Source of the DNA: Macrostomum lignano | Taxonomy: Eukaryota | NCBI GenBank assembly: GCA_002269645.1 | Contig: NIVC01000029.1 | Span: forward strand, 558,001 to 622,000 | DNA: 64,000 bases | Direction of reading: 5' to 3' | Made by a program: the position numbers and the translations under genes | Notes under the pieces: generated by a model | The model's input: the letters and a program-made list of their open reading frames with translations, nothing else | Told to the model about the DNA's origin: nothing | Databases searched by the model: none | Shown here: one piece after another, positions 1-64,000 of the stretch | Position numbering within the stretch: position 1 is the stretch's first letter | How the letters are laid out: each line of letters opens with the position of its first letter

Positions 1-40
1 TGTGAGAAATTTTTTTTTATTTTAGTTTCTACAGGGCTGT

Positions 41-1062
41 TTGGTCGAGCAGTTTACATTGGATTCTCTTCGAGGGAAGCGAGTTTTTTTTCTGTACGGC
101 GAAAGTCAAAAGCGACAAAAGAAGCTGGAATCTGCCGTCGTCTATTATGGCGGAAGCGTTGCTTCGTTTTTTTCAAATGAGGTGTGTAGTTTTTGCAATG
201 CATTCGTTGTTTTTGTTTGTTGCTTGTTAATAGGGCAGATTAGAGACGTTGATAGATTTTTTGTAGCTATGGGCTCGTATTTTTTGCTTTTCCAGGTTGA
301 TTTAATCATCGCTGACGATTCCGCTGTCTCCATTGAAGCTAAACAATCTTTTTCGGAGTTTTCTAGGGGTTTCACCATGCAGCAGAGAGCCGTTACGCAA
401 ACTTCGAGTTCGCAATGCAGAATTGTCAAAACATTCGAAGATATTTTGACGAAAGCTCGCTTGCTGCAAATACCTGTCTACACTCCGGCAATATTTCGAG
501 ATCGAATTCGCGATCAAGTTTCTCAACACGAGCTGTGCCAGAAAACTATTTCTTCAGGGAGGTTTGCCGAAGAAGATCGGAATTTGACCCCACCGGCCGT
601 TGTTGTTACGGATGCCCAGCATTTGCTGAGACCAATCTTCAAAGATAACATTGATGTCGTCGACATTTTTGCAAACCCAAGGGCTAATAATAACGATGAA
701 AAAAATCGTCAAAAGCCTGACGGCAAAGAAAAACGGAAAGGTCGGTGTGAAAACTGTCGCGAAGCCTACGACGACTTTAATCAGCACATAACATTAAGCC
801 AAAAGCACCAAGATTTCGTTTCGAATAAAAAAATTTTACTGAAATCGACCAAATCATTTCAACTCTTCCGACGCTAGACAGCGCCCTAAATGAAGCGACT
901 CAAAAGGCTACCGCTCCTATGACACATCATGACACGAAAAAACCGGATTCGAAAGCACTACCTAACATATTTCAGCAAAATGACGGTGATAGACGCCAAG
1001 CCGCATCGCTTGGCGAAAATCGTCAGTCTGCTCGCAAATACGTCGACACCGAGTCCAAAAAA
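41..1062 (+). CDS. DBF4: DBF4/ASK-like protein exons (BRCT motif N, motif M, DBF4-type zinc finger): exon ~35-181, intron 182-295, exon 296-1062 with a 1-nt frameshift in the A7 run at 827-833; 5' end upstream of the window
   Basis: LRGKRVFFL..LESAVVYYGGSVASFFSNE|VDLIIAD resembles motif N. PAVVVTDAQHLLRPIF resembles motif M. KRKGRCENCREAYDDFNQHITLSQKHQDFV is a CCHH zf-DBF. The in-frame GT..AG intron 182-295 is phase 0. The -1 frame continues NFTEIDQIISTL (zf-DBF tail) and stays open to the donor AAA|GTGAGT at 1062/1063. Confidence 0.8.
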
Positions 1063-1127
1063 GTGAGTTTCGTTTAATGATCTCAAAATAGCTAGCTGCA
1101 TGCAACTCAATTGCTGTAGAGAAGTTC

Positions 1128-4100
1128 TTAAAAGGTGGTCCACCTAAACTACAGACACAACTGAAGCAGCTCTCTCAGTCTGTTTGGGGCTTTGACTTTT
1201 ATAAGGTGGTCCACCTAACCTACAGAAACAACTGAAGCAGCTTTCTCAGTCTGTTTGGGGCTTTGACTCTTAAAAGGTGGTCCACCTAACCTACAGACAC
1301 AACTGAAGCAGCTCTCTCAGTCTGTTTGAGGGTCACACGGATACACGGCAGCGGTTTTGAATTTAAGCTTCCGACTTTGACTTGTCTTTTTATTCTCTAA
1401 TTTCCTAGGAGCCTGAGGTCGAATTTCGTTCCCGCCAAATCGAACGCACTGGTGCCTCAAAAAGAGGGCGGAAATCGCGAAGCCGTTCGCGCTCTGCATC
1501 ACGCCTTGATGAAGGCGCTCAGTCGCACAACGCTACCGCGGATGCAGGCGCTACTCCAGCCTCGAAGAAGGCCGCATCGCCTGGTGAAAATCGTCGGTCT
1601 ACTCGCAAATACGTCGACACCGAGTCCAGAAAAGTGAGTTTCGCTTGATGATCTCAAAGTAGCTAGCTGCAACTCAATTGCTGTAGAGAAGCTGGTCCAC
1701 CTAACCTACAGAACAGACGCAACTGAAGCAGCTCTCTCAGTCTGTTTGGGGCTTTGACTCTTGGAAGGTGGTCCACCTAACCTACAGACACAACTGAAGC
1801 AGCTCTCTCAGTCTGTTTGGGGCTTTAACTCTTAAAAGGTGGTCAACCTAACCTACAGACACAACTGAAGCAGCTTTCTCAGTCTGTTTGGGGCTTTGAC
1901 TTTTATAAGGTGGTCCACCTAACCTACAGACACAACTGAAGCAGCTCTCTCAGTCTGTTTGGGGCTTTGACTCTTAAAAGGTGGTCCACCTAACCTACAG
2001 GCACAACTAAAGCAGCTCTCTCAGTCTGTTTGAGGGTCACACGGATACACGGCAGCGGTTTTGAATTTAAGCTTCCGACTTTGACTTGTCTTTTTATTCT
2101 CTAATTTCCTAGGAGCCTGAGGTCGAATTTCGTTCCCGCCAAATCGAACGCACTGGTGCCTCAAAAAGAGGGCGGAAATCGCGAAGCCGTTCGCGCTCTG
2201 CATCACGCCTTGATGAAGGCGCTCAGTCGCACAACGCTACCGCGGATGCAGGCGCTACTCCAGCCTCGAAGAAGGCCGCATCGCCTGGTGAAAATCGTCG
2301 GTCTACTGGCAAATCCGTCGACACCGAGTCCAGAAAAGTGAGTTTCGCTTGATGATCTCAAAGTAGCTAGCTGCAACTCAATTGCTGTAGAGAAGCTGGT
2401 CCACCTAACCTACAGACACAACTGAAGCAGCTCTCTCAGTCTGTTTGGGGCTTTGACTCTTGGAAGGTGGTCCACCTAACCTACAGACACAACTGAAGCA
2501 GCTCTCTCAGTCTGTTTGGGGCTTTAACTCTTAAAAGGTGGTCAACCTAACCTACAGACACAACTGAAGCAGCTCTCTCAGTCTGTTTGGGGCTTTGACT
2601 TTTATAAGGTGGTCCACCTAACCTACAGACACAACTGAAGCAGCTCTCTCAGTCTGTTTGGGGCTTTGACTTTTATAAGGTGGTCCACCTAACCTACAGA
2701 CACAACTGAAGCAGCTCTCTCAGTCTGTTTGGGGCTTTGACTTTTATAAGGTGTCCACCTAACCTACAGACACAACTGAAGCAGCTCTCTCAGTCTGTTT
2801 GGGGCTTTGACTCTTGGAAGGTGGTCCACCTAACCTACAGACACAACTGAAGCAGCTCTCTCAGTCTGTTTGGGGCCTTGGCTGTCAGAGCTGTCTTGAA
2901 AGTTTAGTGCGGGAATGTTTCCGTTTCTTGGAATGCAATCAGAACAGATTCTTAGAAAGCGAGCTGGTCCACCATGAGATCAGAATGTCTGCACTGTGTA
3001 AATGAATGGTCTCTAGGCATTCCGACTCAGATTATCGCCTAGTAGTGCTGTAGAGAAGGTGGTCCACCTAACCTACAGACACAACTGAAGCAGCTCTCTC
3101 AGTCTGTTTGAGGGTCACACGGATACACGGCAGCGGTTTTGAATTTAAGCTTCCGACTTTGACTTGTCTTTTTATTCTCTAACTTCCTAGGAGCCTGAGG
3201 TCGAATTTCGTTCCCGCCAAATCGAACGCACTGGTGCCTCAAAAAGAGGGCGGAAATCGCGAAGCCGTTCGCGCTCTGCATCACGCCTTGATGAAGGCGC
3301 TCAGTCGCACAACGCTACCGCGGATGCAGGCGCTACTCCAGCCTCGAAGAAGGCCGCATCGCCTGGTGAAAATCGTCGGTCAACTGGCAAATCCGTCGAC
3401 ACCGAGTCCAGAAAAGTGAGTTTCGCTTGATGATCTCAAAGTAGCTAGCTGCAACTCAATTGCTGTAGAGAAGCTGGTCCACCTAACCTACAGACATCAA
3501 CTGAAGCAGCTCTCTCAGTCTGTTTGGGGCTTTGACTTTTATAAGGTGGTCCACCTAACCTACAGAAACAACTGAAGCAGCTCTCTCAGTCTGTTTTGGG
3601 CTTTGACTTTTATAAGGTGGTCTACCTAACCTACAGACACAACTGAAGCAGCTTTCTCAGTCTGTTTGGGGCTTTGACTTTTATAAGGTGGTCCACCTAA
3701 CCTACAGACACAACTGAAGCAGCTCTCTCAGTCTGTTTGGGGCTTTGACTTTTATAAGGTGGTCCACCTAACCTACAGACACAACTGAAGCAGCTCTCTC
3801 AGTCTGTTTGAGGGTCACACGGATACACGGCAGCGGTTTTGAATTTAAGCTTCCGACTTTGACTTGTCTTTTTATTCTCTAACTTCCTAGGAGCCTGAGG
3901 TCGAATTTCGTTCCCGCCAAATCGAACGCACTGGTGCCTCAAAAAGAGGGCGGAAATCGCGAAGCCGTTCGCGCTCTGCATCACGCCTTGATGAAGGCGC
4001 TCAGTCGCACAACGCTACCGCGGATGCAGGCGCTACTCCAGCCTCGAAGAAGGCCGCATCGCCTGGTGAAAATCGTCGGTCTACTGGCAAATCCGTCGAC

Positions 4101-5030
4101 ACCGAGTCCAGAAAAGTGAGTTTCGCTTGATGATCTCAAAGTAGCTAGCTGCAACTCAATTGCTGTAGAGAAGCTGGTCCACCTAACCTACAGACACAAC
4201 TGAAGCAGCTCTCTCAGTCTGTTTGGGGCTTTGAATCTTGGAAGGTGGTCCACCTAACCTACAGACACATCTGAAGCAGCTTTCTCAGTCTGTTTGGGGC
4301 TTTGACTCTTGGAAGGTGGTCCACCTAACCTACAGACACAACTGAAGCAGCTCTCTCAGTCTGTTTGGGGCTTTAACTCTTAAAAGGTGGTCAACCTAAC
4401 CTACAGACACAACTGAAGCAGCTCTCTCAGTCTGTTTGGGGCTTTGACTTTTATAAGGTGGTCCACCTAACCTACAGACACAACTGAAGCAGCTCTCTCA
4501 GTCTGTTTGGGGCTTTGACTCTTGGAAGGTGGTCCACCTAACCTACAGACACAACTAAAGCAGCTCTCTCAGTCTGTTTGGGGCTTTGGCTCTCAGAGCT
4601 GTCTTGAAAGTTTAGTGCGGGAATGTTTCCGTTTCTTGGAATGCAATCAGAACAGATTCTTAGAAAGCGAGCTGGTCCACCATGAGATCAGAACGTCTGC
4701 ACTGTGTAAATGAATGGTCTCAAGGCATTCCGACTCAGATTATCGCCTAGTAGTGCTGTAGAGAAGGTGGTCCACCTAACCTACAGACACAACTGAAGCA
4801 GCTCTCTCAGTCTGTTTGGGGCTTTGACTCTTGGAAGGTGGTCCACCTAACCTACAGACACAACTGAAGCAGCTCTCTCAGTCTGTTTGGGGCTTTGGCT
4901 CTCAGAGCTGTCTTGAAAGTTTAGTGCGGGAATGTTTCCGTTTCTTGGAATGCAATCAGAACAGATTCTTAGAAAGCGAGCTGGTCCACCATGAGATCAG
5001 AACGTCTGCACTGTCTAAATGAAGGGTGTC
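1128..5030 (+). repeat. Intronic satellite in element A: 71-bp units (GGTGGTCCACCTAACCTACAGACACAACTGAAGCAGCTCTCTCAGTCTG...) plus ~240-bp long units
   Basis: The period is 71 bp (e.g. GGTCCAC at 2611 and 2682). Long variants lie at ~2820-3058, ~4530-4765 and ~4840-5030. The array fills introns 1063-1408, 1634-2112, 2338-3190, 3416-3890 and 4116-5149. Confidence 0.95.
1409..4115 (+). CDS. Four near-identical 225-bp phase-0/0 exons (1409-1633, 2113-2337, 3191-3415, 3891-4115), each encoding a 75-aa basic Ser/Arg-rich repeat
   Basis: Each exon is bounded by TTCCTAG| and |GTGAGT and has an open frame EPEVEFRSRQIERTGASKRGRKSRSRSRSASRLDEG...ENRRSTRKYVDTESRK. The 3' third matches the end of exon 296-1062. 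Confidence 0.7.
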
Positions 5031-5149
5031 TAAACGTTTTGACTTAGATTATCGCGTTGTAGTGCTTCAGAGAATTGACTTATTGACTTTTCAGGAAAAA
5101 TGAGCTAATGAGTATATCTAAGCTATGTAACTTGCTGTTTATTTTTCAG

Positions 5150-8092
5150 GTTTGCGATAGAGACGGCGATGCTACCAAAGCAAGGATAGACGTTGCTTTC
5201 GATTTAGTAGATGATGATTCGTTTGTGGACAAAAATCTTACGGTAGTAGACGATATTCTTGGTGGAAGGTTGCACTCAGCTTTAAGGGACATTGCAAATA
5301 CGAGTATACTACCTGAGGACGCTGAACTCGAGGAAGAAGATGGTGATGAAGATTATTATTTGGAGGAAGTCTGGTCTGATGATTTAGTTCCGTCCCAAGC
5401 GAAACTTAAGCATGAGAAGAAGAGGCATTGCTGCCTCTTTTGCGGAGAAATGTTTTCGAAGATCAGAAGGCATCTTATTCGGGCACACTCGAAGGAAATG
5501 TGTGTACAGCGCGCCCTCGCATTTAATCCTAAGTCTGATAGTAAGTTTTTGAAATAAGTTTTTTATGTAGGTCCTCATAGTAGTATTTAGTTTGTCTGAA
5601 AATAATTATCTGTTCATATTTTTTTCAGAATATGACCAGGAATTTGATCGCTTGCGCTTTCGAGGAGATTACGAACATAACATAAAAGTTATGACCCAGG
5701 AGAAGGAGGGAGGAATCATTGTGTGTCGCGAAAGAAGTTCTTCGGACATGAAAGATAATGAAGTTTCGTATTTGCCGTGCATTCACTGTTTTGGATTTTT
5801 TCGTAAAACTGAGTTAAGCAGGCATGTTCAGCGCTGCCGCTTTGTCGTAAATGTCAGCGATTTGAACAGGCGCACAGAAGCTGTCAGTGCAGGACGCTGC
5901 CTTCTCCTTGCATCATGCTTTCCGGCGAAATATCCGTCCAAATTTATTGAACTTATTAATAAAATGAAGGTAGACTCATGTAGCAAAGTAGCTCAATCAG
6001 ACAAGCTTATAATGGAACTTGGCTACTACGCCTATGAAGGTTTTACATCCGGAAAGACAGGAAAGAAAATTGTAACTGCGAAAATGCGTGAAATGTCGAG
6101 ATTACTTATGTCAGCTCGTGAAATTATGGGCGATCCCAGCGCTTGTCTTGACGATTTGCTGAAGCCATCATCATTTGATTTAGTTGTTGAGGCGACTCGA
6201 AATGTAGCGAAATTTACGGCCCAAGAAGATGCTCAGATTTGCGATTCTTTTTCTATTCCTTCGATGGCACTTAAGTGCGGGTTTTCTCTGAAGCTGGCTG
6301 CTGAACTGTCGTTAGTACGTGCCCTGAAATGCGAAATGCCCGAAGTAGCTCAGGAGCGACGCAACTTCATCACTCTGTATGAAACATCATGGAGCCGTAA
6401 AATATCTTCGATTGCACTTTTGTCCTTGAAAGAAAGAAAAATTGACAAGGGTCAGACATTGCCGTTAACTAGCGACATTCAGTTAATCACGAAGCACATT
6501 AACGAATATTTAAGCCACATCGACACGGAAAAGCTAAAAAGCAGCCCTTCTTACTGGAAAGAGGTGGCCGAATATGTTGCGATTCGTTTGTCTATTTTCA
6601 ACAAGCGCCGGGCGTCTGAGCCCTTCAAGCTGCGAGTTTCGGCGTGGCAGAAAGCAAGATCATGCAAAGATGTTGATGATACAACATTATCTGCGCTAAG
6701 TGAATTAGAAAAGCAAATGCTTTACCGGTTGACTATCGTTAATGTTCGAGGTAAGAGAGCACAGCGACCGGTTCCTCTGCTAGTTTCGAATGAGATTGCT
6801 GAAATTATCGATGAGCTCATTCGCACAAGACACCACGCTTCAAGTCCTTACGTATTCTGCAGTAGTGGAAGTTTGGGATATATATCCCCATTCGTTGCGC
6901 GCACAAATGTTGTCTCCAGTTGTCAAGGGCTCCAGTTCCCTGCTCGTCTATCTTCGACCAACCTTCGAAAATACATTGCCACTGTCTCTCAGATCCTTGA
7001 AATGAGAGAAAATGAGCTCGGATGGCTCTCCAACCATCTTGGACATAGCCTTAATGTTCACCATAATTTCTATCGATTGCATGAAAACACTATTGAGCTT
7101 GCTAAAGTAGGCAAGCTACTTCTGGCTATCGAGGCCGGTAGATTCGACCAGCTTAAAGGCAAAACTATCGAAGAGATTGATGTTAACGACATCGAAATTG
7201 ACTATGACATTGACGATAAGTCAGATGCAAAAAAAGATGATTTGAACGAATCCGGTGATGTGGAAGCCTCAATAGGCTCACAGGCTCGAGAATTAAAACG
7301 TGGTGACCAAAAGAGTCAAGCACCTCCTGAGAATAATGGAGCTCGTATCCAAGCTAAGGAATTTGAGGACGAGTCAATTTATCACGAAGGTTCTGTCGAC
7401 TTTCGCGGAGCCCCCCTGTCCATCAAGCAAGTCGAAAAAAAGAAGAATCGATTAGCTGTGCTCGACTCAGATGAATATGAAAGCGAAGTAGACAAAGACG
7501 ATTCAGACTACCAACCGACGAAAAAAACCAGAAAAGTGCAGAAAGCTAGAGCAAACGAAAGGCGGATTCGAAGGACGACTAAGCCAAAGGGTGCGACAGC
7601 AACAACGACTAATAACAAAAGCGAGCCAGGACATGGACAAGAGGACCCACAGAAGGACAAAAGCGAGCCAGGACCCGGACAAGAGGACCCACAGAAGGAC
7701 AAAAGCGAGCCAGGACCCGGACAAGAGGACCCACAGAAGGACAAAAGCGAGCCAGGACCCGGACAAGAGGACCCACAGAAGGACAAAAGCGCTCCTAGTT
7801 CGGAAGGTAAGGACAAAATGGGAACTGGGGGAAGAAAAAAACCAAAGTTGATTTCAGTTACTTCAATCCATTTCAGAAGTCAAGAAAAAAACTAATTCAG
7901 GAGCACATTGCGTGGAACAAAGACGAAAATGAGGCAATTAACCGCGCGATAGAAAAGATCGAAGACGGCAAAGTACCTGGTTTTGCAGCCCTTGGAGAGC
8001 TAAAAGCACGCGAACCTGCACTCCAGTCACGATCGATCCATAAAATAAAAACGAAGTTTTTCAATGAAATGAAAAAACGCGGCATTTTGTGA
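5150..8092 (+). CDS. CryptonV-like tyrosine recombinase: exon 5150-5540, intron 5541-5628, exon 5629-~7890, and a C-terminal Myb/SANT-like segment 7901-8092 in another frame
   Basis: Zn-binding motifs HCCLFC..IRRHLIRAH and YLPCIHCFGFF..LSRHVQRC. Tyrosine recombinase motifs FNKRRASE (Arg), VRGKRAQRPVPLL (Lys), STNLRKYIAT (xxxR box) and LSNHLGHSLNVHHNFYRL (His, catalytic Tyr). The phase-1 intron joins NPKSD-K-YDQEFDRLR. The tail reads HIAWNKDENEAI..GKVPG..EPALQSRSIHKIK. Confidence 0.85.
7618..7790 (+). repeat. 42-bp coding tandem repeat x4 (KSEPGPGQEDPQKD) in the recombinase tail
   Basis: AAAAGCGAGCCAGGACCCGGACAAGAGGACCCACAGAAGGAC is repeated in frame. Confidence 0.95.
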
Positions 8093-8284
8093 CTAAACGC
8101 TTTATGATTGCTAACACTAAGATTAAAAAGCATCTATTAGTTTAGCTGACAAGAAATACCTGTTCACTATCGATAGCATAGCGATGGCTTTTGGGGGCGG
8201 TCCAAGTTTGGGACGCCAAAATGAGTATGAGGGGCGCCAATTTTTAAGCTGGGGGTGCAAAAAACGTGTAGGGGGGGAATGCGA

Positions 8285-8700
8285 GTCGCCGTTTTAAAAA
8301 TGCTTCAATTTCTTGTATCTGTTTGATACAATTTCCATTTTAATAACTGTCGCCGTTTTAAAAATGCTTCAATTTCTTGTATCTGTTTGATACAATTTCC
8401 ATTTTAATAACTGTTGCCCTTTTAAAAATGCTTCAACTTCTTGTACTCCCTATGACTTTTTTAACTAATGCAATCCTAAGTTTGTTAAACGTGTAGTTTA
8501 AGAATGTACTTCCGGACTTAAATTAGTTTCAATGACTTTGCAGTTAGTTTAATTAGGTTTAAATCTTTTGCGTTAAGGCAAGCGAAATGATGCGGTATTT
8601 ATTTTCAAAATGCTTCAATTTCTTATATCTGTTTGATACAATTTCCATTTTAATAACTGTTGCCGTTTTAAAAATGCTTCAACTTCTTGTATCCCTGAGT
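8285..8700 (+). repeat. 64-bp subterminal direct repeats of element A
   Basis: GTCGCCGTTTTAAAAATGCTTCAATTTCTTG... occurs at 8285 and 8349, partially at ~8413, and again at ~8605-8695. Confidence 0.8.
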
Positions 8701-9654
8701 GTGCGTTGTTTTTCTTTCGTAACTAATGCAGTTTAACCCATAGTTTAGTAAAGCTAAATAAATTCGTTTGAACCAGGGTTTTTTTAATAAAATGGAATCG
8801 TAAACCTTTTTTATCTTCTGTTTCTTGAGAATTTCTGTTTTAATTAGCCCAAAATAACAGTTTGAAACTCATAAATTTTCTACAAAGAAAGAGGTCTAAC
8901 TAAACCAACTGTTTTTTTGCGGTCCACCTAACCCGGTCCCCAAAACGTAGTTAGTGAACCGCCACAGTTTCCACGAACTGGCTATTCCGTCAAGTTAACA
9001 AAAAGATAACCCTAGCTAGCCTTTCGCGTTGTCAAAACAGACTCTATTTTTTAACCGGAATTGCGTGGTCCACGTAACGCATTAACATAACTCAGGTCCC
9101 GCTAAACACACAGACAGTCGTAAGAGTGTCTGTCTGTCTGCCAGCCTAAGTGAGTCACTGTGTCTGCCAGTTCAAAACTTTGTTTACTGCTATACAGTGC
9201 TATACAAAGGCCATTCCAATCTTATTTTCAAGTGCTACTCCCGTTTTGAAATAGTTGTATACAAAAACAACCCATTGTATAGCCTGGGGTCACAATAAGC
9301 CGCTTTGTAAAGCGTTTTTTTCACTTAGCTGGGCTCATTTGGCCCAATAGCACCACAGTGTCTTATACGACTGAAGCGTTGATGCAGCTTGCAGCGACAC
9401 AAAGCACCCACAGCGCACTCAGCAGCTGTAGCAATATAAACCAGCATTATTTAGCCTTATAATGTTGTATAACAGATAAAAGTTTGGCAACAACATGATC
9501 GCATACAGTAAATACAGAAAGAGTAACACACAAATTTGGTCTAGATACTACCGACCAGTTATATAGAGAGAGCAAAATTGATTTGTTAGATTTTTAGTAC
9601 TATAATGATACTAAGCCGTCGTTTGTCTGTGTGGCCGCCATTTTAAATGAATTA

Positions 9655-10055
9655 GCGCCATTTCACTTGAGAGCGGCGCCATTTCACTTGAGCTAGTGTC
9701 ATTTCACTTGAGCTAGTGTCATTTCACTTGAGAGCGGCGCCATTTCACTTGAGCTAGTGTCATTTCACTTGAGAGCGGCGCCATTTCACTTGAGCTAGTG
9801 TCATTTCACTTGAGAGCGGCGCCATTTCACTTGAGAGCGGCGCCATTTCACTTGAGCTAGTGTCATTTCACTTGAGCTAGTGTCATTTCACTTGAGCTAG
9901 TGTCATTTCACTTGAGCTAGTGTCATTTCACTTGAGAGCGGCGCCATTTCACTTGAGCTAGTGTCATTTCACTTGAGAGCGGCGCCATTTCACTTGAGCT
10001 AGTGTCATTTCACTTGAGAGCGGGCACCATTTCACTTGAGTTGGTGCCATTTTAA
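9655..10055. repeat. 20/21-bp minisatellite (CCATTTCACTTGAGAGCGGCG / TCATTTCACTTGAGCTAGTG)
   Basis: Two unit types alternate in a visible tandem array. Confidence 0.9.
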
Positions 10056-10094
10056 TTGATTTGGTGCCGCTTGTAAATTTCAGAGAAAAGCCTG

Positions 10095-10995
10095 TTTTGT
10101 CATCATTCACTAACTACCCGTGCACTTTTGTTATCATTCACTATCCGTGCACTTTTGTCATCATTCACTATCCGTGCACTTTTGTTATCATTCATTATCC
10201 GTGCACTTTTGTCATCATTCACTATCCGTGCACTTTTGTTATCATTCATTATCCGTGCACTTTTGTTATCATTTATTATCCGTGCCCTTTTGTTATCATT
10301 CACTATCCGTGCACTTTTGTTATCATTTATTATCCGTGCCCTTTTGTTATCATTCACTATCCGTGCACTTTTGTTATCATTTATTATCCGTGCACTTTTG
10401 TTATCATTCACTATCCGTGCACTTTTGTTATCATTCATTATCCGTGCACTTTTGTTATCATTTATTATCCGTGCCCTTTTGTTATCATTCACTTTCCGTG
10501 CACTTTTGTTATCATTTATTATCCGTGCCCTTTTGTTATCATTCACTATCCGTGCACTTTTGTTATCATTTATTATCCGTGCCCTTTTGTTATCATTCAC
10601 TATCCGTGCACTTTTGTTATCATTTATTATCCGTGCACTTTTGTCATCATTCACTTTCCGTGCACTTTTGTTATCATTTATTATCCGTGCACTTTTGTCA
10701 TCATTCACTATTCGTGCACTTTTGTTATCATTTATTATCCGTGCCCTTTTGTTATCATTCACTATCCGTGCACTTTTGTTATCATTTATTATCCGTGCCC
10801 TTTTGTTATCATTCATTATCCGTGCACTTTTGTTATCATTTATTATCCGTGCCCTTTTGTTATCATTCACTATCCGTGCACTTTTGTTATCATTTATTAT
10901 CCGTGCCCTTTTGTTATCATTCACTATCCGTGCACTTTTGTTATCATTCATTATCCGTGCACTTTTGTTATCATTCATTATCCGTGCACTTTTGC
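10095..10995. repeat. 27-bp minisatellite (TTTTGTTATCATTCACTATCCGTGCAC)
   Basis: The 9-aa periodicity in four spurious ORFs equals 27 bp. Confidence 0.95.
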
Positions 10996-10999
10996 TCAG

Positions 11000-11259
11000 G
11001 TCCGGATCGCTACACGGAGCCAATAGAAGGCAAATGGCAGCGCACAATGCGCGGGTATCCAACTCAGTGGGTGAAGCTGTGGTGCGACAAACACGGCTTG
11101 GGAAATCTGGCCGATCGCCTGACAGGCAACAAAGCGGACGGTGCCAAGCTGATGGACTGGGAGAGGCGGCGCAGCTTGCAACGGGAGCTCAGACTCACCG
11201 ATTTGGAAGCTGAGAAACTGGCCAGCGTTATGGACAAGAGCGATTTCACTCTGAAATAG
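11000..11259 (+). CDS. Terminal exon encoding a SAM-like domain; upstream exons not identified
   Basis: Acceptor TTTTGCTCAG| at 10999/11000 (phase 1). PTQWVKLWCDKHGLGNLADRLTGNKADGAKLMDW..LQRELRLTDLEAEKL fits the SAM pattern W..V..W...GL..L...N..DG..L....L..EL.L....KL. Stop at 11257-11259. Confidence 0.6.
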
Positions 11260-11372
11260 AATACAGATGAAGTGGCGCAGAAAAACAAAAGGAGCTACAA
11301 TTTTTTAAATTAAATCCTGTTTTCTAACCAACAACAGCAAGTAGGTAGACGTGTAGTTTAAACATGTAACTC

Positions 11373-11695
11373 TTGGTTGTAGCCTAGTGGTCAGAGCGTC
11401 AGACTCACGACTGAAGGTCGGGGGTTCGATTCCCGATCCCACTCGGAACAATTTGTGTCCTTGAGCAAGACACTCAACTCTGCATTGCTTCAGTTCACCC
11501 AGCTGTAAAATGGGTGCCAGCATTAGTTAGGGTAATTGAGGGTTGGGTCATGGCAACCCCCCCCAGTCCCTTTGGACTGAACAGCCGTGCGTAGCAGCTT
11601 TCAGATGCGCCGAGCACTAGCGGCGGCTGAGCTGTCGGTTGCACATCTGGCCGAATTGGGGCAGGTGTAAACAAATCTTTTATATTATTATTAAC
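11373..11695 (+). mobile_element. tRNA-derived SINE with CORE-like central domain
   Basis: Pol III A box TAGCCTAGTGG (11380-11390) and B box GGTTCGATTCC (11423-11433). The central GTGTCCTTGAGCAAGACACTCAAC..CAGTTCACCCAGCTGTAAAATGGG resembles conserved SINE cores. An AT-rich (TTA) tail lies at ~11680-11695. Confidence 0.75.
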
Positions 11696-12384
11696 ACTTA
11701 ATGCAAAGCGTTATAACCAGCAAGACTTAGACGATGTAAAAACTTTGATCCTATGTATACTTGTAGCTCCAATCTTTAAAAAGTAACTGAGACAACATTT
11801 TTGCTGTTTTTCATCGATCCTTTAGAATCCTGCAGTTAGTTTCCTTTAAAACATATATTTAATATTTATTAATGTAATTTTTAGGCTACGAGTGTAATAT
11901 TATTTGTAGATCTATTCTTTCCTCCATGGTGACAACCTTAAAATAAATTGCCACCACGTGTACTCATTTGCAGCTAGAGTTTGTTTGCTTGATTGAATAA
12001 CTCACATCGTAAAAATTGATTTGCTTGCTTGTATTTAGTAGCTTATTACTTTGCAATACTATAAATATTGTAATATTCCGTTATTTACTGGTAGCTACTA
12101 TAACACTACCTAAAGACACTGCAAAAGACACTAAAAGATCCTGTAAAATCGGTTGACAAAAGTCACGTCGCTTCTGTAACGACTTGAAAATTCTGACTCT
12201 TTTTAAAAATCAAAACAACTTCATTATAACAAAACGAAACTACAAAAGGCACTGAATAAGAATTTCGTCACTATATGAATGATTTAATAGAGCTTTGCTT
12301 GGTTAATTTAATTAATAAATCATTATCCCAATATCTCGACGTTATCCCAATTTTCAAGAGTCCATCTTCATCAACCACAGTTTC

Positions 12385-14240
12385 TCATCGTTGTTGTCCA
12401 GTTCTCTGTTGCGCAGATGAACGACTCTTGCAACTAAACCGGCACAGCATCACTCGACTTCCAATCTCAAAAGCCAACAGTGCGTACAGCCGATTGCTCA
12501 GAATCAAATAGCGCAGATCGGACTTGGCCGCACTAACAGTCTCAGACAGCATGGCTATGAGAAAATTGAAGCTGAACAGCACTACGATGAGGTGAAGAGT
12601 GACAAACACGAGGCCCAGACGGTGCAGAGACGCCTCAGAGAATGTCATAGCACTGATGGCTCGGTAGAAACCCATTGCTAGACCCAGAGGTCCGAGGTGG
12701 CTTGGAAATACGGGATCGCACGGCACAATCAGAGCCACTAGCCAGGAGCAGGTGAACACAATTCCGGTTGCGCCAGCCGCAAATGATAACACTCTGCCCA
12801 AGCAGCACCAGATCAGCATCAGCGTATCGATCAGCATCAACCAGTCGAACAGGGCAGCAATTCCGCAGAATCCATACAGCAGACAAGTTGAAAAGTCCAG
12901 CACACGAATCGCCGCCTTCCAGTCAGTCAGAAATTCGGTCGGATCGACTGATTCAGCTAGTTTATGCTTGAGAAACTGACTCAATGGTATTGTCAGTGTG
13001 ACTATCACAGCCAAGTGAGTGCTCAAAACGACTATTTTTCCTTGAAGGTGCCTCAGCAAGGCTGCAGTATAGGACTCGTCTGCAAAAGGAGCTATGTTTA
13101 TAGTTCGTTGTTTTAATGCCAAATATTATTTTGAATTTTTTACCTGGCTCCTTCGTGGTATATACGTAAGTGTGAAAGCAGGCTACAACGCAGCTGCATT
13201 CCACCCAGTAAACAAATAAAGCAAACCAAGCTAAGATGCGTCCTAGTGGACTGCTCAAAAAGCTCCTGTGGACGTGTTTTCGACAGACAAACACCAGCAA
13301 GTCAGCGTTGGAAAAGTGCGGAGCATTGACTGAAGAAAGGCCACAGCGGCTGTCTCGTAGCTGTCAGCCGCATCAGCGAGTGTCAGTTTCGCCAACAGAC
13401 AGTGAACTGGTAGCGGCCGCGGCTTGGCCATAGACAGTTGAACAGTGAGTTGGTCAGATGAGGCAGCTGACTCGTGACTGACAAGCTGCTGCAAGTACTT
13501 CATTGACATGGCACTGAATGCGGTCTCCAGTAGGGTGCAATGCTTAGCGTCATCAGCAAAAGCTGCTGTTGGTCATCGTTTTTAACCAGTACGGACTCCT
13601 CGCTCAGCTGTAGCAAGCACAGGAGGTCAACGTCGTCATCATCTTGAAGAATCTTGATCAACCTTTGTTGCATTAATTTTGTTTGCCGTTCAGCGTCCAT
13701 CAATTGAAAGTCTAGGATTGTCTCTGCCTGACTATTATAGCTCAGGGATTTGAATAATGATTTCTCCAGACTGATCTGTTCAGCAAATATATTCCCAATT
13801 TTTTGGGCCCTCACAGCTCCCTCCGCAAACAACCTTCAGACGCATCAGCTGCAGCCAGTATCCATGCAGTTTATACATAACCGACAAATTTCATCGACAA
13901 ATAGACAGCTATGGATGTAGGCTAAAATTTTTCCCCGAGAAAGTAAATAGCCACTGGACATTGTTGTCATACCTTGAGCAAATATCTCAAACCTTCTAGC
14001 GAATTCCATGCTGATTCAAATACAGCGAAATTGAGGCCCGCGACAGCAAACTACCAATTAACTTAGCTACTGTTTGGTCAGTATAGCTGGCTTTTTCATG
14101 AATGCAAAAAGTCAGCCATGGATGCAAATAGGAATTTTCGCGATTATCGTTCTGCTAATTAAACGAGTTGGTCTCATCTCCTGTCTCTGGGGGAACAGAT
14201 GCATGCAGAGATGGGTTTTTAAAGTCGGTCAGAAAAATTC
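12385..14240 (-). pseudogene. TRP-type cation channel-like gene, apparently disrupted
   Basis: S6-like VVLFSFNFLIAMLSET, linker-like HLGPLGLAM and pre-S1 SFLSSPLGRILAWF. A phase-1 GT-AG intron at 13143-13080 joins TTKEP-D-ESY. Frameshifts near ~13290 and ~13570, and several in-frame stops in 13840-14240. Confidence 0.55.
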
Positions 14241-14319
14241 CATCTAAAAAGATTCAAGCTTCGTTTGTGAAGTATACGCTTGTAATTCAAGATTTTAAAG
14301 TAATTTTCGAGCTTGTGAA

Positions 14320-14770
14320 GTTTCGAGTTTTTGATGTTTCGAGTTTTGAAGTTTCGAGCTTGTAAAGTGTCGAGCTTGTGTAGCTTCTAGTCTGTGAAGT
14401 TTCGAGCTTGTGTAGCTTCGAATCTGTGATGTTTCGAGCTTGTGTAGTTTCGAGTCTGTGAAGTTTCGAGCTTATGTAGCTTCGAGTCTGTGATGTTTCG
14501 AGCTTGTGTAGTTTCGAGTCTGTGAAGTTTCGAGCTTGTGTAGCTTTGAGTCTTTGAAGTTTCGAGCTTGTGTAGCTTTGAGTCTGTGAAGTTTCGAGCT
14601 TGTGTAGTTTCGAGTCTGTGAAGTTTCGAGCTTGTGTAGCTTCGAGTCTGTGATGTTTCGAGCTTGTGTAGTTTCGAGTCTGTGAAGTTTCGAGCTTGTG
14701 TAGCTTCGAGTCTGTGAAGTTTCGAGCTTGTGTAGCTTCGAGTCTGTGATGCTTCGAGCTTGTGAAATTT
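14320..14770. repeat. 32-bp minisatellite (GAAGTTTCGAGCTTGTGTAGCTTCGAGTCTGT)
   Basis: Visible tandem array. Confidence 0.9.
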
Positions 14771-15364
14771 CGAGGCTCTGAAAGATTCTGACTTTCGACA
14801 ATGTGATAATTCGAGCTTATGAAACGCCCCGCATCCACTATACTGGCTCAAACCCTTCGCTTAAACTCTGTAGCCTGACTGACAGCTGAATTCTATCAAA
14901 TGGTTTAGGTTAGACAGCTTGGGTAGAACTTGAACAATTCGTGTGACAATGATGCTCAGGTCCATCTCGTTTTCTATCTCTACCTCTCCAAGCATCGCAC
15001 AAAGAGGGCCAAACCCATCTAAGGAGCATGCAAGCAGCAGAAAATGAGAGCCGAGGACTCAGGTCACACGCCATATTATATAGTCTAAAAAACCGTGCAT
15101 ACGCCTTCCAAAATACCTATTAGGACTTAATTTTACAGCTGCCCGCCCCAATCTCCGAGGGATAATAAAATGAATTAGAAAGACACAATGGCAGAGCTGC
15201 AGGGTCACGTGTCGGAGTTGAAGCAGAGCTGCCGCAGAAAGATGACTCATAGATGCGATTATAAAAGAATACAGAAGCAGATTTTGGACCGGCAATAGCG
15301 CTTGTTTATTTTGTAATTTTTAATTCCGACAAGAGTTGACATTAGAGACGACCAGCTGACAAAT

Positions 15365-15631
15365 ATGAGTCCACAACAGTTTCGCATTGTCAAACGGTGC
15401 CTGCCTCTGTCATTGCTGATGATGCTGGTCCTGTGCACAGTCGGTACACTCGATGCGACATCGGACTTTGCAAACGACCAAGTTATTGAAGAACCGGACA
15501 GCGAGCTGCAGGGACTTTCGGACGCCGAAGACAATCTGCAGGGTGAGCAGCAGATTGACGAGGACAATTTCGATGATGAAGACCTCAAAGACTCGGTCGC
15601 GGTCAAGTATCGTAGAGATAAAATTGGATAG
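15365..15631 (+). CDS. Small secreted prepropeptide-like ORF (88 aa)
   Basis: Hydrophobic signal-like N-terminus (CLPLSLLMMLVLCTVGTLDA), a Asp/Glu-rich pro-region, dibasic RR, then DKIG-stop. Confidence 0.5.
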   Translation: MSPQQFRIVKRCLPLSLLMMLVLCTVGTLDATSDFANDQVIEEPDSELQGLSDAEDNLQGEQQIDEDNFDDEDLKDSVAVKYRRDKIG

Positions 15632-16286
15632 AGGTTCGCTGATCTTCGAATCGACGGAGACTTGGCTTTGAAGACTGTTTTTGCAACTACGAGTACAAAT
15701 TCAATGGACGTGATTTCAACGCTATGAATGTGATTGTGTTGCATATCGTCAAATCGGTTTTTATTGGTTATTTCTCAAACTAATAACTTTCCAATATGAA
15801 AAGAATAGTATATCTATTAAAAACTCGTATTTATCAACTAATAAATATCATAATTAATAAAACATGTTTAGAATTAATGAATTTTTAAACCAGTTAAACG
15901 CTAACTGGTTTTTATACTACTACTTTTGATATTAAGTAGTATGAAACACTCTGAACTAATAATACAATTTTTAGCCATAAAAGAAGATGCGACGTATCCC
16001 TTGAAATACCCTTGAAATATTCAAATGGACACGTCTGATACACAACAATGGACACGTCGGACACACCCAAATAGACACGTCTGACACTCCAAATAGACAC
16101 GTCTGACACACTCAAACGGAGGTGTACGACACACAAAGTGGACAATTTTAATTTTACCTATTGGAACTGCACTCATGCAGTCTTCGCAAAATTTACAGTT
16201 CCGCTAATTCACCAACCCCCAGTTAGGTATAAAAAATCAATCAATGATAAATCGATCAAGCTCACAGTCAGTGGAGCTCAAGGCAT

Positions 16287-16303
16287 GAGAGAGAGAAAGA
16301 GAG

Positions 16304-16378
<75 letters not shown>
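16287..16378. repeat. (GA)n microsatellite
   Basis: Direct reading. Confidence 0.98.
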
Positions 16379-16380
<2 letters not shown>

Positions 16381-16833
16381 AGTAAAAGCTACTGGTGAAT
16401 TCGTCCATGAATGAGGACCTGCCAACAGAGTACAGTACTCAAAAAATTGAATTTGACTCAGTTGCACAAAACCACCATACCCCATAGCTGGTGTTTAATC
16501 CCAAGCTATTTGAATCGCAAAATGTGGAATTTCAGTTTACAATGCCAATGCAAAAATGAATATATACTCGGTAACATTTTCCTCAGAGGGAGATTCATAA
16601 GCCAAAAAAGGCATCCACAAGCATAGGTTAAAATTTCTCTTTAATCTTTTGGCAGAGAAAGTTATGAGTACTATGAGAAGTAATGGTAAAAATTCATGCC
16701 ACAAAATCTGCTTCTGTCAATCAATCGACTATGAAAGACTGGTAAGATGTGCGCCTGTCAATAACCTTGATTTTCTAATAGCATACGAGTACGTGGAAAT
16801 TCATGATCGGATGGTAAACTAGTTTTAATTAAC

Positions 16834-17625
16834 CATAGACTATTGGCTAATGCAGACCATAGACTATTGGCTAATGCAGACCATAGACTATTGGCTAATG
16901 CAGACCATAGACTATTGGCTAATGCAGACCATAGACTATTGGCTAATGCAGACCATAGACTATTGGCTAATGCAGACCATAGACTATTGGCTAATGCAGA
17001 CCATAGACTATTGGCTAATGCAGACCATAGACTATATTGGCTAATGCAGACCATAACTATTGAATAATGCAGACCATAGACTATTGGCTTATGTAGACCA
17101 TAGACTATTGGCTTATGTAGACCATAGACTATTGGCTAATGCAGACCATAGAGGGCATAGACTATTGGCTGGTGCAGACCATGGACTATTGGCTAATGCA
17201 GACCATAGACTATTGGCTAATGCAGACCATAGACTATTGGCTAATGCAGACCATAGACTATATTGGCTAATGCAGACCATAACTATTGAATAATGCAGAC
17301 CATAGACTATTGGCTTATGTAGACCATAGACTATTGGCTAATGCAGACCATAGAGGGCATAGACTATTGGCTGGTGCAGACCATGGACTATTGGCTAATG
17401 CAGACCATAGACTATTGGCTAATGCAGACCATAGACTATTGGCTAATGCAGACCATAGACTATATTGGCTAATGCAGACCATAACTATTGAATAATGCAG
17501 ACCATAGACTATTGGCTTATGTAGACCATAGACTATTGGCTAATGCAGACCATAGACTATTGGCTAATGCAGACCATAACTATTGAATAATGCAGACCAT
17601 AGACTATTGGCTTATGTAGACCATG
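16834..17625. repeat. 24-bp minisatellite (CATAGACTATTGGCTAATGCAGAC) with internal higher-order blocks
   Basis: Tandem array; variant blocks repeat at ~17060 and ~17286. Confidence 0.95.
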
Positions 17626-18074
17626 GGTTTGACTATAATGTTCGACTAAAAGTCCGACTAAAACCGACAAAATTTCAAGTACATGTAATTTTATTTCTCT
17701 AAGTCTTGAACGATACAATTGCATTAATGTATAGTCAACTTGTTTTTTCTAGCACAAGTGTCCTAAAATTATAATCGAAACTTAACTAGATTTGATTGCC
17801 TAAACCATATAGCTACATTTAGATGTAGCGATACAGAAATGGTCAGTCTGCATTCCAATTTTTTTGTTTGCTATATAGTGCCCATGATGGCGACACACTG
17901 AACACTGATTATTAGTCAGGTGACTTGGGCCGCGTTTGAAATTGTCTTTATCTAAAGAAGTTATCTAAGACTGATCATTTTAGCCAACAATCGTTGATTA
18001 CGAATTGCGTATTAAATAGATTCGATCGAGTTGGGTATCAGTACGCGAAAGTGCACAAATTCATTCACATTATA

Positions 18075-18800
18075 GGTAGACAGGCACGAAGAAAGGCATA
18101 AAGACAGGCACTAAAACATGAATGAGGCACTAAATCAGACACTAAAACAGGCATGAAGACAGGCACCAAACAGGCATAAAGACAGGCACTAAAACAGGAA
18201 TGAATACAGGCACCAAACAGGCATGAAGACAGGCACTAAAACATGAATGAGGCACTAAATCAGACACTAAAACAGGCATGAATACAGGCACCAAACAGGC
18301 ATGAAGACAGGCACTAAAACATGAATGAGGCACTAAATCAGACACTAAAACAGGCATGAAGACAGGCACCAAACAGGCATGAAGACAGGCACTAAAACAT
18401 GAATGAGGCACTAAATCAGACACTAAAACAGGCATGAAGACAGGCACCAAACAGGCATGAAGACAGGCACTAAAACATGAATGAGGCACTAAATCAGACA
18501 CTAAAACAGGCATGAAGACAGGCACCAAACAGGCATGAAGACAGGCACTAAAACATGAATGAGGCACTAAATCAGACACTAAAACAGGCATGAAGACAGG
18601 CACCAAACAGGCATGAAGACAGGCACTAAAACATGAATGAGGCACTAAATCAGACACTAAAACAGGCATGAAGACAGGCACCAAACAGGCATGAAGACAG
18701 GCACTAAAACATGAATGAGGCACTAAATCAGACACTAAAACAGGCATGAAGACAGGCACCAAACAGGCATGAAGACAGGCACTAAAACCGGCATGAAGGC
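18075..18800. repeat. 78-bp minisatellite built from CAGGCA-containing subunits
   Basis: 26-aa periodicity in the spurious minus-strand ORF. Confidence 0.9.
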
Positions 18801-19489
18801 GGCAAGACAAGAAGAAAAAGCAAAACGAACAAACTGATTGGAGATTAGTATGTAGAAGACTTGGGAATGGAATTAGAAATTGAGATGATGAGCAGCAACT
18901 GCAACGGATATAATATTTCGCACAATAATAGGTCATAAAAAGCATTTAGTGCCATCAGGTTACTGGCGGGTGTGGAATAGAGTGTCTACTCAATAATAGT
19001 GCTCAGCCGCTGCCATTCATCAGATATCAAAGCTGGATTGGCCTTAGCCTGAGTTGGTCTCACTCTTCCCCCGTTGGTAACCATGGCAAATGCGCGCGGG
19101 CCTTCTTGGATGGGGAGAATGGAATGGGGTAGATTCTCCCAGTAGAGAGAAGTCCTCAACCGTTTACTCAAACTGATCACGCGCTTAGAGCATGCTCAAG
19201 GTATAGCTACATGTAGCTATATTCGCCCGACTAGAAAAATCAATCGTTACATTTTTTGTAGTCTTTTGTGGTAAGTCTCTCTATTTAGAGAAAGGTCTGC
19301 AAAGTTGTTTATAAAAGCTGACAGCCATAAGGGGTCAGAACTTAACCCTCTAATGAGGGATCAGCAGGGGCGGCGCCATAGATTTTATGGTGGGGGGGAC
19401 AAAGCCAAGAAGTACATATATACATGATTAAATTCCTACATGTCCATTATTTTGAGAATCGGTGTTAAAGCGCTCATATTGGCGCCGCA

Positions 19490-19635
19490 GGCACTAAATC
19501 CCTCATCTCATTTTAGCGCCGCAGGCACTCATTTTAGCGCCGCATGCACTCATTTTAGCGCCGCAGGCACTCATTTTAGCGCCGCAGGCACTCATTTTAG
19601 CGCCGCAGGCACTCATTTTAGCGCCGCAGGCGCTA
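19490..19635. repeat. 21-bp minisatellite (CTCATTTTAGCGCCGCAGGCA)
   Basis: About 6 copies. Confidence 0.85.
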
Positions 19636-20644
19636 TATTATGGCGCCCGGAAGAAAAATGATTGATTGCCACAACGGGACACATGGTGGGGTGGAGGGAC
19701 AAAGCATTAGCATCCAGGAGGACACATAGTTGCCGGAAAAAGCAACAAGCAGAATCCTCCAAGAGAAGAAGAGAAGGGTTATTTTTTAGGGGATTGAAGA
19801 ATGGCTCTTGTAGGACCTCCCTCTTGCCTGTAGGTTGCAGTAGACAGTACAGAGACTCAAAAATAGCAACGAGACTTTCCTCATCAAACAGTAGCTATAG
19901 GCTATAACAAAAGCAGTCACATGACTTTGACAAAGCGACGGCATCATAGTATAGAGATGGATTGAGAATGGAAACTATGTTATATAGTATATACCCTATG
20001 CAGAGCGTGAGGCAGAAGTGCATATATAATGAATCATTAATTAATTTTGTTTCTGAATTTTCTAACATGATTTCTTATACTCTTGGCTTTAAATACACTG
20101 AAGTATTCTATCTCTCAGACCTTTCAGGTCTGCAACTGTTACCCTCCTTGTGTGTCATACAGGATGTCAACTGATATATAAGAGATTAGATACTAAATTA
20201 AAAATAAACTCGCGGATGTGGCCTGAGGACTGCAGTATACAAACACAGCAGTTTAGTAACGCAGTACCTTATATTCGAATTTGTTAAAGAAAAGAGCAAT
20301 GAGTTTCAGATAAAGGCGCAGTTTAAAGACGCAGATGATGTGGTTTACGCTTGTACTAAGCTGATTCGTGTGGCTAAGCTAAGACTCTGAAATTAGGGTG
20401 GGGGTGGGGCAGCAAAATGTACACTCTCCTGACATGGCAGTTTCCATCTATGCTACCTATCTGAGTTCATTCTGACCCCGCCCAAAAACTCTATGCTGCG
20501 CAGCTTAGGAGTGTCGAAGCCTTAGCAATAGGAAAACTACTCAGAATATACGATTGGAGTTCGTTCGTACGCATATACATAGCTAGTCTTATTATCTGTT
20601 ACTATAATGAGCGGACAGGCAAATGGAAAAAATACATGACAGGC

Positions 20645-20878
<234 letters not shown>

Positions 20879-21589
20879 TCTTACGACTGTCTGTGTGTTT
20901 AGCGGGACCTGAGTTATGTTAATGCGTTACGTGGACCACGCAATTCCGGTTAAAAAATAGAGTCTGTTTTGACAACGCGAAAGGCTAGCTAGGGTTATCT
21001 TTTTGTTAACTTGACGGAATAGCCAGTTCGGGGAAACTGTGGTGGTTCACTAACTACGTTTTGGGGACCGGGTTAGGTGGACCGCAAAAAAACAGTTGGT
21101 TTAGTTAGACCTCTTTCGTTGTAGAAAATTTATTGCTTTAAACTGTTCTTTTGAACTAATTAAAACAGAAATTCTCAAAAAGAACAGATAAAAGGGTTAC
21201 GACGTCATTTAATGAAAATATCCCAAGTTCAAACCAATTTATTTAGCATTATTAATCGGGTTAATCGGGTTAAACAAATGTACGATCGCATTAGTTAGTT
21301 GCGTCGCGTGAATACAAGAAGGTGAATGAAAATAAAGCATTTTGAAAATAAATACCGAATCATATCAAATACTAACTGTAAACTCATTAAAACTAATTTA
21401 GGTCAAAATGTATGCTTCAAATACATGTTAACAAACGGAAGATTCCATTAGTTAAAAAAGGTCATCCGAGTACGAGCCTACAAGAAGTTGAAGGGCATTT
21501 TTAATAACGACAAAAGTTCCTAAAACTGAAATTAAATTTATTTGACTACATCAGTCCTATTATACTGAATGAGTTAATGAGCAATCATA

Positions 21590-21922
21590 TGCTAAGCCAA
21601 TCATTTTACCGACTTTCATCTTTTCGTTCACGCAGATGATGGCTTAATCTTCTTATTTTTTCTACGAAATATTCTCCTGGACCTTCCCTGCCTCCGTGGT
21701 CCGGGACCGCTTCTGTTATTGATCTGTCATTGCCTCTCTCACGAATTTCAGCTTACCCAGCCATCGAATCCGCTTTCGTCAGCTCAGCTCTATGATGAAC
21801 CTTTCTATATTTCTCCTCAATTTAGTGGTTTGAATCTTCTTTTACAGTTCGTTTTAACCTTCATCTCGGTGAAACGCAGTCAGTCTCGTCGAGCTCAGGC
21901 GAACAAAATCAACCACAGGCTC
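21590..21922 (-). pseudogene. Degenerate exon remnant of element B (repeat-exon start joined to recombinase-tail-like fragments)
   Basis: The minus strand reads TTTGTAG|GAG CCT GTG GTT GAT TTT (EPVVDF, cf. EPEVEF) followed by a stop. AGCTGACGAAAGCGGATTCGATGG resembles 7549-7573. Confidence 0.6.
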
Positions 21923-21954
21923 CTACAAAGGTAGAAAATAAAATTAACTGACAA

Positions 21955-24900
21955 TCAAACAGACACAGAAATCTGTTCCAGTTGTGTCTGTAGGTTATGT
22001 GGACCACCTGAGAGCCAGAGCCTCAAACAGACAGAGAAATCTGTTCGAGTTGTGTCTGTAGGTTAGATGGACCAGCTATTCTACAGCACTTCTAGGCGAT
22101 AATCTGAGCCAGGAATCTCCAAGAGCCTCTCGTTACACATCCAGATGTTCTGCCTTGATGCTAGACTAGCCCACTTTCTAGGAATCTGTTCTGATTGCAT
22201 TCTAACAAACTGAAGCATTCTCGGCACTAAACTTTCTCGGCGGCTCTGAGAGCCAGAGCCTCAAACAGACAGAGAAATCTGTTCGAGTTGTGTCTGTAGG
22301 TTAGGTGGACCAGCTACTCCACAGCACTTCTAGGCGATAATCTGAGCCAGGAATCTCCGAGAGCCTCTCGTTACACATCCAGATGTTCTGCCTTGATGCT
22401 GGACTAGCTCACTTTCTAGGAATCTGTTCTGATTACGAGCTTCATTCTAACAAACTGAAGCATTCTCGGCACTAAACTTTCTCGGCGGCTCTGAGATCCA
22501 GAGCCTCAAACAGACAGAAATCTGTTCGAGTTGTGTCTGTAGGTTAGGTGGACCAGCTACTCCACAGCACTTCTAGGCGATAATCTGAGCCAGGAGTCTT
22601 CGAGAGACTTTCGTTACACATCCAGATGTTCTGCCTTGATGCTGGACTAGCTCACTTTCTAGGAATCTGTTCTGATTGCATTCTAACAAACTGAAGCATT
22701 CTCGGCACTAAACTTTCTCGGCGGCTCTAAGAGCCAGAGCCTAAACAGACAGAGAAATCTGCTCGAGTTGTGTCTGTAGGTTAGGTGGACCACCTTCTGA
22801 GAGACAAAGCCTCAAACAGACTGAGAGAGCTGCTTCAGTTCTGTCTGTAGGTTATGTGGACCATTTAAGAGCCAGAGCCTCAAACAGACAGAGAAATCTG
22901 TTCGAGTTGTGTCTGTAGGTTAGGTGGACCAGCTATTCTACAGCACTTCTAGGCGATAATCTGAGCCAGGAATCTCCGAGAGCCTCTCGTTACACATCCA
23001 GATGTTCTGCCTTGATGCTGGACTAGCTCACTTTCTAGGAATCTGTTCTGATTGCATTCTAACAAACTGAAGCATTCTCGGCACTAAACTTTCTCGGCGG
23101 CTCTGAGAGCCAGAGCCTCAAACAGACAGAGAAATCTGTTCGAGTTGAGTCTGTAGGTTAGGTGGACCAGCTACTCCACAGCACTTCTAGGCGATAATCT
23201 GAGCCAGGAGTCTTCGAGAGACTTTCGTTACACATCCAGATGTTCTGCCTTGATGCTGGACTAGCTCACTTTCTAGGAATCTGTTCTGATTACGAGCTTC
23301 ATTCTAACAAACTGAAGCATTCTCGGCACTAAACTTTCTCGGCGGCTCTGAGATCCAGAGCCTCAAACAGACAGAAATCTGTTCGAGTTGTGTCTGTAGG
23401 TTAGGTGGACCAGCTACTCCACAGCACTTCTAGGCGATAATCTGAGCCAGGAGTCTTCGAGAGACTTTCGTTACACATCCAGATGTTCTGCCTTGATGCT
23501 GGACTAGCTCACTTTCTAGGAATCTGTTCTGATTGCATTCTAACAAACTGAAGCATTTTCTGCACTAAACTTTCTCGGCGGCTCTAAGAGCCAGAGCCTA
23601 AACAGACAGAGAAATCTGCTCGAGTTGTGTCTGTAGGTTAGGTGGACCACCTTCTGAGAGACAAAGCCTCAAACAGACTGAGAGAGCTGCTTCAGTTCTG
23701 TCTGTAGGTTATGTGGACCATTTAAGAGCCAGAGCCTCAAACAGACAGAGAAATCTGTTCGAGTTGTGTCTGTAGGTTAGGTGGACCAGCTATTCTACAG
23801 CACTTCTAGGCGATAATCTGAGCCAGGAATCTCCGAGAGCCTCTCGTTACACATCCAGATGTTCTGCCTTGATGCTGGACTAGCTCACTTTCTAGGAATC
23901 TGTTCTGATTGCATTCTAACAAACTGAAGCATTCTCGGCACTAAACTTTCTCGGCGGCTCTGAGAGCCAGAGCCTCAAACAGACAGAAATCTGTTCGAGT
24001 TGTGTCTGTAGGTTAGGTGGACCAGCTACTCCACAGCACTTCTAGGCGATAATCTGAGCCAGGAATCTCGAGAGCCTCTCGTTACACATCCAGATGTTCT
24101 GCCTTGATGCTGGACTAGCTCACTTTCTAGGAATCTGTTCTGATTGCATTCTAACAAACTGAAGCATTCTCGCACTAAACTTTCTCGGCGGCTCTAAGAG
24201 CCAGAGCCTCAAACAGACAGAGAAATCTGTTCGAGTTGAGTCTGTAGGTTAGGTGGACCAGCTACTCCACAGCACTTCTAGGCGATAATCTGAGCCAGGA
24301 ATCTCCGAGAGCCTCTCGTTACACATCCAGACGTTCTGCCTTGATGCTGGACTAGCTCACTTTCTAGGAATCTGTTCTGATTACATTCTAACAAACTGAA
24401 GCATTCTCGGCACTAAACTTTCTCGGCGGCTCTGAGATCCAGAGCCTCAAACAGACAGAAATCTGTTCAAGTTGTGTCTGTAGGTTAGGTGGACCAGCTA
24501 CTCCACAGCACTTCTAGGCGATAATCTGAGCCAGGAGTCTTCGAGAGACTTTCGTTACACATCCAGATGTTCTGCCTTGATGCTGGACTAGCTCACTTTC
24601 TAGGAATCTGTTCTGATTGCATTCTAACAAACTGAAGCATTCTCGGCACTAAACTTTCTCGGCGGCTCTAAGAGCCAGAGCCTAAACAGACAGAGAAATC
24701 TGCTCGAGTTGTGTCTGTAGGTTAGGTGGACCACCTTCTGAGAGACAAAGCCTCAAACAGACTGAGAGAGCTGCTTCAGTTCTGTCTGTAGGTTATGTGG
24801 ACCATTTAAGAGCCAGAGCCTCAAACAGACAGAGAAATCTGTTCGAGTTGTGTCTGTAGGTTAGGTGGACCAGCTATTCTACAGCACTTCTAGGCGATAA

Positions 24901-27900
24901 TCTGAGCCAGGAATCTCCGAGAGCCTCTCGTTACACATCCAGATGTTCTGCCTTGATGCTGGACTAGCTCACTTTCTAGGAATCTGTTCTGATTGCATTC
25001 TAACAAACTGAAGCATTCTCGGCACTAAACTTTCTCGGCGGCTCTGAGAGCCAGAGCCTCAAACAGACAGAGAAATCTGTTCGAGTTGAGTCTGTAGGTT
25101 AGGTGGACCAGCTACTCCACAGCACTTCTAGGCGATAATCTGAGCCAGGAGTCTTCGAGAGACTTTCGTTACACATCCAGATGTTCTGCCTTGATGCTGG
25201 ACTAGCTCACTTTCTAGGAATCTGTTCTGATTACGAGCTTCATTCTAACAAACTGAAGCATTCTCGGCACTAAACTTTCTCGGCGGCTCTGAGATCCAGA
25301 GCCTCAAACAGACAGAAATCTGTTCGAGTTGTGTCTGTAGGTTAGGTGGACCAGCTACTCCACAGCACTTCTAGGCGATAATCTGAGCCAGGAGTCTTCG
25401 AGAGACTTTCGTTACACATCCAGATGTTCTGCCTTGATGCTGGACTAGCTCACTTTCTAGGAATCTGTTCTGATTGCATTCTAACAAACTGAAGCATTTT
25501 CTGCACTAAACTTTCTCGGCGGCTCTAAGAGCCAGAGCCTAAACAGACAGAGAAATCTGCTCGAGTTGTGTCTGTAGGTTAGGTGGACCACCTTCTGAGA
25601 GACAAAGCCTCAAACAGACTGAGAGAGCTGCTTCAGTTCTGTCTGTAGGTTATGTGGACCATTTAAGAGCCAGAGCCTCAAACAGACAGAGAAATCTGTT
25701 CGAGTTGTGTCTGTAGGTTAGGTGGACCAGCTATTCTACAGCACTTCTAGGCGATAATCTGAGCCAGGAATCTCCGAGAGCCTCTCGTTACACATCCAGA
25801 TGTTCTGCCTTGATGCTGGACTAGCTCACTTTCTAGGAATCTGTTCTGATTGCATTCTAACAAACTGAAGCATTCTCGGCACTAAACTTTCTCGGCGCCT
25901 CTGAGAGCCAGAGCCTCAAACAGACAGAGAAATCTGTTCGAGTTGAGTCTGTAGGTTAGGTGGACCAGCTACTCCACAGCACTTCTAGGCGATAATCTGA
26001 GCCAGGAATCTCCGAGAGCCTCTCGTTACACATCCAGATGTTCTGCCTTGATGCTGGACTAGCTCACTTTCTAGGAATCTGTTCTGATTACATTCTAACA
26101 AACTGAAGCATTCTCGGCACTAAACTTTCTCGGCGGCTCTGAGATCCAGAGCCTCAAACAGACAGAAATCTGTTCGAGTTGTGTCTGTAGGTTAGGTGGA
26201 CCAGCTACTCCACAGCACTTCTAGGCGATAATCTGAGCCAGGAGTCTTCGAGAGACTTTCGTTACACATCCAGATGTTCTGCCTTGATGCTGGACTAGCT
26301 CACTTTCTAGGAATCTGTTCTGATTGCATTCTAACAAACTGAAGCATTTTCTGCACTAAACTTTCTCGGCGGCTCTAAGAGCCAGAGCCTAAACAGACAG
26401 AGAAATCTGCTCGAGTTGTGTCTGTAGGTTAGGTGGACCACCTTCTGAGAGACAAAGCCTCAAACAGACTGAGAGAGCTGCTTCAGTTCTGTCTGTAGGT
26501 TATGTGGACCATTTAAGAGCCAGAGCCTCAAACAGACAGAGAAATCTGTTCGAGTTGTGTCTGTAGGTTAGGTGGACCAGCTATTCTACAGCACTTCTAG
26601 GCGATAATCTGAGCCAGGAATCTCCGAGAGCCTCTCGTTACACATCCAGATGTTCTGCCTTGATGCTGGACTAGCTCACTTTCTAGGAATCTGTTCTGAT
26701 TGCATTCTAACAAACTGAAGCATTCTCGGCACTAAACTTTCTCGGCGGCTCTGAGAGCCAGAGCCTCAAACAGACAGAGAAATCTGTTCGAGTTGAGTCT
26801 GTAGGTTAGGTGGACCAGCTACTCCACAGCACTTCTAGGCGATAATCTGAGCCAGGAGTCTTCGAGAGACTTTCGTTACACATCCAGATGTTCTGCCTTG
26901 ATGCTGGACTAGCTCACTTTCTAGGAATCTGTTCTGATTACGAGCTTCATTCTAACAAACTGAAGCATTCTCGGCACTAAACTTTCTCGGCGGCTCTGAG
27001 ATCCAGAGCCTCAAACAGACAGAAATCTGTTCGAGTTGTGTCTGTAGGTTAGGTGGACCAGCTACTCCACAGCACTTCTAGGCGATAATCTGAGCCAGGA
27101 GTCTTCGAGAGACTTTCGTTACACATCCAGATGTTCTGCCTTGATGCTGGACTAGCTCACTTTCTAGGAATCTGTTCTGATTGCATTCTAACAAACTGAA
27201 GCATTTTCTGCACTAAACTTTCTCGGCGGCTCTAAGAGCCAGAGCCTAAACAGACAGAGAAATCTGCTCGAGTTGTGTCTGTAGGTTAGGTGGACCACCT
27301 TCTGAGAGACAAAGCCTCAAACAGACTGAGAGAGCTGCTTCAGTTCTGTCTGTAGGTTATGTGGACCATTTAAGAGCCAGAGCCTCAAACAGACAGAGAA
27401 ATCTGTTCGAGTTGTGTCTGTAGGTTAGGTGGACCAGCTATTCTACAGCACTTCTAGGCGATAATCTGAGCCAGGAATCTCCGAGAGCCTCTCGTTACAC
27501 ATCCAGATGTTCTGCCTTGATGCTGGACTAGCTCACTTTCTAGGAATCTGTTCTGATTGCATTCTAACAAACTGAAGCATTCTCGGCACTAAACTTTCTC
27601 GGCGGCTCTGAGAGCCAGAGCCTCAAACAGACAGAAATCTGTTCGAGTTGTGTCTGTAGGTTAGGTGGACCAGCTACTCCACAGCACTTCTAGGCGATAA
27701 TCTGAGCCAGGAATCTCCGAGAGCCTCTCGTTACACATCCAGATGTTCTGCCTTGATGCTGGACTAGCTCACTTTCTAGGAATCTGTTCTGATTGCATTC
27801 TAACAAACTGAAGCATTCTCGGCACTAAACTTTCTCGGCGGCTCTAAGAGCCAGAGCCTCAAACAGACAGAGAAATCTGTTCGAGTTGAGTCTGTAGGTT

Positions 27901-30900
27901 AGGTGGACCAGCTACTCCACAGCACTTCTAGGCGATAATCTGAGCCAGGAATCTCCGAGAGCCTCTCGTTACACATCCAGACGTTCTGCCTTGATGCTGG
28001 ACTAGCTCACTTTCTAGGAATCTGTTCTGATTACATTCTAACAAACTGAAGCATTCTCGGCACTAAACTTTCTCGGCGGCTCTGAGATCCAGAGCCTCAA
28101 ACAGACAGAAATCTGTTCAAGTTGTGTCTGTAGGTTAGGTGGACCAGCTACTCCACAGCACTTCTAGGCGATAATCTGAGCCAGGAGTCTTCGAGAGACT
28201 TTCGTTACACATCCAGATGTTCTGCCTTGATGCTGGACTAGCTCACTTTCTAGGAATCTGTTCTGATTGCATTCTAACAAACTGAAGCATTCTCGGCACT
28301 AAACTTTCTCGGCGGCTCTAAGAGCCAGAGCCTAAACAGACAGAGAAATCTGCTCGAGTTGTGTCTGTAGGTTAGGTGGACCACCTTCTGAGAGACAAAG
28401 CCTCAAACAGACTGAGAGAGCTGCTTCAGTTCTGTCTGTAGGTTATGTGGACCATTTAAGAGCCAGAGCCTCAAACAGACAGAGAAATCTGTTCGAGTTG
28501 TGTCTGTAGGTTAGGTGGACCAGCTATTCTACAGCACTTCTAGGCGATAATCTGAGCCAGGAATCTCCGAGAGCCTCTCGTTACACATCCAGATGTTCTG
28601 CCTTGATGCTGGACTAGCTCACTTTCTAGGAATCTGTTCTGATTGCATTCTAACAAACTGAAGCATTCTCGGCACTAAACTTTCTCGGCGGCTCTGAGAG
28701 CCAGAGCCTCAAACAGACAGAGAAATCTGTTCGAGTTGAGTCTGTAGGTTAGGTGGACCAGCTACTCCACAGCACTTCTAGGCGATAATCTGAGCCAGGA
28801 GTCTTCGAGAGACTTTCGTTACACATCCAGATGTTCTGCCTTGATGCTGGACTAGCTCACTTTCTAGGAATCTGTTCTGATTACGAGCTTCATTCTAACA
28901 AACTGAAGCATTCTCGGCACTAAACTTTCTCGGCGGCTCTGAGATCCAGAGCCTCAAACAGACAGAAATCTGTTCGAGTTGTGTCTGTAGGTTAGGTGGA
29001 CCAGCTACTCCACAGCACTTCTAGGCGATAATCTGAGCCAGGAGTCTTCGAGAGACTTTCGTTACACATCCAGATGTTCTGCCTTGATGCTGGACTAGCT
29101 CACTTTCTAGGAATCTGTTCTGATTGCATTCTAACAAACTGAAGCATTTTCTGCACTAAACTTTCTCGGCGGCTCTAAGAGCCAGAGCCTAAACAGACAG
29201 AGAAATCTGCTCGAGTTGTGTCTGTAGGTTAGGTGGACCACCTTCTGAGAGACAAAGCCTCAAACAGACTGAGAGAGCTGCTTCAGTTCTGTCTGTAGGT
29301 TATGTGGACCATTTAAGAGCCAGAGCCTCAAACAGACAGAGAAATCTGTTCGAGTTGTGTCTGTAGGTTAGGTGGACCAGCTATTCTACAGCACTTCTAG
29401 GCGATAATCTGAGCCAGGAATCTCCGAGAGCCTCTCGTTACACATCCAGATGTTCTGCCTTGATGCTGGACTAGCTCACTTTCTAGGAATCTGTTCTGAT
29501 TGCATTCTAACAAACTGAAGCATTCTCGGCACTAAACTTTCTCGGCGCCTCTGAGAGCCAGAGCCTCAAACAGACAGAGAAATCTGTTCGAGTTGAGTCT
29601 GTAGGTTAGGTGGACCAGCTACTCCACAGCACTTCTAGGCGATAATCTGAGCCAGGAATCTCCGAGAGCCTCTCGTTACACATCCAGATGTTCTGCCTTG
29701 ATGCTGGACTAGCTCACTTTCTAGGAATCTGTTCTGATTACATTCTAACAAACTGAAGCATTCTCGGCACTAAACTTTCTCGGCGGCTCTGAGATCCAGA
29801 GCCTCAAACAGACAGAAATCTGTTCGAGTTGTGTCTGTAGGTTAGGTGGACCAGCTACTCCACAGCACTTCTAGGCGATAATCTGAGCCAGGAGTCTTCG
29901 AGAGACTTTCGTTACACATCCAGATGTTCTGCCTTGATGCTGGACTAGCTCACTTTCTAGGAATCTGTTCTGATTGCATTCTAACAAACTGAAGCATTTT
30001 CTGCACTAAACTTTCTCGGCGGCTCTAAGAGCCAGAGCCTAAACAGACAGAGAAATCTGCTCGAGTTGTGTCTGTAGGTTAGGTGGACCACCTTCTGAGA
30101 GACAAAGCCTCAAACAGACTGAGAGAGCTGCTTCAGTTCTGTCTGTAGGTTATGTGGACCATTTAAGAGCCAGAGCCTCAAACAGACAGAGAAATCTGTT
30201 CGAGTTGTGTCTGTAGGTTAGGTGGACCAGCTATTCTACAGCACTTCTAGGCGATAATCTGAGCCAGGAATCTCCGAGAGCCTCTCGTTACACATCCAGA
30301 TGTTCTGCCTTGATGCTGGACTAGCTCACTTTCTAGGAATCTGTTCTGATTGCATTCTAACAAACTGAAGCATTCTCGCACTAAACTTTCTCGGCGGCTC
30401 TAAGAGCCAGAGCCTCAAACAGACAGAGAAATCTGTTCGAGTTGAGTCTGTAGGTTAGGTGGACCAGCTACTCCACAGCACTTCTAGGCGATAATCTGAG
30501 CCAGGAATCTCCGAGAGCCTCTCGTTACACATCCAGATGTTCTGCCTTGATGCTGGACTAGCTCACTTTCTAGGAATCTGTTCTGATTACATTCTAACAA
30601 ACTGAAGCATTCTCGGCACTAAACTTTCTCGGCGGCTCTGAGATCCAGAGCCTCAAACAGACAGAAATCTGTTCGAGTTGTGTCTGTAGGTTAGGTGGAC
30701 CAGCTACTCCACAGCACTTCTAGGCGATAATCTGAGCCAGGAGTCTTCGAGAGACTTTCGTTACACATCCAGATGTTCTGCCTTGATGCTGGACTAGCTC
30801 ACTTTCTAGGAATCTGTTCTGATTGCATTCTAACAAACTGAAGCATTCTCGGCACTAAACTTTCTCGGCGGCTCTAAGAGCCAGAGCCTAAACAGACAGA

Positions 30901-33900
30901 GAAATCTGCTCGAGTTGTGTCTGTAGGTTAGGTGGACCACCTTCTGAGAGACAAAGCCTCAAACAGACTGAGAGAGCTGCTTCAGTTCTGTCTGTAGGTT
31001 ATGTGGACCATTTAAGAGCCAGAGCCTCAAACAGACAGAGAAATCTGTTCGAGTTGTGTCTGTAGGTTAGGTGGACCAGCTATTCTACAGCACTTCTAGG
31101 CGATAATCTGAGCAGGAATCTCCGAGAGCCTCTCGTTACACATCCAGATGTTCTGCCTTGATGCTGGACTAGCTCACTTTCTAGGAATCTGTTCTGATTG
31201 CATTCTAACAAACTGAAGCATTCTCGGCACTAAACTTTCTCGGCGGCTCTGAGAGCCAGAGCCTCAAACAGACAGAGAAATCTGTTCGAGTTGAGTCTGT
31301 AGGTTAGGTGGACCAGCTACTCCACAGCACTTCTAGGCGATAATCTGAGCCAGGAGTCTTCGAGAGACTTTCGTTACACATCCAGATGTTCTGCCTTGAT
31401 GCTGGACTAGCTCACTTTCTAGGAATCTGTTCTGATTACGAGCTTCATTCTAACAAACTGAAGCATTCTCGGCACTAAACTTTCTCGGCGGCTCTGAGAT
31501 CCAGAGCCTCAAACAGACAGAAATCTGTTCGAGTTGTGTCTGTAGGTTAGGTGGACCAGCTACTCCACAGCACTTCTAGGCGATAATCTGAGCCAGGAGT
31601 CTTCGAGAGACTTTCGTTACACATCCAGATGTTCTGCCTTGATGCTGGACTAGCTCACTTTCTAGGAATCTGTTCTGATTGCATTCTAACAAACTGAAGC
31701 ATTTTCTGCACTAAACTTTCTCGGCGGCTCTAAGAGCCAGAGCCTAAACAGACAGAGAAATCTGCTCGAGTTGTGTCTGTAGGTTAGGTGGACCACCTTC
31801 TGAGAGACAAAGCCTCAAACAGACTGAGAGAGCTGCTTCAGTTCTGTCTGTAGGTTATGTGGACCATTTAAGAGCCAGAGCCTCAAACAGACAGAGAAAT
31901 CTGTTCGAGTTGTGTCTGTAGGTTAGGTGGACCAGCTATTCTACAGCACTTCTAGGCGATAATCTGAGCCAGGAATCTCCGAGAGACTTTCGTTACACAT
32001 CCAGATGTTCTGCCTTGATGCTGGACTAGCTCACTTTCTAGGAATCTGTTCTGATTGCATTCTAACAAACTGAAGCATTCTCGGCACTAAACTTTCTCGG
32101 CGGCTCTAAGAGCCAGAGCCTAAACAGACAGAGAAATCTGCTCGAGTTGTGTCTGTAGGTTAGGTGGACCACCTTCTGAGAGACAAAGCCTCAAACAGAC
32201 TGAGAGAGCTGCTTCAGTTCTGTCTGTAGGTTATGTGGACCATTTAAGAGCCAGAGCCTCAAACAGACAGAGAAATCTGTTCGAGTTGTGTCTGTAGGTT
32301 AGGTGGACCAGCTATTCTACAGCACTTCTAGGCGATAATCTGAGCCAGGAATCTCCGAGAGCCTCTCGTTACACATCCAGATGTTCTGCCTTGATGCTGG
32401 ACTAGCTCACTTTCTAGGAATCTGTTCTGATTGCATTCTAACAAACTGAAGCATTCTCGGCACTAAACTTTCTCGGCGGCTCTGAGAGCCAGAGCCTCAA
32501 ACAGACAGAGAAATCTGTTCGAGTTGAGTCTGTAGGTTAGGTGGACCAGCTACTCCACAGCACTTCTAGGCGATAATCTGAGCCAGGAGTCTTCGAGAGA
32601 CTTTCGTTACACATCCAGATGTTCTGCCTTGATGCTGGACTAGCTCACTTTCTAGGAATCTGTTCTGATTACGAGCTTCATTCTAACAAACTGAAGCATT
32701 CTCGGCACTAAACTTTCTCGGCGGCTCTGAGATCCAGAGCCTCAAACAGACAGAAATCTGTTCGAGTTGTGTCTGTAGGTTAGGTGGACCAGCTACTCCA
32801 CAGCACTTCTAGGCGATAATCTGAGCCAGGAGTCTTCGAGAGACTTTCGTTACACATCCAGATGTTCTGCCTTGATGCTGGACTAGCTCACTTTCTAGGA
32901 ATCTGTTCTGATTGCATTCTAACAAACTGAAGCATTTTCTGCACTAAACTTTCTCGGCGGCTCTAAGAGCCAGAGCCTAAACAGACAGAGAAATCTGCTC
33001 GAGTTGTGTCTGTAGGTTAGGTGGACCACCTTCTGAGAGACAAAGCCTCAAACAGACTGAGAGAGCTGCTTCAGTTCTGTCTGTAGGTTATGTGGACCAT
33101 TTAAGAGCCAGAGCCTCAAACAGACAGAGAAATCTGTTCGAGTTGTGTCTGTAGGTTAGGTGGACCAGCTATTCTACAGCACTTCTAGGCGATAATCTGA
33201 GCCAGGAATCTCCGAGAGCCTCTCGTTACACATCCAGATGTTCTGCCTTGATGCTGGACTAGCTCACTTTCTAGGAATCTGTTCTGATTGCATTCTAACA
33301 AACTGAAGCATTCTCGGCACTAAACTTTCTCGGCGCCTCTGAGAGCCAGAGCCTCAAACAGACAGAGAAATCTGTTCGAGTTGAGTCTGTAGGTTAGGTG
33401 GACCAGCTACTCCACAGCACTTCTAGGCGATAATCTGAGCCAGGAATCTCCGAGAGCCTCTCGTTACACATCCAGATGTTCTGCCTTGATGCTGGACTAG
33501 CTCACTTTCTAGGAATCTGTTCTGATTGCATTCTAACAAACTGAAGCATTCTCGGCACTAAACTTTCTCGGCGGCTCTAAGAGCCAGAGCCTCAAACAGA
33601 CAGAGAAATCTGTTCGAGTTGAGTCTGTAGGTTAGGTGGACCAGCTACTCCACAGCACTTCTAGGCGATAATCTGAGCCAGGAATCTCCGAGAGCCTCTC
33701 GTTACACATCCAGATGTTCTGCCTTGATGCTGGACTAGCTCACTTTCTAGGAATCTGTTCTGATTACATTCTAACAAACTGAAGCATTCTCGGCACTAAA
33801 CTTTCTCGGCGGCTCTGAGATCCAGAGCCTCAAACAGACAGAAATCTGTTCGAGTTGTGTCTGTAGGTTAGGTGGACCAGCTACTCCACAGCACTTCTAG

Positions 33901-36900
33901 GCGATAATCTGAGCCAGGAGTCTTCGAGAGACTTTCGTTACACATCCAGATGTTCTGCCTTGATGCTGGACTAGCTCACTTTCTAGGAATCTGTTCTGAT
34001 TGCATTCTAACAAACTGAAGCATTTTCTGCACTAAACTTTCTCGGCGGCTCTAAGAGCCAGAGCCTAAACAGACAGAGAAATCTGCTCGAGTTGTGTCTG
34101 TAGGTTAGGTGGACCACCTTCTGAGAGACAAAGCCTCAAACAGACTGAGAGAGCTGCTTCAGTTCTGTCTGTAGGTTATGTGGACCATTTAAGAGCCAGA
34201 GCCTCAAACAGACAGAGAAATCTGTTCGAGTTGTGTCTGTAGGTTAGGTGGACCAGCTATTCTACAGCACTTCTAGGCGATAATCTGAGCCAGGAATCTC
34301 CGAGAGCCTCTCGTTACACATCCAGATGTTCTGCCTTGATGCTGGACTAGCTCAATTTCTAGGAATCTGTTCTGATTGCATTCTAACAAACTGAAGCATT
34401 CTCGGCACTAAACTTTCTCGGCGGCTCTGAGAGCCAGAGCCTCAAACAGACAGAGAAATCTGTTCGAGTTGTGTCTGTAGGTTAGGTGGACCAGCTACTC
34501 CACAGCACTTCTAGGCGATAATCTGAGCCAGGAATCTCCGAGAGCCTCTCGTTACACATCCAGATGTTCTGCCTTGATGCTGGACTAGCTCACTTTCTAG
34601 GAATCTGTTCTGATTGCATTCTAACAAACTGAAGCATTCTCGGCACTAAACTTTCTCGGCGGCTCTAAGAGCCAGAGCCTCAAACAGACAGAGAAATCTG
34701 TTCGAGTTGTGTCTGTAGGTTAGGTGGACCAGCTATTCTACAGCACTTCTAGGCGATAATCTGAGCCAGGAATCTCCGAGAGCCTCTCGTTACACATCCA
34801 GATGTTCTGCCTTGATGCTGGACTAGCTCACTTTCTAGGAATCTGTTCTGATTGCATTCTAACAAACTGAAGCATTCTCGGCACTAAACTTTCTCGACGG
34901 CTCTAAGAGCCAGAGCCTCAAACAGACAGAGAAATCTGTTCGAGTTGAGTCTGTAGGTTAGGTGGACCAGCTACTCCACAGCACTTCTAGGCGATAATCT
35001 GAGCCAGGAATCTCCGAGAGCCTCTCGTTACACATCCAGATGTTCTGCCTTGATGCTGGACTAGCTCACTTTCTAGGAATCTGTTCTGATTGCATTCTAA
35101 CAAACTGAAGCATTCTCGGCACTAAACTTTCTCGGCGGCTCTGAGAGCCAGAGCCTCAAACAGACAGAGAAATCTGTTCGAGTTGTGTCTGTAGGTTAGG
35201 TGGACCAGCTACTCCACAGCACTTCTAGGCGATAATCTGAGCCAGGAGTCTTCGAGAGACTTTCGTTACACATCCAGATGTTCTGCCTTGATGCTGGACT
35301 AGCTCACTTTCTAGGAATCTGTTCTGATTGCATTCTAACAAACTAAAGCATTTTCTGCACTAAACTTTCTCGGCGGCTCTAAGAGCCAGAGGCTAAACAG
35401 ACAGAGAAATCTGCTCGAGTTGTGTCTGTAGGTTAGGTGGACCACCTTCTGAGAGACAAAGCCTCAAACAGACTGAGAGAGCTGCTTCAGTTCTGTCTGT
35501 AGGTTATGTGGACCATTTAAGAGCCAGAGCCTCAAACAGACAGAGAAATCTGTTCGAGTTGTGTCTGTAGGTTAGGTGGACCAGCTATTCTACAGCACTT
35601 CTAGGCGATAATCTGAGCCAGGAATCTCCGAGAGCCTCTCGTTACACATCCAGATGTTCTGCCTTGATGCTGGACTAGCCCACTTTCTAGGAATCTGTTC
35701 TGATTGCATTCTAACAAACTGAAGCATTCTCGGCACTAAACTTTCTCGGCGGCTCTGAGAGCCAGAGCCTCAAACAGACAGAGAAATCTGTTCGAGTTGA
35801 GTCTGTAGGTTAGGTGGACCAGCTACTCCACAGCACTTCTAGGCGATAATCTGAGCCAGGAATCTCCGAGAGCCTCTCGTTACACATCCAGATGTTCTGC
35901 CTTGATGCTGGACTAGCTCACTTTCTAGGAATCTGTTCTGATTACGAGCTACATTCTAACAAACTGAAGCATTCTCGGCACTAAACTTTCTCGGCGGCTC
36001 TGAGATCCAGAGCCTCAAACAGACAGAAATCTGTTCGAGTTGTGTCTGTAGGTTAGGTGGACCAGCTACTCCACAGCACTTCTAGGCGATAATCTGAGCC
36101 AGGAGTCTTCGAGAGACTTTCGTTACACATCCAGATGTTCTGCCTTGATGCTGGACTAGCTCACTTTCTAGGAATCTGTTCTGATTGCATTCTAACAAAC
36201 TGAAGCATTCTCGGCACTAAATTTTCTCGGCGGCTCTGAGAGCCAGAGCCTCAAACAGACAGAGAAATCTGTTCGAGTTGTGTCTGTAGGTTAGGTGGAC
36301 CAGCTACTCCACAGCACTTCTAGGCGATAATCTGAGCCAGGAGTCTTCGAGAGACTTTCGTTACACATCCAGATGTTCTGCCTTGATGCTGGACTAGCTC
36401 ACTTTCTAGGAATCTGTTCTGATTGCATTCTAACAAACTGAAGCATTTTCTGCACTAAACTTTCTCGGCGGCTCTGAGAGCCAGAGCCTAAACAGACAGA
36501 GAAATCTGCTCGAGTTGTGTCTGTAGGTTAGGTGGACCACCTTCTGAGAGACAAAGCCTCAAACAGACTGAGAGAGCTGCTTCAGTTCTGTCTGTAGGTT
36601 ATGTGGACCATTTAAGAGCCAGAGCCTCAAACAGACAGAGAAATCTGTTCGAGTTGTGTCTGTAGGTTAGGTGGACCAGCTATTCTACAGCACTTCTAGG
36701 CGATAATCTGAGCCAGGAATCTTCAAGAGACTTTCGTTACACATCCAGATGTTCTGCCTTGATGCTGGACTAGCTCACTTTCTAGGAATCTGTTCTGATT
36801 GCATTCTAACAAACTGAAGCATTCTCGGCACTAAACTTTCTCGGCGGCTCTGAGAGCCAGAGCCTCAAACAGACAGAGAAATCTGTTCGAGTTGTGTCTG

Positions 36901-37400
36901 TAGGTTAGGTGGACCAGCTACTCCACAGCACTTCTAGGCGATAATCTGAGCCAGGAATCTCCGAGAGCCTCTCGTTACACATCCAGATGTTCTGCCTTGA
37001 TGCTGGACTAGCTCACTTTCTAGGAATCTGTTCTGATTGCATTCTAACAAACTGAAGCATTCTCGGCACTAAATTTTCTCGGCGGCTCTGAGAGCCAGAG
37101 CCTCAAACAGACAGAGAAATCTGTTCGAGTTGTGTCTGTAGGTTAGGTGGACCAGCTACTCCACAGCGCTTCTAGGCGATAATCTGAGCCAGGAGTCTTC
37201 GAGAGACTTTCGTTACACATCCAGATGTTCTGCCTTGATGCTGGACTAGCTCACTTTCTAGGAATCTGTTCTGATTGCATTCTAACAAACTGAAGCATTC
37301 TCGGCACTAAACTTTCTCAGCGGCTCTGAGAGCCAGAGCCTCAAACAGACAGAGAAATCTGTTCGAGTTGTGTCTGTAGGTTAGGTGGACCAGCTTCTCT
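21955..37400 (-). repeat. 15.4-kb higher-order satellite: ~238-bp monomers with 71+68-bp short-unit pairs every 3-5 monomers
   Basis: It is the diverged reverse complement of element A's long and short units. There are 16 short-unit pairs, mostly at ~850- or ~1086-bp spacing, and about 55 long monomers (estimate). Confidence 0.97.
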
Positions 37401-37460
37401 ACAGCAATTGAGTTGCAGGCCCTGCAGCTAGCTACTTTGAGATCATCAAACGAAACTCAC

Positions 37461-37600
37461 TTTTCTGGACTCGGTGTCGACGGATTTGCGAGCAGACTGA
37501 TGATTTTCACCAGGCGATGCGGCTTCTTCGATTTCGCAGTGGCTTTTTGCGACGGTGTTTTTTTAGTTTTTATTTTAGGCTTGGCGTCCTTTTTTGCGGG
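37461..37600 (-). pseudogene. Exon remnant of element B homologous to the 3' end of element A's exons (…VDTESRK|GTGAGT)
   Basis: Reverse complement of the 997-1062 and 1560-1633 segments, with the donor at 37460. The upstream part is Lys-rich and lacks the DBF4 zinc finger. Confidence 0.7.
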
Positions 37601-39142
37601 TCATCATATCTTGGTTGTAGATTACAGTTTTTGGCACAATAAATTTATATATGGATGAAACTTGGAGTAAGGATTAACATTAGACCCATTAAGTATAAAA
37701 AAACCGTTCTAATCTATACAATTGTAATCCTTTAGAGTTGTATAGTATGGATTATAAGTACTTTCTTTTAAACTGTCTGTGTCTGGTCTCACTACGCCAT
37801 GGTTTACGTGGACCACCCGCTTAGACATTATATATCCCTCTCTCCACTGTCTTACCTTCAGAACGCTTGCGGGTTTCCTATTGGCTGCGGTCGGTCCCAT
37901 TGTTGGGGTGGATCTATCCTCCTAAGTGTTAACCAGCCAATTATAGAAAGGGAGGTCTGTCTGTCTGTCTGTTCCAACCCTATACTCCTGCACATGTGTT
38001 TACGTGGACCAAACAGACAGTGAGTGTTAGGCTGACTGTTAATGCGTTCTTAGTTTTACTGGGACCGCAATCAAGTCGACCTTTTGCTAGAGAGTCAGAG
38101 ACCCGATCGCTAGCTAAAAGGCCCTTCTTAATTGCGTCCTCTTGATCAAATCTTTTGCATGTACATGTATGAATTGTCCTTTTCAATTAGGTAAATTGCA
38201 TCTTCAACTTTGCACTTGAAAGGCTGCAGCTTAGGATCTTCTTCTTCCAAAATTGGAGGAGGATAGAACAGGATATCCCATAGTGTTTAGGATAGAATTG
38301 GCAAGCACTTAATTCATGAAGTTGCTATTTTCTTCTTGTGTAATGGTAGAGCCTCAGAAATTCGCATTTACACAGTGTGGCTATCAAGGACCACTGGGAG
38401 TTCTTGAGAAGTCATTGAAGAATACTATTTAGGCTTCACTTAAATATATTTCTTGTCTCGGAGTCTTTATCGTTTGATCTGGTTAGCGAATTGGATTTCT
38501 TTACGTTGGTGTCTTACTCTGTGAGTCTGTGCTCAGAGTACGATACCGGAATTGCTGGAACTGAGCTAATTAAATGGAGTTTAAAGTTTACTGTATCAAA
38601 TTCATTTCGCATACGAGGTTTCAGAATTTTTAATTAACCTGCGCACCTACTTGAATGTCAAAGAACTGAACGCATATTGTTTTAAAGCCAGTAGCGGTCA
38701 TAATATGATGCCAACATAGCCCTTTGTTCGTAAGGTAATGATCTGTAAAAAATTCAGTTTTGCATTGAATCTATGCTTAATAACTGCTATACACAAACAG
38801 ACACAAACAGACACAAACAGACACAAACAGACGATTTTCGAAAAATTTTCTAAAATTTTTCGGTTTACGTGGACCAGACTCGCTCGGTTTAGGTAGACCA
38901 GGCTGGAGGTCCAGCTAAACTGAAATGCAAATAACTTTGGAAAAAACCATGCTAGACATCCCAAAATTGCTTAAGCCTTTCTTGACCCGCCTGACATTAA
39001 TGTGAGATCCTCATCAACGTCTTAACCCCACCAGAGACAAAATTATTTGGTGGTCCACCTAAGTGGTCTACCTACACCGGGTGGTCCAGCTAACGAGGCT
39101 ACTGAACTTCCAAAAAGTCCACGTAAACACACAGACAGTAGA

Positions 39143-39345
<203 letters not shown>

Positions 39346-39879
39346 GCAGGCAGGCAGGTATAGAAAAGCAGATATCATTAAAGGTAAGGATGGCTAATTT
39401 AATATTGCAGCTCTGCTCTGCAGAAATCTGTTTTCGTGCTCAGGTGCTCAGATGCTTACTGTAGGCATTTACTTGCAAAATTAAGAATGCTGATATTCCA
39501 CTTGCTCCTATAATTGAGGCTTCACTATTGGCCACTATTGGCCTCACTCTTTAATGAGTTCTCCACTTGAGCATTCTTTTTTCGATTAGTTAAGCTTGTT
39601 GGTGCCCTTAATGGTTTGTTCTCTTCTTCATTACCTGTGCAATGCTATCCTATGTACAGGTGGGATTTGCATGGCATACATACTTTCGCTATTAGCCTTC
39701 AAAATGTAGATCCGAAGAAGCAGATATACGATAACTATTTTTTTCCTATTGGTGTGAAAAAAATTGCCAGAAAATATAGCGAAAGTGTAATTGTAAAAAG
39801 AGCGATAGATGATGTATTTAAGAATGGCGTTAGAGGGTGTCAGAAGAAGATAATTTGAGAGTGTCAGGGAATTAAATTG

Positions 39880-40830
39880 CGGGTGTCAGGGGAAACCGAA
39901 TTGGGGATTCAGGGGAAGCTAATGGGGTGTCAGGGAAAGCTAAATGGGGTGTCAGGGGAAGCTAAATGGGGTGTCATTGGAAGCTAAATGGGGTGTCAGG
40001 GAAAGCTAAATGGGGTGTCAGGGAAAGCTAAATGGAGTGTCAGGGAAAGCTAAATGGGGTGTCAGGGAAAGCTAAATGGAGTGTCAGGGAAAGCTAAATG
40101 GGGTGTCAGGGGAAGCTAAATGGAGTGTCAGGGGAAGCTAAATGGAGTGTCAGGGAAAGCTAAATGGGGTGTCAGGGGAAGCTAAATGGGGTGTCAGGGG
40201 AAGCTAAATGGGGTGTCAGGGGAAGCTAAATGGGGTGTCAGGGGAAGCTAAATGGGGTGTCAGGGGAAGCTAAATGGGGTGTCAGGGGAAGCTAAATGGG
40301 GTGTCAGGGGAAGCTAAATGGGGTGTCAGGGGAAGCTAAATGGGGTGTCAGGGGAAGCTAAATGGGGTGTCAGGGGAAGCTAAATGGGGTGTCAGGGGAA
40401 GCTAAATGGGGTGTCAGGGGAAGCTAAATGGGGTGTCAGGGGAAGCTAAATGGGGTTTCAGGGGAAGCTAAATGGGGTGTCAGGGGAAGCTAAATGGGGT
40501 TTCAGGGGAAGCTAACATGGGGTGTCAGGGGAAGCTAAATGGAGTGTCAGGGGAAGCTAAATTGGGGTGTCAGGGAAAGCTGGTGTCAGGGAAAGCTAAA
40601 TGGGGCGTCATTGGAAGCTAAATGGGGTGTCAGGGAAAGCTAAATGGGGTGTCAGGGGAAGCTAAATAGGGTGTCAGGGAAAGCTAAATGGGGTGTCAGG
40701 GGAAGCTAAATGGGGTGTCATTGGAAGCTAAATGGAGTGTCAGGGGAAGCTAAATGGAGTGTCAGGGGAAGCTAATGTAAATAGGGTGTCAGGGAAGCTA
40801 AATGGGATGTCAGGGGAAGCTAAATGGCTT
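39880..40830. repeat. 22-bp G-rich minisatellite (GGGGTGTCAGGGGAAGCTAAAT)
   Basis: Tandem array. Confidence 0.95.
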
Positions 40831-41094
40831 GGGGTTTATTAATCATAATTTCTAATACAGAAATGAGTCATCACATTCACATGTAAATCTTTAGGTAAAT
40901 GTAGTTTGGTTTCCATGGTAGACATGGTAGACAAAGATAGTAGTGGGTGTATATTTATATGAGCAAATATATACGCCCGTAAAAGAGCACATGGACTGAC
41001 TCTAGGAGGAAAGGTAAACATACACATGCAGATAGTGGAATGCGCAGTACGTTTTGTGTAAAAATTAAATAATACATGCTTTATTAAGTAAATA

Positions 41095-41239
41095 ATAAAC
41101 GCCGTTTAATTCACATTCTGTGGTTAGAATGTCCGAGGCTGCGTTTAATGGTCTCGAGGCAAGCGTAGCGAGCGGAGGACCATTGATTGTAGCCGAGGAT
41201 ATTCTAACCATAGACTATGATGAATTAAACGGCGTTTAT
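41095..41239. mobile_element. 145-bp palindromic MITE-like element
   Basis: Perfect 19-bp terminal inverted repeat ATAAACGCCGTTTAATTCA / TGAATTAAACGGCGTTTAT. The interior is also partly self-complementary (TGGTTAGAAT..ATTCTAACCA; AATGGTC..GACCATT). Confidence 0.6.
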
Positions 41240-42118
41240 CATATATTAAATTCGATTGCTCCTGATTTCGAGGAGATTATATGATATAATATCCTAGTTT
41301 TTGTTAAAAATTACCACAGACAACACATTCCCGGCTCAGAATAGTACAATTTTTTAACGATTAAATAAGCAATCGTATTTTATATCACGCCACACCACCA
41401 GCAAACGTACGCACTACGCAGTGCGTTAGCTAAGTCTGTGCTAGTTGCTAAACTAAGGCAGTTACTGTTTCACAATTTAACAAGTGCTTAATGCTTATTC
41501 AGCAAACTAATTCGACAGTCCACTTGGTAAACTCTTTTTCTAGCTCTATCTTCTATTAAATTGAGCGTTGTTTGAAAGTTTGTTTGAGAAAATTGTCAAG
41601 GAGTTTAGTAGGACTACTAAACGAAAGGAAAAAACTAAAAAATTCTAATTCTAACCTCTCTTAGGCGTCGTACAAAATTGGCTGTACGAAATGAATAAGC
41701 GCGTGGTATGATGCACGTTTACGAATTACGATCATGCGAACTCCGAACTACAACTACAACAAGTTCGTCAATCTTGCACACACAAAAGCCCTTTCAATGG
41801 CGTGAGTGGAAAGAGTGCGGCGTACTAAAGATGGTGTTTTTAACCGTTTGTTCGCTGGCGAGAGAAAACTGGTGCGAACCTCTCCACACACCGATGGAGG
41901 GGGAATCCCTTGCGAAGTGGGGCCTGCACGCTCCGCTCGTTTGCTGGGGGTTCCCTCAAAGTTCGCGAGAACCTCAAAATGGAACGAGATGAGGGGGTGG
42001 TGGCGTGGTTGGTCTATGCAATGGACAGAATCGCGGGCCGCTGAAAAATGGTTCCACCGCCTACCCAAGGACGTTTATTTTGTTCGTTCATCTTATTCAT
42101 CCAATAGATAGTGGAGGA

Positions 42119-42144
42119 CATAGATAAAGTATACTTTATCTATG
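42119..42144. mobile_element. 26-bp perfect palindrome with 8-bp target-site duplication (minimal hAT-type remnant or footprint)
   Basis: CATAGATAAAGTA|TACTTTATCTATG flanked on both sides by GTGGAGGA (42111-42118, 42145-42152). Confidence 0.65.
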
Positions 42145-42810
42145 GTGGAGGACCCCATATTCACTCCCCCGATGCCCCCAATTGGACAGGGCCCACAACC
42201 CCCGGGGCGGTCCATTCACTAGTTGGACTTAAATGTACAGTGGGCTCAGAGCTTGTGAGAGGCTATGCATGACGTGTTCGTTTTTTTACAGGGCCATAAG
42301 AGAGGGTGTGTGCTTCTAATATATGGGAATACAGCATAATAAAACCAGCGCCTGTCTGAATCTGCTTTTTCTTCTTTCTGGCACTGTTCTAAATAAGCAA
42401 CCGGCTAAGAGAGAGACAGACAGACACAGACAGGAGAAAAATTTCCATTGAAGAGACGGCGGCGCTGGCAACAACAACACTCGGCTTAAGACCAAGCCAT
42501 TCAGTGATTCACTCTGCTGGCGTGATGCCGTGATCTATAACTAAAGCTTTTACGATATTTTAAAACCTTAACTTCAAAGTTCGCGCTTTTCTATAACTAA
42601 GCTTTGGTCCTCCCGGCAGTCGTCACTGAAGCGCTGCCTTGTCTGCCAGTTAAATGGCTAGTAATTGCTAACAAAGAATACTATTTAGGCCCTTTTGTAT
42701 TTGCATTTAGTTGATATCTTTACAAAAATCTTATCCAAATCTTAGTTACGGAATTACTTATTATGTTTTTGTTTTACTGACTTACTGACTTAAGTAATAC
42801 AAGTATATTT

Positions 42811-45800
42811 ATGGACAAAATGAGACAGAATCAGAAGTTAAACTCGGAATCTGATTTAAAAGTGCCCGTTCAATATGAGAATAAAAAATTATCAGACGTC
42901 GAGGGCGAGGTAAGCTGTTCTGTTAAATTAAAATTTAATTTTGTTATCGTTTTCGCTTGTCTTGTGCAATGTGTGGTCTTGTGTCGTTTTATCTTTACCT
43001 TATTGTGGTTTCAGTCTCAGATTGGTGGCCAGTTTCAGTTTAGAGAAATTAGAGAAATTACTATCGATAGCACCGGATTTAATTAATCTAAGTTAACGAC
43101 AGAGATAAACTATAAACAGTCTAAACTTGCTGAAATGCTTCAACAGAGCTTATTGGGTTAAAATTAAATTGTTTCTTATCAGGCTTCAGTCAGATATAGA
43201 TGTTAAAGTTGAGTTGAGTTGATTTTGAGTTGGCGCCAATACTAATTCATTTGACCATACGCCACTTCATTTTGATTTGGCGCCAATTCCTTTGACTGTG
43301 CGCCACTTCATTTTGATTTGGCGCCAATTCCTTTGACTGTGCGCCACTTCATTTTGATTTGGCGCCCAGGGTTTTTTTTTGTGCGCAGAGTGTGCGTATG
43401 CACCCTAAATTTTAAAATCGCACCCTGAAATTAAAAAAGTAGGTGCGGTTTAGGTGCGGTCTTATAACCATTTTTCTTTAAAGGCTTAACCATGCTTAAG
43501 CTATTTTTTATGCACTGCCTTAAAATATGAAACAAAATAACTCTTTAAATCCTATTAAGTCATATAGGCGATATAGCCTATAGCTATAGCCTTATGTAAG
43601 ATATTAAAATATACATTCCCAGTTGTCTGAAATGTGAGCAATGTGAGGGTTTCACGAGAGATATTCAGACAAAGGCTCCCTAAAACACGCCCCGCACCGG
43701 GCCCCGAACTGCTACACATTATAACATTTTTTGTCAATGCAGTATTTGATTGCAAGGAAAAGTTAAAATAGTAATGGAATAAATATCTTTATTTATTTTT
43801 TTAAATATTATTATTTTTTATATTCTCGTTTTCATTATTAAATTATAATATTATTATTTTATTAATATTATTATTAATATGACTTATTGTTCACCGAATT
43901 TTATATTTCAAAGTAAAAAAAACTAAATTTAATAAAAACTTGAAGCTTAACAGAAAATGCATTCTGAAGTGTCTTTAGTTATAGTCCAATTTGTTTTAAT
44001 GTGTAGCGCTGCAGGGCGGTGCGGGGCGTGTTTTAGGGAGACCCATTCAGACAGACATTCAAAATGATTGTCTGTAACTTCAGACAAAATTGACCCGCTT
44101 CAACCATCTTTTTGGCAAATACTTACGCAAGTGTTGGGTGTCGAATAAGCTTTAATTTATTAACTGAAGTAAAAATCCTTCTGACATACATTGATTTAAA
44201 AATTGCTTAGCAACACTAGCTCTGATTAGAAATCGCTTTACTGTTGACTAAAATTGTTTTGATCGTAGCAGCCTAAAAGCAGATACTGGATTTAAAAATG
44301 CTTCGATTTACTCTATACGCATGTCTCAGCTTTAAAATGACACCTCAGGCGTCGCAAAAGACAGCTTTGATGCTGAGATATTCAACACTAAACATGCATT
44401 GCTTTGCGCAATCTCACATTCAGAAATTTCACTGATTTTTTGTCGATATTTGTGCAGTTGCCATGTCCTTGTTTTTCATCAGAATCTTGTCAAATTCTAG
44501 TCATGTCTATACGCATGTCTCAGCTTTAAAATGACACCTCAGGCATTGCAAAAGACAGCTTTGATGCTGAGATATTCGACACTAAACATTGCTTTGCTCA
44601 AACTCACATTCGGAAACTTCACTGATTTTTATTCAATATTTGTTCAGATGCTTGTCTACTTCTCCATTTATTAACCATCGCATGGAGCCTTGCTAACGTA
44701 CAAGTGTATGTAGTTACAGTAAATGGGGTTTTTGTGACTCACTTAAACTTGTTTACGCATTCTACAGCTATTCGCTGCCTTTCATTGGAGTGATTCATGG
44801 AGTCCAGTTGATAAATTTCCACAAATTGGACTGCTTCTACGTCAGATCTCAACATTTGGAACCGTCCTTGAACTATTTCAGAGTTAAGTGAGCTAATGGC
44901 ATCAAATGGAAGGCTAGTGCTCGTACTTGTAAGCAAAGCAGGTTCACAATTGAAATGGTTGTATTCATGGCCATGGGATCTAAACTGATCTGTTTTACTT
45001 TCACGATCGCTTTGGTCTCAGAAGGAGCAGCAGTTGATGGACTGAGGTGAGAAGATGTGTCACGACTTGAGCTGTTTTTAGAAAATATCTTTATCCAATT
45101 AAATATTTTCATGCGGCTCCATAGGTTGTTCCGAATTCCGAGTCTAGAAGTCAAGACAGAAAAAAAGTTAAGAACTGCTACTGTAGTCCGTAGGGATTGG
45201 AAAGCTTAGCAGTACATTAGAAATCACCTGTTCAATCTAAAAAGTTTGAAGTACATATAGCTATTGGGTTGCAACAACAGTAGAAAAAATTCTTCCTTTT
45301 TATTTTATTCCCACCGCTTACCTCATTCCGATTTGGATAGCAGAATTGCCACGCAAAAAAAGTAAAAACATAACAATAAACTATTTGCTTCATATTAATT
45401 GCCACTGACTGTTAATAAACGCGACGTCAATTTCTCTCAAAAACAGTTGGAACATGTTTCTTGTACACTCGTATATTTATTTGAACCGCAAAGTGGTGAA
45501 AAAGTCATGATTGGTTGCCATATGTACAAATGTACACTCACAGACTCACTGACTCAGGTACAATCTATGCAATATAAAGGCAGGAATCATTAAAAATCAA
45601 ATACTTAAGACAGTTTAAGAGAAGTCCAGGTTTAAACTGGACATGACTAGAATTTGACAAGTTTCTAATGAAAAACAAGGACACGGCAGCTGCACAAATA
45701 TCAACAAAAAATCAGTGAAATTTCTGAATGTGAGATTGCGCAAAGCAATGCATGTTTAGTGTCGAATATCTCAGCATCAAAGCTGTCTTTTGCGACGCCT

Positions 45801-48800
45801 GAGGTGTCATTTTAAAGCTGAGACATGCGTATAGAGTAAATCGAAGCATTTTTAAATCCAGTATCTGCTTTTAGGCTGCTACGATCAAAACAATTTTAGT
45901 CAACAGTAAAGCGATTTCTAATCAGAGCTAGTGTTGCTAAGCAATTTTTAAATCAATGTATGTCAGAAGGATTTTTACTTCAGTTAATAAATTAAAGCTT
46001 ATTCGACTCGACGCCCAACACTTGCGTAAGTATTTGCCAAAAAGATGGTTGAAGCGGGTCAATTTTGTTTAAAGTTACAGACGATCGTTTCGAATGTCTG
46101 TCTGAATATCTCTCATGAAACCCTCACATTCTAAACAAGACTCAAGAGAAATTGCACTCTGAGCCTTAAAATCGCACCTTGAAATTTGGCACAAGGTGCG
46201 ATTTCGCACCTTATCTCTGGCGAAAAAAAAACCCAGTTGGCGCCAATTCCTTTGACTATGCGCCACTTCATTTTGAGTTGGCGCTAATTCATTTGACTAT
46301 GCGCCACTTCATTTTGAGTTGGCGCTAATTCATTTGACTATGAACCAGTTTCATTTGTTGGCTTCTAGTCAAAGTTCATTAGTTGTGGCGCCAGAACCGT
46401 GGCCGCTAGCAAGTCGCGCCAAATCTCATGAACTATCATCAATGCGACTTACTGCAAGGGGGGGTGCAGCCCACCGAGGCTGCTTAATTGAATTTTCGTT
46501 TTCCCAACTCACACTCATCTCCCCGAACTCGAACTCAGGCGGACAGCGATGAAGACAACAGGCGTCAGTTAGCGCAGCCTCCTCGCCTCTCTGTCTGTCG
46601 AAAAATCCTTTTCGGACTGGCCGCCCCGCCGCTACAGATGACTAGCAATATTTGCGGCTTCTTTTTCAGCATCTTCCTACTAGAAGTAGTGAAAATGTCG
46701 CCAGTCTACGTGTCAATTATCACATTCTCTGGTCGAGCCTGGGACGCCATAACCGACCCGCTGGTTGGTCAGCTGGTGTTTCGCACAGACACGCGGCTGG
46801 GCCGAACCAAGCCTTGGCTGATTGGGGCCAGCCTGATGGGCCCAGTTTCATTCTTTCTGATGTGGATCGGTCTGCCAGCCATCAATGTTGATGGCGATGA
46901 GAGCAAAAATGTGCAGACATTTTTCTACTATTTTGCCTGCTATTTGGCCTATTGTGCCATGATTACGGTGAGGAAATCATATATTGACATTTGACAATAA
47001 GTTTAAGGCAGGGTTTTTTTCGCTGACTGGCGCTAGGATGCGAGATTGCATCGAAGGTCCAATTTCAAAGTGATGATGTGAAGCATCCTCATTGCATAAT
47101 CTAGTTTGAGGCGATTTTAAATATCAGGGAGGCCAGATTGGGTGTCAGAGGAGTTTTATGGCGTGTCAGGTGGTTAGATTGGGTGTCAGAGGAGTTTTAT
47201 GGCGTGTCAGGTGGTCAGATTGGGTGTCAGAGGAGTTTTATGGGGTGTCAGATGCTCAGATTGGGTGTCAGAGGAGTTTTATGGCGTGTCAGGTGGTCAG
47301 ATTGGGTGTCAGGGGAGTTTTATGGCGTGTCAGGTGGTCAGATTGGGTGTCAGAGGAGTTTTATGGCGTGTCAGGTGGTCAGATTGGGTGTCAGAGGAGT
47401 TTTATGGCGTGTCAGGTGGTCAGATTGGGTGTCAGAGGAGTTTTATGACGTGTCAGGTGGTCAGATTGGGTGTCAGAGGAGTTTTATGACGTGTCAGGTG
47501 GTCAGATTGGGTGTCAGGGGAGTTTTATGGCGTGTCAGGTGGTCAGATTGGGTGTCAGAGGAGTTTTATGGCGCCCTATAGGAAAAAGTTGTAAAACCGT
47601 GGACGGTGTCCGGCGCACTTTTGAAATTTTTCTAAAGTGCAGCGCGCGCACAGGCGCATCGCCTGCGCGCGCGCTGCCCTTTCTTACTGGCTGCTGTTCT
47701 AGCAAATACATATACATGGAAATGGGTATAATACCTCTGTTGAAGGGGCTTATACACTCGTAATTTATTAAGCTTAGAGATGTTCCAAAAATTCAATTTC
47801 AATTTTCCAAATTTTTTTAGAGCGAATTTCAATTTCGAAAAAAATTTAGAAGTGAAAATTTTGGTAGTGTCTAAAAAGTCGCTAAAAATAAACTAATTTC
47901 TACTACATATACATGTATTACTTTTTGGCTAAGCAGTAAATTGAAAGTAAAAAAGTAAGTGTTAATCATACTAAACTTTGTTTTTCTGAATTATGATTTC
48001 GGGAAATTTCAATTTTGATTTTGGAAAGTTAGCGAATTTTGATTTCGACGAAACTGCAGATCTTTCGGAACATCTCTCTAATAATCCTAAAGCGCGGTAA
48101 AATAGTTTGACTCTTTTCTAAAGCGCGCGTCCGCGGGTTTTTAACATTTATTCCATAGTATGGCGTGTCAGGTGGTCAGATTGGGTGTCAGAGGAGTTTT
48201 ATGGCGTGTCAGGTGGCCAGATTGGGTATTAGAGGAGTCGTATGGGGTGTCAATGTTAGGTGGTAAAATTGGGTATGTTAGGGCTGCATATTTCAGTGTT
48301 TCAATGGTCAGAGGTGTCAATATGGCTTATTATTCGAAACTGTCAAAGTTACATGTAATTCATAGTTCAGACGATCCAAAAGCATTACTACATTTTTGTA
48401 GACAATAGCTACAATCCAGTGTTTTTCCACACCTTAACAGTGCTACCACGTGCCCTACACCTCGTCAACCGTGCTCATATCAAATAATCCCAGCGACAAA
48501 GACGGCGCCACAGCCTCTAGAATCGGTTTCGAACTGATCTTCACCATCATTGGCAGCGGAGTTTTTGGCGTAATTATCAGTTCGAAACGAGTCAACGAGA
48601 AATGTCAGGCAGGTGGCCTGAAGCCCAACTTCACTGAGGAACAGCTGTTCCAAGAGGTAATTCGAAGATTAGGGTTGTGAAGATTCGGGTTTGTGAAGAT
48701 TATAGTTTGTGAAGATTAGGGTTCGTGAAGATTCGGGTTTGTGAAGATTAGAGTTTGTGAAGATTAGGGTTTGTGAAGATTAGGGTTCGTGAAGATTCGG

Positions 48801-51800
48801 GTTTGTGAAGATTAGGGTTCGTGAAGATTCGGGTTTGTGAAGATTAGGGTTCGTGAAGATTAGGGTTCGTGAAGATTAGGGTTCGTGAAGATTAGTGTTC
48901 GTGAAGATTCGGGTTTGTGAAGATTAGGGTTTGTGAAGATTAGGGTTCGTGAAGCTTAGGGTTCGTGAAGATTAGGGTTCGTGAAGATTAGGGTTCGTGA
49001 AGATTAGGGTTTGTGAAGATTAGGGTTTGTGAAGATTAGAGTTCGTGAAGATTAGGGTTTGTGAAGATTAGGGTTTGTGAAGATTAGGGTTCGTGAAGAT
49101 TAGGGTTCGTGAAGATTAGGGTTCGTGAGGATAGTTTGTGAAACTTTTATTAATATTATTGACTAATCTATGCAACACTGCGCACTACTAGTTAGTGGAA
49201 GTCAGTAGTATAATTAAACTGTATACGCTCGTAAAAGCCGTGTTTTTATTGATTTAATAATTTAATAATTCGATTATTACTCCAGCGCCAGAGCTACATG
49301 ATAGCCGCTGGTATAATATCAGCGATCTACCTTATCTGCGGCATATTTGCCATATTCGGGATTAAAGAACGCGTTAAGGACACATTCCGTCAGGACTCAT
49401 TCTTCAAGAATATCCGCTGCGTGCTCACATTCAAGCCCTACCTGTTGCTAATGTTTGCGTTTCTGTTTATGTCGCTTGGAATTCAGGTGAATATTAAAAA
49501 AAACAAATTTAATATATTTTCAAGCATCTACAACAAGCATTATTTTCATTTTCAGATCGTACAAGCCAACTTGGGACTCTATACTACTCACAGCGTAAAG
49601 CTGAGCAGTCACATGAGTTTCGGTATAGTAACCGTATTATCTGTAGCCGTCTTGTTCGTTCCGTTCTGGTACAAAATGGCCGATATGTTTGGCAAGAAGA
49701 AGATTTTCATGTGCGGCCTCATTGTGAGTTTAATTTTCTACCTGGTCATGCGTTTTTGTTTGATTTGATTAGGGGTCGTTTGGTAGTTTAAAATAGCAAG
49801 TTTTATGACTGTGCCTGGCTCAATTGGCATTGGGTAGGGTAAGCCAGTTTTCTGACTGTTGGCTCAATTGGCCTTAGAAAGGCCAGTTTTATGACTATGC
49901 CTGGCTTAATTGGCATTAGATAGGCCAGTTTTATGACTATGCCTGGCTTGATTGGCATTAGATAGGGCAGTTTTATGACTATCTGGCTTAATCGGCATTA
50001 GAAAGGCCAGTTTTATGACTATGCCTGGCTCAATTGGCATTAGAAAGACCAGTTTTATGACTATGCCTGGCTCAATTGGCCTTAGAAAGGCCAGTTTTAT
50101 GACTATGCCTGGCTCAATTGGCATTAGAAAGGCCAGTTTTATGACTATGCCTGGCTTAATCGGCATTAGATAGGCCAGTTTTATGACTATGCCTGGCTCA
50201 ATTGGCATTAGAAAGGCCAGTTTTATGACTATGCCTGGCTCAATTGGTATTAGATAGGCCAGTTTTATGACTATGCCTGGCTTAATCGGCATTAGATAGG
50301 CCAGTTTTATGACTATGCCTGGCTCAATTGGCATTAGAAAGGCCAGTTTTATGACTATGCCTGGCTCAATTGGCATTAGATAGGTCAGTTTTATGACTAT
50401 CTGACTTAATTGGCATTAGATAGGCCAGTTTTATGACTATGCCTGGCTTAATCGGCATTAGATAGGCCAGTTTTATGACTATGCCTGGCTCAATTGGCAT
50501 TAGAAAGGCCAGTTTTATGACTATGCCTGGCTTAATCGGCATTAGATAGGCCAGTTTTATGACTATGCCTGGCTCAATTGGCATTAGAAAGGCCTATTTT
50601 ATGACTATGCCTGGCTCAATTGGCATTAGAAAGGCCAGTTTTATGACTATGCCTGGCTCAATTGGCATTAGAAAGGCCAGTTTTATGACTATGCCTGGCT
50701 CAATTGGCATTAGAAAGACCAGTTTTATGACTATGTCTGGCTTAATTGGCATTAGATAGGCCAGTTTTATGACTATGTCTGGCTTAATTGGCATTAGATA
50801 GGCCAGTTTTATGACTATGCCTGGCTTAATTGGCATTAGATAGGCCAGTTTTATGACTATGCCTGGCTTAATCGGCATTAGATAGGCCAGTTTTATGACT
50901 ATGCCTGGCTCAATTGGCATTAGAAAGGCCAGTTTTATGACTATGCCTGGCTTAATCGGCATTAGATAGGCCAGTTTTATGACTATGCCTGGCTCAATTG
51001 GCATTAGAAAGACCAGTTTTATGACTATGCCTGGCTCAATTGGCATTAGAAAGGCCAGTTTTATGACTATGCCTGGCTTAATCGGCATTAGAAAGGCCAG
51101 TTTTATGACTATGCCTGGCTCAATTGGCATTAGAAAGACCAGTTTTATGACTATGCCTGGCTCAATTGGCATTAGATAGGTCAGTTTTATGACTATCTGA
51201 CTCAATTGGCATTAGAAAGACCAGTTTTATGACTATGCCTGGCTCAATTGGCATTAGAAAGACCAGTTTTATGACTATGCCTGGCTCAATTGGCATTAGA
51301 AAGGCCAGTTTTATGACTATGCCTGGCTTAATCGGCATTAGATAGGCCAGTTTTATGACTATGCCTGGCTTAATTGGCATTAGATAGGCCAGTTTTATGA
51401 CTATGCCTGGCTCAATTGGCATTAGAAAGGCCAGTTTTATGACTATGCCTGGCTCAATTGGCATTAGATAGGCCAGTTTTATGACTATGCCTGGCTCAAT
51501 TGGCATTAGAAAGGCCAGTTTTATGACTATGCCTGGCTTAATTGGCATTAGATAGGCCAGTTTTATGACTATGCCTGGCTCAATTGGCATTAGATAGGCC
51601 AGTTTTATGACTATGCCTGGCTCAATTGGCATTAGAAAGGCCAGTTTTATGACTATGCCTGGCTTAATCGGCATTAGATAGGCCAGTTTTATGACTATGC
51701 CTGGCTCAATTGGCATTAGATAGGCCAGTTTTATGACTATGTCTGGCTTAATTGGCATTAGATAGGCCAGTTTTATGACTATGTCTGGCTTAATTGGCAT

Positions 51801-52569
51801 TAGATAGGCCAGTTTTATGACTATGCTTGGCTTAATTGGCATTAGAAAGGCCAGTTTTATGACTCATTCCTAACATTTTGCCTTATCCCACCACACTCTC
51901 TCCCAGCCAATGTTTCCGTGCCTGCTATTTGCAACCTTCATGCCAGCCGACAGTCTAATTTGCTATTATTCAGTGTGCGCAGTCTCTGGCCTATCAATCT
52001 CCGTTGCTATGCTAATGCCCTGGTCGATGCTACCAGACGTTATTGACGATTACTACGTGAAAAATGGCGAACGTAAAGAATCAGTGTTCTATTCTTTGTA
52101 CGTGTTCTTCACCAAGTTTGCCAGTGGCATCAGCTTAGCCCTGTCCCAGTTGGCCCTGTATGCCAGCGGCTACAACAGTGAGCAGACCTGCGACCAGCCC
52201 GAGTCGGTGGGCTTGGCTCTTCGCTACCTGGTCGGTCCGGGACCCGTAGTGTGCATAGCCATCTCCATGCTGTTAATGTGCTTCTATCCGATCGATAAGG
52301 CCTATCGATTGAAGTTAAATGACGATTTGATAAAAAAATTTGGCGTGTCCGGTATATCTTTCGAACTGTCGAAGACAGCGGCGTCGGAGGAGGTCGAGTC
52401 GGACGAAAATTCCGGTTGCGTCAGTTGCGATATCGATTGCGACAAGGTCAGGCCCAGTCAGATCCCTCCGGCTGAGACAGACAGTGGCGGCAGCGGAGAT
52501 AGCGGGAACGGCAGCGAGACAAAGAGCACCGACTGCCTGCTGTCGCATCGAATATTAACGGCTTCCTGA
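42811..52569 (+). CDS. MFSD2A: MFSD2-family MFS transporter (Na+-dependent lysophospholipid/S1P transporter-like); exons 42811-42909, 46539-46967, 48441-48656, 49286-49486, 49556-49723, 51907-52569
   Basis: Motifs LSVCRKILFG, GRAWDAITDPLVG, GRTKPW, CYHVPY, PWSMLPDVIDDY and FYSLYVFFTKFASGISLA match MFSD2A/B. All five introns are GT-AG phase 0 and keep the frame. The A/B paralog is not resolvable. Confidence 0.9.
43367..46236. mobile_element. 2.87-kb non-autonomous hAT-like element in MFSD2 intron 1 with a nested foldback and MITE
   Basis: Ends CAGGGTTTTTTTTTG.. and ..CGAAAAAAAAACCCAG. Perfect 8-bp TSD TTGGCGCC (43359-43366, 46237-46244). It sits in a 41-bp minisatellite (43225-43366, 46237-46340). 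Internal inverted arms ~44045-44506 / ~45640-46107. Confidence 0.75.
43676..44040. mobile_element. ~365-bp MITE with perfect 23-bp inverted repeats and an AT-rich interior, interrupting the foldback arm
   Basis: CTCCCTAAAACACGCCCCGCACC (43676-43698) vs GGTGCGGGGCGTGTTTTAGGGAG (44018-44040). Confidence 0.6.
47130..47575. repeat. 41-bp minisatellite (CAGATTGGGTGTCAGAGGAGTTTTATGGCGTGTCAGGTGGT) in MFSD2 intron 2; resumes at 48159-48260
   Basis: Tandem array. Confidence 0.92.
47576..48158. mobile_element. 583-bp insertion with imperfect ~30-bp terminal inverted repeats splitting the 41-bp minisatellite
   Basis: CTATAGGAAAAAGTTGTAAAACCGTGGACG vs the reverse complement of CGTCCGCGGGTTTTTAACATTTATTCCATAG. 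Flanks TATGGCGCC / TATGGCGTG. Confidence 0.5.
48670..49130. repeat. 16-bp minisatellite (GAAGATTAGGGTTCGT) in MFSD2 intron 3
   Basis: Tandem array; most units contain TTAGGG. Confidence 0.93.
49805..51865. repeat. 42-bp minisatellite filling MFSD2 intron 5
   Basis: GGCCAGTTTTATGACTATGCCTGGCTCAATTGGCATTAGAAA, seen as a 14-aa periodicity in spurious ORFs. Confidence 0.97.
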
Positions 52570-52734
52570 GTCCCAATTCGATCCCGGAGTCCAGATCCCA
52601 GTTCCGGACTGAAGTTCTTGGATTTTCAAATTAACGAAAAACTACTAATTGTTGTCGATGCGAAATTCCAAACATCCGATCCTTTATCTCCATCACAGAT
52701 TTTGGATCCCAGATTCCCAATCTTGATCTCGAAT

Positions 52735-53560
52735 CCTAGATCCTAGATCCCAAATCGTAGATCCCAAATCCTAGATTCCAAATCCCAGATCTCAAATTCC
52801 AGATCCTAGATTCCAAATCCCAGATCTCAAATTCCAGATCCTAGATTCCAAATTCCAGATCTCAAATTCCAGATCCTAGATTCCAACTCCCAGATCCCAA
52901 ATCCCAGATCCTAGATTCCAAATCCCAGATCTCAAATTCCAGATCCCAGATCTCAAATTCCAGATCCTAGATTCCAAATTCCAGATCTCAAATTCCAGAT
53001 CCTAGATTCCAACTCCCAGATCCCAAATCCCAGATCCTAGATTCCAAATCCCAGATCTCAAATTCCAGATCCCAGATCTCAAATTCCAGATCCTAGATTC
53101 CAAATCCCAGATCTCAAATTCCAGATTCTAGATTCCAAATCCCAGATCTCAAATCCCAGATCCTAGATTCCAAATCCCAGATTTCAAATCCCAGATCCTA
53201 GATTCCAAATCCCAGATCTCAAATTCCAGATCCTAGATTCCAACTCCCAGATCCCAAATTCCAAATCCTAGATTCCAAATCCCAGATCCTAGATTCCAAA
53301 TCCCAGATTTCAAATTCCAGATCCTAGATTCCAAATCCCAGATCTCAAATTCCAGATCCTAGATTCCAAATCCCAGATCCTAGATTCCAAATCCCAGATC
53401 TCAAATTCCAGATTCTAGATTCCAAATCCCAGATTCTAGATTCCAAATCCCAGATCTCAAATCCCAGATCCTAGATTCCAAATCCTAGATCGTAATTCCA
53501 AATCCCAGGTCTTAAATCCCAGATACCAGATCTCTAATCTTAGATACCAGATCCTAGATC
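52735..53560. repeat. Minisatellite of 7-bp subunits (CCAGATC/CTAGATT/CCAAATC) downstream of MFSD2
   Basis: Tandem array. Confidence 0.9.
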
Positions 53561-54254
53561 CCTAATCCTAACCCTAATTCCTAGATACCAGATCCTAGAT
53601 CTCCGACCCCAAATCCCAGATGCTAGGTCCCGAATCATCCCAAAATCTTAGATCCCAAATTTTAAATTAAGACTTCTATGCGCCATATTAAATTACATTT
53701 CGCCGGTTGATTCCACTTAGCTGTAGTGTATAGAACGCCTATACTCTACTGCCCAATACATATTGTGTATATAGTTGCTGAATTTATAAGATTGTTAATT
53801 TATAACGGAATTTATATGGAAAATGGCTAGCCTATTTTTTTCTATTTAATCCAGTAAATATTTGCTTTGCTCACCTGTCTTCTTACTTATCCCTATTTTG
53901 CTTGAATGCATTTTGCTGACAATGCTGTACTAACATGCTGACTGCCCTCTCCTGCTTATTCAGTGTGCCACCTGCTGTTTAGGATTGATTTTTTAAACAT
54001 TTTTTCTTTTTCTTAGTACATCTTCTATTATTCCCAATACTTTGTACGCTTGAAAACTAAACAAAAATCAATCTATACAAATTAACAACTGACAGAGTTA
54101 ATCCGCAGTACTACTCGTAATTTATTATTGAACGTTTAAAAATATCAATATATAAAATAATCAATTCGTTTTTTATAAATTAGTTTATATAAAACAGCTT
54201 CTTTATTAATTTGTTTTTTAGTCTGCATGCAAGAATGCTTCTAGTTATGTTTCC

Positions 54255-55110
54255 CGCTCTCCCGCCCCTATTCCCCGCTCTCTCCACCCCTATTCCCCGC
54301 TCTCTCCACCCCTATTCCCCGCTCTCTCCACCCCTATTCCCCGCTCTCCCCGCCCCTATTCCCCGCTCTCTCCACCCCTATTCCCCGCTCTCTCCGGCCC
54401 TATTCCCCGCTCTCTCCACCCCTATTCCCCGCTCTCTCCACCCCTATTCCCCGCTCTCTCCGGCCCTATTCCCCGCTCTCCCCGCCCCTATTCCCCGCTT
54501 TCCCCGCCCCTATTCCCCGCTCTCTCCGGCCCTATTCCCCGCTCTCTCCGGCCCTATTCCCCGCTCTCCCCGCCCCTATTCCCCGCTCTCTCCACCCCTA
54601 TTCCCCGCTCTCTCCGGCCCTATTCCCCGCTCTCTCCGGCCCTATTCCCCGCTCTCTCCACCCCTATTCCCCGCTCTCCCCGCCCCTATTCCCCGCTCTC
54701 CCCGCCCCTATTCCCCGCTCTCTCCACCCCTATTCCCCGCTCTCTCCGGCCCTATTCCCCGCTCTCCCCGCCCCTATTCCCCGCTTTCCCCGCTCTCTCC
54801 GGCCCTATTCCCCGCTCTCTCCACCCCTATTCCCCGCTCTCCCCGCCCCTATTCCCCGCTCTCTCCACCCCTATTCCCCGCTCTCCGGCCCTATTCCCCG
54901 CTCTCCCCGCCCCTATTCCCCGCTCTCTCCACCCCTATTCCCCGCTCTCCCCGCCCCTATTCCCCGCTCTCTCCACCCCTATTCCCCGCTCTCCCCGCCC
55001 CTATTCCCCACTCTCTCCGCCCCTATTCCCCGCTCTCCCCGCCCCTATTCCCCGCTCTCTCCGGCCCTATTCCCCGCTCTCTCCGGCCCTATTCCCCGCT
55101 CTCTCCGGCC
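54255..55110. repeat. ~22-bp C-rich minisatellite (CCCTATTCCCCGCTCTCTCCAC)
   Basis: Tandem array; the G-rich minus strand has multiple GGG runs per unit. Confidence 0.93.
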
Positions 55111-56189
55111 CCCTATCTTCCGCTTATCACCCCTCATCTCCCGCCCTCTTCTCTCCGCCATCTGCTCTCTCTACCCCTTATTTTCTGTAATCTGCTCTCT
55201 CCTCTCCAAAATCTGCTCTCTCCACCCCTACATCTCCTGCTTTCTCTGAGTCAAACTCATGTAGTCATGTTGCTCAGCTTCAGATTTCCACACCGTATTA
55301 ATTAGAAAAGCAAGGTGTAAGAAATGTACACGTATTTTCAAAATCAATTTGAATTTGTTTGCACCACAACAAACAGATAAACAAAAAAGGTAGATAATAA
55401 TTGTTTACAATTTTATTTATAACTATTTACTTAATTCACGTAAAAAGATACTCAACAAGCAGTAAAATGTAAGCTAGAAAAGTAGCAGTAGCAGCACAAG
55501 TAAATATAGCAACGACTGTACAGACTTAATCAATCAAGCAATGAGAACAAGTAACAGCTTATACAAAATCGACAACATGTAAATTAAAACTAACTGGGAG
55601 ATTAATATGTTTATAAATTGCTGCCTTATAAAAATGCTGCTACGATACCTGCCTCTCAAATCGAATATACATGTATCGTTTCAGTCAGAAGAGTAATTTT
55701 TAAGCAAAATTTACACAATGCAGATGCCAGCTACTTATAGTAGCTGAATGGGACATTTAAATTAAACATTTATTAGTAATAAATAAAATGAATTTGAATG
55801 ACTAAAACAAAAAAGACAAATTTGGACACCGAGTGCGGAAATAACTGCATCAAAAAGGGATATAAAAATAATTACAAGACAGTACAAGTAGTATTATCAT
55901 TAGTAGTATGATAGTGTCATCATTATTGAGCCGAGTTGAGCAAAAGTGAAACTCGCATCCTTATTTCAATTCAGCGCTGGATCCAATCCAACCAGTTTGT
56001 GACAATCGAATCGTTCCTTAAATATCCTAAAACCTTACCCTAGATACCCGCATAATTACATTATAATATAATTACAAAACTTTCGTCTCTTAATGGATAA
56101 AAAGTCTTACAAAGATACCTGCGAATCTCACCCCAGACATCTACAAAATCTAACGCTAGACTAGACATTTACAAAATGCTATCTCAGAG

Positions 56190-56690
56190 ACAGACAAAAT
56201 CTCACCCTAGACACAGACAAAACCTCATCTTCGAGACAGACTAAATGTTTACCCTAGAAACAGACAAAATCTCACCCCAAAGATACAGACAAAATCTCAC
56301 CCTAAGAACAGAGAAAATCTTACCCTAGAGACAGACAAAATCTCACCCTAGAGACACAGACAAAATCTCACCCTAGAGAGACAGACAAAATCTCACCCTA
56401 GAGACAGACAAAATCTCACCCTAGAGACAGACAAAATCTCACCCTAGAGACAAACAAAATCTCACCCTAGAGACAGACAAAATCTCACCCTAGAGACAGA
56501 CAAAATCTCACCTTACAGACAAACGAAATCTCACACTAGACAGACCAAATTCCACCCTAGAGACAAAATCTACAATAGAGACAGACAAAAAGTACCTTAA
56601 GAACAGAAAATCTCACCTTAGACACAAAATCTCACTCTAGAGGCAGACAAAATCTCATCGTAGAGACAAACAAAATCTCAATCCAGATAC
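56190..56690. repeat. 23-bp minisatellite (CAGACAAAATCTCACCCTAGAGA)
   Basis: Tandem array just 3' of the KAT2 stop codon. Confidence 0.88.
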
Positions 56691-56726
56691 CCGCAAACTC
56701 TGTCGCAATTCGAATCCCAGCGCGCA

Positions 56727-63910
<7,184 letters not shown>

Positions 63911-64000
63911 CTGAAAAAACAAATAATAATTGTTTTTATTGTTGAATATAAATAATAATACAAGCATCAAGTCAAAATGAATACATTTCGATCTAAAAAT

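What the first reader, a model, noticed from the sequence alone, without database searches (positions are those of the whole stretch)
41..8092. DBF4 (Cdc7 kinase activator) spliced in frame to a CryptonV-like tyrosine recombinase
Seen: DBF4-like motifs N, M and C, then a phase-0 donor (1062), four phase-0/0 exons, a phase-0 acceptor (5150) and a phase-1 intron (5541-5628) into a full recombinase ORF. This gives one predicted protein of roughly 1,500 aa if the A7 run at 827-833 is really A8. Element B shares sequence with A only from about 895 onward and has no DBF4 segment between its exon and its 5' end, so DBF4 was added to this lineage. Known: Dbf4 recruits Cdc7 to MCM at replication origins. 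Inference: either the transposon captured a DBF4 gene fragment at DNA level (intron kept), which could tie recombination to S phase or origins, or a 5'-truncated element fused to the host DBF4 gene. I know of no described DBF4-recombinase fusion but have not searched.
Basis: partly seen in the sequence, partly recalled or inferred. Interest (0 to 1): 0.88.

Follow-up and report, generated by a model that had tools for sequence, protein, structure and literature searches.

The report
DBF4 fragment inside a flatworm Crypton transposon
A tyrosine-recombinase (Crypton-type) transposon of the flatworm Macrostomum lignano carries a piece of the replication-kinase activator gene DBF4 lined up in frame with its recombinase, a new example of such transposons picking up chromatin or replication modules, but no transcript yet shows that the fusion protein is made.

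Summary
The window is Macrostomum lignano DNA. Positions 35-1062 encode a DBF4-like segment. The zinc-finger motif C is certain, the BRCT-like motif N is borderline, and motif M is seen by eye only. Four identical-phase 225-nt exons and a zinc-finger exon at 5150 link it in frame to a genuine tyrosine recombinase, shown by its catalytic residues and a XerA/IntI-like fold.

- The open frame needs two homopolymer fixes, not one: A7 at 827-833 and A7 at 7885-7891.
- A/B homology starts at 998, not 895.
- The DBF4 exon starts at an acceptor at 35, so the gene is 5' incomplete in the window.

Public gene models join DBF4 to the repeat exon, join repeat exons to the recombinase, and place transposon-type exons upstream of a DBF4 N exon. 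A sister element has the same layout with a chromodomain, and fish relatives carry SET domains. All of these elements sit in (GTCT)n microsatellites, as published for CryptonV.

Capture of a DBF4 gene fragment is therefore the best reading (about 0.5). It is unproven: there is no transcript evidence, element A's 5' end lies off the window, and SL trans-splicing (the leader ends in AUG) could express the recombinase on its own. Verdict: a new variant of a known kind, of moderate interest.

The parts
1..34 (+). 3' end of an intron or outron with a polypyrimidine tract and acceptor (..tttctacag|G)
   Evidence: Sequence. P0002, P0157 and P0158 all have the exon starting with GC, which is window position 35.
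35..181 (+). DBF4 exon 1 in the window: BRCT-like motif N (GCLVEQFTLDSLRGKRVFFLYGES...FFSNE), phase 0/0
   Evidence: Pfam BRCT E 0.0012, below the cut-off. Weak alignment to the yeast Dbf4 HBRCT region. 100% identical to P0002.
182..295 (+). Intron of 114 nt kept inside the DBF4 segment (GT..AG, in frame, no stop codon)
   Evidence: Removed in models P0002 and P0157. Sequence.
296..997 (+). DBF4 exon 2 body: motif M-like stretch (590-640) and the zf-DBF motif C (731-867)
   Evidence: Pfam zf-DBF 3.4e-9 and 6.5e-16. PDB Dbf4/DBF4 matches. Motif M by eye only.
827..833 (+). A7 run that breaks the frame inside zf-DBF. Annotated copies imply A8 (P0002) or an A6T6-type version (P0157). It overlaps an AATAAA at 824.
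998..1062 (+). Transposon-type exon tail (AASLGENRQSARKYVDTESKK) fused to the DBF4 exon, followed by donor GTGAGT. Homology with the repeat exons and with element B starts here.
1063..5149 (+). Tandem array of units, each made of an intron with a 71-bp satellite plus a 225-nt phase-0/0 exon. Exons lie at 1409-1633, 2113-2337, 3191-3415 and 3891-4115. Each satellite unit carries GGTCCACCTAA.
   Evidence: The splice 1062->1409 is used in P0002 and P0157.
5150..5540 (+). Exon encoding an acidic region plus the first C2H2-like zinc finger (5432-5503). The acceptor is TTTCAG|G, phase 0. There is no in-frame ATG upstream of the finger within the exon.
   Evidence: The acceptor matches the trans-splice motif in PMC8629364.
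5541..5628 (+). Phase-1 intron, at the same position as in paralogue P0004
5629..7806 (+). Second zinc finger (5778-5837), tyrosine-recombinase core and an acidic low-complexity tail with 42-bp repeats (7615-7791). Core residues: R 6609, K 6753, R 6966, H 7044, H 7059, Y 7071.
7807..7876 (+). Third intron (phase 1)
   Evidence: P0001 and P0158 read SSE|EVKKK across it.
7877..8092 (+). Conserved C-terminal tail exon (..GKVPGFAALGELK..KFFNEMKKRGIL*). It is in frame only if the A7 run at 7885-7891 is A6.
   Evidence: No Pfam match.
8093..9117 (+). 3' non-coding part of element A: 64-bp repeats, GGTCCACCTAA (8921), GGTCCACGTAA (9067), and the terminus ..GGTCCCGCTAAACACACAGACAG (9096-9117), followed by a TCTG-type flank
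20887..39138 (-). Element B: an 18.25-kb non-autonomous relative. It has the same 3' end, the 5' terminus CTGTCTGTGTGTTTACGTGGAC, (GTCT)n on both sides, one exon tail (37461-37529), 15.4 kb of 238-bp satellite, a remnant of the repeat exon (about 21860-21925), and neither DBF4 nor a recombinase.

Best explanation
Element A is a microsatellite-targeting, CryptonV-like tyrosine-recombinase (YR) transposon of Macrostomum lignano. Its gene has a long multi-exon 5' part made of tandemly amplified, phase-0/0 'linker' exons.

A genomic fragment of a DBF4 gene has become embedded in that exon array. The fragment consists of the BRCT-like exon, its intron, and the exon with motifs M and C, truncated in the C-terminal tail at about position 998. 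Its own acceptor (35) and the transposon's exon tail and donor (998-1062) keep everything in phase 0.

The locus therefore encodes one ORF: (upstream transposon exons) - DBF4 N/M/C - four Arg/Ser/Lys-rich linker exons - acidic region plus two zinc fingers - YR - conserved tail.

Shown here:
- The domains.
- The phases.
- The element's 3' terminus.
- The microsatellite flank.
- The parallel architecture of a sister element.

Inferred:
- That the exons are cis-spliced into one mRNA.
- That the DBF4 module acts like the chromodomain or SET modules of sister elements, as an accessory tether. It might bind Cdc7 and so reach MCM-loaded chromatin, steering or timing recombination at the (GTCT)n site.

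The two one-base homopolymer differences in this window are most likely assembly errors or very recent slippage. The rest of the protein is identical to the annotated copies.
For: - Organism and identity: the recombinase part is 100% identical to UniRef A0A1I8J1L2 from M. lignano, with zero mismatches over 888 aa after the homopolymer fix.
- DBF4.
- YR: invariant R, K, R, H, H and Y in 30 homologues. Two homologues hit Pfam Phage_integrase. The AF2 model has pLDDT 85.8. The top six PDB fold hits are XerA and VchIntIA.
- Annotated models: P0002 and P0157 splice DBF4 at 1062 to the repeat exon. P0158 chains an exon tail, three variant repeat exons, the DBF4 N exon, further repeat exons and the identical YR.
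- Repeat exons are found in the protein database only together with this DBF4 or this YR.
- Variant and window repeat exons differ by a 3-aa (in-frame) length difference at the protein level.
- Sister element P0004 (55% identity): chromodomain exons, 390-nt phase-0/0 repeat exons, a zinc-finger exon, the same phase-1 intron, the YR and the same tail.
- That sister element is bounded by (GTCT)n in two loci with unrelated outer flanks.
- SET domains sit at the N-terminus of 9 of 39 long family members.
- A's 3' terminus and B's two termini are the only terminus matches in the window, so DBF4 lies on the element side of A's 3' end.
- CryptonV families are published as microsatellite-specific (PMC8869645).
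Against: - No transcript or protein evidence was reachable.
- The supporting models come from an older annotation. They are partial at exon boundaries, and one of them (P0158) also runs into an unrelated downstream gene, so they may be ab initio chains.
- The NCBI annotation of the Mlig_3_7 assembly, which does contain the chromodomain paralogue, shows no protein for either the DBF4 part or the YR part.
- The window copy has two frameshifts.
- P0158 shows a diverged, shortened DBF4 exon 2 next to an identical N exon and an identical YR. I cannot explain this.
- No separate host DBF4 was found that could have been the donor. The search method is insensitive to divergent sequences.
- Element A's 5' end is off the window.
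- Motifs N and M are not verified at profile level.
Confidence: 0.5

Rival explanations
1. Two expression units. The DBF4 segment is a dead or irrelevant passenger, or a separately expressed short protein. The recombinase is made on its own, in one of two ways. Either it starts at the ATG at 5108 on an unspliced 5' end (as model P0001 does), or the M. lignano spliced leader is trans-spliced to the TTTCAG|G acceptor at 5150, and its 3'-terminal AUG falls in frame (M-VCDRDG..). On this view the in-frame chain is coincidence plus gene-predictor chaining.
For: - The M. lignano SL ends in ..TTGCATG, about 30% of genes are trans-spliced, and the acceptor motif is [T/C]TNCAG (PMC8629364).
- The 5150 acceptor fits that motif and is in phase 0.
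- P0001 is annotated as a stand-alone gene.
- Many family members are stand-alone proteins starting about 15 aa before the first zinc finger.
- The repeat exon is also open in another frame.
- The window copy is frameshifted.
Against: - Five upstream GTGAGT donors lie in cis, and these normally out-compete trans-splicing if transcription reads through.
- The ATG at 5108 sits in the polypyrimidine tract and is not conserved.
- The sister element's annotated model splices its N-terminal domain and repeat exons onto the homologous zinc-finger exon.
- P0002 and P0157 already join DBF4 to a repeat exon.
Confidence: 0.25
2. Host-gene fusion. This is the worm's own DBF4 gene. A 5'-truncated element, or an element followed by a deletion, became joined to its last exon at about 998. 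Any chimeric transcript is an accident tolerated at the C-terminus of DBF4.
For: - All zf-DBF proteins found for M. lignano (P0002, P0157, P0003, and the N exon in P0158) are this sequence, and no other DBF4 was seen.
- The copy number (3-4 models) fits one locus per subgenome.
- The kept intron and the native-looking acceptor at 35.
- An unspliced read-through past the donor at 1062 stops after 4 codons (TAA at 1075), so a normal-length DBF4 could still be made.
Against: - Transposon-type exons lie upstream of a DBF4 N exon in P0158.
- YR integration does not produce 5' truncations.
- An essential S-phase gene would be expected in the NCBI Mlig_3_7 protein set, and it is not there.
- A diverged second DBF4 exon-2 remnant sits next to transposon exons.
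Confidence: 0.2
3. Assembly artefact. The juxtaposition arises from mis-joining long reads inside the shared satellite or exon repeats.
For: - The region is extremely repetitive.
- There are two homopolymer discrepancies.
- Array copy number varies from 3 to about 25 between loci of the sister element.
Against: - The DBF4-to-tail junction at 998 is inside unique sequence within a single exon.
- Independent models from another assembly contain the same junction (P0002, P0157) and the same repeat-exon-to-YR order (P0158).
Confidence: 0.05

Closest known systems
CryptonV / Crypton DNA transposons (Goodwin 2003; Kojima & Jurka 2011, PMC3212892; Kapitonov & Jurka 2012, as cited in PMC8869645)
   Same: - They encode only a tyrosine recombinase, with no reverse transcriptase.
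- The ends sit in short direct repeats, here GTCT/TCTG units of a microsatellite.
- Microsatellite-specific insertion is published for CryptonV.
- Joined ends would form an inverted-arm core site.
   Different: - This element has clear inverted termini of about 22 bp (19/22 matching).
- Its gene has many introns, which are filled with satellites carrying the terminal-like motif GGTCCACNTAA.
- It has tandemly amplified coding exons.
- It has an N-terminal DBF4 module.
- Placement within Repbase CryptonV could not be tested.
M. lignano chromodomain-YR element (PAA76011.1 / A0A267FQG6; loci L001 and L002)
   Same: - 55% identical YR.
- Same zinc fingers.
- Same phase-1 intron.
- Same C-terminal tail.
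- Phase-0/0 repeat exons.
- (GTCT)n flanks and GGTCCAC.TAA subterminal motifs.
   Different: - The N-terminal module is a chromodomain with its own ATG.
- The repeat exons are unrelated in sequence.
- It is annotated in the NCBI Mlig_3_7 protein set.
Chromoviruses (Ty3/Gypsy integrases with a chromodomain) and other transposases fused to chromatin readers
   Same: The logic is the same: a recombination enzyme gains a host-derived chromatin-binding module that can direct where it acts.
   Different: - The enzyme class differs (DDE integrase versus YR).
- The module differs.
- DBF4 is a kinase activator and MCM docking factor, not a histone-mark reader.
Crypton-host gene fusions and domestications (ATF7IP intronic YR in birds; KCTD1, ZMYM2-4, QRICH1, KIAA1958; PMC3212892)
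   Same: A Crypton YR reading frame is joined by splicing to host-gene exons.
   Different: - In most of those cases the catalytic residues are lost and the fused genes are fixed host genes.
- Here the catalytic set is intact and the unit still has transposon termini.
Dbf4/DBF4 (Cdc7 regulatory subunit; Chiffon, Dfp1)
   Same: The N, M, C order, and a CCHH zf-DBF motif C with the NF..ID..I extension, matching yeast and human proteins.
   Different: - No start codon or N-terminal region in the window.
- The C-terminal tail is replaced by transposon exons.
- Motifs N and M are only weakly supported.

Membership tests
DBF4 / Dbf4 family | Motif C: DBF4-type CCHH zinc finger | tested here: met
   Pfam zf-DBF 6.5e-16 over profile positions 1-45 on the frame-corrected protein P0002, and 3.4e-9 over positions 1-32 on the raw ORF. 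Yeast Dbf4 (7pt6) 3.8e-6 and human DBF4 (4f99) 6e-4. In this window the finger is split by the A7 frameshift.
DBF4 / Dbf4 family | Motif N: BRCT-like domain near the N-terminus | tested here: inconclusive
   Pfam BRCT E 0.0012, 19.5 bits, below the 21.3-bit cut-off. A non-significant alignment to the yeast HBRCT region. The single-sequence AF2 model was unusable (pLDDT 38).
DBF4 / Dbf4 family | Motif M: Cdc7-binding proline-rich motif between N and C | tested here: inconclusive
   No profile or PDB match covered it. The resemblance of VVVTDAQHLLRPIF (590-640) to motif M rests on my own recollection only.
DBF4 / Dbf4 family | Binds and activates Cdc7 kinase | not testable with these tools
   Needs a biochemical or genetic assay.
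Tyrosine recombinase superfamily | Catalytic residues R-K-H-R-H/W-Y in order | tested here: met
   R327, K375, R446, H472 (9 residues before the Tyr), H477 and Y481 are invariant in 30 homologues. The first His of 'HxxR' is Thr in more than 90% of the family, which is a family-wide deviation.
Tyrosine recombinase superfamily | Catalytic-domain fold | tested here: met
   The AF2 model has pLDDT 85.8. The top six Foldseek PDB hits are XerA (5hxy) and VchIntIA (2a3v), probability 1.0, E 6e-3 to 2e-2, target TM 0.41-0.48. Two homologues hit Pfam Phage_integrase at 5e-6. The window protein itself has no Pfam hit.
Crypton (CryptonV-like) transposon | YR is the only enzyme; no reverse transcriptase or methyltransferase | tested here: met
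   No other enzymatic domain was found between 35 and 9117.
Crypton (CryptonV-like) transposon | Defined termini in short direct repeats; microsatellite target | tested here: inconclusive
   For A, only the 3' terminus (9096-9117) with a TCTG-type flank is in the window. Both ends with (GTCT)n are seen for B and for the sister element in L001 and L002.
Crypton (CryptonV-like) transposon | Mobility: copies at unrelated loci | tested here: inconclusive
   The sister element lies at two loci with unrelated outer flanks. For A itself, only indirect hints exist: P0158 continues into a downstream gene that is absent from the window.
Crypton (CryptonV-like) transposon | Phylogenetic grouping with Repbase CryptonV recombinases | not testable with these tools
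   No Repbase sequences were available.
SL trans-spliced gene (rival for the recombinase) | Acceptor motif [T/C]TNCAG, with an SL-donated AUG in frame | tested here: met
   TTTCAG|GTT at 5144-5152 is in phase 0, and the SL ends in ATG (PMC8629364). Actual SL reads are not testable here.

The most novel reading that the evidence does not exclude
The DBF4 module is functional within the transposon protein. By binding Cdc7 and docking on MCM double hexamers it brings the recombinase (or the kinase) to licensed origins or replicating DNA. Excision and integration at (GTCT)n sites would then be coupled to S phase. This would be the first transposon known to have co-opted the regulatory subunit of the replication-initiation kinase. 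It would also be part of a wider, undescribed habit of this animal YR family of swapping N-terminal chromatin modules (DBF4, chromodomain, SET).
Probability: 0.12. Interest if true: 0.85.

Novelty: new variant of a known kind. Interest (0 to 1): 0.58.

Why it matters
How eukaryotic tyrosine-recombinase transposons choose their targets and their timing is essentially unknown.

This animal family has more than 5,000 representatives at E<1e-3, in fish, echinoderms, hemichordates, insects and flatworms. In different members its N-terminus carries a SET domain, a chromodomain or, here, DBF4. That pattern points to repeated acquisition of host chromatin or replication modules.

A DBF4 module would link transposition to the Cdc7/MCM pathway. 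That idea is testable in a flatworm with transgenesis and abundant stem cells.

I found no paper that mentions DBF4 together with Crypton, or Crypton or DBF4 together with Macrostomum.

Even if the fusion is not expressed, the locus documents three things: DNA-level capture of a gene fragment by a Crypton, extreme exon-intron array amplification, and microsatellite targeting.

Tried and rejected
- Exact-protein contig look-ups all returned nothing, so I could not obtain sequence upstream of the window or any RNA-derived contig. Tried: P0001, P0002, P0003, P0158 and window ORFs 5691-7895, 269-877, 377-877 and 5108-5557.
- A third protein search with the repeat exons found no further carriers.
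- The single-sequence AlphaFold model of the DBF4 protein was unusable, with pLDDT 38.
- A profile of the recombinase family against PDB sequences found only weak zinc-finger matches (Sgf11 type) and no recombinase. The fold search was needed instead.
- Pfam found nothing for the conserved C-terminal tail. I therefore do not call it Myb/SANT, although it looks like one by eye.
- phmmer of DBF4 against the 149 best recombinase homologues found no other DBF4-bearing member.
- Literature searches for DBF4+Crypton, Macrostomum+DBF4 and Macrostomum+Crypton found nothing relevant.
- I rejected a second recombinase or DBF4 copy in the window.
- I rejected a prokaryotic or viral origin: the best matches are M. 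lignano proteins.

Full report
ORIGIN

The window is eukaryotic. The recombinase region is 100% identical to UniRef A0A1I8J1L2 of the flatworm Macrostomum lignano. The DBF4 region is 100% identical to A0A1I8HXN8.

OBSERVATION: THE DBF4 SEGMENT

- ORF 41-877 hits Pfam zf-DBF at 3.4e-9, but only over profile positions 1-32 of 45. The frame breaks in the A7 run at 827-833.
- Adding one A gives SNKKNFTEIDQIISTL. This is exactly the annotated protein P0002, which covers the whole zf-DBF profile (6.5e-16).
- P0002 also aligns to motif C of yeast Dbf4 (7pt6, 3.8e-6) and human DBF4 (4f99_B, 6e-4).
- Motif N is a sub-threshold BRCT hit (E 0.0012).
- Motif M (590-640) is supported only by eye. A single-sequence structure model was useless.
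- The 114-nt intron 182-295 is real in the annotated models.
- The first exon begins at an acceptor at 34/35, so the gene is 5' incomplete in the window.

OBSERVATION: THE SPLICE CHAIN

- Donor AAAAAA|GTGAGT lies at 1062.
- Four 225-nt exons (1409, 2113, 3191, 3891) have identical acceptors and donors, all in phase 0.
- Acceptor TTTCAG|G lies at 5150.
- The phase-1 intron is 5541-5628.
- A further phase-1 intron, 7807-7876, precedes a conserved tail exon ending at 8092.
- With both one-base fixes the ORF is 1,532 aa and has zero mismatches to P0001 over 888 aa.
- Two homopolymer indels against no substitutions points to assembly error or very recent slippage.
- P0157 implies a third version of the first run, of the A6T6 type.

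THE RECOMBINASE

- HMMER against 1.84 billion representatives finds 5,295 relatives at E<1e-3.
- They come from teleosts, a hemichordate, a brittle star, a beetle and flatworms, and all are 'uncharacterized'.
- In 30 aligned homologues R327, E330, K375, R446, H472, H477 and Y481 are invariant (window coordinates).
- Two homologues hit Pfam Phage_integrase.
- An AF2 model (pLDDT 85.8) has XerA and VchIntIA as its six best PDB matches.
- This is a tyrosine recombinase (YR) with two N-terminal C2H2-like fingers.

TRANSPOSON ANATOMY

- The string CTGTCTGTGTGTTTANNNGGAC occurs three times in the window: at A's 3' end (9096-9117), B's 3' end (20887-20908) and B's 5' end (39117-39138).
- The ends are inverted: 14 bp perfectly, and about 19 of 22 overall.
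- They abut (GTCT)n/(TCTG)n.
- Joined in a circle, they would form inverted arms around a GTCT-type spacer, as expected for a YR core site (general description in PMC3212892).
- Element B is 18.25 kb and non-autonomous. It has one exon tail, 15.4 kb of 238-bp satellite, and a remnant of the repeat exon. It has no DBF4 and no YR.
- A/B homology in the first exon starts at 998, not 895.
- GGTCCACNTAA occurs 120 times against 0.03 expected, in the intron satellites and near the ends. All copies inside elements A and B point the same way as their element.

THE SISTER ELEMENT

- The nearest paralogue is P0004 (PAA76011.1, 55% identity). It has an N-terminal chromodomain, duplicated Ser-rich segments, the same fingers, YR and tail.
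- In locus L001 its gene has an ATG exon, 390-nt phase-0/0 repeat exons and the same phase-1 intron.
- In a second locus, L002, the exon-plus-intron unit is amplified about 25-fold.
- L001 and L002 share only the element. In both loci it is flanked on both sides by (GTCT)n, with unrelated outer flanks.
- This matches the published statement that some CryptonV families insert specifically into microsatellites (PMC8869645).
- Among 39 family members with long N-termini, 9 carry a SET domain, one a chromodomain and one a BRCT domain.

IS DBF4 PART OF THE ELEMENT?

For:
- P0002 and P0157 join DBF4 at 1062 to a repeat exon.
- P0158 is a 1,855-aa model in the same 90% cluster as P0001. It chains an exon tail, three variant repeat exons, the DBF4 N exon, a diverged and shortened DBF4 exon-2 remnant, repeat exons in a shifted frame, and then the identical YR. 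It then runs into a gene that is absent from the window.
- Transposon exons therefore flank DBF4 on both sides in at least one copy.
- No A 5' terminus lies inside the window.
- Repeat exons occur in the database only with this DBF4 or this YR.

Against or unresolved:
- These models are partial and may be ab initio chains.
- The NCBI Mlig_3_7 protein set contains the chromodomain paralogue but neither part of this locus.
- No donor DBF4 was found.
- The mosaic in P0158 (identical N exon and YR, diverged exon 2) is unexplained.
- I could not fetch the upstream sequence or any transcript contig.

RIVAL: SEPARATE EXPRESSION OF THE RECOMBINASE

- M. lignano trans-splices a 35-nt leader ending in ATG to about 30% of its genes, at [T/C]TNCAG acceptors (PMC8629364).
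- Spliced at 5150, or at 35, that ATG is in frame.
- The first in-frame ATG after 5150 lies inside the first, family-invariant zinc finger.
- Translation must therefore start from one of three places: upstream exons, the leader, or the non-conserved ATG at 5108 used by P0001.
- The five upstream cis donors and the sister element's architecture favour cis-splicing. Only RNA data can decide.

VERDICT

- The sequence features are real.
- The capture reading is the best supported (about 0.5).
- Separate expression units (0.25) and a host-gene fusion (0.2) remain open.
- Host-Crypton fusions and accessory targeting modules are both known ideas (PMC3212892).
- A DBF4 module on a catalytically intact YR transposon is new. 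I found no literature on it.

Noticed in passing
window 20887-39138 (- strand): Element B is an 18.25-kb non-autonomous relative. About 15.4 kb of it is a 238-bp satellite sitting inside what is an intron in element A. It has perfect 14-bp inverted ends and (GTCT)n on both sides.
   Followed up: partly
window 1137-4850, 8921, 9067, 20927-38875, 39052: The motif GGTCCACNTAA occurs 120 times against 0.03 expected by chance. It is in every intron-satellite unit and next to the termini, and all copies inside elements A and B point the same way as their element. It may be a recombinase or accessory-protein binding site that has been amplified internally.
   Followed up: partly
window 7885-7891: A second homopolymer discrepancy: A7 here, where annotated proteins P0001 and P0158 imply A6. 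It puts the conserved C-terminal tail exon out of frame. Together with 827-833 this suggests homopolymer errors in this assembly.
   Followed up: yes
L001 8821-17831 and L002 8826-47467 (M. lignano NIVC01000850.1 and NIVC01001364.1): A chromodomain-bearing sister transposon lies at two loci. Its 1.2-1.3 kb unit of coding exon plus intron is present about 3 times at one locus and about 25 times at the other, so the gene spans 6.6 kb versus 36 kb. Both copies lie in (GTCT)n.
   Followed up: partly
proteins P0056, P0137, P0110 (teleost RefSeq XP_055048601, XP_041943149, XP_048861681): Fish members of the same recombinase family carry an N-terminal SET domain (aa 35-186, E down to 1e-20). I did not find this SET-YR architecture described in the papers I searched.
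   Followed up: partly
protein P0158 aa 288-344 (UniRef A0A1I8JFG5): A strongly diverged, shortened copy of DBF4 exon 2 sits between an N exon and a recombinase that are both identical to the window. This mosaic is unexplained. Possibilities are a second DBF4 remnant in the element, gene conversion, or a chimeric contig.
   Followed up: partly
window 7615-7791: A 42-bp coding repeat is present in 4.2 copies (KSEPGPGQEDPQKD) in the recombinase's C-terminal low-complexity region.
   Followed up: no
window 9640-10030 and 10090-10990: Two further short-period tandem arrays (units such as CATTTCACTTGAGCTAGTGT and TATCCGTGCACTTTTGTTATCATTCAC) lie just outside element A's 3' end. They account for the overlapping multi-frame ORFs at 10061-11259.
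   Followed up: no
window 11385-11450: A stretch that looks tRNA-derived (..GGTTCGATTCCCGATCCC..) may be a SINE head. ARAGORN calls no tRNA anywhere in the window.
   Followed up: partly
window 46488-52569 (+): Exons of an MFS_2-type sugar/solute transporter gene (Pfam 2.9e-22 and 3.7e-30), apparently an ordinary host gene.
   Followed up: no
window 824-829: A canonical AATAAA overlaps the A-run inside the DBF4 zinc finger. If it were used as a poly(A) signal it would truncate DBF4 transcripts before the transposon exons.
   Followed up: no

Follow-up and report, generated by a model that had tools for sequence, protein, structure and literature searches.

Among described transposable elements, those closest to the ones considered here are the Cryptons. 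In Goodwin's model of Crypton movement, recombination takes place between a short terminal sequence of the element and an identical sequence in the target (PMC3212892), and live insertions and excisions of CryptonF-1_cRei in Chlamydomonas fit that model (PMC9977147). Animal Cryptons are without terminal repeats, direct or inverted, and the recombinases of CryptonA and CryptonI match the domain DUF3504 (E <= 8e-12 for representatives; PMC3212892). Some CryptonV families insert specifically in microsatellites, as is stated by Kojima (2022; PMC8869645), who cites Kapitonov & Jurka (Repbase Rep 2012) on cnidarian elements; a preliminary description of the present DNA had mentioned such a preference, and in this was right. 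Targeting of this kind is therefore not new, and is poorly documented.

The DNA analysed here, referred to as the window, is a whole stretch of 64 kb from Macrostomum lignano (contig NIVC01000029.1 of assembly GCA_002269645.1). Locus L001 belongs to the same contig and reaches 9,082 bp further to the left. Minisatellites are abundant across the window. Two related elements, A and B, lie in it 11.7 kb apart and inverted relative to each other, and we read them, at a probability of about 0.78, as the autonomous and the non-autonomous member of a Crypton-type family, with a zinc-finger tyrosine recombinase as sole enzyme and with circle-borne integration into (TCTG)n. The features on which the argument draws are these (window positions, except where L001 is named):

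1 to 9126, plus strand: element A, autonomous, beginning at window position -7177 (L001 1905) and 16,304 bp in total, as located from the L001 extension and from the left terminus that follows (TCTG)n
L001 1905-1931: left terminus of A, TTCTA-CTGTCTGTGTGTTTACGTGGAC, directly after (TCTG)n
41 to 877, plus strand: open reading frame with a DBF-type zinc finger, internal to A (Pfam PF07535, E = 3.4e-9)
1126 to 5074, plus strand: 71-bp repeat arrays in A, each unit with the terminus-like GGTCCACCTAAC-CTACAGACA
5150 to 7895, plus strand: predicted tyrosine recombinase gene (C2H2 zinc-finger exon from about 5150, main open reading frame 5592-7895), assigned from the location of reading frame and exon, conserved residues and fold
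9095 to 9117, plus strand: core of the right terminal inverted repeat of A, GGTCCCGCTAAACACACAGACAG
9118 to 9126, plus strand: TCGTAAGAG, the 'spacer' of the preliminary description, an element-borne outer and imperfect part of the inverted repeat
9127 to 9140, plus strand: right flank of A, TG(TCTG)3, remnant of the target microsatellite
20638 to 20877, plus strand: (CAGA)n flank of B on its left in the window, adjoining the right end of B in element orientation
20878 to 39143, minus strand: element B, non-autonomous, 18,266 bp, with ends 92-94% identical to those of A and without the recombinase reading frame
21872 to 37406, minus strand: 238-bp higher-order tandem repeats in B, about 15.5 kb, related to the 71-bp units of A and with the same motif
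39117 to 39143, plus strand: other terminus of B, GTCCACGTAAACACACAGACAG-TAGAA, followed by (CAGA)n
39144 to 39357, plus strand: (CAGA)n flank of B on that side

The right-hand 9.1 kb of A is inside the window and its left end is 7.2 kb upstream of it. As that end could be located at L001 1905, where about 390 bp of (TCTG)n precede it (L001 1513-1904), A is a complete 16.3-kb element with (TCTG)n on both flanks. Its right flank is short, consisting of TG(TCTG)3 only: window 9111-9140 reads CAGACAG-TCGTAAGA-GTGTCTG-TCTGTCTG, and unique DNA follows. B has its left 1.6 kb (94% identity) and its right 0.39 kb (92.5%) in common with A, and its left end in the window, on the minus strand, is CAGACAG-TCGTAAGA-GTGTCTT-AGTG... 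(20878-20893). How well defined are these termini? The 14-mer AAACACACAGACAG has three exact matches in 64 kb, all of them at the right end of A and the two ends of B (0.04 expected; none of 100 shuffles reached three), and a terminus 21-mer, with up to three mismatches allowed, finds the same three places only in the window. The far end of B (39117-39143) does have the inverted terminus, the TAGAA and the (CAGA)n attributed to it; the two arms of the inverted-repeat core match each other at 19 of 22 positions, where the preliminary count was 20/23, and end CTGTCTG/CAGACAG. As had been reported, B sits between (CAGA)n tracts of the same orientation (20638-20877 and 39144-39357), and A and B do not differ in polarity with respect to the microsatellite; the left flank of A, now available, is (TCTG)n too.

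Further insertions come from a second family, C, whose recombinase (P0003) is 50% identical to the A/B enzyme and carries an N-terminal chromodomain. Its copies are 97-99% identical and contain internal arrays of 83-bp units that differ greatly in extent, the copies measuring 8.8 kb (locus L002), 15.9 kb (L007) and 38.4 kb (L008). Since these three loci gave no BLAST hits to each other outside the flanking microsatellites, the copies represent independent insertions. Their junctions are the same in every case, (TCTG)n-TGTTAGTGTATGTGTGTTTGCGTAGAC ... GTCTATGTAACCACACATACACTAGTA-TG(TCTG)n, and the gene strand carries the repeat as TCTG, which is true of A/B also. Every open reading frame of at least 100 aa in the 8.8-kb copy was either recombinase gene or low complexity, with no other gene among them; a repeat protein search with P0003 returned the query alone, probably swamped by low-complexity regions. 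Taking both families together (a sample of five copies of two families, not of the whole genome), all five insertions, A, B and the three of C, have (TCTG)n on both sides when read on the gene strand, in one orientation and one phase. In each, ...TCTG closes the left flank and TG TCTG opens the right one, and the joined flanks are 2 nt out of phase. The extra TG at the junctions is also readable as a 2-bp target duplication, which would count against the circular intermediate proposed below.

Short segments separate the inverted-repeat core from the pure repeat, TTCTA at one end and TCGTAAGAG at the other in A/B, and TGTTAG and CTAGTA in C. These are constant within a family, different at the two ends and absent from the empty site described below, and are therefore element DNA; TCGTAAGA(G), likewise, must belong to the element, as A and B have it unchanged although their loci differ. 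In alignment the segments make up the outer portion of an inverted repeat that is imperfect, the right end of A/B having a 3-4-nt insertion. The termini of both families are homologous, with the pattern TA(C/G)TGT(C/A)TGTGTGTTT(A/G)CGT(G/A)GAC, and the outermost 10-11 nt of their inverted repeats mimic the microsatellite, with 10/11 and 8/10 matches (CTGTCTGTGTG compared with CTGTCTGTCTG, and TGTATGTGTG with TGTCTGTCTG).

These details bear on the mechanism first suggested for the locus, by which the A-type junction, CAGACAG-TCGTAAGA-GTGTCTG, would itself be a loxP/FRT-like site, with one arm from the element, the other from the microsatellite, and exchange inside the 8-bp TCGTAAGA. Such an arrangement does exist at the right junction of A, but not with the exact 7-bp pairing originally claimed: the arms match at 6/7 around 8 bp, or at 7/7 (ACAGACA/TGTCTGT) around 10 nt, the latter in A alone. 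Family C offers an analogue (ACATACA-CTAGTA-TGTCTGT, 6/7), and the spacer length is within the 6-8 bp typical of tyrosine recombinases (PMC3212892). At the end of B said to mirror that of A (20874-20893), CAGACAG-TCGTAAGA is indeed present, but the microsatellite arm matches at only 5/7. Moreover, the supposed spacer, being element DNA that is the same in A and B, occurs at the right junction only, its place on the left being taken by TTCTA, and the empty target has neither. A conservative overlap must occur in both junctions and in the target, so TCGTAAGA cannot be that overlap; all that the three have in common is TG(TCTG)k. On the left of each element, the arm meets the microsatellite as a direct rather than an inverted repeat; the target can supply a matching half-site on one side only. 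The inverted pair on the right arises automatically once an inverted repeat ending CTGTCTG adjoins (TCTG)n. We regard exchange within TCGTAAGA as distinctly unlikely. With a repetitive target, the shared word TG(TCTG)k could be of several lengths; a core such as TGTCTG would, we infer, satisfy the rule of a shared overlap. It is plausible, given the likeness of the terminal 10-11 nt to the microsatellite, that CAGACAG would be recognised by the enzyme in both element and target.

Did the microsatellite precede the element? Two other contigs, L009 and L011, encode in identical form a small annotated gene that lies at window 15366-15632, between the two elements; they are homeologous to the window and collinear with it on either side of B. 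Both pass from window position 20869 to 39127 by way of one uninterrupted (CAGA)n (379 bp in L009, 363 bp in L011), keeping the unique flanks of the window and interspersed native CACTAAGA variant units. From this uninterrupted tract it follows that B entered a pre-existing microsatellite and that the repeat was not made by the element. One might otherwise have supposed that such elements create their own surroundings, by slippage from CTGTCTG ends or by tails added on insertion, given that the inverted-repeat ends resemble the repeat unit and that the flanks are very unequal in length (14 to 554 bp); but the homeologous sites, which lack the element and yet have 363-379 bp of (CAGA)n containing those variant units, largely refute this, and unoccupied (TCTG)n tracts elsewhere (for example L002 24815-24838) also speak against it, leaving it a very small probability. 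The same homeologous contigs argue against an origin of A and B by segmental duplication, local and inverted, in which the microsatellite was copied too, an explanation brought to mind by the proximity and inversion of A and B within one window, and by the TCTTAGTG variant unit that the microsatellites of both contain. They show B as a precise, element-sized insertion within the repeat, A and B differ in sequence outside the microsatellites, and family C adds three more insertions on other contigs, so that duplication is, to our minds, the least credible of the explanations considered. The TCTTAGTG unit was also considered as an excision footprint and was rejected as such: it is native to the empty sites, and there was no convincing derivation of it from the ends of either family.

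For A, a clean empty site was not found, since the block absent from L009 and L011 is, at 18 kb, longer than the element and includes 1.1 kb of exon-like DNA besides A; for that reason they say nothing about the target of A. No further copies of A were found beyond the present locus (in a look-up made via one small annotated open reading frame). Nevertheless, with the empty site of B and five concordant insertions, the elements can be said to integrate into pre-existing (TCTG)n/(CAGA)n, always in one orientation and in one phase, and the sequence- and orientation-specific integration proposed in the preliminary description is strongly supported.

The enzyme presumed to be responsible is encoded in A. 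Its main open reading frame (5592-7895) has Macrostomum lignano gene models as its best protein matches (99-100% identity), and was aligned with homologues of bivalve, beetle and metagenomic origin, 21 in all. The alignment has two zinc-finger motifs in its N-terminal part and, invariant or nearly so and in the order usual for tyrosine recombinases, R339/R340, K388, R459, H482 and Y494. The AlphaFold model built on this alignment has a mean pLDDT of 67, with values of about 85-95 over most of residues 120-480; its top six fold matches in the PDB are all tyrosine recombinases, the best of them XerA (5hxy) and the integron integrase IntI (2a3v), with a probability of 1.0 and Foldseek E of about 3e-3, and its best matches in a viral library are phage integrases and the nudivirus protein VLF-1. 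Sequence searches of Pfam and the PDB with the recombinase, in contrast to these fold matches, gave no significant match (the window protein had no Pfam match at E <= 1); the Pfam family Phage_integrase was hit marginally, by one member of the 21 (E = 0.021), and DUF3504 by none of the 21 at E <= 0.1. Assignment as a tyrosine recombinase, on conserved residues and a model of moderate confidence, is therefore well supported, though not proven. In several recent copies the enzyme appears to be intact.

Might the recombinase be a mere passenger? A cut-and-paste element, with terminal inverted repeats, a 2-bp TG duplication and a DDE transposase acting in trans, could carry such a gene, or could use its product to resolve intermediates. 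Clear inverted repeats and subterminal arrays are found in many DDE elements, and the two extra nucleotides, TG, are present at the junctions of both families. Against this, the recombinase is the only gene common to the A/B family and family C, two families with homologous termini and the same target, while neither A nor C has a DDE or a reverse-transcriptase domain, or a reverse-transcriptase open reading frame (in a survey of the open reading frames of C and a six-frame Pfam scan of the unique 2.4 kb of A, which contained no Pfam domain at all; the DBF zinc finger is the sole extra domain in A besides the recombinase gene). Strict orientation on a non-palindromic repeat would not be expected of a symmetric mechanism based on inverted repeats and a DDE enzyme, and the TG offset is constant in sequence rather than a duplication of varied sites. 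All in all, a DDE transposase acting in trans seems to us very unlikely, and the recombinase remains the preferred candidate for the enzyme of integration.

The terminal inverted repeat has as its inner half a short motif, GGTCCACCTAA, in which the elements are rich. With up to one mismatch, L001 contains 60 matches to it where 0.29 would be expected, and L002 contains 21 where 0.28 would be; in both loci the matches are confined to the element, A in the case of L001. Near the left end, where the motif is inverted, they lie on the minus strand; all the others, among them those of every 71- or 83-bp unit, are on the plus strand. These copies, subterminal and in long internal arrays, are probably accessory (arm-type) binding sites. 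That a circle junction might have been copied to give the 71-bp unit was considered and dropped, as its alignment score was only about 2.5 sd above shuffles and was not significant.

How, then, might a Crypton-type element of this kind move? We suggest that it would excise as a circle, in which the imperfect inverted ends (...CACACAGACAG-TCGTAAGAG and TTCTA-CTGTCTGTGTG...) flank a TG(TCTG)k core, for example the 6-bp TGTCTG, giving a predicted circle junction of the form ...CAGACAGTCGTAAGAG-TG(TCTG)k-TTCTACTGTCTG..., with small k. The recombinase would then swap strands between the core of the circle and the identical word in any (TCTG)n tract. In such a scheme the outermost 10-11 nt of the inverted repeats would probably be core-type binding sites, and their likeness to the repeat would let the enzyme sit on the target, while the GGTCCACCTAA motifs would probably serve as accessory arm-type sites. 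Fixed orientation calls for no further assumption, as it would follow from overlap homology with a core, TGTCTG, that is asymmetric (non-palindromic). A circle with a TGTCTG-type core is the simplest model and the most likely, and it reproduces every junction observed. It is also, in essence, Goodwin's model for Cryptons, and features of the Crypton superfamily are found here: catalytic tyrosine-recombinase positions, no other transposase or reverse transcriptase, and a sequence, TG(TCTG)k, that is present at both termini and is that of the target. CryptonA and CryptonI can be set aside as the home of this family, given that none of the 21 members matched DUF3504 and that inverted repeats are clear (19/22 in A/B, and homologous in C). 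Those repeats, of about 22 nt, sit awkwardly with a Crypton-type interpretation, in that classical animal Cryptons have no terminal repeats (PMC3212892).

Some indication of how widely such targeting may extend comes from the relatives of the enzyme, to which a profile search with the trimmed core added one fish and more metagenome matches. At a Holotrichia locus, two tandem copies are each followed by imperfect (AC)n; at a firefly locus there is (TG)22 about 1.2 kb past the open reading frame; and what lies on either side of a metagenomic relative (L004-L006) is not TCTG but a host repeat, present as a direct repeat of 155 bp. Each of these is a single locus, of little weight, and together they are no more than a hint that the clade as a whole may be specific in its targets. 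In Sinanodonta (L003) and the fish (L012), the flanks were uninformative. A broader proposal, tentative and at less than even odds, is that these elements represent an unnamed animal clade of non-DUF3504 zinc-finger tyrosine-recombinase transposons, with inverted termini and kilobase arrays of accessory sites, in which every family would have a single microsatellite motif as its target, that of Macrostomum being (TCTG)n and that of beetles possibly (AC)n/(TG)n, and of which the copies in M. lignano would still be active. If this were true, it would mean that there is a natural eukaryotic integrase able to insert DNA of tens of kilobases, always the same way round, at a simple repeat common to many genomes. 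As large cargo is carried and the target word is present in many genomes, use as a tool is conceivable, though as a lead it is early.

More immediately, the empty site and the five concordant junctions provide a clean case, at the sequence level, of a DNA transposon that has a tetranucleotide microsatellite as its safe haven. To our knowledge, microsatellite targeting has been documented outside retrotransposons only by a database note and, by analogy, in the nimaviruses of crustaceans. The elements explain why some (CAGA)n tracts of M. lignano are split by 9-38 kb of repeat-rich DNA, and illustrate how arrays of repeats that resemble recombinase sites can balloon inside such elements.

Among known systems, CryptonV is similar in being a tyrosine-recombinase DNA transposon that inserts into microsatellites (five of five insertions in (TCTG)n here), the comparison being with that reported trait (PMC8869645). 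It differs in having been described from cnidarians, whereas the present element is from a flatworm and its protein relatives are from bivalves, beetles and one fish; no named cnidarian protein was among the matches of the protein and trimmed-core profile searches, in which 8,000 candidates were scored. The classical Cryptons (CryptonF, S, A and I; Goodwin 2003; Kojima & Jurka 2011, PMC3212892; PMC9977147) likewise have a tyrosine recombinase only, low copy number and non-autonomous derivatives, and in them too a short terminal sequence equals the target, the TCTG unit in the present case. They have, however, no terminal inverted repeats, in place of the approximately 22-nt ones and dozens of subterminal and internal repeats found here, and their targets are words of 4-6 bp and not a microsatellite.

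Orientation-specific residence in one motif, as a safe haven, is shared with the microsatellite-specific non-LTR retrotransposons (Kojima & Fujiwara 2004, cited in PMC8869645), but these have a reverse transcriptase and an endonuclease, are 5'-truncated and are without inverted repeats, whereas the present elements have no reverse transcriptase and have both ends defined. DIRS and Ngaro elements have reverse transcriptase/RNase H, a complementary region in their interior and long repeats that are split or inverted, whereas the termini here are inverted repeats of about 22 nt. DDE transposons have a DDE gene and a duplication of fixed length at varied sites, in contrast to a constant TG, a fixed orientation and no DDE domain.

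Further afield, the endogenous nimaviruses (PMC10871703) have C2H2 zinc-binding tyrosine recombinases that are associated with insertion into the telomere repeat (TAACC)n, a likeness drawn from their description; but they are giant viral genomes in crustaceans, and their recombinases are, according to that source, not related to Cryptons. Finally, an analogy may be drawn with the integrases of phage lambda type, in which there would be counterparts both to the proposed inverted core-type sites around a short asymmetric overlap that sets orientation and to the many accessory sites, with the differences that the target here is a repeat offering many registers, and that the accessory motif has been amplified into kilobase arrays.

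Element A, the autonomous tyrosine-recombinase transposon, and B, its non-autonomous relative, can be compared with a sister family, C, whose recombinase is 50% identical and of which there are three copies:

L002, 8867-17650: family C copy, 8.8 kb
L007, 1767-17658: family C copy, 15.9 kb
L008, 8870-47287: family C copy, 38.4 kb

At their ends and across the recombinase region these copies align at 98-99%, and the arrays inside them, built of 83-bp units with the motif GGTCCAGCTAA, are very unequal in extent. The 15.5-kb array in B is the same phenomenon. Both A and B also have an end-like sequence, GGTCCACGTAAACAC, in their interior:

window, 37955-37974: internal end-like sequence in B
L001 (the window's own contig, extended leftward), 3015-3069: internal end-like sequence in A

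About 20 nt past it, in both elements, lies (CAGA)4, in a polarity opposite to that of the flanking repeats. The end-like sequence may be left over from an old end, nested or rearranged.

The microsatellites themselves contain an 8-nt unit of variant sequence, TCTTAGTG (complementary strand: CACTAAGA), which differs from two normal repeat units at three adjacent positions:

L001, 1513-1904: tract with the variant unit, A locus
window, 20638-20877: tract with the variant unit, B locus
L009, 15674-16052: tract with the variant unit, empty homeologous site
L011, 15945-16307: tract with the variant unit, empty homeologous site

It recurs in the (TCTG)n tracts of all four loci.

Around A, the homeologous contigs L009 and L011 lack an 18-kb block (L001 413 to window 9338). 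The block takes in the element together with its microsatellite, as well as 1.1 kb of GC-rich DNA that resembles exons and 0.2 kb that is unique; in L009 and L011 its flanks are linked via 5 nt. The difference reflects either a deletion in these homeologues or a larger insertion in A's contig. Within A there is a further ORF:

window, 41-877: ORF with DBF-type zinc finger (PF07535, E = 3.4e-9)

It looks like a host gene fragment, captured or fused, and in some gene models (P0033) it is joined to the recombinase. The start of the ORF is BRCT-like.

Elsewhere in the window are:

44140-44507 and 45640-46007: inverted repeat pair, 368 nt each, 98% complementary, 1.1 kb apart
46488-52569 and 57574-58119: host genes right of B

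The inverted pair is unrelated to the elements studied here and probably represents a further transposon, one whose terminal inverted repeats are long. The host genes are an MFS_2-type transporter of several exons (PF13347, E = 3.7e-30), with long minisatellites in the intervening introns, and an ORF without a Pfam match that resembles, by eye only, a GCN5-type acetyltransferase.

Related elements occur in Holotrichia oblita and in metagenomic sequence:

L013, 989-14032: two tandem copies, Holotrichia oblita
L004, 9539-9705 and 14874-14999, and L005, 5117-5273: boundary repeats of the metagenomic relative (P0007, about 5.3 kb)

The tandem copies are 90-92% identical over 5.7 kb, and imperfect (AC)n adjoins the end of each (6599-6650 and 13978-14030), which suggests repeated insertion into one microsatellite. 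The P0007 element is bounded on both sides by direct repeats of about 155 bp, belonging to a GC-rich host repeat that finishes in (AGGGG)n-like sequence and may be its target.

Follow-up and report, generated by a model that had tools for sequence, protein, structure and literature searches.

Tandem arrays of the element's own end motif fill the introns of a CryptonV-like transposon family in Macrostomum lignano

The integrases of phage lambda and of Tn916 recognise, by a separate domain, a handful of repeated arm-type sites that lie near both ends and are not cleaved; the arrays described here hold from tens to more than 100 candidate sites. Among transposons, the closest precedent is Galileo and the Foldback elements, whose repeats carry extra transposase sites. 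In Galileo, extra THAP/transposase sites are located in tandem repeats within the long inverted ends (PMC3688188, available part), and repeats of Tetris have seeded a satellite (PMC4079207, available part). As far as these parts go, the elements are alike in their internal tandem repeats with extra terminal binding sites, putative in our case, in the proposed gain in specificity or efficiency, and in the capacity to seed satellites. They differ in that Galileo and Foldback elements have P/Mutator-type transposases and repeats in long inverted ends, whereas the family described here, designated family 1, has a tyrosine recombinase and one-directional, mid-element arrays in spliced introns of the enzyme gene, in elements of up to 25 kb. 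In addition, family 1 and its kin have re-made the arrays with different units in each lineage. The principle of extra end-motif sites in repeats is known, and it is new in a barely studied transposon group. CryptonV elements, animal tyrosine-recombinase DNA transposons which insert specifically in microsatellites (PMC8869645, available part), are merely listed in the accessible text of PMC5753468. For Cryptons A, F, I and S, the available part of Kojima and Jurka (2011; PMC3212892) gives no terminal inverted repeats and direct repeats of 4-6 bp or none, and for the animal Cryptons A and I no C-terminal domain. Recombinases of Nimavirus target simple repeats too, and are described as not close to Cryptons in the accessible part of PMC10871703. 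In the literature searched, arrays of this kind were unreported for tyrosine-recombinase transposons, and binding sites or regulation were undescribed for any animal Crypton-type element; Repbase Reports and the supplements of PMC3212892, which may describe CryptonV ends or repeats, lay outside that search.

The window, i.e., the whole stretch of 64,000 nucleotides that was analysed, contains two mobile copies, A and B, both belonging to family 1, a tyrosine-recombinase DNA transposon with approximately 93 genome copies, eight of them with the enzyme. Element A is of the autonomous type and is represented by its 3' part (1-9129, + strand); judged from ends and sequence, it starts about 7.2 kb to the left of the window and measures 16.3 kb in total. 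All its features are on the + strand. The exon map begins with DBF4-like exons within the recombinase gene (35-1062; Pfam zf-DBF, E 3.5e-9), which carry a one-base frameshift in this copy, and continues with five introns containing 71- and 238-bp monomers (1063-5149), between which a 75-aa Ser/Arg linker exon recurs four times in phase 0 (1409-1633, 2113-2337, 3191-3415 and 3891-4115). The main exon (5630-7895) encodes a zinc-finger-like part and the tyrosine recombinase, assigned by fold matches and conserved residues, and is followed by a C-terminal three-helix domain with a homeodomain/Myb-type fold (7892-8092; pLDDT 92, structure matches). The 3' subterminal motifs and the 3' end, placed by motif search and end loci, occupy 8921-9129. 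Beyond the recombinase gene, further long ORFs that might encode a reverse transcriptase were absent from the window part of the element and from the exon map. Element B (20875-39145, - strand; exact end matches) is non-autonomous, 18.3 kb long and embedded in an (ACAG)n microsatellite; recombinase and DBF4-like sequence are both absent. According to sequence and unit lengths, its single GT-AG intron of about 15.5 kb (21923-37460, - strand) is filled by an array with 89 motif cassettes. The 5' end of B (39117-39145, + strand) consists of an outward 22-bp arm, four fixed bases and a trinucleotide shared with the target, the same at 20/20 loci, while the end-locus comparison resolved the 3' end (20875-20908, - strand) into a 22-bp arm, nine fixed bases and the shared trinucleotide. 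Motif search placed six motif copies, four outward and two inward, in a 5' subterminal cluster (38865-39126) and further copies at the 3' side (20927-21083, - strand). Two copies flank CCAAT-like and TATA-like boxes (37804-38010, - strand), from their sequence a likely promoter, and the same layout was recognised by eye in families C, 2 and 3.

Family-1 elements carry at each end a 22-bp imperfect inverted arm, both outward-facing. The genome contains 94 exact matches to the 5' arm and 128 to the 3' arm, about 36 of which belong to a sister family, C. The exact end matches and the recombinase core, identical in all eight enzyme copies, characterise dispersed young copies with fixed ends. GTCT units adjoined the ends at 20/20 5' loci and 30/30 3' loci examined, which indicates insertion into microsatellites. 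At the same loci the bases next to the arm were invariant as far as the shared TGT and variable past it, which points to a probable crossover within TGT. The family agrees with CryptonV in being an animal DNA transposon with a tyrosine recombinase and a microsatellite target, as described in the available part of the CryptonV source, and we call it CryptonV-like. With Cryptons A, F, I and S it shares the tyrosine recombinase and the excess of non-autonomous over autonomous copies, and the circular intermediate proposed for them may apply here too (PMC3212892, available part). Unlike these it has 22-bp imperfect inverted arms and a 3-bp shared crossover, and unlike Cryptons A and I a conserved C-terminal helix-turn-helix domain. 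The microsatellite flanks frequently contained a TAGT interruption (16 of 50 end loci, counted without a control set; e.g., window 20738-20869), possibly a footprint or a preferred target.

The satellite in question fills introns and repeats in tandem the 11-bp end motif of the very element that carries it. Searched with one mismatch allowed, GGTCCACNTAA occurred 89 times in 21955-37400, always on the element (-) strand, and 29 times in the window part of A; the whole of A contains 52 A-type monomers. An earlier note on this DNA had proposed that every unit carries a motif resembling the terminus, with roughly 85-90 copies in B and several dozen in A, and both statements agree with the counts: 89/89 units of B carry it in one direction. 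The six subterminal sites noted at the same time are all real (8921, 9067, 37804, 38000, 38865 and 39052), and further ones were found at 20927, 21073, 38889, 38908, 39083 and 39116. The supposed unit of 71 bp had to be revised: B is built mainly of a 238-bp unit, and its units of 238/237/236/243, 68 and 71 bp are mixed in a higher-order arrangement. Intervals between motifs in B were only 68, 71, 236, 237, 238 or 243 bp, i.e., one motif per unit. The exact 22-mer was present in 56/89 B units, and the others differed chiefly at motif position 8. What stays constant in the monomers is a cassette composed of the 11-bp motif, 3 nt, ACAGAC, 21 nt and GTCTGT, and both of its hexamers correspond to the repeat unit of the target and to the arm's core. 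The 21-nt spacing of ACAGAC and GTCTGT was kept in 664/794 B-type, 300/329 A-type and 62/63 family-C cassettes, and the hexamer pair is absent from monomers of families 2 and 3. These inverted hexamers bear out one half of the hairpin suggested earlier; folding itself was no better than in shuffled sequence (z from +1.5 to -1.9 in 5/5 monomers), and a hairpin function was therefore rejected. In the genome as a whole, the motif search gave 8167 matches and the reversed control 2411, an excess of about 5,750. Exact 22-mers numbered 3194, of which about 2,800 are expected from 93 copies, which would leave little room for a free-standing satellite, and all of the first 100 listed among these 3194 were inside elements. 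The motif is probably an accessory site and not the cutting site.

The array introns appear to be spliced out, which, like the probable accessory nature of the motif, had escaped the earlier note. In A, the arrays are each bounded by a GT donor and an AG acceptor and separate phase-0 copies of the linker exon; the gene in B is broken, its whole array forms one intron, and the donor and acceptor match those of A. Splicing was seen in contigs from runs of three studies, for which the label RNA is a guess. In runs X13 and X19 a contig passes from a linker-exon donor directly to the exon at window 5150, and in X11 and X19 the join to the next linker exon was seen, while X6 gave no such exon join among 20 of 21 ends listed. 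The X runs also contain monomer sequence, so unspliced or DNA material is present too. Altogether eight phase-0 copies of the Ser/Arg-rich linker exon, 72-75 aa long, were counted in A (window 1409-4115 and L021:4540-9223), duplicated along with the motif-bearing introns; duplication of exon plus intron, with other sequences, was also found in families C, 2 and 3. An insertion of 1.8 kb (L021:5256-7066) lies in one intron of A; it has inverted ends, shows a target duplication of 8 bp and by eye resembles a hAT element, and copy C1677 has a gap equal to it in size.

Whether the likeness between monomers and termini exceeds chance was addressed with the ends alone. In an unguided count, the top words in non-array ends were GGTCCA and ACAGAC in families 1 and C, GGTCCA in family 2 and GTCCCA in family 3. 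Matrices learned solely from such ends (15, 16, 11 and 7 sites), with 300 shuffles as the null, were then compared with the repeats. This comparison of termini with monomers, proposed by the earlier note, came out in its favour: at p 0.003-0.01, ends-only matrices matched 7/7 monomers from families 1, C and 2. The matrix of family 3 matched no monomer of another family but did match two of the three family-3 repeats, the repeated intron (p 0.003) and the 38-bp satellite (p 0.01), whereas the 48-bp satellite matched none of the matrices. At the same loci, 71 repeat units of unrelated sequence served as controls, and none reached the matrix threshold.

The comparison across lineages is the strongest evidence for the link between arrays and ends, as judged from sequence. 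Family C, with 36 copies and 36 5' ends among the exact matches, shares an exact 22-bp 3' arm with family 1, no recombinase was present in any copy fetched, and it is probably moved by the family-1 enzyme. The family-C loci were L109-L118 and L126-L130; in L109 another 3' end lies 2.6 kb beyond the first. In its 88-bp monomer the cassette and the 21-nt spacing are kept while spacer and tail have diverged: 22 of 23 motif-plus-hexamer positions are identical to family 1, whereas the remainder of the cassette agrees at 17 or 12 of 26 positions (Fisher p 0.009 and 0.0001), and the tails are unrelated. The motif differs at position 7 in family C and at position 8 in the short units of B, both of which vary among end sites. 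Family 2, with nine copies counted by ends and 59% protein identity to family 1 in the core, has an intronic monomer of 83-85 bp, which has only the motif in common with that of family 1 (rest p 0.96 and 0.98). Family 3, at 38% protein identity, has a different end motif (four of seven copies fetched), and this word of its own recurs in a 655-bp exon-plus-intron repeat and in the 38-bp satellite. A complete relative from another animal, L196, carries its own end motif in 9/10 monomers of a 26-bp satellite (p<=0.03), the seed having been picked after viewing the locus, although it also ranks first among the 5-mers of the ends once microsatellite words are set aside. Both family 3 and L196 insert into (TG)n. 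Among 80 relative loci from metagenomes, the 53 of at least 4.5 kb were examined and ten, picked by eye, were taken further; a repeated motif of this sort was found in 8 of the 53, a number drawn from fragments and a choice by eye. In seven relatives from other animals, L132, L133, L135, L136, L137, L139 and L145, yet another word, GAG(C/T)TCAC, is repeated 4-13 times near the ends, and in L133 and L136 the copies sit in tandem repeats. A degenerate recombinase locus at 64% identity, C2193, had no motif array within 10 kb. In sum, the units found across five lineages, of 26, 38, 71, 83, 88, 238 and 655 bp, all contain the motif of the respective lineage. The earlier proposal that the monomers are multimerised recombinase-binding sites gains good support from this comparison, the repeats of each family bearing its own end motif, and binding is what the sequences would predict.

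It could be supposed that the motif is a binding site for a transcription factor or chromatin protein of the host, with the arrays acting as enhancer or silencer. The motif often lies inside a 13-17-bp palindrome, the flank of which presumably resembles GLI/Zic-type sites. We nevertheless regard a host factor as very unlikely, given that different lineages of the element have different motifs (family 3, L196, L133/L136) and that the motif is located directly against the recombining ends. That it is bound by a protein of the element itself we consider likely from these sequence comparisons.

The recombinase model (pLDDT 82) matched the folds of Cre, XerH and lambda integrase (best E 5.8e-3, probability 1.0), and the best 29 structure matches listed were all recombinase or integrase-fold entries. 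Residues R317, K366, R437, H463, H468 and Y472 were invariant or nearly so in 39 aligned sequences. The database protein identical to that of A is from Macrostomum lignano, and relatives at 30-35% identity occur in corals, echinoderms, molluscs, beetles and fish. Pfam assigned neither the recombinase nor the C-terminal domain to a family, the best scores among relatives being Phage_integrase at E 0.021 and Myb at E 0.092, and a search for homologues of the C-terminal domain yielded nothing beyond the protein itself. This conserved domain of 66 aa, modelled as three helices at pLDDT 92, matched homeodomains and Myb domains on DNA best (Z 7.8, rmsd 2.3, 58 aligned residues), a common fold. Its third, recognition helix is nearly identical in families 1 and 2, which share the motif, and different in family 3, a match that comprises three families only and tracks overall relatedness. 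From the model, the C-terminal domain is a candidate reader of the motif, and the zinc-finger parts are equal candidates. The DBF4-like module of 305 aa (L096:7583-8611; window 35-1062) scored E 3.3e-16 against zf-DBF in an intact copy, and in 6/8 autonomous copies splicing joins it in frame to the rest of the recombinase gene; it might link transposition to replication origins. Candidate host genes at 40% identity to it are on C723, C889 and C948. Family 2 has chromodomain-like exons at the N-terminus (L053:4530-4812; Pfam E 0.41 on one exon) and family 3 a possible reader domain (L065:1010-1246) with no Pfam hit, so each lineage seems to have a different N-terminal add-on.

Retention of the arrays was followed in 30 fetched family-1 copies, 20 of them chosen for being shorter than 10 kb. 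Seven autonomous copies had 41-56 monomers, and arrays of 16-100 monomers were present in 23/23 gene-less ones. They were likewise present in 12/12 family-C copies, including the seven shortest that could be paired (3-141 monomers in nine), and in 5/5 deletion copies of family 2 (23-72 monomers). Over all families, 40/40 gene-less copies examined retain an array. The 63 end-paired family-1 copies measured 4.9-25 kb and none was near the 2.9-kb backbone, with 100 of 128 3' ends listed.

What is observed comprises the host element with its ends and target, the location of the arrays in introns, the match of motif to family and the arrays retained in gene-less copies. On this basis we put forward, at about even confidence, that the array is a landing pad of accessory sites for what is likely the recombinase protein, which helps a copy to capture scarce enzyme. 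Recognition of the motif would fall to a DNA-binding domain separate from the catalytic core, with the C-terminal homeodomain/Myb-type domain the likeliest, just as bacterial integrases read their arm sites through a domain other than the catalytic one. An accessory site used at both ends and beside the promoter would also have been present in an early intron, where each lineage multiplied it by ordinary tandem duplication with its own unit length. Growth and shrinkage of the arrays probably proceed through ordinary unequal exchange or slippage, not through the recombinase. The array intron being spliced out, sites can be stacked at no protein cost. The array would gather protein on its own copy, most importantly on gene-less copies. 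In the competition for enzyme from about eight autonomous copies among approximately 130 of families 1 and C, deletion derivatives without an array would be at a disadvantage to array-bearing copies. As a second use, the motif near the promoter may let the protein damp its own gene. Three uses had been suggested in advance, i.e., titration of the enzyme, aid to synapsis and circle re-integration; recruitment or aid to synapsis fits best because 40/40 gene-less copies kept arrays, the role itself being read from sequence, and titration or self-limitation is possible. Several findings count against a landing pad: the 48-bp satellite of family 3 is without the motif, one family-C copy has only 3-4 monomers, the genome is rich in intronic minisatellites (96 rows in 64 kb), a repeated motif appeared in only 8 of the 53 longer relative loci, and the arrays of B gave no sign of selection on the motif. 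Nor were larger arrays younger, nearest-neighbour distance rising with length (rho 0.48, p 0.02, 23 copies). More tentatively still, and with some doubt, the introns may be self-made, tunable arrays of enzyme sites, in which motif and reader co-evolve, copies compete by array size and arrays set the transposition rate. If so, kilobases of protein-bound satellite DNA throughout the genome would be owed to selection on a selfish element and not to drift.

A brake would be the opposite use, in which bound protein represses the promoter and intron-wide transcription while some 5,700 extra sites titrate the enzyme. The motif copies flanking CCAAT-/TATA-like boxes in four families (by eye), the position of the arrays just downstream of this promoter-like region, 1.5-2.1 kb from the 5' end, and the genome-wide motif excess all speak for it, as does the regulation of Hsmar1 through binding-site competition (PMC3687335, available part). 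But repression of a dead gene brings gene-less copies no gain, yet all kept their arrays, and according to the same part of that source titration by non-autonomous copies need not lower transposition. A brake appears unlikely. Nor do we think it probable that the arrays are a by-product, in which a one-motif intron expanded neutrally, perhaps via slippage provoked by bound protein or by the sequence, with no role in transposition. Such expansion would suit a minisatellite-rich genome and the motif-free satellite of family 3, and it would suit the fast turnover: arrays differ by more than 3 kb between backbones 0.15% apart, with the reservation that array lengths may include assembly error. There is also no clear purifying signal inside the arrays. 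Rare variants in B were equally frequent in motif/hexamers and tail, the motif was not preferentially conserved between the A and B 238-mers (P 0.44), and 0/19 common variants touched any of the 26 positions of motif and hexamers (chance about 0.1). Against neutral expansion stand the seven unit lengths from 26 to 655 bp in five lineages, each with the motif of its lineage, the cassette geometry kept while tails diverged, and the total lack of array-free copies among the 63 sized.

It had further been suggested that the arrays are products of repeated circle re-integration, with monomers as pseudo-attachment sites into which circles made by the recombinase re-insert. The monomers of families 1 and C do carry the target hexamer as an inverted pair, the distance from the motif end to the second hexamer is 30 nt in both monomer and predicted junction, a coincidence left unexplained, and one monomer aligned to the predicted junction at p 0.002. 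However, the other three of four junction comparisons were not significant, and families 2 and 3 lack the hexamer pair. The end-to-end junction of the predicted circle was absent from the assembly, and contigs of four runs, a material that drops rare forms, showed none among 9 of 12 loose ends listed. Four-gamete exchange signals in B, searched between neighbouring variant pairs, fell in the unit tail (intervals 63-88, 190-196 and 206-227), for which reason site-specific crossover at the cassette was rejected. Circle re-integration is accordingly highly improbable as the source of the arrays.

The sequence supplies a candidate site, a candidate reader domain and natural motif-protein pairs in several lineages, together with natural array sizes from 3 to more than 140 in a young family with intact enzyme copies. 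Three questions thereby come within reach of experiment: by what means a eukaryotic tyrosine recombinase locates its ends and its microsatellite target, whether selection acts on internal transposon repeats, and how protein-binding satellites originate. Outside the two elements, the window contains a 166-bp imperfect palindrome (41084-41249), possibly a MITE, and two host genes resembling, by eye, an MFS transporter (46488-52569, + strand) and a GCN5/PCAF-type acetyltransferase (56727-62766, - strand). In both host genes nearly every intron carries a different minisatellite.
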